Positions 1-64,000 of a stretch of DNA of 64,000 nucleotides are shown here, piece after piece; position 1 is the stretch's first letter, and each line of letters begins with the position of its first letter. The notes under the pieces are model-generated. The model ran no database searches and had not been told where the DNA came from. It saw nothing but the letters and a program-made list of their open reading frames with translations. This DNA comes from Spirochaetia bacterium (GTDB lineage: Bacteria; Spirochaetota; Spirochaetia; CAKZLE01): positions 3,232,001 to 3,296,000 of the forward strand of contig OY782041.1 in assembly GCA_963677595.1 (NCBI GenBank), written 5' to 3'. A program made the translations under genes and the position numbers.

Positions 1-978
1 ATCACTATGTGCAAGCACAGCCACATTGTTCTTGCCTAATGCCAGTTCAACACTGAATGTCTCATTGCTTGAATCAGCATCAGAAACTTTATTTCCGTTT
101 ATATACCATTTGTATATATAGGGGGAACTGTCTGTACCGACGACTTCAGCATTCAGGGTAACTGTCTCATCTTCTATTATTTCCAGTTTATCGGCTGTTA
201 GAGTAACCTCAAAAGGACGATTCTGGTCTCCAGAGATTGATACGACAAGATCTCCTTCAAGATAGTTAAGGAAGTCATCATCATCTAGCGTAACAACTCC
301 TGTAGTCTGCTGCTCTGCTACAATGTAAACTGACTCCATTGTCCCCCAGATCTGATCAGTACCATCATACATCTTTGCAATCAATGTATAATATCCCTGT
401 TCTAAAAGCAGGCTGGAAGTTGCTGTACCATTTACTTCATCGATCACTCCTTCGAATGATACTGAGTTCCCGGCACTATCTGTCAAAGTAGCAGTGAAAT
501 GTGGTTCTGTTACAAATTCAACAGGCCAGCTAAGTGAAAGATTTAATTCTCCTTGTCCTGATAGGGGAGCCATGGAGATAGATGTCTCAGTAGTTTGACC
601 CCCTGTTATCATAACCGTATCTGTTCCGGTAGTTAACACTTCACCTATATCATTAAGTCCATTGACCTTTAACAGCCAATAACCTTGTGGGATGCCCGGG
701 ATGGAAACAATTTCACCCGGTTCTCCTGTATACGGCCCCAATGCTCCATAGTCATTTGAAGATAATGAAATTTCATAACGATCAATGATTAGAGAGATAT
801 CAGGTTTAAGCAGTTTTTCAGTATATTTTCCTGTAGGGAGTGTGATTTCTAGTTTTCCAGAATCTTGACTTAATAGGGTTTGTACCAAGTCACAACCTGA
901 AAGAAAAACAATTGTGCATACTAGAAGAAAAAAGACTTTGAATACGTCATGAGGAGAAGAATTGGTTTTTTTTAACAT
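1..978 (-). CDS. Surface lipoprotein with Ig/PKD-like modules, truncated by the window start; paralog of 11203..13008
   Basis: Not in the ORF track. Manual translation from ATG 978 gives MLKKTNSSPHDVFKVFFLLVCTIVFLSGCDLVQTLL..., with an LSGC lipobox and GGAG RBS, open to position 1. Shares PDIS-x-x-ID-x-YEIS, GQG-x-x-x-L-x-LSW and Y-x-WY-x-NG motifs with 11203..13008. Confidence 0.8.
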   Translation of the reverse strand, partial: MLKKTNSSPHDVFKVFFLLVCTIVFLSGCDLVQTLLSQDSGKLEITLPTGKYTEKLLKPDISLIIDRYEISLSSNDYGALGPYTGEPGEIVSIPGIPQGYWLLKVNGLNDIGEVLTTGTDTVMITGGQTTETSISMAPLSGQGELNLSLSWPVEFVTEPHFTATLTDSAGNSVSFEGVIDEVNGTATSSLLLEQGYYTLIAKMYDGTDQIWGTMESVYIVAEQQTTGVVTLDDDDFLNYLEGDLVVSISGDQNRPFEVTLTADKLEIIEDETVTLNAEVVGTDSSPYIYKWYINGNKVSDADSSNETFSVELALGKNNVAVLAHSD

Positions 979-1176
979 TACTGAACACACTCCAACTTTT
1001 TTATAATAATCAGAGAAACTCTCCAATATATAGTATTTTAATTGATTTTGCTGAATGTGATTATTAGGGTATGTTTTTTATTTACTAGTAATAGGATTAG
1101 TTCTGGGTAGTCCTTGACTTATTGTTATTCTGCTCATGGTGATGGTTTTGATGATTAGTAGAGCCAGAGGGATTTA

Positions 1177-1842
1177 TTAATACTCAAGCTCCAATTCTTT
1201 TCCTAACTCGAACAGATTTATCATTGATTTTATTTCTAGTTTTGCAAAAAGATTGGACTTATGAGCAGATACTGTTTTTGGACTGATACCTAGCAAATCA
1301 CTAATTTCATGAATACAAAGACCTCGCAGCATAGCAATCATTACCTGTTTTTCCCTTGATGATAATCTATTGTACTTTTCAAAACTTGGTGAAGAGGCTG
1401 ATTCCTTCGATTGAATTGAGTCAATGATCAGCGGGGAAAAGACTTCACAATAGTACTTCTTTCCTTTAGAGACTTTTTGAATTGCTTTTCTCAGGATTTC
1501 AACAGAGTTCTGCATTGATACAATACCCAAGACCCCAAAATCAAGAGAAGCCCGGATGAAATGATCTGATAAACTCTCTGAAAGAATTATGATCTTTGTT
1601 TTCTTGTTTTGAATAGATAATTCTTCAAAAAAAGTAATCACATCTATATCGACAAATTTCCCACTGATAATAATAATATCTGGGTTCAATGAGATGTTAT
1701 ATTTCAGACCGTCAAATCCGCTTTGTGTTGATTTAATGACATTAAACTCTTCATAGCTGTTTACCAGTAAGGTAAAAGCATCAAGGAACATATTGTTTTG
1801 ATCAATGAGTAAAATACTAGTGATCTGAATATGCTTAGGCAT
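1177..1842 (-). CDS. NarL/LuxR-family response regulator with atypical receiver
   Basis: C-terminal LuxR HTH (LSSREKQV...ISPKTVSAHKSNLFAKL) and N-terminal REC-like domain. ATG 1842 follows GGGAGGG. Confidence 0.85.
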   Translation of the reverse strand: MPKHIQITSILLIDQNNMFLDAFTLLVNSYEEFNVIKSTQSGFDGLKYNISLNPDIIIISGKFVDIDVITFFEELSIQNKKTKIIILSESLSDHFIRASLDFGVLGIVSMQNSVEILRKAIQKVSKGKKYYCEVFSPLIIDSIQSKESASSPSFEKYNRLSSREKQVMIAMLRGLCIHEISDLLGISPKTVSAHKSNLFAKLEIKSMINLFELGKELELEY

Positions 1843-2068
1843 ACATTCCCTCCCGATTGTATACCCATTACTCACCAATTAGTATAATACTTATCTTTTG
1901 CTCAGGATTTAGGATTAGGTTTAACTGTAGATAGGGAAATGTTTAAATACATGTAAGTTAGGTTGGATTCATGAGTCCTGCCTCAAATAACAAACGTGAT
2001 AACTTATCAGATTATACAATCAACCTATAAGACAATTCTATAAGTGCTTAAAACGGTCTCTTCAGAGG

Positions 2069-2133
2069 TTAGGGTTCCCCTAAGTAATATTAAGTGAATC
2101 CTGAGAAATATCAGGTCAACCCTTAACTATAAT
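2069..2133 (+). promoter_or_regulatory. Three 15-bp imperfect palindromes at 21-bp spacing followed by a TATAAT -10 box
   Basis: TTAGGGTTCCCCTAA (2069), TTAAGTGAATCCTGA (2090), TCAGGTCAACCCTTA (2111); TATAAT at 2128-2133. Confidence 0.55.
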
Positions 2134-2151
2134 GGAACAATATATAAAAGT

Positions 2152-2160
2152 GGGGGGGGG
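2152..2160 (+). repeat. G9 homopolymer at the RBS position of 2164..2847
   Basis: Nine G's ending 3 nt before ATG 2164, in an AT-rich region. Confidence 0.7.
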
Positions 2161-2163
2161 AAT

Positions 2164-2847
2164 ATGAAAAAGTATACTCTAGTTGTTCTATGTTTGTTTG
2201 CGCTTCTTGGCGTTCTTATCTCTTGTGCGACTACTGATGACCTTGGTATCGTAGGTAAGCTTCCGAGAAAATGGTGGGAAAAGTCGAGAGGAGAATTGCA
2301 GAATTATTTTCGGGCTGAGAGTGAAGGAGCTGTGAGTGAAGCTGTCATATTTATTGGGAAAAGTGCTTCTCCATTAAATATCACGGAAACAATAGCATTG
2401 GATCAAGCTCGGCTTGATGCCCAGATACAATTATCTAGATATCTGTCACAGAAAGTAACTGGGGTGATGCAGGCAGAAACATATATCGACCAGATAGAGT
2501 CCTATTATTCCGCTGGGGATCTAACTGATGCTGAGCGAGAAGAATTGATAAAAAGAGTGAAGTATGCTTTCAGTAATTTTGCATCGAGTGTCACAGCGAC
2601 ACAATTCTCATCATTCATACAAGAGGATTCTTATACTGAGGAAGATAAGAACGGAACCTATATAGGATATACGTGTTATTCGATGTCAGATCAGGTTCTC
2701 GAAGAGACAAGGAAACTGCAGGAAAAAGCATTCCAGACGTTAATGGGGGAGACTGAAGAATATCAGGAGATCATGTCCAGGATCCAGGAGATCATTGCCA
2801 AGGAACTGGAAGAATCAATCATGTCAGGTATTCAGGAAAACCTATAA
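2164..2847 (+). CDS. Lipoprotein, LPP20-like
   Basis: Lipobox LISC; 'ALDQARLDAQIQLSRYLSQKV' resembles the LPP20-type helix. Confidence 0.65.
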   Translation: MKKYTLVVLCLFALLGVLISCATTDDLGIVGKLPRKWWEKSRGELQNYFRAESEGAVSEAVIFIGKSASPLNITETIALDQARLDAQIQLSRYLSQKVTGVMQAETYIDQIESYYSAGDLTDAEREELIKRVKYAFSNFASSVTATQFSSFIQEDSYTEEDKNGTYIGYTCYSMSDQVLEETRKLQEKAFQTLMGETEEYQEIMSRIQEIIAKELEESIMSGIQENL

Positions 2848-2861
2848 GAAAGAGTTCAACG

Positions 2862-4220
2862 ATGCGAAAAACCCTGTTTGTTCTCATAATTCTTGTACAG
2901 ATTTTGCTGTATGGATGTAATACATCACAGCTTATGAGTCCTGACCCTCCAATTTGGGTCAGGACAAATACATCAGATACTATTGTTGGAGGACCGGCAG
3001 AAACACTTGAAGGAGCTAAAGAACTGGTGCTCAAGGAAGTTGCTGCATTGGTGGATACCAGAATTCAGAGTGTGAGTTCATCCTATTATGCAATAACGCA
3101 AGAGCAAATGAAACAGGCGTTCTATGAGGAGTTCCAGTCCTCTATTGCAAATCAGAATACCGCTGTAGTTTCAGGTATCCATTTTACTGATCGGTGGTTA
3201 GACGCTGAGACCCAGAAGTGGTGGGTCAGGGCTTCGATCAGTGAGATAGATCTGGATAAAGCAATAAATGATACTGCAAAATACTTGATTGAACAAAAAC
3301 AGAAGACTAAAGAAATTGCTAATCAACTAGTAAATATTCTCCACCCCTTCATCTTCGATGATGTAAGGACAGTCAAAGAGGGCTTGAGCATTCTTTCGCA
3401 GGCATTCCGGTTTTTCGAATCTTCAGGAGTCTGGTCTATGATCGGGTATGTCGATAACAATGCGATTGACCTTCGCGAATATCTTATTAATGAAACAAAC
3501 TCTCTGCTTATGGAAATTCATGGTGTACTTCAAGACCCATATGTTTATGATCTGGATGGACGTCCATTTGAGCCAAAGATCGTCATTGAAACCATATCTG
3601 ATAGGATTCGCCCGGGGATCCTCCCGTGGGTATTCTCAGTAGATGATCAGACGGTAGCAGTTGAGAATGATATTGACGGTGATTGTATTTTCTCAAATCC
3701 TCTTACTGGATTATCAACTGGGCATAAAGAGGGCAAGCTACTCCTAGATATAGATAGATTGGGATTATCAAGATATTTCGAAAAATACCAAATACAAACT
3801 CCATATTTCATCACGCCATTCGAGGTGAGAGAGCAGACTATTCAAATCGAGATTCTTACAAATGATGATTTCGAAACAATAATAACAGATGAAGTGTTCA
3901 ATATTTGCCAAGATAATATTCAATACCCGATCTCTTCTCATGGTTCACGTGACCTTCCCAAGGTCGTTTTTGAACTCAGATTCGAAGATGGTCTGCCAAA
4001 TGAGTTCAATTTGTACTTTACATACGTAACCCCATATATATCAATGGTATATCCTGATGGAACCCAAGCATTCATGAAGAAGATGAGCACATCAGAAGGG
4101 GCAGGGTTGACCCTGGAATCATCACATAAGCAAGCCTTTCACAATGCGATCATAGCTATGAATAACAACTCGGGTATCTTCAGAGATATAAATAAGAACA
4201 TAAAAAGTTATGGATTATAG
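2862..4220 (+). CDS. LPP20-family lipoprotein
   Basis: Lipobox LYGC, P-x-WV motif, 'AKELVLKEVAALVDTRIQS'; 14 bp after the previous gene. Confidence 0.65.
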   Translation: MRKTLFVLIILVQILLYGCNTSQLMSPDPPIWVRTNTSDTIVGGPAETLEGAKELVLKEVAALVDTRIQSVSSSYYAITQEQMKQAFYEEFQSSIANQNTAVVSGIHFTDRWLDAETQKWWVRASISEIDLDKAINDTAKYLIEQKQKTKEIANQLVNILHPFIFDDVRTVKEGLSILSQAFRFFESSGVWSMIGYVDNNAIDLREYLINETNSLLMEIHGVLQDPYVYDLDGRPFEPKIVIETISDRIRPGILPWVFSVDDQTVAVENDIDGDCIFSNPLTGLSTGHKEGKLLLDIDRLGLSRYFEKYQIQTPYFITPFEVREQTIQIEILTNDDFETIITDEVFNICQDNIQYPISSHGSRDLPKVVFELRFEDGLPNEFNLYFTYVTPYISMVYPDGTQAFMKKMSTSEGAGLTLESSHKQAFHNAIIAMNNNSGIFRDINKNIKSYGL

Positions 4221-4226
4221 GTTGAG

Positions 4227-5099
4227 GTGAATATGGGATTCAGATCAGGATGCAAGAAGTATATAGTTACTATTCTAACTATCATCATTTGTTCAACTTT
4301 ACTCTTTGCTGAAGAAAACTCTATTTCGATTCTTCCTTTCGTAGCTGAGGATGGTGTCAGTGAGTCTGATGCAGAAGTTTTTTATAATGTTTTTATCTCC
4401 AATCTGAATCTTGAGAATTTCAATGTGCTCGAGAAAACGATGCTTGAAAAAGTCATGGGGGAAAAAGCGTTCTCCCTGAATGACTTTGTGGAAGGAGGCC
4501 AATATAAGGATTTGGATAAGATCATATCAACGGAGAAACTTGTCTTTGGTGTCATAACGAGATTTGATAATGAGTTTATAGCAGTCGTGAAATTGATCAA
4601 TGTTTCATCTGGTACAACAGAAAAATCTTTATATGCTGAGGGAAAAAGTAAATCCGAACTGAAAACCAAGATGCCGGCTCTAGCTACTCAGATATTCTCA
4701 ACAGGATTTAATTCTTCTGAGAATCAAATGAAAGATTCTATTGATTTGAAGAAGAGTATCAGCCCGAAGAATATGGTTGATATCTCAGTCTTGGGCCTTC
4801 TGGCAGATAATGATATATATGCAGCAGGATTATCAATAGGCTACATACCCCTTAGATGGTCTGTCTTGAATTTTGGATTGTGGGGTGGGGCAATGATCAA
4901 AAGGGATGCATCAGTTTATCCACAAGGAGGGGTACGAGTCTTACTAGGCAAGCCTGATTCAATCACACTCACCGTAGATTTAGGCTATTTCCCATCTGTG
5001 GGTTTAAATTTCAAGCATCTCCATGTATCAGTAATGCCAATGAGCTATATCGGGTATGATTGTCTGGGTGTCACGTTTGGATACTATCTTACATTTTAG
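4227..5099 (+). CDS. Secreted protein with CsgG/TolB-N-like N-terminal domain and beta-rich C-terminus
   Basis: Signal peptide; 'ISILPF...FNVLEKTMLEKVMGE...LVFGVITRF...KLINVSSG' pattern; terminal aromatic 'GYYLTF'. Confidence 0.6.
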   Translation: MNMGFRSGCKKYIVTILTIIICSTLLFAEENSISILPFVAEDGVSESDAEVFYNVFISNLNLENFNVLEKTMLEKVMGEKAFSLNDFVEGGQYKDLDKIISTEKLVFGVITRFDNEFIAVVKLINVSSGTTEKSLYAEGKSKSELKTKMPALATQIFSTGFNSSENQMKDSIDLKKSISPKNMVDISVLGLLADNDIYAAGLSIGYIPLRWSVLNFGLWGGAMIKRDASVYPQGGVRVLLGKPDSITLTVDLGYFPSVGLNFKHLHVSVMPMSYIGYDCLGVTFGYYLTF

Positions 5100-5299
5100 G
5101 AGCGTCTTATGAAAGAGGAAAAACAATTCTTTCTCTACATCTTCATAGTGAAGGTTTATCATAATATGCCCTTCTCAGAAACTCTCTATAAATGAAGCTA
5201 TAAAACTATATTTTGGGGTGAATTTGATTAGCGGATGTAGTTCACAGATTGTGTATCTGGAATTTGGGATTATTGACAAAATCAAAGTTAAGGACTTGT

Positions 5300-8200
5300 A
5301 TGAAAAAAAAACAATACATATTTACTATTCTTTTTTTACTGTCGATTCTAGTAGGATGTACCTGGTTTTTCAATGAACTGCCTGTCGCAGATGCTGGTGA
5401 GTTTCAAATAGTTACTGTTGGCGATGTTGTCCTCCTGAACGGAAGCGGATCAAGTTCTTATTGGGACAAGAGTGTGGATTATTCATGGGATATACTCTAT
5501 GGACCAATTGGGTATGATCTAGAAGAGCTAGTTATTTCTAATAGTACATCGCCCTCTGCCTCTTTTATTGTACCGGAAGCTGGTGATTATTATATACAGC
5601 TTACGGTTGAAGATAGTCGGGGAGTGTCATCTGATGAAGTGATTATTAGAGCGTACGATACCCCTGTATTACCTGAATCAATTAACTTTTATGATATCAC
5701 AGAATCTACAATATCTGTTAGCTGGTCAGAAGTCAAAGGGGCTTCTGAATACAGTCTATACCGAGCGGATTCTGATCTGACTCAATTTTCCGATGATGAT
5801 CTGATTTATCGGGGAAAAGGTCTTTCCTATACTGATTGTGGTTTGCAACAGGATCAAACCTATTATTATAAAATGCAGCTCCAGAATCCTATTGGGATAA
5901 CAAGTTTGGCAGACTGTCAAGTTATGCCAGCGGCAACTCTTTTACTGCCACCTGATAAGCCTGAGAATGTACTCATTCAAGGTGATTCATCTACTAGCTT
6001 ACGCATCAGTTGGGATACCGTTGAGTATGCAACGTCATATAAAGTGTATAGGGATACCGATGTTGCTGGACTCTTTACTGATCTTATATTTGATGATTCA
6101 GAAACAAGTTGTGTGGATACAGGTCTTCAGGAACAGACCACCTACTATTATAAAATCAAAGCTTTGAACAGGGTCGGTGAGAGCCCCTTCAGCAGCATGG
6201 TTTCGGGTACCCCGTTTTTTCAGTTAACTACCCCTCCTTCGAACTTCCGGATAATTGATATCGGTTTCAGTTCTATAGATTTATCTTGGGATGCTGTTGC
6301 TAATGCCAATGAATATAAATTGATGCGATCGGAGAACGGTATTACCTTCTCAATCTGCTATTCTGGTTCTGGAACCACATTCAAGGATACTGGGTTAGAA
6401 TCGGGGACAACATATTATTATAAAGTTTATGCGCAGAACAATTATTCAACTAGTGAAACCTCCTCTGAGATTTCTACATCAACAAAAATCATGCCTGAAA
6501 GTACTGGGGATGCGTGGATTAGGGGAGGACAGGATTATCTTTGCACATTCCATTTAGAAGAGGGCAGTAAAGTTCAGACTTCCTCATCATTAATAACTTC
6601 TGAGCTTATGACAATAGCCAATACCAACATTCTTGCTGGAGATATTGATGGAGATGATGATCAGGAAATCGTGTATGCTGCTGATGGGAAAGTATATATC
6701 TATGACCCCTCAGGCGTCTTGGAGAGATTATTCTCCATCCCGGTTTCAGAGCCTTTTATTTCACTATTAGCTGATATCGATGATGATGGAGTACTTGATA
6801 TCGGGATTGGGTCAAGTAATGCAGATCCTATGAAGGCTTATTTCTACTCTGGATCTGGAATACAGATGAAAGAGTTCACGAATACTCACAGGGGAACTGG
6901 TGATGGAGTATTGATATTTCCCACCGCTGTCTACAATGGATCAGTATTAATGGGATTAGCCGCTGGTTCTCCCCGTATTCCTAGAGGGCTATCAAGTTTT
7001 GATCTGATTTCGGAAGTGGAGAACTGGTACTATCAGGTGGGGCCGGCAACCTGGACTGAGATATCTATCGCTGATTTTGATGCGGATGAGAATCTGGAGT
7101 TTATACTCGGTTCGATAACAACTCACAATGGGGCTTCTGGGAATGGGACTACTGATGATGATAATTACATCATGATCGTTGATGAAGATGGGAATAATGA
7201 TCTTACACAGATGCATGATGCAAATTCAAATGGCTTTGTAAAACAAGTCTTTACTGACTTGGATCATGATCAACAATATGAAATACTCGCATTCAGGAAT
7301 TATGATTCATCCAGCTATTTTGGGGATACAAGGATCCAAAAATTCAATACTTCCGGGACTCTTATTGATGAGTTTGATAGTGGCCTTGACAATAAAGAAT
7401 GGACATTCTCGATTGTAAATATAGTTGGTGACAATGATGATGAGATTGTTGGTATGTGTGAAACTGCAATCTTCATACTGGATAGTAATCTGAATCTATT
7501 ACTTCAGAAGAGTTTCTATGGCCTTCTACAGTGTACTGCTGACTTGAACGGAGATGGGAATATTGAAGTCGTTATCTATAACGATTCAACTGGTATTTTG
7601 TCTGTACTCAATGACGAGTTAATTCTAATCGACAGTCTTGATATTGGCCGTAAGAGTAACGGAAAAGTGATAGCAGCCGATATTGATAATGATGCTGTTG
7701 TGGAATTAATATCCAGCACTGATAAATTACGTATAGTAGAATTCAATAGAATCCCGGATACTCCAGAGGGTGTGAGAATTGTTTTTCAAAATGAAGGTTC
7801 AGTGACCATCGCTTGTGATGAACAAGATATTGCTGACACATATAGTTTCTATAAAAGTGTTTCTGTATCAGGTCCATTCTCTACACTTGTTTATTCAGGA
7901 GACCAATGGCAGTGCTCAGAAACAAACTTAGACCCGGGAACAGTGATTTATTATGCAGCCCAGGCCTCAAACAGCTATGGATCCAGTGATTTGTCAAGTC
8001 CCATTCAGGTTTTAATAGACTTGCTAGCTCCTAGTAACTTACAGATAATAGAGATTGATTCTGAATCAGTTTCCCTTGAATGGGATACAAGTATAAATGC
8101 TACTGGTTATAGATTATATCGTTCGCAAGATGGCGGCGACTTTGCGGTATGTTATGATGGTGGGCAATCGTGGTATGTAGACAATGCTGTATCAGCCGGA

Positions 8201-10876
8201 AGTAATTATACTTATAAAGTACTTGCATATAATTCTTATGTAACAAGTGCAGAATCTTCTTCTGTCAATGCTTCTCCAGAAATCGTCCTCATTGATGATC
8301 CTGGTTGGGTACGGGTTGGACAGGATTATTTGACAACATTCTATCAAGAAGCTGGTAGTAAGATTCTAACATCCGATGTATTGAATGAGAGTATCTTAAA
8401 AACTGATACAACAGCTTTGGATATACTTGCTGGTGATGTCGATGGTGATGGATTTGATGAGATTATCTATACACAAGATGGTGATGTGTATATATTCTCG
8501 GCATCAGGAGTTTTGAAGAGAACGATCCATACCCCCTACGAATGTGTAATCATAAAACTGCTTGCGGATATTGATGGAGATTCAACTCTTGATATTGGTT
8601 TAGGAACACGGGATGCAGAACCAATGACAGTGGTATTTTATGATGGGAACGGGAATCTACTGAATTCTTTTGTAAATACCCATAGAGGGGCAGGTGCTAG
8701 CGTGTATATCTGGCCGGAAGCTGTAATTGGTACTAATATTCTGATGAGCCTTGATTCAGGTTTTCCTAAAATACCAAGAGGATTCAGTAGTTTTGCTATT
8801 GGTACCCAGCAGGAGAATTGGTATTACCAGGTTGGCCCAATACAAGGGACCCCTGGTGTTTCTATAGCTGATATAGACGCCGATGGGGATTACGACTTCA
8901 CAAGGCATTCAGGGACGGTCCATAATGGAGCGACAGGGAATGATACGACCGATGGTGATAGCTATCTGGTCATTGTCGATGAATCCGGTAATAATGTGCT
9001 AACGCAGATGCATGATTGGAACTCAAATGGTCAGGTTAGGCATACATTCAGTGATCTAGACCATGATGGTGCTTATGAGGTCTTGGCATTTAGGGGGTAT
9101 GACCCACAGTATTATCAAGGAGATAGCAGGATCCAAAAATTCAATGCAGCGGGTACTCTGATTGATGAATATGATAGTGGAATTGATAATCGGAAGTGGG
9201 CTTTCTCTATTGTGGATTTAGATGATAATGGTACTGATGAAATCATTGCTTCCTGTGAATTGAAGACTATTATCTTAGATAGTGAATTAAATCAGATAGA
9301 TGAAGTATTAATATCAGGTATGGTCCAATGCACATCAGACCTGAATGGAGATGGACATATAGAGATTGTGCTTTTAGACGATAATACAGGGTTGTTATCG
9401 ATCTTAGATGATACGTTAAATACTATAACTTCAAAAAACATAGGGCAGAAATCTAGTGGGCATGGGTATACCCAAGTCATTGCTTCAGATATCGATAACG
9501 ATGATGTTGTAGAATTGATTTCTATCACTGATTCACTTAGAGTCCTTGAATTCAAGATAGGTCCGGATGCTCCTGCAAATGTGGATATCAGATCAACAAT
9601 GACGACTGTTGCTTTAGTATGGGAAGGTTCGCAAGAGGGTGTTGATTATAAAATCTATAGGGATAGTCAAGAAAATGGGGACTATGAAACCCAGGTATAC
9701 AGCGGTCAGGAAAGCTTCTACATTGATGAAACCCTTGTTGCAGGTTCTTCTTACTACTATAAAATCGAAGTGATTGATGGAAGTGGGAATAGTGCTATAA
9801 CAGATGCTTTTAGGATCAGTACAAAAACGAAATCACAGGTGAAGATTGCATTAATTAACCCTGATTACAAACGAATTCTGAAAGCCGGGGTTTTCTTAAG
9901 TGAGCCAAGTTATTCAGATCGAGAATATTGGATTAAAACCGCTGGTATGATCGAGCTTGCTGATTCTTGCGACAAGAGCGATCCATCGAATTGGACTGGA
10001 TATGGAGAGCAGTCGGATTTTGTTTCAGATCAACTAATTCAGGAAGGATATACTGTGGATTTGTATACTGCCGATGAGTTCATCAGTATTGATGAAGGAT
10101 TGTATGATCTTATAATCATTCAGGATCCGTTGAATGAAAACTTCTCAGTAGGTTCTTGGGAACATTATATGGTCAATCCTCTTCCAGACCTCATTGAGAA
10201 TGTTAGTACAGGGTTCATCAATCAAATCAATGATTTCATTGATGAAGATGGTCGGGTCATGTTTGTCGGGGATGCGTTGAAGCTATTGGAAGATGGAGAT
10301 TCCTTAAGGTTGAATCGGGGTAAGAGTATTAGTGACTATTCTCCAAGTAATGTGCAATCAAATCCTAATGATCAATTACCAGGGAAATGGTTGTTTATTC
10401 GGGGTAATCCTTTCTGTGGGTATAACAGAAACGGTAGTAGTACCTATACCATAAGAACCAGTTCGCTATTGCCATCGAGTACTCCGCTAAGCTCACAACG
10501 ACTGTTCAATGGTAATGACTTACCTGAAAGTGTGATATGGAGTGATACATTCTATCGGCCATCCGATGCGATATCACTTGCTGATATTAATATTTCAGGT
10601 TCTGGTGATTATGTCCTGACAGGTTCAACTTGTAATCCTCCTGTTTATCACGTTACAGTTAATGATAATATTTCTAAGTTTGCTGGGTACACAACAATAT
10701 CAAATCGAAAGTATTATTATCTGAGTAGTGATAGTTTTTTCGACTTTCTGTATATAGATCGAAATGGAGCTTGGCATTCTGGTGAAGCGCTAGAGATGCA
10801 GAACACCATTCTTGATGGAGGTAAGTTATTGCTTTCCCGTTTGGTCTATTCAGCTATTGAAGAATATTATGAGTAA
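5300..10876 (+). CDS. Giant surface lipoprotein: PKD + fibronectin type III + two FG-GAP beta-propeller modules + C-terminal domain
   Basis: Lipobox LVGC; 'PVADAG...LNGSGS' PKD motif; several FN3 repeats (SW...Y..YR...YYYK); FG-GAP motifs (GDIDGDDDQEI, ADLNGDGNIEV). Confidence 0.85.
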   Translation: MKKKQYIFTILFLLSILVGCTWFFNELPVADAGEFQIVTVGDVVLLNGSGSSSYWDKSVDYSWDILYGPIGYDLEELVISNSTSPSASFIVPEAGDYYIQLTVEDSRGVSSDEVIIRAYDTPVLPESINFYDITESTISVSWSEVKGASEYSLYRADSDLTQFSDDDLIYRGKGLSYTDCGLQQDQTYYYKMQLQNPIGITSLADCQVMPAATLLLPPDKPENVLIQGDSSTSLRISWDTVEYATSYKVYRDTDVAGLFTDLIFDDSETSCVDTGLQEQTTYYYKIKALNRVGESPFSSMVSGTPFFQLTTPPSNFRIIDIGFSSIDLSWDAVANANEYKLMRSENGITFSICYSGSGTTFKDTGLESGTTYYYKVYAQNNYSTSETSSEISTSTKIMPESTGDAWIRGGQDYLCTFHLEEGSKVQTSSSLITSELMTIANTNILAGDIDGDDDQEIVYAADGKVYIYDPSGVLERLFSIPVSEPFISLLADIDDDGVLDIGIGSSNADPMKAYFYSGSGIQMKEFTNTHRGTGDGVLIFPTAVYNGSVLMGLAAGSPRIPRGLSSFDLISEVENWYYQVGPATWTEISIADFDADENLEFILGSITTHNGASGNGTTDDDNYIMIVDEDGNNDLTQMHDANSNGFVKQVFTDLDHDQQYEILAFRNYDSSSYFGDTRIQKFNTSGTLIDEFDSGLDNKEWTFSIVNIVGDNDDEIVGMCETAIFILDSNLNLLLQKSFYGLLQCTADLNGDGNIEVVIYNDSTGILSVLNDELILIDSLDIGRKSNGKVIAADIDNDAVVELISSTDKLRIVEFNRIPDTPEGVRIVFQNEGSVTIACDEQDIADTYSFYKSVSVSGPFSTLVYSGDQWQCSETNLDPGTVIYYAAQASNSYGSSDLSSPIQVLIDLLAPSNLQIIEIDSESVSLEWDTSINATGYRLYRSQDGGDFAVCYDGGQSWYVDNAVSAGSNYTYKVLAYNSYVTSAESSSVNASPEIVLIDDPGWVRVGQDYLTTFYQEAGSKILTSDVLNESILKTDTTALDILAGDVDGDGFDEIIYTQDGDVYIFSASGVLKRTIHTPYECVIIKLLADIDGDSTLDIGLGTRDAEPMTVVFYDGNGNLLNSFVNTHRGAGASVYIWPEAVIGTNILMSLDSGFPKIPRGFSSFAIGTQQENWYYQVGPIQGTPGVSIADIDADGDYDFTRHSGTVHNGATGNDTTDGDSYLVIVDESGNNVLTQMHDWNSNGQVRHTFSDLDHDGAYEVLAFRGYDPQYYQGDSRIQKFNAAGTLIDEYDSGIDNRKWAFSIVDLDDNGTDEIIASCELKTIILDSELNQIDEVLISGMVQCTSDLNGDGHIEIVLLDDNTGLLSILDDTLNTITSKNIGQKSSGHGYTQVIASDIDNDDVVELISITDSLRVLEFKIGPDAPANVDIRSTMTTVALVWEGSQEGVDYKIYRDSQENGDYETQVYSGQESFYIDETLVAGSSYYYKIEVIDGSGNSAITDAFRISTKTKSQVKIALINPDYKRILKAGVFLSEPSYSDREYWIKTAGMIELADSCDKSDPSNWTGYGEQSDFVSDQLIQEGYTVDLYTADEFISIDEGLYDLIIIQDPLNENFSVGSWEHYMVNPLPDLIENVSTGFINQINDFIDEDGRVMFVGDALKLLEDGDSLRLNRGKSISDYSPSNVQSNPNDQLPGKWLFIRGNPFCGYNRNGSSTYTIRTSSLLPSSTPLSSQRLFNGNDLPESVIWSDTFYRPSDAISLADINISGSGDYVLTGSTCNPPVYHVTVNDNISKFAGYTTISNRKYYYLSSDSFFDFLYIDRNGAWHSGEALEMQNTILDGGKLLLSRLVYSAIEEYYE

Positions 10877-10877
10877 A

Positions 10878-10908
10878 GCATCAATCTATTCCATAAATAG
10901 ATTGATGC
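10878..10908 (+). terminator. Hairpin after the giant lipoprotein gene
   Basis: Perfect 13-bp stem GCATCAATCTATT-ccata-AATAGATTGATGC, starting 2 nt after the stop. Confidence 0.7.
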
Positions 10909-11202
10909 CTCTCATGCGAGGTTTTGTTTCGTAACAGGTAGAAGAATATACGGATATACCCATCTAAGTAAAACCATAGATGACAGCTTGCACAAGTAGA
11001 GCGTAAATCGGGAGGACAAGCAGTCTTGTTCTCTCCAATATAACTGGGTAGGGGCTCTCCTCTAGCTCTCGATCCCGACCATGAATCCCCTCATTCCTTT
11101 CACTTTCCTCACTGGGTAAGATAAAGAATTTCACAGCTGTATTGGAGGGCAGTAAAACGATACCATGAGTAGTTGAATTACTTCACATGGAGGTTTTTAC
11201 TG

Positions 11203-13008
11203 ATGAATAAGACGCAACGTTTGCGGCATCTGGCACCACTCGTTTCTCTGCTGGTACTCCTGCTGCTCTGCCTGACAGGCTGTGACCTGATCTCGGGCAT
11301 GCTCGAGGAGAAGCGGGGTTCCCTGCTCCTCGAGTTCACTGATGAAGAAGCAAGGGGAATACCGGTATTCACCCCCGATATCTCGATGGAGATAGACAGC
11401 TATGAGATCTCCGGTACAGGACCGGATGCTGGCGTCATACATGCAGCCGGCATTACTGGTGAGTACCATGTCGTGCAGGAGCTTGCCGTGGGGCTCTGGC
11501 AGTTCACGATCTCAGGACACAATGCTGAAGGACAGAAGGTAGCTGAAGCTACGCTCCCGGTCACGATCAGGAGGAACCAGACGACTGAGGAGGAGGTGAC
11601 CCTCAAACCGCTCGAGGGGCAGGGTAAGATCCTGCTTGATCTGTCATGGATAGACGACCATGACCTGATCACAAATCCCCAGGTCGCGGTTTCAATCCAG
11701 CCATCAGACCTGCAGGTATCACCGGAAGGTCTGGTGATTACCGGAAGCCAGGATGACCGGATACAGCAGCAGATCGAGGTTGATGCCGGTTGGTATCTGC
11801 TCACTGCAGCCATCTTTGACGGGGATCCGGCAGAGTCAGGTAACACAGCGCTCTGGCAGGGCATCTGCTCCGTCAGGATCGTGAAGGACCACGAGACAGA
11901 ACTCTCCCACCAGGTCAGTGAGGACGAGATCAGGATGCAGGGAACCGGGACTGCCTCGGTGCTCATCTCAGAAGATATGCAGAACCAGTTCGAAGTCACC
12001 TATTCCGGTGATGCTGAAGACCTCTACCCTGATGAGAGCGCGACCTTCAGGGTCTCCTCTTCCCACTGTGCCCAAGCCGAGTACCGATGGTACGTGAACG
12101 GCAGATACCAGCCTGATGAACATGGTACAGAGCTTTGCTACCAGTTCCTGACCCCCGGCCACTACCGTATATCGCTTTTTGTCATCGAGAATGGGGCGAT
12201 CTGCGGCTACGACACCTCAGTCGAGGTCCTGACCCCGATACCGGTCACAGGGATCGTGATCGAGGAGGGAAGTACCCTGAGCATGACTGCCGGTATCAGG
12301 GAAGAGCTCCATGCCGTACTCACCCCGTCAGATGCGACAAACAGGGGTATCACGTGGAGCAGCAGCGCCCCCGAGATCATCGCCGTATCAGATGCAGGTG
12401 CCCTTACTTCGATGAGGGCGGGAACAGCGGTCATCACTGCAGCATCAGCAGGTGATCCCGGCATTTCTGCTTCCTGTACCGTGACCTCCGCTTTCTCGGC
12501 TATTGGGGACTATGGACCGGCCGGCGGCAGGGTCTTCTATGTCGATACCGAGGATGCATATCCTGGATGGACCTATATGACAGTCGCTCCCATGACAGAA
12601 GCGAAGGAACTGCCCTGGGGTGCTGACGACCTCGATATGACGGAGACGTATACTGCTATCGGGGCCGGGAAGGGCAATACTGATCGTATCCTCCTCTATC
12701 TAGGCAATAGCACCTACATGAACTCTGCTATCTCTTCATATTCTACGTATGCAGCGAAATACTGTGCAGCCTTCAGTATGAACGGTTATGATGACTGGTT
12801 CCTTCCGTCCCAGGATGAGCTTGGGCTGCTATCACTGCAGTGGTATCCTCTTCAACTTGGAGGGTATGGGAATGGTGGAGGATCACCTGCGTGGTCTTCC
12901 AGTTCCTATGATGGTGACAACGCCCATATGACATACATCATGGGTGGGAGCCAGAGTACTTGGGGAAAATGGGGTACAGCCTTGGCCGTACCGGTAAGAA
13001 GATATTAA
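11203..13008 (+). CDS. Lipoprotein with PKD/Big_2 domains and C-terminal DUF1566 (Lcl, C-type-lectin-fold)-like domain
   Basis: GGAGG RBS; lipobox LTGC; Big_2 'PSDATNRGITWSSS'; C-terminal 'GPAGGRVFY...GYDDWFLPSQDEL...WSSS...VPVRRY'. Confidence 0.8.
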   Translation: MNKTQRLRHLAPLVSLLVLLLLCLTGCDLISGMLEEKRGSLLLEFTDEEARGIPVFTPDISMEIDSYEISGTGPDAGVIHAAGITGEYHVVQELAVGLWQFTISGHNAEGQKVAEATLPVTIRRNQTTEEEVTLKPLEGQGKILLDLSWIDDHDLITNPQVAVSIQPSDLQVSPEGLVITGSQDDRIQQQIEVDAGWYLLTAAIFDGDPAESGNTALWQGICSVRIVKDHETELSHQVSEDEIRMQGTGTASVLISEDMQNQFEVTYSGDAEDLYPDESATFRVSSSHCAQAEYRWYVNGRYQPDEHGTELCYQFLTPGHYRISLFVIENGAICGYDTSVEVLTPIPVTGIVIEEGSTLSMTAGIREELHAVLTPSDATNRGITWSSSAPEIIAVSDAGALTSMRAGTAVITAASAGDPGISASCTVTSAFSAIGDYGPAGGRVFYVDTEDAYPGWTYMTVAPMTEAKELPWGADDLDMTETYTAIGAGKGNTDRILLYLGNSTYMNSAISSYSTYAAKYCAAFSMNGYDDWFLPSQDELGLLSLQWYPLQLGGYGNGGGSPAWSSSSYDGDNAHMTYIMGGSQSTWGKWGTALAVPVRRY

Positions 13009-13016
13009 CTCCTATC

Positions 13017-13055
13017 ACCCATCCGGCAGTTGGGTTGTCCCTCTGCCGGATGGGT
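13017..13055 (+). terminator. GC-rich hairpin downstream of the lectin-like gene
   Basis: 13-bp perfect stem ACCCATCCGGCAG / CTGCCGGATGGGT. Confidence 0.65.
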
Positions 13056-13156
13056 TCTGATTAATGTATAGAATAAGTACTGCCTAAGTATGTACATTGT
13101 ATGTAATATGTACTATTATATACATATATTCCGGATGGTAAGGAGCGCGATACCAT

Positions 13157-13435
13157 ATGGCAGTAAAAGCAGATACCAGCATGACGATTCGCATGAATCG
13201 GGAGGTGAAGGAGATGGCTCAAAAGATATTCTCAGAGCTTGGCATCGATATGTCCACTGCAGTGAATGTTTTCCTCAGGCAGGTTATCTTCCATAACGGG
13301 TTCCCGTTTGAGGTGAGGCTGAAGACCCCGAACCCCGTGACACGGGCTGCGATGGAATCCGCTGAGAACGATGAGGATATATACGGTCCCTATGATCGTG
13401 TCTCGAGCTTGATGGATGAGCTGAACCAGAAATAG
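13157..13435 (+). CDS. RelB/DinJ-family antitoxin (no adjacent toxin)
   Basis: 'MTIRMNREVKEMAQKIFSELGIDMSTAVNVFLRQ...PFEV...PNPVT' RHH pattern; upstream GTACAT-N10-ATGTAC dyad. Confidence 0.85.
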   Translation: MAVKADTSMTIRMNREVKEMAQKIFSELGIDMSTAVNVFLRQVIFHNGFPFEVRLKTPNPVTRAAMESAENDEDIYGPYDRVSSLMDELNQK

Positions 13436-13534
13436 CGATCTATTCTAATCCCCCTGATACGATACCTCTGCCCCATGAACAAAATCCCTGAACATGCTAC
13501 ACTGCGGTCATACACGTAGGATACATCAGGAGCC

Positions 13535-14833
13535 ATGCACATGAAACAGGTATTCAAGGGCGATATCGCCTATAGTAAAAATAAAGAAGAATTATCGGTC
13601 CATCCGGACAGCTTTATCATCGTCTCAGACGGTATCGTCGAGGGGATCTATCCGGTTGTGCCCGAGGAGTACAAGAACCTCCCATTGGTTGATTATACCG
13701 GGAAGCTGATCATCCCGGCCTTCTCCGACCTGCACCTCCATGCCTCCCAGTACTACCAGCGGGGAGTGGGGATGGACAAGCTGCTCCTCGACTGGCTCGA
13801 TACCTACACCTTCCCGCAGGAGAGCGGCTTCGCTGACATGGAGTATGCGAAGGGAGCATATGACCGCTTCACACGGGATCTGATACGCCATGGGACGCTC
13901 CATGCGGCTATCTATACCACCATCCATTATGATGCCTCTGACTACCTCTTCAGGTTATGGGACTCCTTAGGCCTCTACGGGTATATCGGAAAGCTCAACA
14001 TGGACCAGAACTGTCCCGACAGCCTGAAAGAAGATAAGAGCACCTCCATACAGGAGACCGAACGGTTCATCCTCGAACATGGCGGCAGCCCGACGGTGAA
14101 ACCCATCGTCACCCCGCGATTCGCCATCTCCTGCACCGAGGAACTCATTGCCGGGCTAGGTAAGCTGGTGAGGAAGTACCAGGTGCCGGTCCAGACCCAT
14201 CTGTGCGAATCGCGGGAGGAGATAGCTGCAGTCAAGGAGCTCTTCCCTGCCTATTCCTATGATGCGGAGATCTATGAGAAGTACGGGCTCATCGGGAACA
14301 GCCTTGCGATCATGGCTCACTGCATCTACCTGCAGGATGATGATATCAGGGCTATGCACAGCAATGGGTGTGTCGCGGTTCACTGCCCGGACTCCAACAT
14401 CAATGTGACCGCCGGTTTGATGCCGGCAAGGGAACTGTCAGACGGGGGGATGCGGATAGCACTCGGCAGCGACATCGGCGGGGGACACGACATCCCCATC
14501 TACCGGGCAGCCGCACGGGCGATCCAGGTGTCGAAGCTGAGGAGCCTGCTCAACGCAGGTGAGGAGAAGATCGGGCTCCCTGAAGCCTTCCATTTTGCCA
14601 CACGGGCAGGAGGGGAGTGCTTTGGGAAGATGGGAGCCTTCGAGCCCGGGTACCATTTCAACGCCCTGGTGATCGATGACGATGACCTCCAGGGACTTGA
14701 TGTGGGGATACCGGAGCGGATAGAACGGTTCTGCTACATAGGGGATGACCGCAACATAGCTTCCCGCTATGTTAACGGCCGTCTCCTGGAGATCCCTGAA
14801 GTCCCTATCGCGCCTCGGAGAAGCTTGCAGTAA
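13535..14833 (+). CDS. guaD: Guanine deaminase (amidohydrolase family)
   Basis: DLHLHASQY, LLDWLDTYTFPQE, TPRFAISCT, QTHLCES, HCPDSN and GSDIGGG motifs. Confidence 0.85.
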   Translation: MHMKQVFKGDIAYSKNKEELSVHPDSFIIVSDGIVEGIYPVVPEEYKNLPLVDYTGKLIIPAFSDLHLHASQYYQRGVGMDKLLLDWLDTYTFPQESGFADMEYAKGAYDRFTRDLIRHGTLHAAIYTTIHYDASDYLFRLWDSLGLYGYIGKLNMDQNCPDSLKEDKSTSIQETERFILEHGGSPTVKPIVTPRFAISCTEELIAGLGKLVRKYQVPVQTHLCESREEIAAVKELFPAYSYDAEIYEKYGLIGNSLAIMAHCIYLQDDDIRAMHSNGCVAVHCPDSNINVTAGLMPARELSDGGMRIALGSDIGGGHDIPIYRAAARAIQVSKLRSLLNAGEEKIGLPEAFHFATRAGGECFGKMGAFEPGYHFNALVIDDDDLQGLDVGIPERIERFCYIGDDRNIASRYVNGRLLEIPEVPIAPRRSLQ

Positions 14834-15659
14834 CAGCATTGGCAGCTGCAGGCCTCAGGTAGTTATAGAACTGCTGGGAGAACTTGACGAGCATGTTCAT
14901 CCCCTGGATCGGGCGGCCGTAGGTATGCAGGACCTCTACCACCGCCTCCTCGAAGATGTCGGCGACCTTGTCTACGCTCGCATCGTCGGGGGTACTCCTG
15001 TTGATGAAGACCCTGCTCACCTGGAACCCTGACCGTGCAAGACTGTTCCTGACGAAGAGTGAGTTCTCGAGGTCGTTCAGGTCAGGATTGACCACCATGG
15101 TGATCTCGGTGAGGGCTGGGTTGATCAGGATGTCGAAGAGCTCCTCGAACCTGCACAGCATAGCCTCTACCTTCTTGATCTTCCCCGTCTTCCCTGCGCT
15201 GACATCAGCCTGCAGGAGCCTGTTGAGGTTCCTGATGCTGTTCAGCGGCAGCGTGATCGTCTGGATGAAGTCGAAGAAGGCCGGGCCGTCGAAGTAGATC
15301 TCATCGTAGGAACTTGAGCTCACAGCCTCCTGGATGATCGAGAGGATCTTCATCGACCGCTCATCCGGTGTCTCATCGAGGTATTCGGAGACAGCCATCA
15401 GGTCATGCTTCTTCGAGATTCGCGAACCGATCCCCGGCCTCTTCTGATCGAGGTCGATACCGGTGACGGTGAGCTCCTTCGAGATGCGTTTGAGCTTCCT
15501 GCCGATGTTCATCTGGAAGATGTAGTCCATGCTCTTTACGGGATCGAGGGAGATCAGAAGAGTCCTCTTCCCATGCATAGCTGCCCGTACTGCTGCCATC
15601 GAAGCGCAAGTCGATTTTCCACATCCGTCCTTCCCTGTTACTAAGTGCAATACTGCCAT
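14805..15659 (-). CDS. ArsA/GET3-like P-loop ATPase, degenerate
   Basis: TGKDGCGKST, TLLISLDP, FDGPA, VFINR motifs; AAGGAG RBS before ATG 15659; 3' end overlaps guaD. Confidence 0.7.
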   Translation of the reverse strand: MAVLHLVTGKDGCGKSTCASMAAVRAAMHGKRTLLISLDPVKSMDYIFQMNIGRKLKRISKELTVTGIDLDQKRPGIGSRISKKHDLMAVSEYLDETPDERSMKILSIIQEAVSSSSYDEIYFDGPAFFDFIQTITLPLNSIRNLNRLLQADVSAGKTGKIKKVEAMLCRFEELFDILINPALTEITMVVNPDLNDLENSLFVRNSLARSGFQVSRVFINRSTPDDASVDKVADIFEEAVVEVLHTYGRPIQGMNMLVKFSQQFYNYLRPAAANAVTASFSEAR

Positions 15660-16105
15660 ACTGTTACTCCTTACATATGGTATGTTCGTGATAGGGGGCG
15701 AATCATAAAGAGACAGAAGTGGCATGAGAAGGATCTCAATAGGGTTGGGCAGTAAAACGGTCAGCAGCAGATCCTGAATACCAGTCGTATCCAAGCAGAA
15801 CAAGTTGTGTCCTGAGCCATCCAGGAAGCTTCGCTGGGTGTAGGAAAACCCTTAGAAATACTTGTCAAGCTACTTACTCTCTATAATTTACTGTTTACTG
15901 CTAATTTAACTATATCATAGATAGCATCAATACGATAACTCTTGTCGGTAAATTATGTCATTTTAACAAAAAAGCTTATCGTACCCGATTTCTACCCACT
16001 GATACAGCAATGTTCTACCTGAATGTAACAGCATCTTCAACCATAGCAGGTGAAGATGGTAACATCACAGGCTGTATGCTATCCCTTAAGGCATGCCTTA
16101 TACTG

Positions 16106-17077
16106 CTAGGGATTTATAAAGTAGAGTGGAATGGTGCACATCCTGTTGTTCAAGTAGCTCGCTATCGTCTCAAGGCTGTCCGTATGGGCAGCAAGGTCAT
16201 CATCTTCCAGGGCAGCTTCGGCATCATCGAAGTAGCCTTCGAGCGTCTCATCGGTGAATCCCGATACCCACGCAACCTTCTTCAGGTAGCCGAAGAGGTT
16301 GTTGGAGTCCAGTGCCCAGCCCCACCTCGCGATATCGAACTGCTTCGCCTCGAACTCCGTCTTGAAGGTCTCCCAGTCCCGGGTGGTGACAGTCACATCC
16401 GTGACCTTCTCGACGAGTTCCCACTGGCTCTCCATCTCCGCCCCCATCGGGGTGGTGGTATCAGTGCAGAGGAAGTCGAAGCTGAAATAATCATCGTTCT
16501 GGAGTATGGCATCCACCGGATTCCCTTCATAGATACCTTCCTGGTGATCAAGGCCGTCGCGCCCGTAGTAGGTCGGGGGGATGAGGACGATTGCGGAGGT
16601 CCCGTCAGTCGAGGTGTTTGAGATGAGGTTGCCTCGATTGATCGCGCTGGCGAGGGCGCTCCGCACGTTGGCATCCTGCAGTTCAGCCACATCGGAGTTT
16701 ACGTTGACCGCCGCACAGACGATACCCGCCGAGGGGTAGGCGATCTGGATGTCACTGTCTTCAGGAACGAAGAAATGCCTGTCATAGATGGTATCGACAA
16801 ACACGACATGGACGGTGTATTCCCCCTCGGGGATATCCTTGAACTTGATCTTACCGTTCGGTTCGGTGATGAAGAGGTTCCTGCCGTTGATGGCAGGAGT
16901 GATCTTCAGCAAAGTGCGAACCTCGCTCTCGAGGGTCAGCTCCTCAGGGTCAAGGAAGTCCGGGTAGGCTAGTATCGTGACTTCTTTGACAGTCCCGAAG
17001 AGGAAGCATGATGTGACGAGTATGGTCAGCAGTAATGGAATGATGAGGAAGAAGGTGATGCGTTTCCCCATGGTCAT
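16106..17077 (-). CDS. Lipoprotein: small beta-sandwich fused to the C-terminal lobe of a family-5 (OppA-like) solute-binding protein
   Basis: Lipobox VTSC; 'LQDANVRSALASAINR', 'FDIARWGW', 'IPLYF'; AAGGAGG RBS. Confidence 0.65.
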   Translation of the reverse strand: MTMGKRITFFLIIPLLLTILVTSCFLFGTVKEVTILAYPDFLDPEELTLESEVRTLLKITPAINGRNLFITEPNGKIKFKDIPEGEYTVHVVFVDTIYDRHFFVPEDSDIQIAYPSAGIVCAAVNVNSDVAELQDANVRSALASAINRGNLISNTSTDGTSAIVLIPPTYYGRDGLDHQEGIYEGNPVDAILQNDDYFSFDFLCTDTTTPMGAEMESQWELVEKVTDVTVTTRDWETFKTEFEAKQFDIARWGWALDSNNLFGYLKKVAWVSGFTDETLEGYFDDAEAALEDDDLAAHTDSLETIASYLNNRMCTIPLYFINP

Positions 17078-17344
17078 CCTCCTTGTTTATAACGTGTCAG
17101 ATGACCGGGGCGGTGTAAGAGCAGGATTCACTGATGCACAGGTACCATCTGTTCATCCGGCTCTTCATAGTATAACTGACCTGGGGACTGCAGTACATGG
17201 AAGGGCCGGCAGATAAGGAAAATATCTAAGGAGGTGCTTATAAGAGGAGGTAAATACTCTGACACTGCTGGCAATCATGGGCGGGATTATCGCTATTGCT
17301 GCAGCAGCGGTTAAATAAGAAGGTCTGACTTATTCTTGAACCTG

Positions 17345-17411
17345 GAAAAACGTGGGATAATCACGGAATACTCTAGAAAAACGTGATATCTCCACGTTTT
17401 TATGATACACT
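17345..17411 (+). promoter_or_regulatory. Repeat array 1: GAAAAACGTG x2 (31-bp spacing), each part of a CGTG-N7-CACG dyad, then extended -10
   Basis: Repeats at 17345 and 17376; inverted CACGTTTTT at 17393-17401; TGnTACACT at 17403-17411. Confidence 0.65.
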
Positions 17412-17427
17412 GTTCCCAGGAGATCCT

Positions 17428-18732
17428 ATGGAACGGTTGATAGAACGGCAGTTATCTGCCTGGAAGGAGCGTCCGGGGCGCAAGCCCCTGCTGGTAAGCG
17501 GTGTGCGTCAGGTCGGGAAGACCTGGAGCATCACGGACTTCGGGAAGAGGCACTTTGCAGATCTTCTCTATGTCAATCTCGATACGGAACCCGGTCTCTG
17601 TGATATTTTCAGGCGATCCAAAGACCCTGAGAAGATACTCTTTCATCTCTCAGCCCTGAAGGGCAGGTCCTATGATCCGAAGAGGACCCTCATCTTCTTC
17701 GATGAGATCCAGGAATGTAATGAGGCACTGAATTCCCTGAAGTACTTCTGTGAGGCTGATGAAGAGTATTACATCATAGGAGCAGGGTCGTATCTCGGGA
17801 TCACTCTCCCGAAGGGGTCCTCCTTCCCCGTAGGTACAGTCGAGATGCTCGAGATGAAGCCGATGACCTACAAGGAGTTCCTCCTTGCTGCAGGCCAGGG
17901 GATGCTGGTCGATTACATGGAATCCATCGAGACAGTCAGTCCCCTAGCGGAACCCCTGGCTGATACCTTGAGACGGTACCTGCAGGAGTACTACCTCGTC
18001 GGCGGGATGCCTGAGGCGGTCAAGGCCTGGATGGGTAGGAGGGACCTTACCCTGCTCGATTCCGTACAGGTCAATATCATAAACTCCTATTACCGGGATT
18101 TCTCGAAATACCCGCCGAATGACCAGATTCCCAGGATCTTACAGGTCTGGGACTCGATCGTAGCCCAGCTCTCCCGGGAGAACCGGAAGTTCAAGTACAG
18201 CGAGATACGGAAATCGGCTCGGGCCCGTGAGTACGAACAGGCGGTGAACTGGCTGACCGCCGGCCATTACCTGAGCAGGGTGAACCGTGTCTCCTCATGC
18301 CGGATACCACTCAAGGGGTACGAGGACCCGACCCATTTCAAGACCTATATGCCGGATACCGGGTTGTTGAGGAACAGGGCAGACTTCCCGGTCTCCTCGT
18401 TCCTGGAGATGAAAGAGCATGAGAGCATCCCGTTCAAGGGTGCCCTTGCAGAGAACTATGTACTGCAGGAGCTCAAAGCTGTCTATGGGAAGGAGATCTT
18501 CTACTGGACCGGTAAGAACCAGGAGATAGACTTCGTGCTTCAGGCCGGGGATGCACCCATCCCGATCGAAGTGAAAGCCGGGATGAACGTCTCATCCCGA
18601 AGCCTGACAAGAGTCCTGGAACCTATGGATCTCGGTATCAGGTTCTCGATGAGGAACCTGTCCAGGGAGGGAAAGATCCTGAACATACCCCTGCCGCTCG
18701 TCAGTGAGTTCCAGCGGCTGCTGAACTCTTAG
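17428..18732 (+). CDS. AAA_14 ATPase + DUF4143 protein (copy 1)
   Basis: Walker A GVRQVGKT, Walker B FFDEIQ, VGGMPE, DTGLL, C-terminal EIDF...PIEVK; AGGAG RBS before ATG 17428. Confidence 0.9.
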   Translation: MERLIERQLSAWKERPGRKPLLVSGVRQVGKTWSITDFGKRHFADLLYVNLDTEPGLCDIFRRSKDPEKILFHLSALKGRSYDPKRTLIFFDEIQECNEALNSLKYFCEADEEYYIIGAGSYLGITLPKGSSFPVGTVEMLEMKPMTYKEFLLAAGQGMLVDYMESIETVSPLAEPLADTLRRYLQEYYLVGGMPEAVKAWMGRRDLTLLDSVQVNIINSYYRDFSKYPPNDQIPRILQVWDSIVAQLSRENRKFKYSEIRKSARAREYEQAVNWLTAGHYLSRVNRVSSCRIPLKGYEDPTHFKTYMPDTGLLRNRADFPVSSFLEMKEHESIPFKGALAENYVLQELKAVYGKEIFYWTGKNQEIDFVLQAGDAPIPIEVKAGMNVSSRSLTRVLEPMDLGIRFSMRNLSREGKILNIPLPLVSEFQRLLNS

Positions 18733-18738
18733 AACAAC

Positions 18739-18832
18739 TGTAAAAAGGTGCTGATATTGGTCTGAACATGGTGTAAAAAGGTGTTAATCTTCACTAAAAA
18801 ACATAGGAAAAAGGTGCTATATAGTATATAAT
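18739..18832 (+). promoter_or_regulatory. Repeat array 2: AAAAAGGTG x3 at exact 33-bp spacing, then TATAAT
   Basis: Cores at 18742, 18775 and 18808; TATAAT at 18827-18832. Confidence 0.7.
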
Positions 18833-18866
18833 TCTTTTTGAAAGAACTATATAGAAGGTGTCGCGA

Positions 18867-20165
18867 ATGCTGAGAAGGAAGATAGAAAGAAGATTCGAGG
18901 AATGGAGCCGGGATCCAGACAAGAGGGCTCTCCTTGTCTGGGGAGCAAGACAGGTTGGGAAGACCACCTCGGTGAGGACCTTTGCTTCTCAAGCGTATGA
19001 GTGCTTCATCGAGATAAACTTCGAGGAGAAGCCAAGCCTGAAGGCTGTCTTCTCAGGGGATCTGGATGCAGACACCCTGTATGAGAAACTGAGTGCCGCA
19101 GGGCTCGGGGAGCTGAGACCCCACCATACCCTGCTGTTCCTTGATGAGATCCAGTCATGTCCTGAAGCGCGGACAGCATTGAAATTCCTCGTTGAAGATG
19201 GGCGCCTTGATGTTATCGCTTCAGGTTCATTGCTGGGACTCAATTACCGTGATGTCTCCTCCTATCCTGCGGGTTATGAGCAGAAAGTAGAGATGCATTC
19301 CCTCGACTTCGAGGAGTTCCTCTGGGCAAATGATATACCGGTTGAGACCATAACTGCCCTGTACGGGCACTTCCAGGCGGGGACAGCGGTTGACCCCTTC
19401 ATACATGAACGGATGATGGAACTCTTCAAACGGTACATGATAGTCGGAGGAATGCCAGCAGTGGTGGTTGAGTACCTGAAGATGAAGGATATCCAGAGAG
19501 TGATAGAGGTGCAGCAGATGATCCTCTCAAGCTACCGGGATGATATCTCAAAATATGCCGGCAGGGACAAAAATCGTGCAAAGGCAGTCTTTGACTCGAT
19601 CCCCATGCAGCTGATGGAGAAGAACAAGAAATTCAAGCTTGCAGCTGTCCAGCATGGTGCAAAGAACCGGACCTATGAGGATGCGGTCTTATGGCTATCT
19701 GACGCAGGTATAGCAGCATTCTGCTTCAATGTCTCAGAACTCAGGCTCCCCTTCGAGTTGAGTGAGAAACGGAATGCATATAAGTTCTTCCTCTGTGATA
19801 CAGGACTGCTGAGTGCCATGTCCCTGGGGAATGTCCAGGCTGCTATCCTTGCAGGGGAGCTTTCGATAAACGAAGGGGCAGTTACCGAGAATGCCGTTGC
19901 CGACCTCTTGAGAAAAAGAGGGAGATCACTCCATTATTATGACCGGAAAGGGAGACTTGAGATCGATTTCCTCATAGCTGCCAAGGACGGTCCTGTCCTG
20001 GTAGAGGTGAAGTCAGGGAAGGACTACAGGCGGCATGCATCTCTTTCCAATATCCTGAAGGATAGTGATCATGTCATCAGCCGTGCAGTCGTGCTCTGCA
20101 CCGGCAACATGGAATCAGTTGGGAAGGTAACCTACATGCCGCTGTACATGGTCATGTTCCTGTAG
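18867..20165 (+). CDS. AAA_14 ATPase + DUF4143 protein (copy 2)
   Basis: GARQVGKT, FLDEIQ, VGGMPA, DTGLL, EIDF...VEVKSG. Confidence 0.9.
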   Translation: MLRRKIERRFEEWSRDPDKRALLVWGARQVGKTTSVRTFASQAYECFIEINFEEKPSLKAVFSGDLDADTLYEKLSAAGLGELRPHHTLLFLDEIQSCPEARTALKFLVEDGRLDVIASGSLLGLNYRDVSSYPAGYEQKVEMHSLDFEEFLWANDIPVETITALYGHFQAGTAVDPFIHERMMELFKRYMIVGGMPAVVVEYLKMKDIQRVIEVQQMILSSYRDDISKYAGRDKNRAKAVFDSIPMQLMEKNKKFKLAAVQHGAKNRTYEDAVLWLSDAGIAAFCFNVSELRLPFELSEKRNAYKFFLCDTGLLSAMSLGNVQAAILAGELSINEGAVTENAVADLLRKRGRSLHYYDRKGRLEIDFLIAAKDGPVLVEVKSGKDYRRHASLSNILKDSDHVISRAVVLCTGNMESVGKVTYMPLYMVMFL

Positions 20166-20188
20166 GTCCTTCAGTATTGAAGATCCCT

Positions 20189-20280
20189 TGTAAAAATGTG
20201 AATTATAACAAAAGTACAATGGTAAAAATGTAATTTCTTTCATTAATACGATTGTACTTATGTATGCCCCGTGATACGCT
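20189..20280 (+). promoter_or_regulatory. Repeat array 3: GTAAAAATGT x2 plus one degenerate copy at 32-bp spacing, then extended -10
   Basis: TGTAAAAATGTG (20189), GGTAAAAATGTA (20221), TGTACTTATGTA (20253); TGnTACGCT at 20272-20280. Confidence 0.6.
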
Positions 20281-20301
20281 ACTAACAGGGAGGGGTATCA
20301 T

Positions 20302-21642
20302 ATGCGACGATTCAGGATGGATGACCTGTATGCATGGAAGCAGAAACACGATAAGCTGCCGCTCATTCTTCAGGGTGCAAGACAGGTCGGTAAGACCTGG
20401 CTTATGCAGGAGTTCGGGAGGCAGGCTTATGACCAGGTGGTCTATGTCAACTTCGAGAACAATGAGCGGATGCAGGCACTGTTCTCCAGGACCCTCGATA
20501 TCCCGACACTCATCATGGGAATTGAGGCGGAGTTCTCAGTCAGCCTGCAGCCTGAGACCGTCCTGATCATCTTCGATGAGATCCAGGAGGTCCCGAAAGC
20601 CATTACCTCGCTGAAGTATTTCAGTGAGTACCCCATCGCGTATGATATCATCTGTGCCGGCTCTCTTCTGGGGATCGGGATGGAAGAACGGATCTCGTTC
20701 CCTGTTGGCAAGGTCTCGTTCCTGCAGGTCGCTCCCATGAACTTCGAGGAGTTCCTCGAAGGGATCGGTGAGCAGAAGATGGTTGGAGTCCTTAGAGGCG
20801 ATAACCCGGTATTGCTCGAGACGTTCAGGGAGAAACTCATCCAACTGCTCAAGGTGTATCTCATCGTAGGGGGTATGCCCCGGGTCGTCTCCGAATACGC
20901 CGATTCCGGCTCCCTGGTCCAGGTCAGGGAACTGCAAGCGGACCTGCTGCGGAGTTTCGAACTCGACTTCTCGAAGCATGCCCCGAACGGGGAGATCCCG
21001 AGGATCTTCCAGATATGGAGGAGCATACCTGCCCAGTTGGCCAGGGAACAGAGAAAATTCCTCTATAGACTCATACAGGAGGGGGCACGGGCGAAAGCAT
21101 ACGAGAAGGGCTTAGTATGGCTGCAGCAGGCAGGGATCATCCGGAAGATCTCGAGGATAACAAAACCAGCGCTGCCGCTCTCAGCCTATGAGGACCCCAA
21201 AGCGTTCAAGCTCTTCTTCCTCGATGTAGGCTTGCTCGGTGCCATGAGCGGTCTGCCTGGGAAGGTCATCCTGGACTGGGATGCACTGTTCCAGGAGTTC
21301 AAGGGGGCCCTGACAGAACAGTATGTCATACAGGAACTGGGATCTACTGAGTTCCCGGCTCTCTGGTATTGGAGTGCCCAACGGGCTCCCGCGGAGGTTG
21401 ATGCACTCCTCGAGTATGAGGGCAGCATCATCCCCCTGGAGATCAAGGCAGGGGAGAACCTGAGATCGAAGAGCCTGAAGTCCTATTATGACCGCTATAC
21501 CCCGGCAGTCGCTGTACGAGCCTCCCTCTCTGATCTCCGCGATGAGGGGTGGATGTTCAATATACCCTTGTTTGCGGTCTCCCAGCTCGGGAGGCGCCTC
21601 GAGAAGTATATCCACCATCAGGAAAGATACGTCACTCCTTAG
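20302..21642 (+). CDS. AAA_14 ATPase + DUF4143 protein (copy 3)
   Basis: GARQVGKT, IFDEIQ, VGGMPR, DVGLL, EVDA...LEIKAG; GGAGG RBS. Confidence 0.9.
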   Translation: MRRFRMDDLYAWKQKHDKLPLILQGARQVGKTWLMQEFGRQAYDQVVYVNFENNERMQALFSRTLDIPTLIMGIEAEFSVSLQPETVLIIFDEIQEVPKAITSLKYFSEYPIAYDIICAGSLLGIGMEERISFPVGKVSFLQVAPMNFEEFLEGIGEQKMVGVLRGDNPVLLETFREKLIQLLKVYLIVGGMPRVVSEYADSGSLVQVRELQADLLRSFELDFSKHAPNGEIPRIFQIWRSIPAQLAREQRKFLYRLIQEGARAKAYEKGLVWLQQAGIIRKISRITKPALPLSAYEDPKAFKLFFLDVGLLGAMSGLPGKVILDWDALFQEFKGALTEQYVIQELGSTEFPALWYWSAQRAPAEVDALLEYEGSIIPLEIKAGENLRSKSLKSYYDRYTPAVAVRASLSDLRDEGWMFNIPLFAVSQLGRRLEKYIHHQERYVTP

Positions 21643-23147
21643 AGCGACTGCAGTTCAGCGAATAGCTCCCGGTTCTGCAGATAGGCCCGCTCGAAGATCC
21701 GCTGCAGCTTCCGGTATGCCTGGTGCTGGTCCATGACAGGGTGGATCACGGACGCCGTCGGGTTCATCCGCTCGATGATGCTGAAGTCGGGATAGAGCCC
21801 GCATCCCACGCCGCCGATGACGGCAGCCCCCATACTGGTGGACTCCTCGAGGTATCTCGGGACCTCAAGGGGAAGTCCCGTGACCGTCGACAGCAGTGTG
21901 ACGAGATTCCCCATCCTCGCCCCGCCTCCGGTGACCCTGCAGCGTTCGGTCTCCTGGTGATGTGAGAATATCTCGTAGGAGTAGTTGAGATTCATGGCGA
22001 TCCCCTCATGGATCGCATGGGCGATCTCATCGGCCGTGGTGTTCAGTCCCAGGCCTAAGAGGACTCCCTTCGCCTCGGTGTCCCACCAGGGGGTACGTTC
22101 CCCCATGAGGTAGGGGAGGAAGAGCAGCCCGCCGCTCCCCGGCGGGATATCCTCCGTCTTCTCCTCTAGCTCTGAGTAGATCGTGTCGTTCCCGGCTGGG
22201 GCGAACCGCTTCAGCAGGGAATCAACGTACCACTTGAAGCTGCTCCCTGCCGTCTGCATGGTCCCGCAGGGGTGGTAGAGCCCCGGTACCGGGTGGGCGA
22301 AGGTGAAGACCTTCATGGAAGGATCTTGCAGCGGTTCGGTGGTGGTCATCGAGGTCCAGGCTGAGGACCCGATATTGGTGTAGGTGATCCCCGGGGCGAT
22401 CGAGCCTGCCCCGATGGTGGCACAGCCGCCGTCCCCGGCACCGGCAACGACCGGGGTGCCCTCGAGCAGTCCGGTGAGCTTCGCAGCCTCTCCCGTCACA
22501 TACCCCACGATGTCAGTCGACTGGTGGATATCGGGCATCAGGGATGCATCGATGCCGGCAGCTGCCAAGATTTCCTCTGACCACCGGTCATGCAGCAGGT
22601 CCATGGCATTGGTCCCCGAGGCATCATTGCGCTCGGTGATGAAGGCACCGGTAAGCTTGCAGATCATGTAGTCCTTGGCGTTAAGCATCTTATGGGTCCT
22701 GGAGAAGATCTCCGGCTCATGGTCCCTGATCCACATTAGCTTCTCGATGGAGTAGGCGGAACTCGGACGGTGACCGGTGAGCCGGTAGATATGCTCGAAC
22801 CCCAATACATCGATGAGCTGGTTGGTCTCCTCTTCTGCACGCTGGTCGCAGTAGAGGAGGTGGGGACGAAGATGGTTCCCCTCCCGGTCGACGCAGAGAC
22901 AGCCCTGCATCTGGCCGCTGAAGGAGACCGCCGCGATATCGCGGGGGTCGATCTGGGTGCATATCTCACGCGTACAGGAGCAGACTGCCTCCCCCCAGGC
23001 ATCAGGGTCCTGTTCAGCCCAGTTGGAGTTGAAGAAGTGTGTATCGTAGGCATGCGTGAAAGAGCAGACGAGTTCCCCGGACTCATTGAAGGCGGTGACC
23101 TTGTTCCCCGAGGTGCCGAGGTCATGGGCGATGATATATGAAGGCAT
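21639..23147 (-). CDS. FGGY-family carbohydrate kinase (xylulokinase-like)
   Basis: HDLGTSG, FSGQMQG, DASGT, GAGDG, FLPYLMGERTP, TGGGA motifs. Confidence 0.9.
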   Translation of the reverse strand: MPSYIIAHDLGTSGNKVTAFNESGELVCSFTHAYDTHFFNSNWAEQDPDAWGEAVCSCTREICTQIDPRDIAAVSFSGQMQGCLCVDREGNHLRPHLLYCDQRAEEETNQLIDVLGFEHIYRLTGHRPSSAYSIEKLMWIRDHEPEIFSRTHKMLNAKDYMICKLTGAFITERNDASGTNAMDLLHDRWSEEILAAAGIDASLMPDIHQSTDIVGYVTGEAAKLTGLLEGTPVVAGAGDGGCATIGAGSIAPGITYTNIGSSAWTSMTTTEPLQDPSMKVFTFAHPVPGLYHPCGTMQTAGSSFKWYVDSLLKRFAPAGNDTIYSELEEKTEDIPPGSGGLLFLPYLMGERTPWWDTEAKGVLLGLGLNTTADEIAHAIHEGIAMNLNYSYEIFSHHQETERCRVTGGGARMGNLVTLLSTVTGLPLEVPRYLEESTSMGAAVIGGVGCGLYPDFSIIERMNPTASVIHPVMDQHQAYRKLQRIFERAYLQNRELFAELQSL

Positions 23148-23341
23148 ACTGTTCTCCTGTCGGTTCTGGTACTTCTACTATAGCAGATAACAGGGGAAAA
23201 GGGAGTAGAAACGCTTGCATCGACCGGATTCCCGAGACACCTGTTGATTTCGTTTGTATACATCATCTTTCGGGTGTGGGCACTTCCTTATATCGCTGCC
23301 ATAGAGCTCTTCGGGTCAACTCAGTCCTCACAGGTCTATCA

Positions 23342-23377
23342 GAGAATTGTATAGAACAATAAGAAAATATTACAGAG
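23342..23377 (+). promoter_or_regulatory. Candidate AraC-type operator (two half-sites 21 bp apart)
   Basis: GAGAATTGTATAG (23342) and GAAAATATTACAG (23363); similar pair at 40556/40577. Confidence 0.45.
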
Positions 23378-23459
23378 ACATCTCAGGTGCTGCAATCTAA
23401 AATACCACTATCAAAATTGAACGGCTTTAGGATCGACAGTAGATAACAAGGAGTTTTAG

Positions 23460-24767
23460 ATGGAAAAATCTCAGTCAGATTTCAGATATAATACTGGTGA
23501 AGCGAAAGTGCCGTGGGCTGCCGTCGGAGAGTCCTACAATGCAGATGATATTCTTCATATCGTTAAGTTCCTTCTCCAGGGAGAAGGATCAGAGTATCAG
23601 CAGAATCTTGATAACGTGGAACAAGCTCTGAAAGGATTGGCTGCATATGGAAGTTCGCCTGGAAAGTTGTCACTTGGTGAACATGTGCAGCAGCTTGAGA
23701 GAGCAGTTGACGCCTATCTGGGAGTAGAAGAGAGTGCCTTTGTTACCAATGCGACAGCTGGATTTGAGATTGCGTTCAAATATGCGAATCTTCAGGCAGG
23801 AGATGAAGTCCTCATTCCTGCTATAACCTTTATCGCTACCATGGCGTACCCCCTGTCTGTCGGTGCGAAGGTCGTATTCGTCGATGTTGATCCAGTTACG
23901 TTGAATATGGATCCAGTCGATATGGCTAGGAAGATCACGGAAAAGACTAAGATGGTCGTTCCTGTCCATATCGGGGGATATCCTGTTGATATGGATCCCG
24001 TCATGGAATTGGCTGAGAAGCATGATCTAATCGTGCTCGAAGATGCCGCACATGCTTTCGGGGGCACGTACAAAGGCAGACCGTTAGGTACGATAGGCCA
24101 CTTCGGTGCATTCAGTTTTCACGAGGTAAAGAATATAACCTCTTTTGGCGAGGGAGGCATCCTAGTCTCATCCCTGCCCTTCAAGAGCGAGCTTAAGAAA
24201 GCACGGTTCCTCGGCCTTGATATCTCAACGGCTATTCCTGACTGGCTGTATGATGTCACGGCATTAGAGGGAAAAGAGGGGTACTTTGTAGGCCACAACT
24301 CTTCTAGCACTGAAATCCAGGCAATCGGGCTGGAACGGCAGCTGGAAAGGAATGATGATATCCTGAAGTCGAGAAAAGATAATGTCCTGTATCTTAATGA
24401 AAAATTGTCAGGGTGCGATGCTGTCAGAGTGCAGCCGGTCGGGACAGATGGCAGTGAGCCGACCTTTCATCTGTACCAGCTGCAGATAGACCCGGAAAAA
24501 GCAGGTGGGGATATCCGGGAGCTCAGAAAGAAACTGGAAGAACGAAGTGTCACTACTATCCCACACTTTGCTCCCTTGTACCATTTTTCCATCATCGAGC
24601 AACTTGGGTATGACCGGGAAGAGATCGCTGCAGGTTGCCCCGTGGCCGAGGATGTGTTCCGTCATAGATTCACACACCTGCCAATCTATGGCTTGAGCCG
24701 GGGGCAGCTTGATTACATGGCTGAGGCGATCCTGAGTTCAATCGAAGAGATGCAGCATGCAAAATGA
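23460..24767 (+). CDS. DegT/DnrJ/EryC1/StrS-family PLP-dependent sugar aminotransferase
   Basis: NATAG, GDEVLIPAITFIAT, EDAAHA, FSFHEVKNIT-x-x-GEGG (catalytic Lys present). Confidence 0.9.
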   Translation: MEKSQSDFRYNTGEAKVPWAAVGESYNADDILHIVKFLLQGEGSEYQQNLDNVEQALKGLAAYGSSPGKLSLGEHVQQLERAVDAYLGVEESAFVTNATAGFEIAFKYANLQAGDEVLIPAITFIATMAYPLSVGAKVVFVDVDPVTLNMDPVDMARKITEKTKMVVPVHIGGYPVDMDPVMELAEKHDLIVLEDAAHAFGGTYKGRPLGTIGHFGAFSFHEVKNITSFGEGGILVSSLPFKSELKKARFLGLDISTAIPDWLYDVTALEGKEGYFVGHNSSSTEIQAIGLERQLERNDDILKSRKDNVLYLNEKLSGCDAVRVQPVGTDGSEPTFHLYQLQIDPEKAGGDIRELRKKLEERSVTTIPHFAPLYHFSIIEQLGYDREEIAAGCPVAEDVFRHRFTHLPIYGLSRGQLDYMAEAILSSIEEMQHAK

Positions 24768-25884
24768 GGGAAGCATCATGACAGGGAGAGAGCGGGTGAT
24801 GAATACATTCGCCCGCCAGGACTGCGACAGGATCCCTCTATTTGATGTAGTGAACAGCCCTGATCTCTACTCTTCTGTTCTCGGGGTCGAGAACACCTGG
24901 TCGGACGGTGACCGAGCTGCAGAACTTGCAAAAACGCTTGGACTCGATGCAGTTATGGTCCCGGTCAGCTCCTACACGGGGCTTATGAAGCAGGAAAATG
25001 AATGGATAGATCCACATAACTTCACTGACAGGTTCGGGGTCGGGTTCACCATCACAGACACCTCCTGGCCCTTGGGATTTGCAGTAGGTGAGGTGAAGCT
25101 CGACCGGGATTTCCTTGAACATATCAGGAAGACCGTGACAATCCTGGAAACGGACATGAAGCCAATTGAGGATGCCCTGGCTGTTGCCCATAGTGGTGAT
25201 GCTGAAGAAATAGCCGTGTTTGGTGGTATCAGGAGTGCCTTCAGCTTCTTGTCTATCTCCGGGGGGCTTGTTGCCTTATCCATGCTGATCTACGAGGATC
25301 CGGAACTGCTTCACGACCTGGTGGATGCTGCGACGGAATATTGGACTGAAGTCGGGTTGAAGATGATAGCCAAAGGGGTTGATGCCCTGTATGTCGCTAA
25401 TGATATGGGGATGAACGGCTCTACTATCATTTCACCAGATCATCTCCGTGAGTTCTTTCTACCGGCATTCTTCCGGCAGTGCCGTGCCTGGAAGTCAGCC
25501 GGGGTACGAGTTATTCTTCATTCCTGCGGGAATATTGAATCAATCCTCCCAGACCTGGCGGAATCAGGAGTCATTGACGGGTTGAACAACCTGCAGAGTC
25601 AGGCTGGAATGGATATCACATCGGTGAAAGAGCGGTATGGTCGTGAGTGGACCCTGATTGGGAATGTCGACGCCACAAACGTGATGACAAGCAGTGATAC
25701 AACGGTAATCGATCATGCCGTATCCGAGGTGATCGCCGCAGCTGCCGATGGTGGCGGCCTGATCCTTGCAACCGACCACTCCTTTCATCAGGGGATCCCA
25801 GAGAAGAATATCCTGCATTTCATCGAGCAGGCCAAGCTGCAGGGAGCTGAGTACTGCGAAACATCAAGAGGTTTCTCAATATGA
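24757..25884 (+). CDS. Uroporphyrinogen decarboxylase-family (MtaA/CmuA-like) protein 1
   Basis: MTGRERV, LHSCGN, LIGNVD, GGGLILATDH...IPEKNI. Confidence 0.8.
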   Translation: MQNEGSIMTGRERVMNTFARQDCDRIPLFDVVNSPDLYSSVLGVENTWSDGDRAAELAKTLGLDAVMVPVSSYTGLMKQENEWIDPHNFTDRFGVGFTITDTSWPLGFAVGEVKLDRDFLEHIRKTVTILETDMKPIEDALAVAHSGDAEEIAVFGGIRSAFSFLSISGGLVALSMLIYEDPELLHDLVDAATEYWTEVGLKMIAKGVDALYVANDMGMNGSTIISPDHLREFFLPAFFRQCRAWKSAGVRVILHSCGNIESILPDLAESGVIDGLNNLQSQAGMDITSVKERYGREWTLIGNVDATNVMTSSDTTVIDHAVSEVIAAAADGGGLILATDHSFHQGIPEKNILHFIEQAKLQGAEYCETSRGFSI

Positions 25885-26945
25885 ATGGGAGAGAACGAGT
25901 ATTCAATGCAGTACATGGATATCCTGTGGACCACCCCGTTGCTGCGCCGTATATGGGGAATTTCTCAATCACTGCAGCACGAAAGAACCTCTCTTCCTGT
26001 TATGTGGACTCATCCAGCATGGCGGAGGCTCAACTGGCTGCATGGAACTTGTTCAGGCAGGATGTGATTGTGGTACAGTCAGACAACTACTACATGGCAG
26101 AGGCGTTTGGTGCCCCTGTCACATATGAAGAGGACGATCTGCCTTCCCTGATGGGACATGTCTGTACGACCACAGATGATGTCCTCGAACTCAAACCGAT
26201 AGAAAACGGCAACGGTGGCCGTATGCCGGTATATATAGAAGCCATAGCAAACATCCGAAAAGAGGTTGGGGATGCCGCAGCCATTCGAGGCTGCGGCACC
26301 GGCCCCTTTGTACTGGCAGGTCACCTGCTTGGGATTGAACGGCTCCTGCTCTGGATTGCAGAAACGGAAGCTGAGATCGTTGATCACTCGAAGGAGCTTG
26401 ACCACCTATTCCATGTCGGAGTTGAGACCCTCGTAGGATATGCTGCAGAACAATTGAAAGCTGGTGCGGATATCATCCAGCTCGCGGATTCATTAGCTTC
26501 ACTCAATGTGATCTCTCCAAAAGTCTACAGGAAATATGTATTTCCGTATGAGAAGGAGTTCTTTCGACAGATGAAGCCGTTATGTGCAACCTATGGGGCT
26601 ATGTCGCTGCTCCATATCTGCGGCGACAATACAAGCGTATTCGAAGACTATGCAACGGTTGGTGCGGATATCGTCGCTATCGACCATGCTGCTGACCTCT
26701 CTGAGGCTGTCAGGGTAATAAACGACCGGGCCGCGATAATTGGGAATATTGATCCTGCAGGGATCCTGCTCAACGGGACCCCGTCTGATACCTGCAAATT
26801 GGCATGTGCCTGTCTTGATGCTGTACTTCCCCATAGGTACCTGCTCGGGTCAGGTTGTGAATTGTCAGTCAGGACGCCGATAGAAAACGTAAAGGCGATG
26901 TTGGAGGCAGCGAGGATGTACACACCATGTGAGGCATTGAAATGA
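25881..26945 (+). CDS. Uroporphyrinogen decarboxylase-family (MtaA/CmuA-like) protein 2
   Basis: MNGRERV, GPFVLA, LHICGD, IGNIDP, GSGCE...TPIENV. Confidence 0.85.
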   Translation: MNGRERVFNAVHGYPVDHPVAAPYMGNFSITAARKNLSSCYVDSSSMAEAQLAAWNLFRQDVIVVQSDNYYMAEAFGAPVTYEEDDLPSLMGHVCTTTDDVLELKPIENGNGGRMPVYIEAIANIRKEVGDAAAIRGCGTGPFVLAGHLLGIERLLLWIAETEAEIVDHSKELDHLFHVGVETLVGYAAEQLKAGADIIQLADSLASLNVISPKVYRKYVFPYEKEFFRQMKPLCATYGAMSLLHICGDNTSVFEDYATVGADIVAIDHAADLSEAVRVINDRAAIIGNIDPAGILLNGTPSDTCKLACACLDAVLPHRYLLGSGCELSVRTPIENVKAMLEAARMYTPCEALK

Positions 26946-28123
26946 GTAAGGAAACAAGCAGGGAGCTGCTCGAACGCGCTTTGGCTCATCAGGAATGCAG
27001 TCGAGTGCCGTATGATCAATCCAGCAGGTCTTCCGCAATTGAGGAAGAACCGTATATACGATTGAAACAGGCTTTGGGCTTGGAGACCGAAACCACCTGT
27101 TATCTTCGTTCGCATGCCGACATCGAGGAGCCGGTGAGAAACCTCCTTGGGATCGATACGGAATTTGTCCGTTGTTTTCCTGAACATCACTGGGTCAGAT
27201 CAGGGAAGCAGGGGAACTGTTTTACCGATGCCTGGGGTGTCCCATGGCTCCAGAGGGAAGACAGCTACTATTATGAGATAGATAGTTATCCCCTGAAGGA
27301 CACAGAATATACTGACATCCTATCACAGAAGTGGACTCCCCTCATATCGAAAGAGACTGCCGTGCAGTTGCGATGTAATGCAGAATTCCTGTATGAAGCC
27401 CATGACAGTGCCCTATTCTCCGATCAGATAGGGGCAGGGATCTTTGAACGGGCTTGGTACCTGCGGGGCCTCGAGCAGTTCCTCATGGATATGATGCTTG
27501 AGAAGAACCAGGTCCATAGATATCTGGAAAAGATACTGCAGCATCAAATGGAAGGGTATGCCACGCTCTTTGAAGCGGTCGGACCATACATAACAGGTAT
27601 CCTCCTTACCGATGATCTTGCCACGCAGGAGAGCCTCCTATTCTCTCGGGAACTGTATCGGGAAATGATATTTCCCTACCAGAAACGACTTCTTGAGTTC
27701 ATCAACGCATTCGGGAAGAAAGTCATCTTTCACAGTTGTGGTGCGGTTTCACCGCTTATCCCTGACCTGCTTGAGGCTGGGGTAGAGATCCTTCATCCAA
27801 TACAGCATTCAGCCAGGGGTATGAACCCGGTCCAGATAAAACATGAATACGGCAGGGACCTGACGCTCTGGGGGGCAGGGATGGATACCTCTGTACTCCA
27901 GACGGCTAGCCCTGAAGAGATTGAGTCCTCTGTTACGAGGGACCTGTACGAACTACAAAAAGATGGTGGGTTCGTCTATACCACGACCCATTGTATCCAG
28001 CCGGGAACACCTCCTGAGAACATCCTCGCGATGACAGCAGCATTACGGGGCAGTTCCCTCTCGGAGATGCTTGCCGAAGCTCCATTATGCGAACTGCTGG
28101 AAGGGGTGTCCCATGGCGAATAA
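26942..28123 (+). CDS. Uroporphyrinogen decarboxylase-family protein 3
   Basis: DAWG, FERAWYLRGLE, DDLATQ, FHSCG, HCIQPGTPPENI. Confidence 0.85.
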   Translation: MSKETSRELLERALAHQECSRVPYDQSSRSSAIEEEPYIRLKQALGLETETTCYLRSHADIEEPVRNLLGIDTEFVRCFPEHHWVRSGKQGNCFTDAWGVPWLQREDSYYYEIDSYPLKDTEYTDILSQKWTPLISKETAVQLRCNAEFLYEAHDSALFSDQIGAGIFERAWYLRGLEQFLMDMMLEKNQVHRYLEKILQHQMEGYATLFEAVGPYITGILLTDDLATQESLLFSRELYREMIFPYQKRLLEFINAFGKKVIFHSCGAVSPLIPDLLEAGVEILHPIQHSARGMNPVQIKHEYGRDLTLWGAGMDTSVLQTASPEEIESSVTRDLYELQKDGGFVYTTTHCIQPGTPPENILAMTAALRGSSLSEMLAEAPLCELLEGVSHGE

Positions 28124-29213
28124 TCATATGGTTAGGGTGGACTGCATTGGCCTGAAGCATTTCTGTTGTGAGGTGTTCAAGAAGCTTGGTATGTCTGAAG
28201 GCCAGGCCGAGGACAGTGCAGATATCCTGGTATCTGCTGATATGCGGGGAATATCAAGTCATGGGGTTGCCCGCCTGTGGAGGTATGTGAATGGGGTCAG
28301 GAACGGCGTGATGGATCCCCATACAGAGAGTCGGGTCGTTCATGAGACTTCGATCTCCAAGGTCATTGATGCCCAAGGATCGATCGGTTTGAGCCTCAGT
28401 CGTAACGTCATGAAAGATGTCATACAGATGGCGAAAGGTTCAGGGTTCGCCGCGGCATCCGTACGGGATTCGAATCATTTCGGGATAGCGGGGTATTACG
28501 CCATGATGGGATTACCAGAGGATATGATCGGCATCGCAATGACCAATACTGCCGCTCTTGGTGTACCCACATTCGGGCGGGATGCCCAGTTCGGGACGAA
28601 CCCCTTGGCAATAGCGATACCTGCAGGGACGATGCCTCCCTTCGTCCTTGATATGGCTACCACCGTGGTCACGCGCGGCAAGGTTGAAAACTACAATCGG
28701 GAAGACACACCCCTGCCGCCAGGATGGGCAGTCAATACCCAAGGGGAATGTACCTCGGATGCGAGGGCTCTCCTGGAGGACATGTTGTATCAGAGAGGAG
28801 GGGGGATCCTCCCCCTTGGGGGGCTCGGGGAAGCGCTTGGCGGCCATAAAGGCTTCGGGCTGGGTGTCCTCGTTGATATTCTGAGTGCGGTCAGTTCCGG
28901 TGGAGTCTTCGGCAAGTCGGTCATGGACAGCAAGGAGACATCTGCCCGTGTCTGCCATTTCTTCGCTGCAATCAGGATCGATCTGTTCCGTGATCCTGAA
29001 GCCTTCAAATCGGATATGGACAGTCTACTGCGGGAGATCACAGAGGCGAGACCCGCAAAGGGCAGGGAACGAGTCTACTATGCAGGCCTCAAAGAGCATG
29101 AACATACCCTAAACAGTAGTAAGGACGGGATCCCGGTATCGGAGATTGTCTGGAATAATCTCGTGGAGATCGGGAGGGATTTACATATAAGCCTGCCTGT
29201 GCTGAAGAGTTGA
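28113..29213 (+). CDS. Ldh_2-family (AllD/YiaK/ComC-like) oxidoreductase
   Basis: RGISSHG, SNHFGIAGYY, GTNPLA, LDMAT, GHKGFGL. Confidence 0.9.
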   Translation: MANNHMVRVDCIGLKHFCCEVFKKLGMSEGQAEDSADILVSADMRGISSHGVARLWRYVNGVRNGVMDPHTESRVVHETSISKVIDAQGSIGLSLSRNVMKDVIQMAKGSGFAAASVRDSNHFGIAGYYAMMGLPEDMIGIAMTNTAALGVPTFGRDAQFGTNPLAIAIPAGTMPPFVLDMATTVVTRGKVENYNREDTPLPPGWAVNTQGECTSDARALLEDMLYQRGGGILPLGGLGEALGGHKGFGLGVLVDILSAVSSGGVFGKSVMDSKETSARVCHFFAAIRIDLFRDPEAFKSDMDSLLREITEARPAKGRERVYYAGLKEHEHTLNSSKDGIPVSEIVWNNLVEIGRDLHISLPVLKS

Positions 29214-29284
29214 TATGGAAGCAAGGTCATCCCGGGTGCAGAACTATGTCCGGAATGACTTGAACATAATACATGGAGGATTTT

Positions 29285-30616
29285 ATGAAACGTTTTACAG
29301 GATTGCTTTGCATCCTCATGCTGGTTACCAGCTTGACTGCATTGTCTGCCGGGGGAGTGCAGGAGACAGCTTCTTCAAAGGTTGACCTGACGGTATGGTC
29401 TTACCCCAGATTCATTGAGACTGGGACAGATGGTGAAGCCCTTGAGTCAGGTAGTTTTGAGAAGAGGATCATCGCGGAATTCATGGAAGAGCACCCAGAT
29501 GTGACTGTTACCCTCGAGATGATCCCATACAGTGGTGGGCCTGAGAAAGTCAAGACTGCCATTGCCGGGAAGAACCCGCCGGATGTCTTGGTTGATTATA
29601 TTGGGAGAATTGCAGAGTACTCATTCATGGATGTGCTTGTACCCCTTGATGATATGCTCTCAGCAGAAGACCGTAGGGATATCCCGGAAAGCATTATCTC
29701 CCTGTGCTCGGTAGACGGCAGTCTGGTGATGTACCCATGGGGGTCCATGCCTATAGGGTGGATAGCAAATAAAGCACTCTTCGATAAGGCAGAGTCTGCT
29801 AGTCTGCTTCCCCTTGACCGGGAAAGCCGGGACTGGAGTATCGAAGAGGCTGAAGCGGCCATGACAGCTGTCGCCTCACTCGAAGACACCTATGCAATGG
29901 CTCTCTGGGCCAAGGATGAGCAGGCTGACTCTACGATGCGGCTGCTCCTTCAGAACTTTGGGGCGGATATCTACAATGCCGATTATTCCGGGATTGTCCT
30001 TGATTCCCCAGCTGGTGTAGAGGGACTGGAATGGATACTCGAGATGACTGATGCAGGGGTATTTGCACCGGGAGCTGAGAGCGCCTCATTCATGGACACC
30101 TTCAGCTTGTTCACTTCCGGGAAGACTGCTATCATGCCTCTTGGGACAGCGGCGATATTTGCCTATCTGGAGAACATGGTTGAGAACGGGGAGGTTTCCC
30201 GGGAAGATATGGATCCAGTCGTGATCGCTCCCCCTGTAAAGGCCGGGGTTGACTTGCGGACGGACGTTCAGGCTCATGGTATCTGTATCTTCGATAATGG
30301 TGACAAACAAGTCATCGAGATGGGGAAGCTGCTGACTGAGAAGATGGCTAAGGAGTATCAGCGGGAAGGGAACCTGTATGCAGGGACTTTTCCTGTGCGG
30401 AAATCTGAGAGTTCCCTTTATGAGAACCCAGAGGTTGCCATCCTCAAGTATATGATCCCAAGTGCATCAGAGACAGGGTTGAAAGCCCCCTACTATGCTG
30501 AGATGCGTGCATTCTTCTACCCGCAGTTCCAGGCTGCGCTTACCGGGCAGAAGAGTGCAGCTCAGGCTCTGCAGGATTTTGCGCAGAAAACAAACGAGAT
30601 GCTTGCTGAGAATTGA
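29285..30616 (+). CDS. Carbohydrate ABC transporter solute-binding protein 1
   Basis: Signal peptide + AGGVQE; 'IAEFMEEHPDVTV', 'NKALFDKA', FTSGKTA. Confidence 0.85.
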   Translation: MKRFTGLLCILMLVTSLTALSAGGVQETASSKVDLTVWSYPRFIETGTDGEALESGSFEKRIIAEFMEEHPDVTVTLEMIPYSGGPEKVKTAIAGKNPPDVLVDYIGRIAEYSFMDVLVPLDDMLSAEDRRDIPESIISLCSVDGSLVMYPWGSMPIGWIANKALFDKAESASLLPLDRESRDWSIEEAEAAMTAVASLEDTYAMALWAKDEQADSTMRLLLQNFGADIYNADYSGIVLDSPAGVEGLEWILEMTDAGVFAPGAESASFMDTFSLFTSGKTAIMPLGTAAIFAYLENMVENGEVSREDMDPVVIAPPVKAGVDLRTDVQAHGICIFDNGDKQVIEMGKLLTEKMAKEYQREGNLYAGTFPVRKSESSLYENPEVAILKYMIPSASETGLKAPYYAEMRAFFYPQFQAALTGQKSAAQALQDFAQKTNEMLAEN

Positions 30617-30687
30617 CAACTGAAGACGATGAGATCCTGAATGTCCATTGGACCATCTAGAGCGTGAGAAGAAGGAATGAACCAACT

Positions 30688-31608
30688 ATGTCGCTGATGA
30701 GACCGATTACGAATAGACAGTTACACAAAAACAGCTTGGCCCTGAGAATGAAAGGGGGACTGGCAGGGTACCTGTTTGTGCTTCCGGTCTTCCTCTTCTT
30801 CGCGCTCTTTGTCCTCTATCCCCTTGTTGGGGCTTGCAGGATGAGTTTGTTCAAAGAGACCTTCAGGACCTCGGAATTCATTGGATTACGGAATTACCTC
30901 AGGCTTTTTGGTGATGAAGTCTTCTGGTACTCCTTGAGGAATACCTTGTTCTTCGCTGCAGTGGTTGTCCCTGCTGCTGCGTGTTTTGGGCTTGTTACCA
31001 GTGCGGTGATCGTCCATATGAAAGAACGGCAGCAATCATTCTACCGAGGTGTCTTTTACCTTCCGGCAGTCTCATCAGTAGTTACGATCGCGATCATCTG
31101 GAAATGGATGTATCACCCTATTTATGGGATGATCAACGCCCTGATCGGCATCTTCGGTGCAGAATCAGTCAACTGGCTTGGTTCGCCGACCTATGCGCTC
31201 CCTGCATTGATGTTGGTCGTGTTCCTGTTCAATGTAGGACAGCCGGTTATCCTCTATACGGCTGCTATGGGAGGGATTCCTCCCGTCTACTATGAGGTCG
31301 CGACCTTGGAGGGTGCTTCCCCATGGCAGAAGTTCCTTTATGTGACACTGCAGTTCGTCAAGCCGACGACGCTGTATATCATTGTGATCTTGACGATAGC
31401 ATCGTTCCAGACGTTTGCAGTTGTCCAGCTGATGACTGGGGGAGGGCCGGCCTACTCCACTACGACTATCGTCTATCAGCTGTATAAAGCTGCTTTCACG
31501 TTCGGTGATTTTGGGAAGGCTTCGGCTTATGGAGTTATCCTGGCTTTGATCGTTGCCGGTATTTCCGTCATCCAATATCGATGGATGACCTCAGATATTG
31601 AATTCTAG
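30688..31608 (+). CDS. Carbohydrate ABC permease (MalF/UgpA type)
   Basis: FIGLRNY, EAA-like loop 'YYEVATLEGA', MTGGGP. Confidence 0.9.
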   Translation: MSLMRPITNRQLHKNSLALRMKGGLAGYLFVLPVFLFFALFVLYPLVGACRMSLFKETFRTSEFIGLRNYLRLFGDEVFWYSLRNTLFFAAVVVPAAACFGLVTSAVIVHMKERQQSFYRGVFYLPAVSSVVTIAIIWKWMYHPIYGMINALIGIFGAESVNWLGSPTYALPALMLVVFLFNVGQPVILYTAAMGGIPPVYYEVATLEGASPWQKFLYVTLQFVKPTTLYIIVILTIASFQTFAVVQLMTGGGPAYSTTTIVYQLYKAAFTFGDFGKASAYGVILALIVAGISVIQYRWMTSDIEF

Positions 31609-31615
31609 GAGAAGG

Positions 31616-32452
31616 ATGTTGAACACAGATACCAGATACAGCATACGATTCTTCAGCACGCGATTCCTGATGTTGGTTCTTGCTATACTCTTCCTATTCC
31701 CCTTCTATTGGATGGTAGCAATATCATTCAGATCCCAGCAATCGATCCTGCAGGTCCCGCCACAACTGATTGACACCGTATTGACCTTAGATAACTATCA
31801 AAGGCTCCTGAGAGCCCCCCATGTGCTGGTCTGGGTGTTCAACAGTTTCTTTGTCTCTATCGCTACCGTGCTGCTGGTCTGCATTACCTCAGCCCTTGCT
31901 GGTTATGGGTTTGCAAAAAAACAGTTTCCCGGTAAGCAGGTCATCTTCTGGACCATGATCGGGGCTATGGCACTGCCGAAACAGGTCCTGCTGGTTCCCC
32001 TGTTCTCCCTGATGAATAGTTTCGGGTTCACTGATACGTATCAGGGACTGATCATGCCCGCTGTAGGATGGCCATTCGGTGTATTCCTGGTAAAGCAGTT
32101 TGCGCAGACCATTCCCTCTGAGCTGATGGATGCCGCAGAGATCGATGGGTGCGGGGAACTGACAACGTTCATCAGGGTCATTGCCCCGCTGATCATGCCA
32201 GGTGTAGGAGCCCTCGCGATTTTCACGTTCATGAGTAGTTGGAATGACTATTTCTGGCAGCTGATCGTAATTCAATCCAACCAGATGAAGACCCTTCCGC
32301 TTGGGGTTGCTGGCCTGCAGGCTGAGTTCCTGACAGATTACGGCTTACAGATGGCCGGTTCTGTCGCCGCATCCATCCCAATGATTATAGTTTTTATTGC
32401 CTTTCAAAGATACTTCAAGATGGGACTGACCATCGGAGCGGTGAAAGGATGA
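31616..32452 (+). CDS. Carbohydrate ABC permease (MalG/UgpE type)
   Basis: ELMDAAEIDG, WNDYFW, C-terminal GAVKG. Confidence 0.9.
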   Translation: MLNTDTRYSIRFFSTRFLMLVLAILFLFPFYWMVAISFRSQQSILQVPPQLIDTVLTLDNYQRLLRAPHVLVWVFNSFFVSIATVLLVCITSALAGYGFAKKQFPGKQVIFWTMIGAMALPKQVLLVPLFSLMNSFGFTDTYQGLIMPAVGWPFGVFLVKQFAQTIPSELMDAAEIDGCGELTTFIRVIAPLIMPGVGALAIFTFMSSWNDYFWQLIVIQSNQMKTLPLGVAGLQAEFLTDYGLQMAGSVAASIPMIIVFIAFQRYFKMGLTIGAVKG

Positions 32453-32464
32453 CAAGGAGTACGT

Positions 32465-33379
32465 GTGAAAAAGAAGCATGAGATGAGATCAGGGAAGAAG
32501 AAGATTGGGCAAGCCAAGGAGAACCTGATCGGGTACCTGTTCATTCTGCCCAATCTGACAGGGTTCCTCACATTTACCGTTTTTGCCGTAGTGTTCTCAT
32601 TCTATATGAGCTTCACTGATTGGAGCCTGATCAAGAGATTCGAGAATATCTCATGGGTTGGCTTGGATAATTATCTTGACCTCTTCGTGGATAAATGGTT
32701 CCATGCGTCGGTCATGAACAACCTCTGGTTCCTCCTGGTCATCCCAGTCATGATATTCCTGGCTATGGTCTTTGCGTTCCTGGTGAATGACAAGATCTTC
32801 TGCAAGAATGCTTTCAGAACCATCCTGTACCTCCCGAATATCACCAGTGTGGTAGCCATTTCTGTGATCTGGTTCACGCTGTTCAACCCACGGACCGGTC
32901 CGATAAATGAGTTCCTACGCTCTTTGGGAGTCGAGAATCCCCCTCAATGGCTGATCAGCACCGTTTGGGCTAAACCGACCATCGGGCTCCTGATGATCTG
33001 GAAAACAGTAGGGTACTACACCATTCTCTATCTGGCAGCGCTGCAGGGGATCTCAGGAAGACTCTATGAAGCTGCGACAGTTGATGGGGCGACAATGGTA
33101 CAGCAGTTCTTCAAGATCACCATCCCCCTGCTGTCTCCAACCACATTTATGCTGACCGTGCTCTCCGTCATGAATATTTTCAAGGACTGGTCTCTCATTC
33201 AGATCATGACTGAAGGAGGGCCTGGTACCTCTACCTATACGATCGGGTATTACATCTATTATGCAGCTTTCAAGAAGATGCGGATGGGGTATGCTGCAAG
33301 CCTCGCATGGGTACTGCTGGCCATTATCATGGTTTTCACCGTGATCAGGTTCCGGGTTGAGAAGAAAAGGGAGTTTTAG
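32465..33379 (+). CDS. Carbohydrate ABC permease (MalF/UgpA type), second
   Basis: WVGLDNY, LYEAATVDGA, MTEGGP. Confidence 0.9.
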   Translation: MKKKHEMRSGKKKIGQAKENLIGYLFILPNLTGFLTFTVFAVVFSFYMSFTDWSLIKRFENISWVGLDNYLDLFVDKWFHASVMNNLWFLLVIPVMIFLAMVFAFLVNDKIFCKNAFRTILYLPNITSVVAISVIWFTLFNPRTGPINEFLRSLGVENPPQWLISTVWAKPTIGLLMIWKTVGYYTILYLAALQGISGRLYEAATVDGATMVQQFFKITIPLLSPTTFMLTVLSVMNIFKDWSLIQIMTEGGPGTSTYTIGYYIYYAAFKKMRMGYAASLAWVLLAIIMVFTVIRFRVEKKREF

Positions 33380-33383
33380 GGAG

Positions 33384-34250
33384 ATGGACATACTGCAACA
33401 ACAAGATATATCCGGTTACGGTCGGAAGAGACTCATTCGGAAGATTTTCATGACACTGATTATGGCAGCTTTCTCCCTCACGATGATCCTTCCCTTTCTC
33501 TGGATGATCTCAAGCTCTTTCAAGGATTCAATCTCCATGTTCAGCTACCCAATAAAGTGGATACCCGAGAAATGGAACTTCTCCGGTTACCGGGAAGTAT
33601 GGACGGGAGATGTGAACTTCATCCAGTTTTTCCTGAACTCGGTGAAGATAACCTTCCTCGCGGTGCTTGGGACTGTCTTCTCGTGCACCATGGGCGGGTA
33701 TGCTTATGCGAAGATCAACTTCCGCGGACGGGACACGCTATTCCTGGTAAAGCTGTCGACCATGATGATCCCTGCACAGATCACGATGCTGCCAACCTTC
33801 ATGATCTTCAAGTGGCTTGGGCTGCTCAATACTCATGCAGCACTCTGGCTGCCGTTCTTTCTCGGACAACCCTTTGGTACCTTCCTGATGAGACAGTATT
33901 TCCAGAAGGTCCCCCAGGAACTGATTGACTCGGCGAAGATTGATGGTGCCGGCCATTTCAGAGTCTTCTTCACCATAGCCCTGCCGCTGGTCCGGGCGGG
34001 GCTCTCGGTGCTGGTGTTCCTATATTTCGTTTGGGCTTGGAATTACTATGAGGGACCGCTTCTCTACATTCGCAGCACCGAGCTCTATACATTACCGCTA
34101 GCGCTGAAATTCTTCTCTGATGAGTTCAGCACAAACTATACAGCAGTGCTTGCTGCGAGTGTCTCGATGACAGTACCTGTCCTGGCGCTATTCATCGGGC
34201 TGCAGAGATTCTTTATTGAGGACATTACTTCAACAGGTTTGAAGGGATGA
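33384..34250 (+). CDS. Carbohydrate ABC permease (MalG/UgpE type), second
   Basis: ELIDSAKIDGA, WNYYEGPL, C-terminal TGLKG. Confidence 0.9.
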   Translation: MDILQQQDISGYGRKRLIRKIFMTLIMAAFSLTMILPFLWMISSSFKDSISMFSYPIKWIPEKWNFSGYREVWTGDVNFIQFFLNSVKITFLAVLGTVFSCTMGGYAYAKINFRGRDTLFLVKLSTMMIPAQITMLPTFMIFKWLGLLNTHAALWLPFFLGQPFGTFLMRQYFQKVPQELIDSAKIDGAGHFRVFFTIALPLVRAGLSVLVFLYFVWAWNYYEGPLLYIRSTELYTLPLALKFFSDEFSTNYTAVLAASVSMTVPVLALFIGLQRFFIEDITSTGLKG

Positions 34251-34275
34251 AATATAGTAATAAACGGAGGAAAAC

Positions 34276-35661
34276 ATGAGGAAAGGTGTAGTATGGGTTC
34301 TTTGCATGATGTTGATCATCAGCAGTGCGTTCAGTGTGTATGCCCAGGGTTCACGTGAGACAGCGGAACCGGAGGGACCTGAGAAGGTCGTTTGGGGTGC
34401 GTATGGGTATCTGGCGCAGGACAAAGCGGACAGGATCGCGGAGGCTTTCGAGGCAGTATATCCGGAGTATGAACTCGAGTATGTTGATCTGGGGAGTACC
34501 GACTACCTGGTCAGGCTTGATACGATGGTAGCATCAGGTGAACGGCTGGACATGGCTCTTACTATGGATTCTGTCGCCTATACGAATCGCGCAAAGGAAG
34601 GAATGTTCCTGCCGATTGAAGCATATCTTACAGAAGATGGTTTTGATCTGTATGATGCCTTTGGTGACGGTATCGCTGCATCATACATTGATGATGAGAT
34701 CTATGGGCTTCCCTATACGAAGGGCGGGTTCTATGTATTCTATAACAAGGATATGTTCGATGCTGCAGGACTCGCTTATCCGACTGATGACTGGACCTGG
34801 GAAGAGTTCGAGAGAACTGCGAAACAGCTGACAACAGGGGAGGGTGCCGATAAGGTCTATGGTGCGAATGTCCATCTGACCTGGGGCTATGGGATTGAGA
34901 CTCTCCCAGCCCAGATGGCTGGCTGGACCCCGTTCAAGGATGGGAATAAGGATGCTGCGAATCTGGATGACCCGAGACTGGAAGCATCATTAGCTATGTG
35001 GAACCGGATGCAGAATGTGGATGAGAGTGCGATCAGCCTCTCTACGTTCAAGGCTGAACAGATTGGCTCGAGGATGCCCTTCGCCCGTGGTGAGGCTGCA
35101 ATGCTCCTGAGTAACTGGTGGTCGGCAAGCTGGTTCATCAGTGCGAAATACGGTTCAGCTGAAGGTGACGCTATCCTGAATTTCGATATGGGGATTGCGA
35201 ATATCCCGCGACCGGATGTATCTGTACCGAACAACTTAAATGCAACTGACATGGACTATTATTATGCAGTACCGGTAACGGCTGAGAACCCGAGAGGAGG
35301 GGCTCTGCTTGCACGCTTTATCATCACTGATATGTGGCCGAAGATGGGGATCCTCTCATCCTACCGATATGAGGACCTTGCAGAGTTCAAGGAATCCTTT
35401 ACGGCTTATACTGACACTGATGGCAATAAGCATGTCATGGACTACTCTGACGAGATCGTGACCAAGATCATGGGTAACTGGACCCAGCCGATCTCTGCGT
35501 ACTACAAGCATGGTACCGGCCTGAACCCGGAGGGATTGTCTGTTATGATGGACATCTATGACCAGGAGAGAGAGCTCTACTATCTTGGGGAGCAGGGACT
35601 TGATGAAACACTGTCAAGGATGCAGCAGCGAGCCCAGGAAGAGTTGGATATGTTAAAGTAG
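34276..35661 (+). CDS. Carbohydrate ABC transporter solute-binding protein 2
   Basis: Signal + AQGSRE; IYGLP, FYNKDMFDAAGLAYP-x-x-DWTWEEF. Confidence 0.85.
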   Translation: MRKGVVWVLCMMLIISSAFSVYAQGSRETAEPEGPEKVVWGAYGYLAQDKADRIAEAFEAVYPEYELEYVDLGSTDYLVRLDTMVASGERLDMALTMDSVAYTNRAKEGMFLPIEAYLTEDGFDLYDAFGDGIAASYIDDEIYGLPYTKGGFYVFYNKDMFDAAGLAYPTDDWTWEEFERTAKQLTTGEGADKVYGANVHLTWGYGIETLPAQMAGWTPFKDGNKDAANLDDPRLEASLAMWNRMQNVDESAISLSTFKAEQIGSRMPFARGEAAMLLSNWWSASWFISAKYGSAEGDAILNFDMGIANIPRPDVSVPNNLNATDMDYYYAVPVTAENPRGGALLARFIITDMWPKMGILSSYRYEDLAEFKESFTAYTDTDGNKHVMDYSDEIVTKIMGNWTQPISAYYKHGTGLNPEGLSVMMDIYDQERELYYLGEQGLDETLSRMQQRAQEELDMLK

Positions 35662-35671
35662 CAATATAACT

Positions 35672-35699
35672 TACCGGCATATCGAAAGATATGCCGGTA
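35672..35699 (+). terminator. Intercistronic hairpin (terminator or mRNA stabiliser) after SBP2
   Basis: Perfect 12-bp stem TACCGGCATATC-GAAA-GATATGCCGGTA. Confidence 0.7.
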
Positions 35700-35724
35700 G
35701 CTACTTGGTTTATGAGGATAGCAG

Positions 35725-36822
35725 ATGAATAGTATTGAACATAGTATGCCGATCAAGAATGACATGTATAATGCTTTTCCCAGTATTGTACGGGCAAAGA
35801 ACGGTAATCTGGTCATGGTTTTTCGGCAAGCTGATAACAGTTTGAAGAAATACGGTGCAGTCTCGCATGTGGATCCTTCCTCATGTGTGGCTCTCTGCAC
35901 ATCAAGCGATGAGGGGGCGACATGGAGTGAAGTCAGGATCATCCATGATGATGAATACGGGTCCCAGGACCCATGTATTACCTGCCTGAATGATGGTACA
36001 TTGCTTTGTACGTTCTTCCAGTGGAACGTGGTTCCTATAGAAGAGAAGGCTGTACTGGGAGAGGCTTTTGAACATTATGGCCGGACGGTCTTCGACCGGT
36101 GGGCGGCTGTCCATATCGGTACTGTCTGTATTCGTTCCACTGATCATGGAGAGACCTGGGATGGTCCGTACCCCATGACGCCGACAGGCTTTGAAGGGCC
36201 AGCAGCACTTAGAGGGAATGTGGTCGAGCTCGCTTCCGGGACGTTGCTTTCTCCTCTCTATGCGGCAAAGCATTTCGGCGATACGGCCACCTGCCTGATA
36301 CTCGCCTCAGAGGATGGCGGGTACAGCTGGGAGTCAAGAGGGGAGATCCCCGCGGATCCCTCGCTGCACTTCCTGGAACCATTTCTCTATCAGGCCCCAT
36401 TGGGACGCCTTGATATCCTCATGAGGACCCAGAAGGATTTCAGGAAGATGGACTTTAATGCAACCTATCTGCCCCTGTACAGGGCTTTCTCTACTGATGG
36501 TGGAACGACCTGGAGTACACCAGTATCAACGAACCTGTTCTGCCCCAACCCTGTACACGTACTCTCGCTTGACAGTGATCGGGTGCTGCTGACCTATGGG
36601 CAGCGGAAGAAGCCGATCGGTATCGAGGCTGTCATCACGGATGCAGAGACGCTGGATCTGGAACATCCCACTATTGAAGTGGTACGCCCTGCAGATTCCG
36701 GAGATCTTGGTTATACCAGTGCCGTCAGGCTGAAAGATGGTTCTGTCCTGGTCGTCTACTATATGACTGATGAAGAGGATGCGGCCTGTATTGGCGCAAC
36801 GAAGATAGGAGTGGCTCGATGA
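35725..36822 (+). CDS. Sialidase-family (BNR/Asp-box) beta-propeller protein, no signal peptide
   Basis: Four Asp-boxes: SSDEGATW, STDHGETW, SEDGGYSW, STDGGTTW; AFPSI and DLGY motifs. Confidence 0.8.
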   Translation: MNSIEHSMPIKNDMYNAFPSIVRAKNGNLVMVFRQADNSLKKYGAVSHVDPSSCVALCTSSDEGATWSEVRIIHDDEYGSQDPCITCLNDGTLLCTFFQWNVVPIEEKAVLGEAFEHYGRTVFDRWAAVHIGTVCIRSTDHGETWDGPYPMTPTGFEGPAALRGNVVELASGTLLSPLYAAKHFGDTATCLILASEDGGYSWESRGEIPADPSLHFLEPFLYQAPLGRLDILMRTQKDFRKMDFNATYLPLYRAFSTDGGTTWSTPVSTNLFCPNPVHVLSLDSDRVLLTYGQRKKPIGIEAVITDAETLDLEHPTIEVVRPADSGDLGYTSAVRLKDGSVLVVYYMTDEEDAACIGATKIGVAR

Positions 36823-37724
36823 ATGCAGCTAAATTGTTCAAGGGAATCTACCCCGCCATCGTCTCACCGATAGGGAGGGACGGGGAAGTCCTCGAGACGG
36901 AGCTCAGGGAGCTGGTACAGTACTTTTGCAGTACTGATATAACAGGATTGTATGTCTGTGGTGGTACTGGGGAGGGGATCCTTCTCTCAGTGGCACGCAG
37001 GAAAAGGATCACCGAGATCATCGTGGATGAGGCTGGGAAGCATAGGAAAGATACCCCTCTTCAGATCATCGTACATGTCGGGGCAGCAGAAGCTGAGAAC
37101 ACACAGGAGTTGGCGGAACATGCATCTCAGACAGGTGCTGATGCGCTCTCGGCTATTCCACCGATCTATTATTCCTACAGTACATCCAAGATATGTGAGT
37201 ATTATCGCTGGCTGGCAGGTACGACTGATCTGCCCCTTATCGTCTACGCATCAGCGCAGTCAGGATTCCATGTCACAACAGATATCCTGCGGGAACTTGC
37301 CGCAATACCCAGTATAAAAGGGATCAAGTTCACGGGATACAATTTTTACGAGATGCTCAAGTTCTCCGAAGCGACTCCCGATGATTTCTCCATTCTCAAT
37401 GGGGGTGATGAAGTCATGATTTTCGGCCTGCTGGCCGGGGCAGATGGTGGGATCGGGGCAACTTATAACGTGATGCCTGAACGGTTCTGCAGGCTGTATG
37501 CGTATTGGCTGAACGGTGATATCCAAGCGGCAAGGGCAGAACAACGAACGATCAATACCGTGATCGACCATATCGTGTCGTATCCGGTCATTGGTGCGGT
37601 GAAGTTCATGCTCAAATTGAAGGGTTTCCCTGTCGGTGGGCCAGTGTTCCCGAATGATGATCTCTCGGATGCCCAGAAAGCAGCTTTTATACTGAGCCTG
37701 AAACAGACTGTCTGGATGAGGTAG
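36819..37724 (+). CDS. DHDPS / N-acetylneuraminate lyase-family aldolase
   Basis: LYVCGGTGE, PPIYY, GIKFT (Schiff-base Lys), GGIGATYN. Confidence 0.85.
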   Translation: MNAAKLFKGIYPAIVSPIGRDGEVLETELRELVQYFCSTDITGLYVCGGTGEGILLSVARRKRITEIIVDEAGKHRKDTPLQIIVHVGAAEAENTQELAEHASQTGADALSAIPPIYYSYSTSKICEYYRWLAGTTDLPLIVYASAQSGFHVTTDILRELAAIPSIKGIKFTGYNFYEMLKFSEATPDDFSILNGGDEVMIFGLLAGADGGIGATYNVMPERFCRLYAYWLNGDIQAARAEQRTINTVIDHIVSYPVIGAVKFMLKLKGFPVGGPVFPNDDLSDAQKAAFILSLKQTVWMR

Positions 37725-37728
37725 CCCA

Positions 37729-39447
37729 ATGATCGATACACAAGGGACTGCCGGGAATGGGGTGGTCACGGTCCTGATTCATGAACAGGATGAGAGTTCC
37801 CAACAGGTCCTGGATGAGGCAGTATTCAGTGCGCTGCAGCACTTCGGAATTCCCTATACTACCGAGTTCGTCGATACCCAGTGGAGTGACAGCGTAAAGG
37901 CTGAAGAAGTCCTTGATTCAGCCGCACTGCTTTTCCCTCAGTCCGGTACGATGGAGCTCTTTTCCTCAACCTACCAGCAGAGGATAGAACAGGCTGTCTC
38001 GGCAGGTCTCGGGATTATAGCCTATGAACCAAAGGGAACACATATTCCTGCCTGGTTGAGAAAGCTTATGGGGTTGTGCGTGCTGGAGGGATCTGGAACC
38101 TGCAGCCAGCTTGTGACAGCTGGTACCGGCTGCTATATCACAAGGCGGCGTACGGCAGGCGAAACTCAGTGTTCCGATACGGTATGTACGTATGCCAGGA
38201 TCCGGAAGGAATCCGGCGATATACCGGTCCTCCAGAATGAGCATCAGGATGGTATGCTCTTTACCGGGTACCATGGCGAGGGGACCCTGGTACTCTTCCC
38301 GTTCTCCATTGAGTTCTATACCATGCCCTATCTCGGCCATGCCTGCGGGGCGGATGACATATTCAGGTCCGCTATTATCTATGCCGCCAGGAAACCCTTT
38401 CTCACCTGGAGCATGCCGGAGACTGCAGGGATGGTCATCGATGACTGTTCAGGATCCTACAACCACTTTGGGTATGTTGACAGTTTGAACCGATATGGGT
38501 GGGCACCGTACCTTGCGTTGTTTACCGACACGATCGATGAAGTCGCCCATGCTGATATCCATAAGGGTGCCCGTACGTTGAAACGGCACCATGAGGAGAA
38601 GACCGCTGAGATAGGATTCCATGCATTACGGTATAACACGTCATTCTGCTTCGACCATCTTGAGCGGAGACCGCTGACTGACCAGGAGCTCCGGGACCGC
38701 TTTGCCAGATGGGATTACTATGAGAAGCAATGGGGAATTACCCACAGCCCTTGGGCCCACCCGCATTTTGGGGAGATTGGCGCGAACGCGCTGCCGTTCT
38801 ATCGGGAGCGTGGGATTGAGTACCTCACATATCTCCTTCCCTTTGATGCCGCATGGTTCGATGTCCCGGGACGGTACGCTCCGCTGCCCCCCATGGCTCC
38901 CTTCGGCCATCCCGGCTACTACTTCATTGAACTGCAGGAATCTCCGGGTATGATAGGCTGCAACTGCGTTCTTGATAGGAAGTGCAGGGATACTACAGAC
39001 TATGTAGTGCAGACCGATTTTCTTTGGGGGCATACTCCCTTCTGGGAAGAGTCTGGTTCTGTCAATATCGGGATGGCATCAAAAACATTGGCCGCTCAGG
39101 TGAGACGGGGGATAGATTCTGGTTTCTATGGTGAAGGGGCAACGCACGAACAGCGTATTGCCTGTTTGCGTGACGGGGAGCTGCGGGAGATCCTGGAGGA
39201 GACGAAGAACCTCCTTTCCTCATATACTATCAGGTTTGCCTCTATGAGCAGCATGCTGAAGGATATGCACAAGCATATGAACGGGGCTCTTTCCTCAGTT
39301 GAGGTCAACAGGGCTGCTGGTACCGTCGAATACCTGTTTGACAGTGATCAGATTGCAGGAACAGAAATCCAGCTCCATATGGATGGAGGAGTTGAGCAAC
39401 GGTACTCGACAGATGGCAAGAAGGGGATTCTCTATTATATGCATTAG
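37729..39447 (+). CDS. Hypothetical protein; possible GATase-like + polysaccharide-deacetylase-like domains
   Basis: 572-aa ORF tightly packed in the operon; 'MVIDD', 'EIGFHA', 'HPHF' recall a NodB-type barrel (weak). Confidence 0.55.
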   Translation: MIDTQGTAGNGVVTVLIHEQDESSQQVLDEAVFSALQHFGIPYTTEFVDTQWSDSVKAEEVLDSAALLFPQSGTMELFSSTYQQRIEQAVSAGLGIIAYEPKGTHIPAWLRKLMGLCVLEGSGTCSQLVTAGTGCYITRRRTAGETQCSDTVCTYARIRKESGDIPVLQNEHQDGMLFTGYHGEGTLVLFPFSIEFYTMPYLGHACGADDIFRSAIIYAARKPFLTWSMPETAGMVIDDCSGSYNHFGYVDSLNRYGWAPYLALFTDTIDEVAHADIHKGARTLKRHHEEKTAEIGFHALRYNTSFCFDHLERRPLTDQELRDRFARWDYYEKQWGITHSPWAHPHFGEIGANALPFYRERGIEYLTYLLPFDAAWFDVPGRYAPLPPMAPFGHPGYYFIELQESPGMIGCNCVLDRKCRDTTDYVVQTDFLWGHTPFWEESGSVNIGMASKTLAAQVRRGIDSGFYGEGATHEQRIACLRDGELREILEETKNLLSSYTIRFASMSSMLKDMHKHMNGALSSVEVNRAAGTVEYLFDSDQIAGTEIQLHMDGGVEQRYSTDGKKGILYYMH

Positions 39448-39496
39448 AACTGTTTTTATGTATACTGGTCGAAATGTGCCAAGGAGATGAGCGTAT

Positions 39497-40534
39497 ATGG
39501 CTGGAAACACATCCTCAACTGTTGTTCCCATCAAAGAGATGACGGTGATCGAAGAGATCAAGCAGGTGTTCCATGAGACGACAGGCCTGGCACTTTCTTT
39601 CCATTACCCTGAAGAGAATGATTATGACTTTTATCCGGCAGGAGATCGGAACTCCTATTGTGAACTCATCCAATCCACCCCTGAAGGGTTGAAACGATGC
39701 CTGCAGAGTGATTGCGAAGCACTGAAAAAAGCACAAGCTGAAAATGAGTACTGCATCTATACATGCCATGCAGGCTTGATGAATGCCGTCATCCCCCTTA
39801 TATACAAATCTCACTATATCGGCTCGATATTCACCGGGCAGGTATTCACGACCCGGTTGGATGAACCAGGCTGTTCGGATATCTGCAGGGATTTGTGTGA
39901 ACTCGGGTTGGATGAGGCTGTCATACGCAAGGAGATGCATGAGGTCCAGATCGTTGAGGAGTGCGCCTTCCATGTAGGGATCAGGCTGCTGAACTTCATG
40001 GCGAACCATATTATCTCCGTTGAGGATGAACTGTATCTTCAGAAGGAACTCCATCAGAAGGAGCGGGAGATCCTGAAACATGAGAACATTCAGATGAACC
40101 TCAAGAACGATCTTCAGAAACTCAGTATCCTCATCCTAAAGGATGAAGTCGATTATAAGTCAAATATCCAGGATGCGGATTCTCAGAGCGAACAGCAGCA
40201 GGCGATCATAAAGAGAGCCCATGAATTCATAGAAGAGAACTTCAGCAAACCCTTAGCCTTGTCTGACGTCGCAGAGGCTGTCTACCTCTCCCCGAACTAT
40301 TTCAGTACGCTCTTCAAGGAGATAACCGGTGATACCTTCAGCACATTCCTCAATACAGTAAGGATACAGGAAGGGAAGAAGCTGCTTAGGGAGACGTCAT
40401 TGCCGATCAAGCAGATTGTGGAGCAGGTCGGCTTCGAGGATTATAACTATTTCAACAGGGTTTTCAAGAAGATCATTGGGATCCCTCCCGCTACCTATCG
40501 TGACGTCTTTGGTACGGACTCTTCTCGGAAGTGA
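39497..40534 (+). CDS. PocR-sensor AraC-family transcriptional regulator
   Basis: YCELIQSTPEG...C...D...YTCHAGL (PocR); LSPNYFS...FK, VGFEDYNYFNRVFKK (AraC HTH). Confidence 0.9.
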   Translation: MAGNTSSTVVPIKEMTVIEEIKQVFHETTGLALSFHYPEENDYDFYPAGDRNSYCELIQSTPEGLKRCLQSDCEALKKAQAENEYCIYTCHAGLMNAVIPLIYKSHYIGSIFTGQVFTTRLDEPGCSDICRDLCELGLDEAVIRKEMHEVQIVEECAFHVGIRLLNFMANHIISVEDELYLQKELHQKEREILKHENIQMNLKNDLQKLSILILKDEVDYKSNIQDADSQSEQQQAIIKRAHEFIEENFSKPLALSDVAEAVYLSPNYFSTLFKEITGDTFSTFLNTVRIQEGKKLLRETSLPIKQIVEQVGFEDYNYFNRVFKKIIGIPPATYRDVFGTDSSRK

Positions 40535-40555
40535 ACGTCACCATAGTACCCATCG

Positions 40556-40591
40556 TATATATTTATAGATAAAGCTGAGAATATTGTAGAG
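40556..40591 (+). promoter_or_regulatory. Candidate AraC-type operator, second copy
   Basis: TATATATTTATAG (40556) and GAGAATATTGTAG (40577), 21 bp apart. Confidence 0.45.
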
Positions 40592-40641
40592 CCTTTCAGA
40601 TCTGACTGCATTACTGTTTAGTAGATGTAAGGAGGAAGACT

Positions 40642-41727
40642 ATGCCTGTCAGATATGGAATAGTAGGGTTCGGCGGTATCGCTGAGAATCGAATAGCCCG
40701 GGAGGGGTTTGGCCTTGATACGGCCCGATTCAGCGGTACAACTGATGCACGGCTCATTGCTGCATGCGATTTGGTTGCCTCGCGGAGACAGTCTGCGTTG
40801 GATCTTGGGCTCAAGTGGGAAGATTCTTATGAGAAGCTTCTGGAGTATGAAGACATAGATGCAGTGATCATTGCCACGAACAACAGGTCACATGCCCCGT
40901 TGGCACGAAAGGCTTTGCTTGCTGGGAAACATGTATTTCTGGAAAAACCTGCAGGAATATCGCTGGAAGAGGTCCAGGAACTGATAGAACTCGCTGAAAA
41001 GAGAGGACTCAGTATCGGGGTCGACCACATGATGACAAAGAATCAATACAACATAGCTGCCCGGGACTTGATCCGGCAGGATGGTATCGGGGAAGTCCAG
41101 ACGATTGTACTCCATATGGAATTCCCATATGGGTTTACTCCTGAAGAGGCTGCCACCTGGAGATGTTCCGTACCTGAGGAGTTAGGCGGCCCCATCGGTG
41201 ATGTAGGGAGCCATTGTCTTTACATGGCCGAGTTCCTGCTTGATGACGAGATAGAGTCAGTGCAGTGTGTGGTGACCCCTAAGCATCGCAGAACAGCAGT
41301 GGAAGATGGTGCCGTGATCCATGCCCTGACCAAAAAGGGCACCCCCTGTACCATGAGAGTCGCTTTTGACCAGATGCGTGGTCCCGTAGAAGAGCTGATC
41401 GGGAACCTCGGGTATGAGGTATACGGAACGAAGGGGATGATCAGCACCAGAGGGACCATGTTCCAGTTGTCGGGCCATGATGATGAGCCTGCACCCATCC
41501 AGTTGTGGACTATCTGTCATGGGGAGGAGAGGACAGCCTGTCATGTGGGTTCGATACCGAACATCTATCAAGAACAGATCAAGGAACATGCCCAGTCCAT
41601 TCTCACCGGGAAGCGTTTGGATGGCCGGGAGGCTCTCCATAATCTGGAGCTGATCCTGCTGGCTTATGCTTCAGCGGAACATGGCGGGAATACGAAGAGT
41701 ATCAGCTATCATGGAGGGAATGCATGA
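40642..41727 (+). CDS. Gfo/Idh/MocA-family oxidoreductase
   Basis: [28 protein letters not shown]. Confidence 0.9.
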
Positions 41728-42656
41728 GTCGAGGACAGAGTACGATCACAGAGGGGTGGTGGGACTATACCACGCTGGACAGGGACCTGCTGAAAGCTGC
41801 TGCAAGGCTGACAGTGGAGGATATCAGCAGTATGTCGAGGCCGGGGTTCGAGATATCGATGTACCCTACACGGGAAGAGTTCTTTGTAGCTGAAGCTCTG
41901 GAGTATATCAATTGCTGGAAACTGTCGACAACACAGGCTCCGGTCGGGGTGTGCGGCCCGATTGGGCCGACTGAACAGCTGCCCCTGGTCGCCCGGCTGG
42001 TAAATGATCTTGAGATCGATCTGAAGGACTCTCACTTCTGGGGGATGGATGAATGGGTTGTTGACGGCAAGACGGTAGACAAGGATGACCCGCTGTCATT
42101 CGCAAAAGCAGATATGGATCTCTGCTTCAATCGCATAAAACCAGAGTTGCGGATGCCAAAAGAACATATGCATTTCCCATCCGTTGAGAACCTTGCAGCA
42201 TATACCCGATCCTTCAGTGATATCAGATGTGCTCTCGTCCAAGGAGGACAGGGGGAAGTGAAACACTGGGCCTTCAATGACCCGGTACGGAGAGCAGGTT
42301 CCTACGCAGATGCACCTCCCTCACAGGAAGAGTTTCTCAGGCTCTCCGCCCGTGTTGTGGACTTACATCCGCTTACGAAAATCCAGAATGCCCGGACATC
42401 CAGCGGCGGGATCGTCTCAGATATCCCGAACCAGGCTGTAACTGTCGGACCATATGAGACCTGGAAGGCAGAAACTGTATCGATCTGGCATCCTGGGTGG
42501 CATGACAACCCTTTTGGTATGCGGCTGACGACACTGATGATTTCCGAGAAGATCGTTGACACTTCGGTCCCCATGTCGCTGCTTGCCCTGCATCCAAATG
42601 TGCGTTTCAGTTTTATTAGAAGCGGGATTGGTTCCTGTTCGGTGGAGATGCATTGA
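41724..42656 (+). CDS. Divergent glucosamine-6-phosphate isomerase/deaminase (NagB-like) protein
   Basis: PIGPT, FWGMDEW, GGQG-x-x-x-HWAFNDP, VPMSLL-x-LHP. Confidence 0.8.
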
Positions 42657-43453
42657 TGAATACCAGTAAAAACCATACCAACCCTTCGATGACTGTCCTG
42701 GCATTGGGCTGCCATCCAGATGATATTGAGTTCATGATGGGGGGGACCCTGCTTCTGCTGCGCGATGCAGGCGTGAGCCTCCATTACTGCAATCTCGCAG
42801 ACGGGTCACTGGGATCAGGGACACTGTCAAAGAATGACCTGGTGAAGACCAGGGCACTGGAGGCCAAGCAGGCTGCGACCCTGTTAGATGCCGTATACCA
42901 TAAGAGCATGGGAGAGGATCTGGGTATTTTCTATGAACCAGTGATCATTCGGAAAGTCGCTTCTCTGATACGTACGGTCGATCCTGATATCCTGCTGCTG
43001 CCGGCGATCGATGATTACATGGAGGATCATATGAATACGGCAAGGATAGGGATCACAGCGGCTTTCAGCAGGAGCATGCCGTTGTATGAGACACTGCCGC
43101 CGAGACCTCCAACTACCAAGCCCGTTGCTGTCTATCATGCTATGCCGTATGGGCTGAAGAATGGCCAGAATATTATGATGTATCCAGAGTTTTTCATAAA
43201 CGTAACCAGTGTGATCGAGGAAAAGTCCCAGTTGTTATCCTGCCACAAAAGCCAGAAAGATTGGCTGGATGCTTCACAGCAGGTTGGTTCATACGTGAAG
43301 AATATGCGTACAATGGGAAGGGATGTGGGGACACTTTCTAAACAGTTTCTCTATGCAGAGGGGTGGCGGCGCCATAATCCGCTGGGATACTCTGCGGAGA
43401 ATTATAACCCTTTGGTTGAGTTGCTCCATACCAGCTTTGGAGAGTGGCCATGA
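42653..43453 (+). CDS. PIG-L/LmbE-family N-deacetylase
   Basis: CHPDDIE, R-x-x-EA-x-x-AA, DH, CHKSQ. Confidence 0.9.
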
Positions 43454-44661
43454 AACCATCAACACGAGTAGAGGCAATGCAGTTCTCACCCATACGGAAG
43501 TTCAACGGTCTTGTGGAAGAGGTGAAGAAGAAAGGGATAGAGGTAATCCATCTCAACATCGGCCAACCTGATCTGCAAACCCCCGAACCATTCTTCTCGG
43601 GGTATCCGATTACTCCGTCTGAACCGGTACGTTACGGCCCTTCACTCGGGTTGGATTCATACCGCAAGGCTCTGAAGAGGTTTTACGATCGGAGAGGACT
43701 TGACTTGGATCTTGAGCATATTGTTGTTACAACAGCAGCGAGTGAGGCAATATTCTTTGTACTTATGAGTATTTGCGATCCGGGTGATGAGATCCTGATC
43801 CCCGAACCTTTCTATACAAACTATCGGTCGTTCTGTGACATGGCAGGCATTACCATCATTCCTGTCCCCACTTCCTGGGAACTGAAATTCAACCTGCCGC
43901 CAATAGAAGAGATAGAAAGTCTCATCACAACGAGGACACGGGGATTCCTGATGTGTACCCCGAACAACCCGACAGGGGCAGTGTATAACCGGGAGGTGGT
44001 CAAGAAACTGCTTGAGATGGGGAAGAACCATGATCTCTGGATCATCAATGACGAGGTGTATCGTGATTTTGTCTATACCGGGGATGCTTTCAGCATGATG
44101 GAGCTTCCCGGGGCTGCAAGCCATGGGATAGTCATTGACAGCCTATCCAAGCGATACAGTGCCTGCGGTGCCAGACTGGGTTCCATCATAACCAAGGATC
44201 GCCATCTGATAAGCAGCATCAGCAAACTGGCACAGGCTCGACTCTCCTCTCCAACCTTGGAGCAGCGGGCGGCTGCTGAGTTAGTTGACAGGGCTGATGT
44301 GGCGATCGAGAAGATGAAGAAGCTCTACGAAGAACGGGTCAGTACTATATGCAGGGAGCTTGATCAGATTCCTGACATTGAATATATCAGACCCAGCGGA
44401 GCCTTCTATGTGATGGTCAGGCTGCCGGTAGATGATTGTGAACGGTTTACGGCATTCCTACTGACAGAGATAGCCATCGATAAGAAGACGCTTCTTGTCT
44501 CCCCTGCAGCCGGGTTCTATATCCAGCCAGGAAGGGGAATGCAGGAAGTGAGGATAGCTGCAGTCCTTGATACCGATACGCTCATTCAGGCATGCAGGAT
44601 CTTAAGAACAGGTTTGGCTCGATACTGTGATGAGTGTATGAATGTTGAGATAAGCATGTGA
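43450..44661 (+). CDS. Class I/II PLP-dependent aminotransferase (aspartate aminotransferase-like)
   Basis: HLNIGQPD, PNNPTG, DEVY, DSLSKRYSACGARLG. Confidence 0.9.
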   Translation: MKPSTRVEAMQFSPIRKFNGLVEEVKKKGIEVIHLNIGQPDLQTPEPFFSGYPITPSEPVRYGPSLGLDSYRKALKRFYDRRGLDLDLEHIVVTTAASEAIFFVLMSICDPGDEILIPEPFYTNYRSFCDMAGITIIPVPTSWELKFNLPPIEEIESLITTRTRGFLMCTPNNPTGAVYNREVVKKLLEMGKNHDLWIINDEVYRDFVYTGDAFSMMELPGAASHGIVIDSLSKRYSACGARLGSIITKDRHLISSISKLAQARLSSPTLEQRAAAELVDRADVAIEKMKKLYEERVSTICRELDQIPDIEYIRPSGAFYVMVRLPVDDCERFTAFLLTEIAIDKKTLLVSPAAGFYIQPGRGMQEVRIAAVLDTDTLIQACRILRTGLARYCDECMNVEISM

Positions 44662-44697
44662 CATGATGAGGCTTAGCCAATCTCACTGAGAAGACTA

Positions 44698-44723
44698 CCT
44701 GCTGCATATATCTGTGCAGCAGG
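44698..44723. terminator. Hairpin between convergent genes
   Basis: CCTGCTGCA-tatatctg-TGCAGCAGG. Confidence 0.6.
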
Positions 44724-44730
44724 CTGCCTC

Positions 44731-46143
44731 CTACCTGCTCCTCCCGCTCTCCTGGTACCGTCTCAGTATATGAGCCAGTTCCTCCACGATCCCCGGCTCC
44801 TGATCCCAGAGGTTCCTCGTCTCCCTGCTGTCATCAATGATGTGGTAGAGCTGCCCTGTTGAGGCCCCTGACTTCGGTGTGTACCGGACAGGCTCACTGA
44901 ACCCGCCTGAACCGGTCCCGAAGACTGCCTTCCATGGACCTCTCCGAACCGAGAACATCCCGTCGAGGGAGTGGTGGATGATCGCCTCATGGATCGGTGA
45001 GGATGGGGTTTCCCCGTTCAGTACCGGCAGGAAGCTCCTGCTGTCCTCCCCACACTCCTCAGGCATCTCCCATGCGATGATATCAGCAATGGTGGCGAAG
45101 ATATCCGCGAGACAGAGCGGCTCATCGCTGACTGATCCGCCAGAGATGGAGCCTGTCCATTGGGCCATGCAGGGCTCGCGATGCCCACCATCGTAGATAT
45201 CGCCTTTCTCCCCGCGCAGGTGCCCGTTCGACCAGTGGCCGTAGTCCTTCCCGTCATAGTCCAACAGCCGTGCCCCGTTGTCGGAGGAGAAGATGATGAG
45301 CGTGTCCTCCTCGATACCCTGAGTCTGTACAGCTTCCCTGATCCTCCCGACCATATGGTCGACCATGAGTACCATGTCTCCGCGATTCCCGGCTTTAGAT
45401 TTGCCTTTCAGGAAATCAGGCGGGACGCAGGGGCGGTGAGGGGAGGAGGGCGCAAGATAGAGGAGGAACGGTTCGCCCGAACTGCCCTGCCTCTGTATGA
45501 ACTCTTCAGCTCTCCTGATGAAGGTGAGGTCTACCTCCGTCTCCTCGAAGTTCTCTGCCTGCATACCCTCTCGCTGCTGGGGGTAGTAGTGTTCTTTGAC
45601 GGCAGTTGGGACCACCTGCGGAGCCCTGCCCTCAAGGAAGCAGTAGGGCGGCATGTCGAGGGAGCCGGCAATGCCGAAGAACTCATCGAACCCCAGGTCA
45701 CAGGGGCCCCCATCGAACCCTCGCTCATAATCGACGGCAGTCCCGTCGATCTCCCACCCGTCGCTGTCACTCTCACGGAGGGGGTTCCCCTCTGTGTCAT
45801 ACCAGTCAAGCCCCAGGTGCCACTTCCCAATGGCGGACGTACGGTAGCCTCGGCGTCTTACTAAGGAGGCGATCGTCTCCCGACCCTCCTCGATCAAGGG
45901 GGATCCGAACCCCCCGAGGACGAAATGCTTCAGCCGTGTCCTCCAGCAGTAGCGCCCGGTCAGCACGCTGTAGCGGCTCGGGGTGCAGACAGCGGAGGAG
46001 GAGTGCATGTCAGTGAAGCGCATGCCCTCTTCCGCCATGGCATCGAGGTTCGGTGTGGTGAAGTTCTCTGCCCCCTGGCAGCTCATATCCCCATAGCCCA
46101 TATCATCGGCGAGGATGATCACGATATTCGGTCTTCTGTTCAT
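44731..46143 (-). CDS. Arylsulfatase (Cys-type formylglycine sulfatase), no signal peptide
   Basis: PNIVIILADDMGYGD, CTPSR-x-x-x-LTG, GKWHLG, SDNG. Confidence 0.92.
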   Translation of the reverse strand: MNRRPNIVIILADDMGYGDMSCQGAENFTTPNLDAMAEEGMRFTDMHSSSAVCTPSRYSVLTGRYCWRTRLKHFVLGGFGSPLIEEGRETIASLVRRRGYRTSAIGKWHLGLDWYDTEGNPLRESDSDGWEIDGTAVDYERGFDGGPCDLGFDEFFGIAGSLDMPPYCFLEGRAPQVVPTAVKEHYYPQQREGMQAENFEETEVDLTFIRRAEEFIQRQGSSGEPFLLYLAPSSPHRPCVPPDFLKGKSKAGNRGDMVLMVDHMVGRIREAVQTQGIEEDTLIIFSSDNGARLLDYDGKDYGHWSNGHLRGEKGDIYDGGHREPCMAQWTGSISGGSVSDEPLCLADIFATIADIIAWEMPEECGEDSRSFLPVLNGETPSSPIHEAIIHHSLDGMFSVRRGPWKAVFGTGSGGFSEPVRYTPKSGASTGQLYHIIDDSRETRNLWDQEPGIVEELAHILRRYQESGRSR

Positions 46144-46349
46144 GGCAGGTTCCTTTAATCAAGTCATTCATACATCAAACCAGTACATACTCAGCCTGTT
46201 TTATGGATCTGTCAAGAAGAAATCCCTGGTAATCTGCTTCGGTCAGGACAAACGCATGAAACAAAACTAATTGATTAACAGCAAAGAACTAACCATCGGA
46301 AAAACTGAAGAAAATGAGAAATTTTCTGGTAATTCTGATGGTTTTCTTG

Positions 46350-46376
46350 TATAATGTATTACATAGTATGTAATAC
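46350..46376 (+). promoter_or_regulatory. IS-internal -10 box followed by a perfect palindrome
   Basis: TATAAT (46350-46355), then GTATTACATA-G-TATGTAATAC (46356-46376), then GGAGG RBS. Confidence 0.65.
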
Positions 46377-46388
46377 TTCGGAGGTTGT

Positions 46389-47006
46389 ATGCCCTATCCA
46401 CCGTGGGTCATGAAACATAAACAGAAAGGCATGTATGTCAACAAGGTCAATGATTCAACCTATCGTATCTATCGCGGTCATTCAGAACGGGTGAAAGGCA
46501 CCAAGAAAGTCAAACGTATCGTTGATGAATACATCGGTACCATCACCGAGAAAGATGGTCTGATCCCCACAAAACCCAAGATCAAGGGCGAGGTGCGTAC
46601 CCTTCGTAGTGGAGGATATGCGATCCTCTGGCGATTCTGTCGAGCCAACCTGCAGCGCATACCTCAGCTCATGGGAGATGATGCGGGTGCTGCCGTACTT
46701 GCTTCTGCGATACTTCAGGTGATCTATGGGGAGGCTTCTTCTTTTCTGTATAGCTGTGATTGGGTGAGTATGGCCTATCCTGATGTCACCTTCCCCCTGA
46801 CACCTCTGCTGGAGGCAGAAGCGAGGCGAGTGGCAACGGCCTTGCGATCCACACTCACGGCGGTTTTCGGGGAACAGGCTTCACTGGTGATGCATGCTGC
46901 TGCCTTCATCACCAGGGTCTGGGTAAATGGGCAATGGGTCAATGCCGTCGTGCCGCAAGCATGTAGGGAGCTGGCAAAGACCTATGATTTTCGTTGGGAG
47001 GTGTAA
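46389..47006 (+). CDS. IS accessory ORF with a basic N-terminal domain
   Basis: GGAGG RBS; 'YP-x-WV-x-KHK-x-KG...Y-x-x-Y...S-x-R...YIGTITEKDGLIP' recalls the N-terminus of IS1634/IS4-like transposases; no DDE domain. Confidence 0.75.
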   Translation: MPYPPWVMKHKQKGMYVNKVNDSTYRIYRGHSERVKGTKKVKRIVDEYIGTITEKDGLIPTKPKIKGEVRTLRSGGYAILWRFCRANLQRIPQLMGDDAGAAVLASAILQVIYGEASSFLYSCDWVSMAYPDVTFPLTPLLEAEARRVATALRSTLTAVFGEQASLVMHAAAFITRVWVNGQWVNAVVPQACRELAKTYDFRWEV

Positions 47007-47007
47007 C

Positions 47008-48342
47008 ATGGCACAAGAGACTACAAGAGGAATGGATCTCTTCATGGAGATACAGGATGCGATGGGGACGATCGGCCCTTGGCAGGCTGAGCGGAAGGCT
47101 ACTCGCAAGGTCATCAAGCGATTAGTGAGTATCCTTGATACGAACGTTGATGATCCGAGGATGCAAGGGAAGGTCGCCTATCCTCTTTCGGAGATCATCG
47201 TATTGTCATTCTTCGCTGTCTTGGGGGGCGCAGTCACCTTTCAGGACATGGAAGCCATGTGCACATACAAAGAGAAGTATTTTCGTCAGTTCCTTCCCCT
47301 GAAGTCAGGGATTCCGTCACATGATACCTTCTGCAGGGTCTTCTCCCTCATCGATATGGGACAACTCAATGATGCCTTGGTGCTGTTCGTCATGCAGGCC
47401 ATGGAAGACCTGCGAAAGGCTTTGAAGATACCGGAACCTCTGCTGAAGCAGATATGTGTGGATGGGAAGGAGGCTCGAGGATCTGGTCGGATGACGAATG
47501 CAGAAGGAACAACGATCCGGAATATTCAGACGTTGCATGTCTACTCCTCCTATAACGGAATCTGTCTGAAGTCGGTGCAGATAGATCAGAAATCCAATGA
47601 GATCCCCAAAGCACAGGAGGTCTTGTCCACGATGGACTTACGAGGGACTCTGGTCTCATTCGATGCCTTGAATACGCAGAAAGGGACGATCGATGTCATC
47701 ATCGAAGGGAAAGGGCACTATCTTGGTGGATTGAAAGGGAATCAGAAGACACTCCTGGAGGAGAGCGCTGCCTATTTCACCCCTGAATACCTCCAACAGG
47801 CGGAGAATGATCCTGATAGATATTACCGGACGATGGAGAAAGCTCATGGGCAGATGGAAGAGTGCGTCTATACGGTAGCAAACGTGAAAGCGAAAGATCG
47901 CTGTTTCTTCTCTGACTGGGCAGGGATCAAAGCGGTGATACGGTTTGATAAGCGTACCGAAAAGATCAATACCGGGAAGAAGACTCAGGAGACTCGGTAT
48001 TACATCACCAGTCTCGATGGCGATGCTCAGATCTGCGGAAAAGCGATCCGGGAACATTGGCAGGTCGAGAATTCCCTGCATGGGTTCCTGGATGTGATGT
48101 TCTATGATGATGAGAATACTACGGTCAATCGTACGGCTAGCGGCAATCTGTCGCTGGTAAAGAAGATGACCCTTTCTCTGTATAAGATGATGAAGCCCCT
48201 TGAGAATTCGAAGACGCTCAGTCAGATCAAGAGAGGCTTCCATTGGGCCTATGAGGACGTTCTTGAGAGGATGTTGAGTATGTGTGATAACCGGACTATT
48301 CGCACCGCATTAGATGAGTCCTTGCAGAAACAGAAGAAATAA
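47008..48342 (+). CDS. ISAs1-family transposase
   Basis: DPR, GIPSHDTFCRVF, VDGK, KSNEIP, DALNTQK, LKGNQ, IREHWQVENSLH; GGAGG RBS within the end of the upstream ORF. Confidence 0.95.
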   Translation: MAQETTRGMDLFMEIQDAMGTIGPWQAERKATRKVIKRLVSILDTNVDDPRMQGKVAYPLSEIIVLSFFAVLGGAVTFQDMEAMCTYKEKYFRQFLPLKSGIPSHDTFCRVFSLIDMGQLNDALVLFVMQAMEDLRKALKIPEPLLKQICVDGKEARGSGRMTNAEGTTIRNIQTLHVYSSYNGICLKSVQIDQKSNEIPKAQEVLSTMDLRGTLVSFDALNTQKGTIDVIIEGKGHYLGGLKGNQKTLLEESAAYFTPEYLQQAENDPDRYYRTMEKAHGQMEECVYTVANVKAKDRCFFSDWAGIKAVIRFDKRTEKINTGKKTQETRYYITSLDGDAQICGKAIREHWQVENSLHGFLDVMFYDDENTTVNRTASGNLSLVKKMTLSLYKMMKPLENSKTLSQIKRGFHWAYEDVLERMLSMCDNRTIRTALDESLQKQKK

Positions 48343-48380
48343 GAGTTCTCATAAGAAATTCACAGCCCCTTCCTCAATCT

Positions 48381-48418
48381 CCCCTCCCGATAGGTACTGC
48401 TTCAGGCATCGGGAGGGG
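48381..48418 (+). terminator. Hairpin in the IS 3' non-coding region
   Basis: CCCCTCCCGAT / ATCGGGAGGGG 11-bp stem followed by gctcttt. Confidence 0.6.
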
Positions 48419-48605
48419 GCTCTTTGTCAGAGGATGATCATTTTCCTGATTTGAACCATTCATTCCCTGCGATTATTCAGATTCGTGATCCTGCCCTCAG
48501 AGTGTACGCGATTTCATGCGTTTGTCCTGCTGCTTCGGTACAAACAGTCGTCAACATCCTGTTATGCTGGTATACTATCAGCAGGTTCCCCTGCAGGAGT
48601 TGAAG

Positions 48606-49358
48606 ATGATCGATACAGACAGGATTGATTCACTGAATAGGATACTGGATGGGTATAGGCCGTTACCGGCAGAGATCGTTGAGAACCTGTATGCGGACCT
48701 GGTCCTGCGATGGACTTACCATTCCAATGCGATCGAAGGGAATACCCTGACACTTGATGAGACCCGTCGTGTGCTTGCAGGGGAGCGCATACCGGGAAAG
48801 ACTCCTGGTGAGCACCAGGAAGCGCTCAACCACCGGGAAGCGATCCATTATATTCACTCACTCATCCAACGGGGTGAACCCCTCTCCGAATGGCAGGTCA
48901 AGACGATCCACCAGCTAATTCTCAAGCAGGTCGATGATGAGCATGCAGGTGTCTACAGGAACACGAACGTGATCATCTCCGGAGCGGACCATGTGCCGCC
49001 TGATGCCCTGCAGGTGCCGGGTGAGATGCAGGGGGTCATGTCCTGGTATCGTGAGCAGGCCCAATCGCTGCACCCCGTACAGCGGGCTGCCAGGCTCCAT
49101 ACAGATTTCGTGGGGATCCACCCCTTCGTAGATGGGAACGGCAGGACTGCCAGGCTGCTGATGAACCTGGAACTGATGCGCTGCGGGTACCCTCCGGTAG
49201 TCATCCCGGTTGCCAGGCGGTTGGAGTATTACCAGGCGCTCGACCATGCCCATATGACAGGAGACCACAGCCTCTTCGATTCCTTGCTGGGAGAACTTGC
49301 CATCGAGAGCTTCAGGCCGTACTGGCATGCCCTCGGACTCCCTTGGGAGGATCTTTAG
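48606..49358 (+). CDS. Fic-family protein (class II, N-terminal inhibitory motif)
   Basis: HPFVDGNGRTAR catalytic motif; SNAIEGN inhibitory motif; AGGAG RBS before ATG 48606. Confidence 0.9.
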   Translation: MIDTDRIDSLNRILDGYRPLPAEIVENLYADLVLRWTYHSNAIEGNTLTLDETRRVLAGERIPGKTPGEHQEALNHREAIHYIHSLIQRGEPLSEWQVKTIHQLILKQVDDEHAGVYRNTNVIISGADHVPPDALQVPGEMQGVMSWYREQAQSLHPVQRAARLHTDFVGIHPFVDGNGRTARLLMNLELMRCGYPPVVIPVARRLEYYQALDHAHMTGDHSLFDSLLGELAIESFRPYWHALGLPWEDL

Positions 49359-49720
49359 TACAGTTCCCTGATGACCTCGACCAGCTCATCTACGGATAGC
49401 CCGAGCTTGCGGTAGTACTCCACATCCTTCTTCAGCCTGTCCATGACCATGGAATCACGCTTGTCATTCAGTTCAGGAGCAGAGAGGGGGGCGACGAAGC
49501 TGCCCCTGCCCACCACGGTGTAGATGAACCCGCCGCGTTCGAGGAGCTCCCAGGCCTTCTTGACGGTGATGATGCTCACTCGCAGCTCCTTGGCAGTCGT
49601 CCTGATCGGGGGGAGGGCAGCATCGCTCTCGAGCTCACCCCTGATGATCTGGGAGGAGAGCTGCTCGAAGATCTGCTGGTAGATCGGGTGCTCCGACGTG
49701 TTCGATAGTACGATCTTCAT
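49355..49720 (-). CDS. GntR-family (YtrA subfamily) regulator
   Basis: PIYQQI, LPPIR-x-x-AKELRVSIITVKKA, GRGSFV; 121 aa. Confidence 0.9.
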   Translation of the reverse strand: MKIVLSNTSEHPIYQQIFEQLSSQIIRGELESDAALPPIRTTAKELRVSIITVKKAWELLERGGFIYTVVGRGSFVAPLSAPELNDKRDSMVMDRLKKDVEYYRKLGLSVDELVEVIRELY

Positions 49721-50358
49721 CAGATGTCCACTTCCGAGAATCTCGAGCTCGAGACCCGGTATGCGATCCAGGTCAGGATAACGAAGATCCCCATGCCGAG
49801 GAGCAGCGTGACTGCCTGGGCAGGGCTATTGTGCTCCATGGCGCGCTCGAACCCATCGCTGATGATCAGGAACATCTCGACTGCCAAAGCGAAGAGGATC
49901 ACGACGACGTTCGCGATGATGACCGGGACGCCGAATTTGTAGCCGGTCTTGAAGAACATCGGGAAGAGGATGATGTTGAAGATCCCGTAGATGAGGAAGA
50001 CGAAGCCGAAATAAGCAGCGTTGAGGTCGAAGGCGAAGTTCGGCAGGTGGTAGAGCAGGTGGTTGCATACGGCGAAGATCGCAGCGAAGGCGATGTGGAG
50101 GAGTTCGAGCACAGCGACCGAGCCGATCCTGGCCTTGACGATATCGTCCTTGCTGATCGGCAGCAGGGCCGAGAAGTTGAGGTCATAGTTCGCCCTATAG
50201 CCGCTGAACATGTTCGGGATCGAGGTGAAGCAGAAGTAGAGGGGGACAAGGAAGTAGATCCACTGCGGGATGAGCATCAGCAGCCCGAAGATCGCCGATC
50301 CATAGATGAAGAACGGCGGTATGGCAAGCCGGAATTCCTTATAGAGCAGATTGTACAT
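49720..50358 (-). CDS. ABC-2 transporter permease
   Basis: NLLYKEF, LPISKDDIVKAR, about six TM helices. Confidence 0.85.
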   Translation of the reverse strand: MYNLLYKEFRLAIPPFFIYGSAIFGLLMLIPQWIYFLVPLYFCFTSIPNMFSGYRANYDLNFSALLPISKDDIVKARIGSVAVLELLHIAFAAIFAVCNHLLYHLPNFAFDLNAAYFGFVFLIYGIFNIILFPMFFKTGYKFGVPVIIANVVVILFALAVEMFLIISDGFERAMEHNSPAQAVTLLLGMGIFVILTWIAYRVSSSRFSEVDI

Positions 50359-51214
50359 CAGCATACTCCTTTCGTGCGTAATAGATCATGATATCCTCCA
50401 GGGTCGGCACCTCGAAGGTGAGGGAGGAAGCAGAGAGGGAATCCCGGTCACGCTGGTGCAGGAGGCCGGAGAACCCGAACTGGTTCTTCCTGCAGGAGAT
50501 GAGGCTTCCCTCCAGTCCAGCATCGAGCTGGTCTGCCGTGCCCTTCACCACCGAATAGGCTCCGATGAAATCATCCCTCGTGGCACTGGCGATGATCTCC
50601 CCCTCATGGATATAGGTGATGTAGTCGGCGCACTTCTCGAGGTCGCTCGTGATGTGGGTCGAGAAGATGACGCTCCGTTCCCCGTCCTCGACGAGCTGCT
50701 GGAAGATCTCGAGCAGCTCGTCCCGAGCCGCCGGGTCGAGCCCGCTGGTAGGTTCATCGAGGATGAAGAGCTTCGCGTGGTGGGATAAGGCGAGGGCAAG
50801 GGAGTACTTGGTCCGCATCCCTGCAGACAGCTCGCTGATCCGCTTTGTCTGGTCTATCTTGAAGAGCCTGCAGTAGCTCTCGTAGCGCACGTCATCCCAA
50901 TGGGAATAGAACCGCTTCACCACGCTGGTGATCGTCCGTACCTGGCTCTTGGGGTAGAAGGTCATATCACCGAAGAGGACCCCGAGATCGTTCTTCAACT
51001 CGATCTCATGGGAAGTGAACTCCTTCCCGAACATATGGACGCTCCCATGGTCGGGGTGGACCATGTTCAGCATCGATTTCAGGGTCGTGGTCTTCCCGGC
51101 ACCGTTCATGCCGATGAAGCCCATGATGAACCCGGCATCGAGGGAGAAGGAGACATCCTTCAGCTCGAATGCGGGGTACTGCTTATGCAGGTTCTCAATT
51201 CTCAACAGTTCCAT
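50339..51214 (-). CDS. ABC transporter ATP-binding protein
   Basis: GMNGAGKTT, LSAGM, ILDEPTSGLD, STH. Confidence 0.92.
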   Translation of the reverse strand: MELLRIENLHKQYPAFELKDVSFSLDAGFIMGFIGMNGAGKTTTLKSMLNMVHPDHGSVHMFGKEFTSHEIELKNDLGVLFGDMTFYPKSQVRTITSVVKRFYSHWDDVRYESYCRLFKIDQTKRISELSAGMRTKYSLALALSHHAKLFILDEPTSGLDPAARDELLEIFQQLVEDGERSVIFSTHITSDLEKCADYITYIHEGEIIASATRDDFIGAYSVVKGTADQLDAGLEGSLISCRKNQFGFSGLLHQRDRDSLSASSLTFEVPTLEDIMIYYARKEYADVQSAL

Positions 51215-51233
51215 AGAAAATCCTCCCTGACAC

Positions 51234-51260
51234 TATTGTGTCTATTGAGTATACACAATA
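51234..51260. promoter_or_regulatory. Candidate YtrA-type operator
   Basis: TATTGTGT-ctattgagtat-ACACAATA dyad just upstream of the ABC-GntR operon. Confidence 0.65.
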
Positions 51261-51386
51261 TAACTCTGAATTCGTGAGACGTCAAGGGTTGGAGGATAAA
51301 AAAACTCAGGGGCTATTCACTACCCCGGTTGTACGAATCGGGAAAACCCCGTACTATGGACCTGCAAAGGGGAGAGGGAGTAGAGG

Positions 51387-52322
51387 ATGAACAGACTATC
51401 GTTACCGACGATCGCAGGACTGGCAGCCATGCTGCTGTGCTGGACCATGACCCCGCTGGCGATCACCTACGTGAAGGAGCACTTCTCACTGCTCTTCCAG
51501 ATCTGGCTGCGCTATTTCAGCTCCTTCGTGTTCCTCTGGGTCCTGGCTTCCCGGCAGAAGGACTTCAGGAAGGATGTGGCAGCTGCCCTCAGACACAAGG
51601 GCAGGTTCCTGCTCATGACTATATCGGCGGCGCTGCTGACCTTAGGCTTCCAGCTGCTGTACACCTACTGCTTCTTCCTCGTGACCCCTACCTTCGGCAT
51701 CCTGCTCTACGAGAGCCAGGTGCTGTTCGCCCTGCTGTGGGGCATGATCTTCTTCCAATCCGAGCGGCACCTCATGAAACAGCCCGGCATCATCGCCGGG
51801 ATCCTGATGGCTGTGGCGGGAGCCGCTGCCGTCATCATCTTCCGAAGCGGCGGGATCACCGTCGACGTGAATATCGGGATCCTGATGGCCCTCGGTGCGG
51901 CTGTCTGCTGGTCCTTCCTCGGGGTGGTGCTGAACAAGGGCGGGAGCGGGACGACCTTCTCGCCCCTGTTCGTCATCGCGACCGTCTTCACCCTGGTCGT
52001 CATCTTCCTCGGCCCCGTGCTCTTCTTCACGGGAGCACCCCACATCACCGAGCCGGAGGGCAGTCACTGGTTCGTGCTCATCGGTTCAGGGATGCTCGGG
52101 ATCGCTGCAGGGCAGGGGATCTACTACAGCCTCCTGCCGAAGACGGGCATCGTGGTCATCGCCTCGGTACAGCTGCTCGTACCTCTGCTCACAGGGATAG
52201 CATCATTCCTCCTCTTCGCTGAGCGGCTCACGGTACTCCAGCTCGTCGGGGGAGCTGTTCTCCTCTCCGGGGCACAGCTGATCCTCAAGCAGAAGGCGAA
52301 GGACAGCCTAGGTCAGGACTGA
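51387..52322 (+). CDS. DMT/EamA-family transporter
   Basis: About 10 TM helices in two EamA-like halves; 'LFAERLT-x-LQLVGG'. Confidence 0.85.
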   Translation: MNRLSLPTIAGLAAMLLCWTMTPLAITYVKEHFSLLFQIWLRYFSSFVFLWVLASRQKDFRKDVAAALRHKGRFLLMTISAALLTLGFQLLYTYCFFLVTPTFGILLYESQVLFALLWGMIFFQSERHLMKQPGIIAGILMAVAGAAAVIIFRSGGITVDVNIGILMALGAAVCWSFLGVVLNKGGSGTTFSPLFVIATVFTLVVIFLGPVLFFTGAPHITEPEGSHWFVLIGSGMLGIAAGQGIYYSLLPKTGIVVIASVQLLVPLLTGIASFLLFAERLTVLQLVGGAVLLSGAQLILKQKAKDSLGQD

Positions 52323-52381
52323 AATCACCGCCACAACGATACACTTTCTCCCCAGCATGCCCTATAATCATATGGTAGGGG

Positions 52382-53197
52382 ATGAGCATGGCAAAGAAGA
52401 CGGAATGGAACGACTACCGCATCATCGACGTCGACGAGGAGACGAAAGAATCATACTGTGTCTGCCTCGAGGGGTGGTCTGAGGAGATGCAGGAAGCAGG
52501 GGACCGCAAGTGCCTCTGGTATGAACAGATGAAGGACAAGGGGCTCGGGGTGAAGCTGGTCCAGGATGAGACCGGGGTAATCAGCGGGATGATTCAGTAT
52601 ATCCCGTCGGAGTATGCCCCGATCGAGGGGGACGGGCTCTACTACATCTACTGCATCTGGGTCCACGGACATACGCAGGGCATCGGGGACAAGCGGAAGA
52701 AAGGACTCGGGACCGCGCTCCTGCAGGCAGCAGAGGATGATATCAAGGCAAGGGGGGCCGCAGGGATCGTCACCTGGGGCATCACCCTCCCGTTCTGGAT
52801 GCGTGCGGCCTGGTACCGGAAGCACGGGTACCGTGTGGTCCAGAGGGATTCGATGAGCCGCCTGCTCTTCAAACCCCTGAGAGAAGATGCTTCTCCCCCG
52901 AGATGGTATACCCCGAAGAAGAAGGATATCCCCGAGAAGGGGGTGCTCGTGACCTCGGTCGTCAATGGCATCTGCCCGGGGATGAACCTCGCGAACCTCA
53001 GGGCGAAGGAGGTCGTCGAGGAGTACAGCACGGGAGTCACCTTCCGGGAGATCGTCACCGACGACCCGGCCGTTATGCGTGAGTGGGGCATCAGTGATGC
53101 CCTCTATGTGAACGGGAAGACCTTCATGCTCGGACCTGCCCTGCAGAAGAACAAGCTCAGGAAGATGATAGACAAGGAGATGAGACAGAACAGGTGA
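52382..53197 (+). CDS. GNAT-family acetyltransferase with thioredoxin-like C-terminus
   Basis: GMIQYIP, IYCIWV, RKKGLGTALL, WYRKHGY. Confidence 0.8.
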   Translation: MSMAKKTEWNDYRIIDVDEETKESYCVCLEGWSEEMQEAGDRKCLWYEQMKDKGLGVKLVQDETGVISGMIQYIPSEYAPIEGDGLYYIYCIWVHGHTQGIGDKRKKGLGTALLQAAEDDIKARGAAGIVTWGITLPFWMRAAWYRKHGYRVVQRDSMSRLLFKPLREDASPPRWYTPKKKDIPEKGVLVTSVVNGICPGMNLANLRAKEVVEEYSTGVTFREIVTDDPAVMREWGISDALYVNGKTFMLGPALQKNKLRKMIDKEMRQNR

Positions 53198-53209
53198 GGA
53201 AGTGTGTAC

Positions 53210-53539
53210 TCACAACTCCCTGCCGGTCTCCACGATCTCAGCCTCCAAGGTGACAGGGATCTCTGCTCGCTGCCTGAAGGTTTCCCTGTCATAAACCAGG
53301 AGATCTATCGGCAGGTTCAGAATAGGATGGATCTTATTCAGGATCATACGACTGAAAACCCGTAACTGAGAAGCTGATGCATCTATGATGACACAGAGGT
53401 CAATATCACTATCCTTACTGAAGTTCCCCGAAGCATAAGAACCGAATACAATGATCCGGGCACCGGCAGCATCCTGTCTGATACAGGCAGCTGTCTTCTT
53501 CAGGAGTTCATCCACATTCATTACCATACGATCGATCAT
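53210..53539 (-). CDS. Minimal nucleotidyltransferase (MNT); start uncertain
   Basis: IVFGSYASG...DSDIDL, IDLLV. Confidence 0.8.
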   Translation of the reverse strand: MIDRMVMNVDELLKKTAACIRQDAAGARIIVFGSYASGNFSKDSDIDLCVIIDASASQLRVFSRMILNKIHPILNLPIDLLVYDRETFRQRAEIPVTLEAEIVETGREL

Positions 53540-53757
53540 GGAATAATTGTAGCATATACATGAAATAACTTCGATACACAAAATACAAGACGCGCCATAC
53601 ATCATCTGTTGAAGGTAACACCCTGCAGGAGTTCATTCCATTATTTGCTATTATGCTATAAAAGGTATATACTGACATAGCAATTCACGGTTGAGTATGA
53701 GTAACATATGCAGGGACCTCTCTATAACGCAGCATAATACACTGAGGGTTTATGCAT

Positions 53758-54141
53758 ATGAGACTTATAGGGATCTTCCTGATGATACTCGGGATCGTGA
53801 TACTCGTCCTCCCGTTCTTTCTCGCTGAATATACTATATCCGCGGCAACTTCCAGCCAGGCCTCGCGGGTCATCGGGATCGTCATCCTCGTCGTCGGTGC
53901 CACCTCAGTCGTGAACCGGCAGCAGAGTGCCTATGTCCAGAAGAGACTCGTCGAGCGGTCGATCTATGAGCACGAGCTTGAACTCCTGAGACCTTTCGAG
54001 GCAGAGCTGTTCCAGACGGTCCTCGACTTCGGGACGCTGGAGGACGTCGACCCGGAACTGCAGATGATCGCACAGAAGGCTGAGGTGCGGCTCTCCACCG
54101 TCAGGAGACTCGCCGGGCGTGTCCTCGATATCACGCAGTAA
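53758..54141 (+). CDS. Hypothetical membrane protein
   Basis: Two hydrophobic helices; GAGGG RBS. Confidence 0.55.
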   Translation: MRLIGIFLMILGIVILVLPFFLAEYTISAATSSQASRVIGIVILVVGATSVVNRQQSAYVQKRLVERSIYEHELELLRPFEAELFQTVLDFGTLEDVDPELQMIAQKAEVRLSTVRRLAGRVLDITQ

Positions 54142-54245
54142 CATCTCATCTTCACTCGAACATATGATTCCAGTTGCCCTATCCTATGAAGGAATGTATG
54201 ATACATAAGAATACTAATCTCTTGCCTGCTATGGAGAACTCACGC

Positions 54246-55355
54246 ATGAAGTATATGATCCTGGTCACAGTTGCCCTCCTCATCCTGCTCACAGGCTGTG
54301 ACGGCCCGTTCCTCATCTCTTTCGAGGAGTATGAGGCTGACCCCTATGACGGGGAACTCTTATGGGAGACGACAGAAGCCCCTGCTCCCTGGTATAACCG
54401 CCAGGACCATGCCTCGATCGTCTTTGGTGGGGAGCTCTTCATCTTCGGCGGCTACGACTCGACTGCACGGGGCAGTCGGGACTGCTATCTGGAGGATGTC
54501 TGGAAGAGCCCGGACGGCTTCAGTTGGGAGCTGGTCACCGATGATGCACCCTGGAAGGGGAGGAGAGGCCACGCCGTCACCTCCTTCGACGGTTATATCT
54601 ACCTCACCGGCGGGTTTGCCGTTGACGAGATGACCGGGGCCCGGGGGTACAAGAACGATATCTGGCGGTCTGCAGATGGGGAGACTTGGGAACTCGTCTC
54701 CGATGCCGCTCCCTGGGGTGTGAGGATGAACCATGCGATGTATGCGACAGACGATGCCCTCTATATCGCGGGCGGTTTCTATGATGCCCATGCCTACCGC
54801 TCGGACATGTGGAAATATGACGGGGTGACCTGGATGCGGCTCAGTACGGACCTCCCCGGTGAACGGTCAGCCTTCGCCTCCTGTGTCGGGGATGACGGCC
54901 GTTTCTATCTGCAGGGAGGCTCCTTCTACGGGAGTTCCGAATCGACCAGCGGCAGGGCAGACCCCACCGTCCCCGGCTGGACGCGGCTGTGGGTCTTCGA
55001 CCCCGAAGACGAAGCGGCAGGCTGGATGCAGTTGGCGAACCCCTCAAGCAACGCGACGAGGAGGGCCGAGCATGTGCTCGTCCCCTTCGGCGGGAGGATC
55101 TGGCTGCTTGCTGGGAAGAGCAACAGCGGTTGGTGCTTCTCCCGCAACCGGGAGACCTTCTCCACCGAGGTCTATGACCCGGAAACGGACAGCTGGGTGA
55201 GCGACTCCGCAGGCTGCGGGTTCGACCCGCGATACAGCTATACTGCCGATGTACTGACCTGCCCCGATACGGATGAGCAGACGCTCCTCATCCTCGGGGG
55301 CTTCTCCAATGACGGACCGGAACATGACATCTGGTTCGTCGAGGGAGAGCAGTGA
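54246..55355 (+). CDS. Kelch-repeat beta-propeller lipoprotein
   Basis: Lipobox LTGC; repeated APW-x-x-R-x-x-H...GG...DVW units. Confidence 0.85.
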   Translation: MKYMILVTVALLILLTGCDGPFLISFEEYEADPYDGELLWETTEAPAPWYNRQDHASIVFGGELFIFGGYDSTARGSRDCYLEDVWKSPDGFSWELVTDDAPWKGRRGHAVTSFDGYIYLTGGFAVDEMTGARGYKNDIWRSADGETWELVSDAAPWGVRMNHAMYATDDALYIAGGFYDAHAYRSDMWKYDGVTWMRLSTDLPGERSAFASCVGDDGRFYLQGGSFYGSSESTSGRADPTVPGWTRLWVFDPEDEAAGWMQLANPSSNATRRAEHVLVPFGGRIWLLAGKSNSGWCFSRNRETFSTEVYDPETDSWVSDSAGCGFDPRYSYTADVLTCPDTDEQTLLILGGFSNDGPEHDIWFVEGEQ

Positions 55356-56332
55356 TGCACACAAGACGAATCATTATCGGCGTCCTCCTCTGCATGGTCC
55401 TGATGCCGGTACTCGCGGGCTCCAATGACCCGAAGCAGATCGGCTCCCTGCCGATCACCTATACCGGCATGCCCGATGACTTCCTCTACCCCTCCTACCT
55501 GAGTGACCCGCTGGCGGTGAACTCCCAGATCACGATCCGGGACTACCTCATCGATGAGATCAGGCCGCTCGAGGACGGGACCCAGCCCCATTTCGACATC
55601 ACGATCGGGACACGCTACAGCTTCATGCGGTTCTCCCCGGTCGGCAAGCCGGACCTGGGGATCGAGATGGACTGGGGGATGGCGCTCACCACCTTCATGA
55701 CCCAGGACCATACCGACTTCCTCGGGGTGGACGGGATCTACTACTTCGCGATCGGGATACGGCCCGTCGACTGGGCTGCCTTCCGCGTCACGCGGCACCA
55801 TATCTGCTCACATCTGGGTGACCAGCTCGAGACCGGTGGAGACGGCTCCCCCTATGTCGACTTTGACCTCTCCCCCCTGCTCAATGAGGGGACCTTCGTA
55901 CGGGATGACTATGTGGTGAGTGCCATGATCGAACCGCTGTTCATCCTGCAACCCGTATTTCCGCAGATCGCGCGGATCCTGCGGGTCTACGGGGACTACA
56001 GTCTCTATCTCCCGGGAAGCGACCTGCTCGGCTTCCGGCAGCTCACCCCCTCCCATTATGCCTATGAATGGTACCAGTACGGCATGGAGCTCGAACTGCC
56101 GATCTCAGGCGGGGAGCGGGGTTCCCTCTTCGCAGCCGGCCAGGTGAGCCGGTGGCAGGAGACCGCCTATGCGCCCAACATCAGCCTGCAGGCTGGTTAT
56201 ATCTTCCCGGAAGGGAAGACGGGACAGCGATGGAAGCTTGCTGTACAGTACTATGACGGGCAGTCTCTCTCGAATGATTTCCGTTACCGAAGGGCGATGT
56301 TCTCAGGCTTCGTCTTCACCATCGACAAGTAG
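55352..56332 (+). CDS. DUF1207-like secreted/outer-membrane protein
   Basis: Signal peptide; H-x-x-SHLGD motif; YYDG near the C-terminus. Confidence 0.6.
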   Translation: MMHTRRIIIGVLLCMVLMPVLAGSNDPKQIGSLPITYTGMPDDFLYPSYLSDPLAVNSQITIRDYLIDEIRPLEDGTQPHFDITIGTRYSFMRFSPVGKPDLGIEMDWGMALTTFMTQDHTDFLGVDGIYYFAIGIRPVDWAAFRVTRHHICSHLGDQLETGGDGSPYVDFDLSPLLNEGTFVRDDYVVSAMIEPLFILQPVFPQIARILRVYGDYSLYLPGSDLLGFRQLTPSHYAYEWYQYGMELELPISGGERGSLFAAGQVSRWQETAYAPNISLQAGYIFPEGKTGQRWKLAVQYYDGQSLSNDFRYRRAMFSGFVFTIDK

Positions 56333-56338
56333 CAGGGC

Positions 56339-57451
56339 TCACAAGGCCTTCTCGTAGATCCGGTAGCTCTTCGTCTGCTCGAGTTCCAGCTTCTCGAGGG
56401 CGTTGCGGATGTTCCAGTTGTCCTCGAGGATGTAGTTGGCCTCCAGGAGGATTTTCCTCGGTGCGAGTGCGTCATAGAGTGCCTTGTAGAGCAGGACATC
56501 GAGCCCCATCCCGTGGTACTCGGGCAGGACGGCCAGGGAGAGGAGGCGGTAGCGCTTGAGGTTCTCCCTGCCTGCGGTGAACCTGAGGAAGCCGAAGGGG
56601 AAGAGCTTCCCCTTGATCTTCTTGATCAGGGGGTTCGGGTCGGGGAACCCGAGGGCGAAGCCGACCGGCCTCCCGTAATCCTCGACGAACCAGACCGCTT
56701 CCGGGTCGAAGATCGGTTTCAGCCGGTGCACCATGTCGACCATGACATCCTCTTCGACCGGGACATAGCCCCAGTTGTCAGCAAGGGCGGTGTTCGTGAT
56801 GTGCCAGATGAACTCGGCATCCCGCATGAGGTTGCCGAAACTGAACCGGCGCAGGGTGAGCTCGGGGTGCTTCTTCAGCAGGAGTTCAGTGAACCTGGTG
56901 ATACGTTCAGGCAACTGGTATTCGACAGCATCCGCTTCATAGGCGTAGAGGTCCTTCACCTTCTCCAGCCCGAAGGCCAGCATCTGTGCATGGTAGTAGG
57001 GCGGGTTGTAGGGTGCCATGAGGACAGGCAGGGAATCATAGCCCTCCAGCAGAAAGCCCCAGCTCTCGGCGATGGGATGGATCGGTCCCCTGATACGGTC
57101 GACTCCCTGCCCGGTGAGCCAGTCAGCCGCCGCCTGAAGCAGCATCGCCGCAGCCTTACGGTCATCGATCGCCTCATAGGCCCCGAAGAACCCGATGCTG
57201 CTTCCTGTATGGTTATTGTATGCGTGATCAACGTAGGCGATAACACGCCCTATGCAGCTTCCCCCATCATCGAGCAGGATGAAGAGCTGGTGTGGATTGT
57301 CGCGGAGCATGACGTTCTGCTCCGCGTCATAGGCCTTCTTCTCCTCATGCCAGAGGGGAGGGACCCAGTTGGGGTACTCCCGGTAGATCGTTCTCGGCAG
57401 GGATACGAACATGCGCATCTCCTCGGAGGAGGCCACCTGACGAATCTCCAT
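56339..57451 (-). CDS. GNAT-fold protein (tandem GNAT, YghO-like)
   Basis: PNWVPPL, GFFGAYE, PYNPPYY, VLPEYHGMG, ILEDN. Confidence 0.75.
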   Translation of the reverse strand: MEIRQVASSEEMRMFVSLPRTIYREYPNWVPPLWHEEKKAYDAEQNVMLRDNPHQLFILLDDGGSCIGRVIAYVDHAYNNHTGSSIGFFGAYEAIDDRKAAAMLLQAAADWLTGQGVDRIRGPIHPIAESWGFLLEGYDSLPVLMAPYNPPYYHAQMLAFGLEKVKDLYAYEADAVEYQLPERITRFTELLLKKHPELTLRRFSFGNLMRDAEFIWHITNTALADNWGYVPVEEDVMVDMVHRLKPIFDPEAVWFVEDYGRPVGFALGFPDPNPLIKKIKGKLFPFGFLRFTAGRENLKRYRLLSLAVLPEYHGMGLDVLLYKALYDALAPRKILLEANYILEDNWNIRNALEKLELEQTKSYRIYEKAL

Positions 57452-57567
57452 ACATTACTATACCATAAAAACGGACAGTATGTGCAACATATTCTCATAC
57501 CGCGAATTATGGAAGTTTCTCCCCTGTCCCTCTTGCCTTGTTCAGGGTTTTCCCTGAGAATGGGGGA

Positions 57568-58605
57568 ATGAGAGAAATTGGGAACATCCTGGTGACCGGA
57601 GGCGCCGGCTTCATCGGGGTCAATATGATCGATTATCTCCTGCACGTTAAAGGTTTCTCCGGCAATGTGGTGAACCTCGATGCGCTCACCTATGCCGGGA
57701 ACCTCTGCAACCTCGAGGGGACGTCTGAAGCCTACCCTGACCGGTACCGGTTCTATGCAGGGAACATCTGCGACCGGGAACTCGTGGAGGGGATCCTGCG
57801 GGACCACCGGATCGACACCGTCATCCACCTGGCAGCTGAGTCCCATGTCGACCGGTCGATCAGTGGTCCCGGGGCCTTCATCGAGACCAACATCACCGGG
57901 ACCTTCACCCTCCTCGAGGCTGCCAGGGCCTGCTGGGAGGGGCGGGAGGACGTTCGCTTCCACCATGTGAGCACCGATGAGGTCTTCGGGCCGCTCGAGG
58001 GGGAGGGGCTCTTCAGAGAGGGGTCCCCCTACGATCCGAGGAGTCCCTATGCCGCTTCGAAGGCCTCGAGTGATCACCTCGTACGGGCATACTCCCATAC
58101 CTACGGGCTTCCTGTGACCATCTCGAACTGCGCCAACAACTACGGGCCGTACCAGTACCCGGAGAAGCTCATTCCGCTCATGGTCAGCCGCCTGCTCAAG
58201 CGGGAGATGCTGCCGGTCTACGGTGACGGGAGGCAGAAGCGGGACTGGCTCCATGTGAACGACCATGCTTCCGCGATCTGGTCGATCCTCACCACCGGCA
58301 CCCCCGGCGAGACCTACCTCGTCGGCGGGCGGAACGAGCTGGAGAACCTTGAACTCATCGACCTGCTGATCAGCATTATCGCAGATGAGACCGGTGCCGA
58401 TGTGACAGAACTGGGGAGGCTCGTCACCCATGTGGAGGATCGCCCCGCCCATGACCGGCGGTATGGGGTCGATCCGCATAAGCTGGAGGAGACACTCGGC
58501 TGGAAAGCTGTAGTCCCCTTCGCCGAGGGGCTGCAGGAGACCGTCCGATGGTATATCGCGCATGAGGACTGGGTACGAAGCGTAACGGTCCGGAGGAGTA
58601 TATGA
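57568..58605 (+). CDS. rfbB: dTDP-glucose 4,6-dehydratase
   Basis: TGGAGFIG, LTYAGN, HLAAESHVDRSI, VSTDEV, YAASK, HDRRY. Confidence 0.95.
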   Translation: MREIGNILVTGGAGFIGVNMIDYLLHVKGFSGNVVNLDALTYAGNLCNLEGTSEAYPDRYRFYAGNICDRELVEGILRDHRIDTVIHLAAESHVDRSISGPGAFIETNITGTFTLLEAARACWEGREDVRFHHVSTDEVFGPLEGEGLFREGSPYDPRSPYAASKASSDHLVRAYSHTYGLPVTISNCANNYGPYQYPEKLIPLMVSRLLKREMLPVYGDGRQKRDWLHVNDHASAIWSILTTGTPGETYLVGGRNELENLELIDLLISIIADETGADVTELGRLVTHVEDRPAHDRRYGVDPHKLEETLGWKAVVPFAEGLQETVRWYIAHEDWVRSVTVRRSI

Positions 58606-59363
58606 TCGCCCTGCTGCTCAGCCTGCTGCTGCTCTGCACGCCGTTCGGGGCAGGGGCAGCACCGACAGGGGACATCCCTGCCGGTTTGGGGGACGGGGTG
58701 CTTCTCACGAGCAGCGAGACCGATGAGGTCCCCAGGCTCTACCATCATGCAAGCCTGCTTAGGGGTAGGATGGGTGAGCTGATCCCGATTGAGGGGGACT
58801 TCTTCATCGAGCAGCTCTCGTTACTGCCGTATCCCGATGGAGCGGGAGCGTCGGAAGAGTTCATGATCCGCCTCTACAATACCCTGCGCTCAGTCTCCAC
58901 CCAGGAGGGGATCACCTATATATCCCACCGGCGGGGAGACCGGGAGGTCGAACTCATCTCCGAAGCCTACGTGGTGGAGCGGTCCGGAAGCAGGAAGGCC
59001 TTAGCTGACCCCCTTGTCACGGAGCTGCCTTCAGTCGATTCCCTCATTGTCTATTCACGGGATACCTCCTTCGGGCGGAACTACTATTCCCATGACTACC
59101 GTACGGACGGGGAGGAGATCCTCCTCGAGATGGTGAACCTGACCGGCCTCAAGGCATTCTGGATCTTCGTAGTCTTACCTCCCCGCAGGCTGACCATGGT
59201 CGTGGACCTCCTGCCGGCAGAGGAGGGCATCATCCTCTATACAGCCGCCTTCGCACCTGACCAGCCGGCTGAGGTGAACCTGCTTGGCTTCACCGTGAAC
59301 CTGACCACCTCATTCGGGAACAGGCTCGATGCCCTGAAGAAATGGCTGGTCGAACGATTATAA
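58602..59363 (+). CDS. DUF6675-like secreted protein
   Basis: 'SVSTQEGITYIS', 'DTSFGRNYY', 'SFGNRLDALKKW'. Confidence 0.6.
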   Translation: MIALLLSLLLLCTPFGAGAAPTGDIPAGLGDGVLLTSSETDEVPRLYHHASLLRGRMGELIPIEGDFFIEQLSLLPYPDGAGASEEFMIRLYNTLRSVSTQEGITYISHRRGDREVELISEAYVVERSGSRKALADPLVTELPSVDSLIVYSRDTSFGRNYYSHDYRTDGEEILLEMVNLTGLKAFWIFVVLPPRRLTMVVDLLPAEEGIILYTAAFAPDQPAEVNLLGFTVNLTTSFGNRLDALKKWLVERL

Positions 59364-59412
59364 TTCCCTGCATGGCATGGTACAATAAGGCGTAGGGGGA
59401 AGGAGGAATGGT

Positions 59413-60465
59413 ATGAGAAGAACGGTGATCCTGATCATGACCCTGCTGCTGGTCTGTACTATCGCCCTTTGGGCTGAGGATGGTACCACACTCTATATCG
59501 AGGGACTCGAATCCCTGGTAGAGGAGGAACCCGGTACCGCTGAGACCTCCTTCTCGACCCTGCTCGACCGCTACCCGTACTCGCCCTATGCCGGACGGGC
59601 CTACGACTACCTCTATGAGATCCAGCATACGGTGGACAACTCCGGCATCGTGCCGTTCTACCTGAGGAACCTCGCCACGACGACCTATACCTCGATGATG
59701 CTGCCGACCCTCCTCGATATCGACGACAGCGCCCTTTCCATGGGGCTCACCGGCCTTGCCGGGGTAGGCCTCGGCCTTGCAGGCTCTGCCTGGATGGCAG
59801 CCGACTACCCGATCACTGCCGGGCTTAGCTGGTGGATCACCACCGCCCAGCTAATCTCCTTCGGGAACTACCTCTACCTCAACGGGATCATCGACCTCGA
59901 TACGCTCGTCGGCCCTGATGCCGCGAACGACATCTTCCTCTCGGGCCAGCTCGTGACCCTCAACGGGTCGCTCTTCGGCTCATACTTCGGACTCCGGGAC
60001 CGTGCTACCTCACAGGGAAAGGGTGCCTTCATCCTCCAGTCCTACCTCTGGGCCAATGCCTACTACTGGCTGGGAGTTCTCATCGCAGACAGCTACGACC
60101 TGCAGACCAACAGCTCCTGGGGGATCGCCGTCACCGACCTCGCGACGATCGGGTCAGGGTTCCTATGGGACTCGATCCGCTGGACGCCGATGCGTTCCGG
60201 GCTCGTGACCGTCGGGGGACTCGGCGGGGCGCTGATCGGCTTCTTCTCTACCATGATCCTCGATGAGTTCCTCACCCTTGATGAACGCGATATAGCCGCG
60301 ATCGCCATGGGAACGACCGCAGCAGGACAGGCCGCAGCGACCTGGCTTACGCGGAACCTCCCAGAGGAGGAGCTCTTCACGACTGCCTTCGCCGATGACC
60401 TCATCCTCTATCCCAGGGTCACCCCGGGAGGGGAGTTCGGGATCGGGCTCATGTGCAGTCTGTAA
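59413..60465 (+). CDS. Hypothetical membrane protein with N-terminal TPR-like segment
   Basis: Signal peptide; 'FSTLLDRYPYSPYA'; Gly-rich hydrophobic helices; GGAGG RBS. Confidence 0.6.
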   Translation: MRRTVILIMTLLLVCTIALWAEDGTTLYIEGLESLVEEEPGTAETSFSTLLDRYPYSPYAGRAYDYLYEIQHTVDNSGIVPFYLRNLATTTYTSMMLPTLLDIDDSALSMGLTGLAGVGLGLAGSAWMAADYPITAGLSWWITTAQLISFGNYLYLNGIIDLDTLVGPDAANDIFLSGQLVTLNGSLFGSYFGLRDRATSQGKGAFILQSYLWANAYYWLGVLIADSYDLQTNSSWGIAVTDLATIGSGFLWDSIRWTPMRSGLVTVGGLGGALIGFFSTMILDEFLTLDERDIAAIAMGTTAAGQAAATWLTRNLPEEELFTTAFADDLILYPRVTPGGEFGIGLMCSL

Positions 60466-60467
60466 AA

Positions 60468-60521
60468 GTTTCATACAAGAAACAAGATTTTATATAAGAA
60501 ACTCTTTACAAAGTTAGAAAC
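60468..60521 (+). promoter_or_regulatory. Candidate IclR operator array
   Basis: GTTTC-N6-GAAAC dyad at 60468-60483; AGAAAC recurs ending at 60483, 60502 and 60521 (19-bp period). Confidence 0.5.
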
Positions 60522-60539
60522 CCATTGTACCATACCGGT

Positions 60540-61316
60540 ATGTATGAATCGAAAGTGCCGGCCCTAGACAAGATGCACAGGATATTCCTGATGCTGATGG
60601 CCCATGAACAGGGGTTCACCCTGACAGAGATCACCAACGAACTCGGACTCTCGAAGGCCACGGTCTTCCGGATGCTCTCCGACCTCTCGGCCCTCGGGTA
60701 TCTCGACTTCCATGGGGCAAGCAACCGCTACTCCCTCGGTCCGCTGCTGATCTCGCTCGGGAACCATGCGAAGAAGCGGATCGACCTGAAGGTCACGGCC
60801 CATCCGTTCCTTACCGAACTCTCACAGAAGGTGCAGGAGACGGTCAAGCTGAGCATCTTCCGGGACGACACGATCTTCGTCATCGACACGGTTGACAGCC
60901 CGAAGCGGATGCGGATCGTCGTGGAACAGGGTGCCTACTTCCCGCCCCATATCGGGGCGGCAGGGAAGCTGCTGCTGGCCCACCAGGAGCTGGAGATTCT
61001 TGATTCATACCTGGGCAGGACGTTAGAGCGGTATACCCCCCATACCATCACCGATCCCGATACATTGCGCAGCGTACTCGAGACGATCAGGGAGACCGGC
61101 ATCTCCCACGACCTCGAGGAGGAGAGCCTCGGCATCAAGGCTGCGGCGGCTCCTGTCCGTAATGAGATCGGGTCGGTCATCGGGGCGGTGAGCGTCCCCT
61201 ACCTGGCACATGTCTATACCCCGGAAGAGGAAGCCGGGCTGGAGAAGGAAATCATTCGCTGCGCGGCAGCGGTCTCATCGGCGATGGGATACAGAGGAGA
61301 GGAAGATAATGGATAA
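60540..61316 (+). CDS. IclR-family regulator (KdgR-like by context)
   Basis: LTEI-x-x-x-LGLSKATVFRML, GAAGKLLLA, YTPHTITD, AAPV. Confidence 0.9.
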   Translation: MYESKVPALDKMHRIFLMLMAHEQGFTLTEITNELGLSKATVFRMLSDLSALGYLDFHGASNRYSLGPLLISLGNHAKKRIDLKVTAHPFLTELSQKVQETVKLSIFRDDTIFVIDTVDSPKRMRIVVEQGAYFPPHIGAAGKLLLAHQELEILDSYLGRTLERYTPHTITDPDTLRSVLETIRETGISHDLEEESLGIKAAAAPVRNEIGSVIGAVSVPYLAHVYTPEEEAGLEKEIIRCAAAVSSAMGYRGEEDNG

Positions 61317-61947
61317 GATATTCGAACAGGTGTCGGCTGCGAAGCTGGTACCGGTGATCAAGCTGACTGACACTGATCAGGTGCCAGGTCTCGCCCAGGC
61401 CCTGATCGCGGCAGGCCTCCCCATTGCGGAGATCACGATGCGTTCCCCGGTCGCACTGGAATGTATCGGGAAGATGGCGAAGGAGTACCCGAAGATGCTC
61501 ATCGGGGCAGGAACGGTCACTACCAAGGAGCAGGCTGATCAGGCCATGGCAGGGGGAGCGCAGTTCATCGTGACCCCGGGCTTCAACCCCACGGTAGTGG
61601 ACTACTGCCTGGGTAAAGGCTACCCGATCATCCCCGGGGTGACCTCCCCGTCACTGATCGAGTGGGCTATGGAGCGTGGGCTTCGCAAGCTCAAGTTCTT
61701 CCCCGCAGAGGTATCGGGAGGGACCGCCTTCCTGAAGAACGTGGCACCGGTCTACCAGGAGGCATCCTTCATGCCCACCGGCGGGATCAACAAGGGGAAC
61801 ATCCGTGACTACCTTGCCCTGCCGAACGTCTACGCCTGCGGCGGAAGCTGGATCGTCAAGGGGAGCCTCCTTGAGGCACACGATTTCGAAGAAGTGCAGA
61901 GACTGACCGAAGAGGCGCTTGCGATCATAGGAGGAACCGATGCGTGA
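61309..61947 (+). CDS. eda: 2-keto-3-deoxy-6-phosphogluconate aldolase
   Basis: EITMR, IGAGTV, FIVTPG, LKFFPA, FMPTGGI, GGSW. Confidence 0.92.
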   Translation: MDKIFEQVSAAKLVPVIKLTDTDQVPGLAQALIAAGLPIAEITMRSPVALECIGKMAKEYPKMLIGAGTVTTKEQADQAMAGGAQFIVTPGFNPTVVDYCLGKGYPIIPGVTSPSLIEWAMERGLRKLKFFPAEVSGGTAFLKNVAPVYQEASFMPTGGINKGNIRDYLALPNVYACGGSWIVKGSLLEAHDFEEVQRLTEEALAIIGGTDA

Positions 61948-62974
61948 TGCGAAGATAGTTACCCTGGGCGAGATCATGCTCCGCCTGAAGTCCCCGGAGA
62001 ACACCCGGCTCTTCCAGACCCCGAACCTGGAAGCGACTTTCGGAGGCGGGGAGGCCAACGTAGCCGTGGCACTCTCCCTCCTCGGGCTTGATGCGACCTT
62101 CGTCACCGCCCTCCCGGACAACGTCCTCGGGGACTCGGCACGGAACGAGGTACGGAAATACGGGGTCGATACCAGCTGCATCGTACGCAGCGGCAGTAGG
62201 CTCGGTGTCTACTACCTCGAGGCAGGAGCCGCACAGCGTCCCTCCAAGGTCGTCTATGACCGTGCAGCCTCGGCGATCGCCGAGGCGACTGCGGAGCAGT
62301 TCGACTGGGAGCGGATCTTTGCGGGAAAACAGTGGTTCCATATAACGGGGATCACACCGGCACTCTCTGCGACCGGGGCTGAACTCTCGCTTTACGCTGT
62401 CAAGAGAGCGAAGGAGGCCGGGCTGACCGTATCCTGCGACCTCAACTACCGTAAGAAGCTCTGGAACTATGGCAAGACTGCCCCTGAGGTGATGGGAGAA
62501 CTCGTGAAGTACGTCGACGTGATCATCGCCAATGAGGAGGACTGCCAGAAGTCCCTCGGGATCACCTCCTCCTCAGATGTGACGAAGGGCGAGCTCTCCG
62601 TCGACCATTACCGGGAGCTGGCCAACAGGGTCCTGGAAGCCTACCCGAACGTACAGAAGATCGCCATCACCCTGCGTGAGTCGATCTCCGCCACCCATAA
62701 CGGCTGGTCAGCCGTGCTTGCCGACCGGGAGAGCTTCCACTCCTCGAGGCAGTACGACATCATGCCGATCATCGATCGTGTCGGGGGAGGGGACTCCTTC
62801 GCAGCCGGCCTCATCTACGGGCTCAACAGCTTCGAGGATGGAGATACAGCCCTCAACTTCGCCGTGGCCACCTCCTGCCTGAAACACAGCATCAGCGGGG
62901 ACATCGCGCTGCTGAGCGCCGACGAGGTGCTGCTCCTCATGAAGGGCGACGGGTCTGGCAGGGTCCAGCGATAA
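61940..62974 (+). CDS. kdgK: 2-keto-3-deoxygluconate kinase (PfkB family)
   Basis: GEIMLRL, GGGEANVA, DLNYRKKLW, DRVGGGDSFAAG; adjacent to eda. Confidence 0.88.
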   Translation: MRDAKIVTLGEIMLRLKSPENTRLFQTPNLEATFGGGEANVAVALSLLGLDATFVTALPDNVLGDSARNEVRKYGVDTSCIVRSGSRLGVYYLEAGAAQRPSKVVYDRAASAIAEATAEQFDWERIFAGKQWFHITGITPALSATGAELSLYAVKRAKEAGLTVSCDLNYRKKLWNYGKTAPEVMGELVKYVDVIIANEEDCQKSLGITSSSDVTKGELSVDHYRELANRVLEAYPNVQKIAITLRESISATHNGWSAVLADRESFHSSRQYDIMPIIDRVGGGDSFAAGLIYGLNSFEDGDTALNFAVATSCLKHSISGDIALLSADEVLLLMKGDGSGRVQR

Positions 62975-63119
62975 CGCCTCATGGGATGCTGATTGTTACT
63001 GCACTGTCAGGATTGTCAGCATTCGGTGAGTGTTTTCAAGGACTGTAAACACAATCCTCATACGATTCTCACATCCAGGTCGTAGATTAGCCTCATCAAA
63101 GACCTGTTTGGGGGACTAT

Positions 63120-63455
63120 ATGAAGAAGTTACTGTTGATCCTGGCATCAGTTGCCATCCTGCTCTCCTGTTCGATCATCCCGATGGATCTGTCGAAGATG
63201 ACGGTAGCGATCGACCAGGAGGTCGCGGCGCTGGATGCTTCATCCCGAATGCTCTTCACCGCTACCCTTGAGGACTGTGATCCTGAGGAGACCCTGCTGG
63301 TCTGGAAGGTGAACGAAACGACTGCAGGCACCGGTGAGCGCTATGAGTTCACGGTGCCTGACGGTCCCGGGACCTATACGCTCTCAGTCACCGCGGTCTA
63401 TGACGGGTTTACGGCTGCGGATATGGTGAGCTTCATCGTGACTGCCGGGGAGTGA
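63120..63455 (+). CDS. Small lipoprotein with one Ig/PKD-like domain
   Basis: Lipobox LLSC; W-x-VN...PGTYTLSVTA. Confidence 0.7.
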   Translation: MKKLLLILASVAILLSCSIIPMDLSKMTVAIDQEVAALDASSRMLFTATLEDCDPEETLLVWKVNETTAGTGERYEFTVPDGPGTYTLSVTAVYDGFTAADMVSFIVTAGE

Positions 63456-63544
63456 AAGCCACCCAGCCTGCTATGGAAAGTCTCCCGACAATGAGGTATA
63501 ACTAGAAGTATCTTTAAGAGTACGTCTGAAGGAGTCTTCTATTC

Positions 63545-64000
63545 ATGAGTATGCCAACGGGTCCCTTCAATATCATAGTAAAGCCCATCGGGTCGGTCTG
63601 CAACCTCAACTGCGAGTACTGCTACTACCTCGAGAAGGCGCAGCTGGTCAATGACCCCGGTGAGATCTCATCGGTCATGACCGACGAGCTGCTCGAGAGC
63701 TTCACCCGCAGCTATATCGAGAGCCAGCCTGCCGGTACGCAGGAGGTGGTCTTCTCCTGGCAGGGAGGGGAGCCGACGATCCTCGGGATCCCCTTCTTCG
63801 AGAAGGCTGTAGCCCTCCAGGAGAAGTATGCCCGAAAGGGGCTGAAGGTCATGAATGCCCTGCAGACCAATGCGACCCTCGTGAAGGACGACCTCGCGAA
63901 GTTCTTCGCAGACCATGAGTTCCTCATCGGGGTGAGCCTCGACGGGCCGGAAGCGATCCATAACCACTACCGGAAGTACCCCGACGGCAGGGGGAGCTTC
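63545..64000 (+). CDS. Anaerobic sulfatase-maturating radical SAM enzyme, truncated by the window end
   Basis: Not in the ORF track. Manual translation: MSMPTGPFNIIVKPIGSVCNLNCEYCYYLEK...WQGGEPT...NALQTNATL...GVSLDGP. Confidence 0.9.
   Translation, partial: MSMPTGPFNIIVKPIGSVCNLNCEYCYYLEKAQLVNDPGEISSVMTDELLESFTRSYIESQPAGTQEVVFSWQGGEPTILGIPFFEKAVALQEKYARKGLKVMNALQTNATLVKDDLAKFFADHEFLIGVSLDGPEAIHNHYRKYPDGRGSF

Follow-up and report, generated by a model that had tools for sequence, protein, structure and literature searches.

Three genes of one kind follow one another on the plus strand of the chromosome of a Spirochaetia bacterium, and each stands behind a short array of repeats. This raises the questions of whether they descend from a single resident gene or arrived separately, and what the repeats are for. 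The window analysed here is a stretch of 64,000 nucleotides (contig OY782041.1, positions 3,232,001 to 3,296,000). The genes, termed g1, g2 and g3, match the PADLOC candidate type PDC-S01 (Pfam AAA_14 + DUF4143; COG1373), which a survey ranks fourth in frequency among prokaryotic defence types (PMC12988326). PDC-S01 is among the most counted 'defence systems' in genome surveys, yet it is unexplained. Another study challenged one PDC-S01 gene with T4, T5 and T7, and no protection resulted (10.1101/2024.09.26.614923). The parts of the PDC-S01 literature covered here give no function, cis element or subfamily structure, and phased arrays, clade-specific periods and a link between helix and box are absent from them. 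No description of arrays upstream of PDC-S01/DUF4143 genes was found in the literature, mostly open-access papers. New here are three repeat periods on the tree of one genome, the helix-box covariation, the lack of decayed copies and a strain-level junction. The arrays are the most informative feature of the locus.

Three genes and their arrays

The original prediction described three co-oriented genes with Walker A and B motifs and a C-terminal E-x-D...E-x-K pattern, and open reading frames, Pfam and motifs agree with it. The features of the locus are as follows.

16106..17077, minus strand: left neighbour, lipoprotein with a weak SBP_bac_5 match (profile search), divergent and outside the cassettes
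17342..17401, plus strand: array 1, candidate operator of g1, two palindromic AAAAACGTG-N7-CACG(TTTTT) units whose starts are 31 bp apart
17428..18732, plus strand: g1, AAA_14+DUF4143 (PDC-S01) protein, 434 aa (ORF, Pfam, PADLOC models)
18723..18731, no strand: strain-variable junction, left edge of the g2 cassette (contigs of run X1)
18739..18816, plus strand: array 2, candidate operator of g2, three AAAAAGGTG boxes, 33-bp period
18867..20165, plus strand: g2, AAA_14+DUF4143 (PDC-S01) protein, 432 aa (ORF, Pfam, PADLOC models)
20189..20264, plus strand: array 3, candidate operator of g3, AAAAATGT(G/A) boxes, 32-bp period
20302..21642, plus strand: g3, AAA_14+DUF4143 (PDC-S01) protein, 446 aa (ORF, Pfam, PADLOC models)
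21639..23147, minus strand: right neighbour, FGGY carbohydrate kinase, convergent (profile search)

All three reading frames are intact, and the last codons and stop of g3 overlap the stop of the kinase gene. AAA_14 and, after it, DUF4143 exceed the Pfam curated cut-offs in each protein. Like PDC-S01, each is a single-gene match with an ATPase fused to a PD-(D/E)xK domain, covering nearly the whole profile of the PADLOC models (best E 3.8e-154, 1.5e-153 and 5.7e-163); NCBIfam gave no match above cut-off. Walker A reads GVRQVGKT in g1 and GARQVGKT in g2 and g3, Walker B is DEIQ, and the C-terminal motifs are EIDF..IEVK (g1), EIDF..VEVK (g2) and EVDA..LEIK (g3). The genes were held to be divergent rather than recent duplicates, and their identities (g2 33% and g3 38% to g1; 33-38% within the trio) are in keeping with that; g2 falls in another subclade than g1 and g3. 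No tyrosine recombinase (integron integrase) was present among the 46 window proteins scanned, and an integron cassette array was rejected on that ground.

Array box and gene travel together. In array 1, AAAAACGTG occurs at 17346 and 17377 and the inverted CACGTTTTT at 17393, and the unit recurs ahead of three g1 orthologs (L202-L204). Array 2 has AAAAAGGTG at 18742, 18775 and 18808, and the box is found three times also ahead of the g2 orthologs L143, L106 and L144; that of a 64% g2 ortholog, L007, differs from it. In array 3, AAAAATGT(G/A) lies at 20192 and 20224; a third copy, near 20256, has decayed, and a 26-bp inverted repeat spans 20208-20263. The repeats precede their genes, and there are none behind g3. 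Each array was described as beginning 7-24 bp after the preceding stop; this is so for g2 (7 bp) and g3 (24 bp), which follow a paralog, but the stop before array 1 belongs to a 24-codon remnant reading frame that has no start codon (17244-17318).

The periodic scores of arrays 1, 2 and 3 have p=0.033, 0.016 and 0.016 against 60 dinucleotide shuffles each, and within the genome the paired site of each trio gene occurs only ahead of that gene. The three arrays have a half-site consensus, AAAAA-N-GT(G/A), in common. Because the boxes differ mainly at one base, cross-binding among the trio arrays is possible. The half-sites show no restriction-like avoidance in the genome (observed/expected 15/11.9, 10/13.9 and 8/9.5), and a consensus promoter scan found no sigma-70 sites in the three arrays.

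Independent ancestry and a variable slot

The three genes are of independent ancestry, and the slot varies between strains. In a phylogeny with homologs the three are not sisters: the AU test rejects monophyly of the trio (p=1.3e-5) and of g1+g3 (p=3.7e-7), and in the tree each gene clusters with members from other genera or families. Orthologs of g1 and g2 in other families are 62-67% identical to them, compared to 33-38% within the trio, and the window has no syntenic neighbour in common with any of 15 loci at which the nearest homologs lie. Elsewhere, the members of one tandem family pair of this genome are separate in the genome G002, and G001 has an empty site where G002 carries a family gene.

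The junction between g1 and g2 differs in a sister strain. One contig of run X1 departs from g1 at 18722 and another joins at 18731, both carrying at least 255 letters absent from this genome; the C-terminal end of a protein, P0001, is the variant one that the first contig predicts. Since the sister strain has other DNA at this point, the slot is variable and is filled by one-gene cassettes. The contigs show presence, not absence, and none was found with a joint that skips a whole cassette. With the queries used, the trio block was not found in the five family-level relatives, and an empty form of the slot was not seen, close relatives with both flanks being absent from the set. Where relatives have the kinase or guanine deaminase ortholog, the block is not beside it; a 71% kinase ortholog in G005 has no family gene behind it.

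These findings leave hardly any probability for a single resident gene that was duplicated in tandem on the spot, diverged and has a housekeeping role next to the sugar cluster. All three genes do belong to one clade of 13 members with 31-34-bp periods, and they have the half-site consensus in common. However, the adjacent copies do not form one clade in the AU test, and this candidate was rejected for that reason; the closer orthologs of g1 and g2 sit in other families, relatives lack the block beside the flanking orthologs, and the other tandem pairs of the genome join different clades.

The trio also lacks the usual marks of an insertion. Around g1-g3 there are no terminal inverted repeats or shared ends, and no duplication (the best scores, 9.5-13.9, stay below the 99% null of 15.0). 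An insertion sequence or transposon was rejected on the first ground and because near-identical copies are missing; insertion with a target duplication of more than 30 bp was rejected as well, being absent at the trio and present for one family gene of G002 and 2/57 paralogs. Long flanking duplications exceed the 99% null at only 5/57 and 4/77 loci. Copies of their own array (75-80 and 52 bp) flank two of the 57 paralogs on both sides, and the homolog L054 is flanked likewise; downstream of the family gene in G002 lie 85 bp (56/85 identical) that are a decayed copy of the 3' end of the upstream gene. Restriction-modification genes relocate although they have no recombinase themselves, and may do so with duplications of more than 30 bp (PMC2853133). 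The footprint in G002 resembles these, but the trio has no methylase partner, half-site avoidance or flanking duplication.

The original interpretation of the locus is therefore partly supported. Accumulation of stand-alone cassettes that arrived independently is upheld by the AU test, the orthologs in unrelated contexts and the variable g1/g2 junction. The proposed homing to one site finds no support, as a shared target, a duplication around the trio and near-identical copies are all lacking. Nor is there support for a site that is special or tied to the catabolic cluster, because the genome has 57 such genes, spread across all ten tenths of the chromosome. The suggested defence genes with different specificities stay putative, the single phage test published for a PDC-S01 gene having been negative.

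The family in the genome and its predicted fold

The 57 PDC-S01 paralogs, trio included, are all full length with the Walker A G/K, the Walker B E and the nuclease E342. No decayed family copies and no near-identical ones were found in this genome; identity to the nearest paralog is at most 64%, with a median of 42%. There are eight adjacent family pairs where 0.88 are expected, a number reached in none of 20,000 simulations.

Arrays are common ahead of the paralogs. A periodic score of at least 16 was obtained for 25 of the 57 upstream regions and 29 of 585 AT-matched controls (Fisher p=6e-15). A periodic or palindromic signal is present in 39/57 (controls 53/585), and 18/57 have neither above the control threshold. 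Many units are palindromic, and arrays comprise 2-6 boxes whose spacers diverge, with cores and period kept. The period follows the clade, as read from a quick tree of the paralogs: 23 bp in 7/7, 31-34 bp in 12/13 (the clade of g1, g2 and g3) and 39-41 bp in 10/10. The homologs of other genomes, sorted by clade, have the 31-34-bp period in 111/159 and the 23-bp period in 75/85. Box similarity climbs with protein identity, from 0.18 to 0.58 and, in a second comparison, from 0.08 to 0.62. The array overlaps the -35 position in 79/87 cases across the family, near the 75 expected by chance.

The AF2 model of g1 has a pLDDT of 91; one from a three-sequence alignment (pLDDT 47) was set aside. The predicted fold is STAND-like: an NTPase (about 1-200) and a winged helix (about 231-307, recognition helix 266-278) precede the nuclease motif, with limits taken from the secondary structure of the model. 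For residues 1-319 the best fold matches are the archaeal ATPases 2qen (Z 16.7, rmsd 4.7, 269 aligned) and 2fna (Z 15.4, rmsd 4.4, 269 aligned); NB-ARC and Orc1/Cdc6 come next, MuB is also among the matches, and Foldseek agrees. The model was searched as a whole chain, and the matches cover residues 1-321. A sequence search of solved structures returned a P-loop match only, and in an Atlas search with residues 225-320 the first hit has no name and winged-helix clusters come in at just 0.78-0.80, at most a lead. The PD-(D/E)xK motif of g1 is E342/D368/E381/K383, with equivalents in g2 and g3; over the 57 paralogs E is kept in 57, D in 52, E in 42 (Q in 14) and K in 39. The AAA_14/DUF4143 family has been classed as PD-(D/E)xK (PMC3424549).

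The succession of P-loop NTPase, helical and winged-helix domains in the model is that of STAND-Cdc6-Orc NTPases (SSO1545, 2fna; PAB2304, 2qen; Orc1/Cdc6 on origin DNA, 2qby and 2v1u; NB-ARC/NACHT/Avs). Unlike these proteins, with which identity is 12-16%, the trio proteins carry the nuclease C-terminally and have no TPR/LRR/WD40 sensor: their 432-446 residues hold only AAA_14 and DUF4143, and no repeat domain is seen in the model. An NLR/Avs-type STAND sensor was rejected because a C-terminal repeat sensor is missing. Archaeal 'MJ/PH/SSO' STAND families are reportedly lineage-expanded and bear nuclease domains (Leipe et al. 2004). The wHTH extension defines the STAND-Cdc6-Orc group, and a NACHT-REase is toxic when switched on, according to a further study (10.1101/2022.07.19.500537).

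Possible roles of array and nuclease

The chances are about even that the trio represents three independently acquired one-gene PDC-S01 cassettes, each encoding a conflict nuclease that is likely to bind the array ahead of its gene and, in doing so, probably holds down its own promoter. With good probability the winged helix would read the box as a dimer or small oligomer, the footprint setting the period of the clade; 32-33 bp equal three helical turns. Among the points in favour of this reading is the covariation of box and recognition helix in two clades that is detailed below, weak as it is. Somewhat better than even is the prospect that occupation of the last box occludes the -35 element, such negative feedback keeping a cleaving protein low and making the cassette portable to any intergenic gap. 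Tentatively, the nuclease could serve as a conflict effector that works conditionally: it would be switched according to which nucleotide state the STAND-like ATPase is in, and freed when the bound state is disturbed; triggers might be invading DNA, a DNA-mimic protein or chromosome damage. Horizontal transfer and recombination by the host, rather than any enzyme encoded by the cassettes, would bring them in, and permissive slots such as this one would collect them.

Two known arrangements are similar. Helically phased repeats adjoin the gene of a winged-helix protein in plasmid iteron-Rep systems, with a specificity private to the lineage; the trio, by contrast, is chromosomal, and its proteins have an ATPase and a nuclease motif. 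In autoregulated toxin-antitoxin systems (AbiEi, Rv2827c) a product of the conflict genes binds inverted repeats of its own promoter and represses it (PMC7319586). The repeats ahead of each gene and the presumed self-binding are alike, but AbiEi/Rv2827c systems have two genes with a separate antitoxin, and the trio proteins combine ATPase, DNA-binding helix and nuclease in one chain.

It is improbable that these proteins do not read the arrays at all, the repeats being sites of host regulators, bent-DNA promoter elements or inherited by-products of slippage. A-tract-rich boxes in helical phase could bend DNA, and phased repeats precede a few other genes too. The covariation between box and protein is weak and not robust, fading once close relatives are collapsed, and may stem from shared descent. 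In the 32-bp clade the box covaries best with the recognition helix (residues 256-280, r=0.15-0.17), but at 60% clustering the helix is the top window in 0/60 resamples (p=0.98), the signal being lost from 65%. The 23-bp clade independently has its peak on the equivalent helix (matched by hhalign), which ranks first among the windows in 12/12 resamples at 90% clustering, 10/12 at 80% and 8/12 at 70%; p is 0.007-0.066 over all windows, and the signal fades at 60-55%. The permutations used for the covariation ignore relatedness. On the other hand, dozens of distinct boxes in one genome would demand dozens of regulators, the period tracks the protein clade across phyla, cores and period persist as spacers diverge, and many units are palindromic.

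A self-mobilising minimal element is rather unlikely. The array would serve the protein as an assembly site, comparable to a transposon end or iterons; the ATPase would oligomerise and the nuclease nick, and host repair would copy or insert the cassette, sometimes with a long target duplication. The gain and loss of single genes between genomes and strains, the decayed duplicate in G002, the loci bracketed by their own array, family matches varying from 0 to 53 among 41 genomes, and Orc1/Cdc6 and MuB as fold matches are in its favour. Recent and decayed copies are lacking, however, the trio has no duplication and few loci pass the 99% null, the arrays are one-sided without a common end sequence, and with this query matches are rare on plasmids (59/72,556 records) and phages (9/50,697). 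Quite unlikely, too, is a one-gene addiction module with a DNA antidote, in which the array sequesters the protein and its loss, with the cassette or through phage degradation of the chromosome, frees the nuclease and kills the cell. Such a module would fit the 57 intact, mutually distant copies, the missing partner gene, the private array, which has no second occurrence in the genome and moves with the gene, and the 2-6 boxes, more than simple repression requires. Yet a few boxes hold only few molecules, empty sites and zero-copy genomes occur, two 23-bp-clade paralogs carry similar boxes, so that specificities are not strictly orthogonal, and ordinary selection would likewise leave no pseudogenes. 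Its extension to PDC-S01 at large is a speculation with a small chance of being right: one-gene selfish or guard modules in which the array replaces an antitoxin and, by a winged-helix code, keeps the nuclease inactive, the oligomer geometry being particular to the clade (23, 32-33 and 40-41 bp), and lets it cut when displaced. If true, it would explain the 57 distant intact copies and offer thousands of natural protein-box pairs.

For the self-binding nuclease favoured here, the candidate cognate site makes the family testable, with a 3 x 3 binding matrix from one locus and a named helix. The need for a cognate array is a possible reason why assays with foreign promoters miss activity. Surveys overcount defence if PDC-S01 genes are modules of a selfish or self-regulating kind; a new sensing logic would be at hand if the array instead releases them as guards. 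In both cases nature would provide, in this family, an extensive library of winged-helix/box pairs.

About 12 of the 94 genes flanking family members are of defence or toxin-antitoxin type, as a raw count without a genome-wide background, and most of the flanking genes are metabolic.

The three genes and their private arrays

The trio consists of three cassettes, each comprising one gene and the repeat array that precedes it. The genes are:

17428-18732, + strand: g1, open reading frame with AAA_14 and DUF4143 domains
18867-20165, + strand: g2, open reading frame with AAA_14 and DUF4143 domains
20302-21642, + strand: g3, open reading frame with AAA_14 and DUF4143 domains

As the original prediction stated, the three frames are co-oriented and all carry the Walker A/B motifs and the C-terminal E-x-D...E-x-K pattern. 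In each protein both domains score above the Pfam cut-offs, and each matches the PADLOC phage-defence candidate PDC-S01 along its length. Identity to g1 is 33% for g2 and 38% for g3. A divergent lipoprotein gene flanks the trio on one side and a convergent FGGY kinase gene on the other.

The predicted structure has a pLDDT of 91 (alignment of 117 sequences). The best fold matches of residues 1-319 are the archaeal ATPases 2qen (Z 16.7, rmsd 4.7, 269 aligned) and 2fna (Z 15.4, rmsd 4.4, 269 aligned), followed by plant NB-ARC and Orc1/Cdc6. In the model this region is laid out as an NTPase, a helical domain and a winged helix, an arrangement described as common to these ATPase groups (PMC4599002; 10.1101/2022.07.19.500537). 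The predicted winged helix spans about residues 231-307, limits that were read off the model's secondary structure, and places helix 266-278 in the recognition position. The motif residues E342, D368, E381 and K383 (g1 numbering) sit in the C-terminal domain. No repeat sensor domain was found in the protein. The nuclease motif differs in 14 of the genome's 57 paralogs, which have Q for the second acidic residue and mostly lack the motif K; ten genes of a clade with 39-41 bp arrays, and relatives of that clade, carry this variant. Their site may be altered or inactive.

The gaps before g2 and g3 (134 and 136 bp) are AT-rich, with a GC content of 0.31 and 0.34, and are occupied by arrays. Array 1, which precedes g1, is a pair of palindromic units, AAAAACGTG-N7-CACG(TTTTT), at a distance of 31 bp. 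Array 2 has three AAAAAGGTG boxes with a period of 33 bp, and array 3 has AAAAATGT(G/A) boxes with a period of 32 bp, the third copy being decayed. All three exceed their own shuffles (p=0.033, 0.016 and 0.016; 60 shuffles). Outside the stretch before its own gene, the paired site of each array is absent from the 4.3-Mb genome, which shows no avoidance of the half-sites. The papers found on DUF4143, PDC-S01 and COG1373 yielded no description of an upstream cis element.

By our own scoring, a candidate -35 element coincides with the final box before each gene (17383, 18804 and 20252); a standard promoter scan called no promoter in the three arrays, and family-wide the overlap of -35 elements with boxes is near chance. 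In 54 of 87 loci the -10 hexamer starts between -10 and +19 bp from the point where the array ends. Since the standard call is missing and the overlap is near chance, the proposal that the array-bound protein probably represses its own gene is drawn by analogy with AbiEi-type autoregulation (PMC7319586). Upstream of array 1, at 17229-17318 on the + strand, a ribosome-binding-like AAGGAGG is followed by a 24-codon hydrophobic frame that lacks a start codon, stops 24 bp before the array and is unique in the genome; it is possibly a decayed gene for a small membrane peptide.

Array periods across the genome and the predicted recognition helix

The names of close homologs suggest that the host is a spirochaete. 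An iterated profile search of the genome found 57 paralogs, all full length, and a translated search found no decayed copies, only a single 32-residue fragment that matches a portion of one paralog exactly. Identity to the nearest paralog reaches 64% at most (median 42%). Adjacent family pairs number 8 against 0.88 expected, and a convergent gene lies downstream of 61% of the family versus 30% of controls, both counts resting on our own crude gene calls (3,628 genes). Several pairs unite members of different clades in a quick tree. Seven family genes lie inside 27 kb at 3141574-3168582 of contig C1, and a second trio, at 4005951-4010163, draws its members from three different clades.

A periodic array score of at least 16 is found for 25 of the 57 paralogs, compared to 29 of 585 AT-matched controls. 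Either a periodic or a palindromic signal exceeds the control 95th percentile in 39/57 versus 53/585; 18 paralogs have neither. Period and clade go together on the quick tree: the period is 23 bp in 7/7 members of one clade, 31-34 bp in 12/13 of the trio's clade (the remaining one has 16, half of 32), and 39-41 bp in 10/10 of a third, where nine reach p<0.05. In a fourth group, single palindromes around the -35 region take the place of arrays. Among 159 loci of the trio's clade in other genomes, 111 have a 31-34 bp period, 42 are not significant and 6 have another period; among 85 loci of the 23-bp clade, 75 have the 23 bp period. Both sets include close relatives.

Three g1 orthologs with 62% identity carry its palindrome despite differing flanks, and three of the four g2 orthologs with 64-67% identity have AAAAAGGTG three times. 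Box similarity grows with protein identity. To tell recognition apart from shared descent, box similarity was correlated with identity in 15-residue windows while the identity of the rest of the protein was kept constant. The trio's clade supplied 172 loci, of which 140 have an array and 109 remained once duplicates above 85% were removed. Here covariation peaks at residues 256-280 (r=0.15-0.17), with R267 as the top column; for the helix p is 0.016-0.049 at 75-70% clustering, and at 65-60% the helix is not the top window (0/60 resamples, p=0.98). The 23-bp clade served as a replicate, with 92 loci, of which 83 have an array and 70 passed the filter. Its peak is at its own residues 246-260, equivalent to the same helix by hhalign. 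That window ranks first in 12/12, 10/12 and 8/12 resamples with clustering at 90, 80 and 70%, with p 0.007-0.066 over all windows, and the signal fades at 60-55%. Because the permutations take no account of relatedness, the support from covariation is no more than moderate. That the peaks of both clades fall on one predicted DNA-binding helix is the best evidence for direct box binding. The reading that the arrays are not read by the protein appears very unlikely.

Separate origins and cassette movement

In a quick LG+G4 tree of 32 rows (13 paralogs and 19 homologs of our choosing), each of g1, g2 and g3 clusters with genes from outside its genus or family. The AU test rejects monophyly of the trio (p=1.3e-5) and of g1+g3 (p=3.7e-7), which makes local duplication of one resident gene extremely improbable. 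No syntenic neighbor is common to the window and the 15 nearest-homolog loci. The block is absent beside the kinase ortholog in the related genome G005 and beside the guanine deaminase orthologs in G001 and G002. One tandem pair of this genome is found in G002 on separate contigs with different neighbors; some paralogs retain a neighbor within the genus.

Sequencing run X1 contains strain variants. One of its contigs departs from g1 at 18722 and another joins at 18731; both carry 255 letters or more of other sequence, and 20-letter probes of it are absent from the genome. A protein 98% identical to g1 (P0001, from a 4.36-Mb contig) ends exactly as the first contig predicts, and close variants of g2 and g3 lie on a contig of that same length. 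Run X1 and the source of P0001 may be one sample. Thus a sister strain carries different DNA at the g1/g2 junction, which places the left edge of the g2 cassette where array 2 begins. The predicted accumulation site of stand-alone cassettes is upheld by the AU rejection, the unrelated contexts of the homologs and the variable junction.

A further part of that proposal, homing to a special site, is not supported, there being no duplication footprint around the trio. Footprints occur elsewhere. In G002 a family gene of another clade follows lacI (L120:1808-3240), whereas the same place is empty in G001 (L121:7184-7700), a second genome of the genus. Downstream of the gene, and taking in its stop codon, is a degraded copy of the lacI 3' end (56/85 identical), which resembles the long target duplications reported with restriction genes (PMC2853133). 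Two of the 57 paralogs, at 1098670-1099959 and 1753248-1754660 of contig C1, have a near-perfect copy of the upstream array on either side (75-80 and 52 bp, respectively), as has locus L054. Such loci are a minority, with 5/57 and 4/77 above the 99% null. Homologs were found at 72 loci of a viral collection, in 59 of 72,556 plasmid records and in 9 of 50,697 phage records (single query). These few plasmid and phage matches make the family look mainly chromosomal with this query. A self-mobilizing element is unlikely.

The preferred mechanism, given about an even chance, is that of self-binding, probably self-repressing conflict nucleases: each protein would bind its own array and probably repress its own gene, and the nuclease would be a conflict effector gated by the ATPase. 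An addiction module with DNA as the antidote is a less likely reading than self-mobilization, and somewhat more likely than unread arrays.

Function of the family and other features of the window

By sequence, g1-g3 belong to a known, unexplained family. Its function was listed as unknown (PMC3424549), and COG1373 is among horizontally shared gut genes (PMC10782964). PDC-S01 was listed by genomic context and is unnamed in the main text of the preprint (10.1101/2024.01.29.577857); it is described as very common (PMC12988326; PMC13356809). A Thermus member is up 6.6-fold with a plasmid present, but it lies near a CRISPR locus and the case is weak (PMC4406477). Among the flanking genes here, about 12 of 94 are Fic, AbiE, Septu, Wadjet, HEPN or similar, the rest being metabolic or unassigned (a raw count of flanking genes only). 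The trio as demonstrated defence genes is not supported: according to 10.1101/2024.09.26.614923, PDC-S01 was among eight candidates tried against T4, T5 and T7 and outside the four that protected. This analysis adds the three periods on one genome's tree, the helix-box covariation in two clades, the 57 intact copies without decay and the strain-variable junction.

One-gene cassettes with private arrays may form a class that extends beyond this family. On contig C1, phased repeats precede a SoFic gene near 1068674 (period 40) and two Schlafen/AlbA_2-HATPase_c_4 genes near 3887280 and 1658467 (periods 21 and 20); all three have possible C-terminal DNA-binding parts.

In the window, a lone RelB-type antitoxin gene (13157-13435, + strand) has no RelE partner of at least 80 aa in the interval up to the guanine deaminase-like gene. 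The region looks like a further variable slot, since loose contig ends from runs X1 and X2 lie at 13020 and 13541. Within the amidohydrolase gene, 35 bp (14666-14700) match a very-high-depth contig in run X4, probably a chance hit on an abundant sequence. On the + strand, 2164-13008 holds three frames without a Pfam match, then a 1,875-aa FN3/FG-GAP/PKD surface protein and an Ig/Lcl-like lipoprotein, and at 46927-49358 an ISAs1-type transposase (DDE_Tnp_1 with its associated domain) adjoins a Fic gene. The long catabolic cluster at 23460-39447 (+ strand) encodes a DegT aminotransferase, URO-D-like proteins, two ABC transporter sets, a sialidase-like BNR protein and a DHDPS-family lyase.
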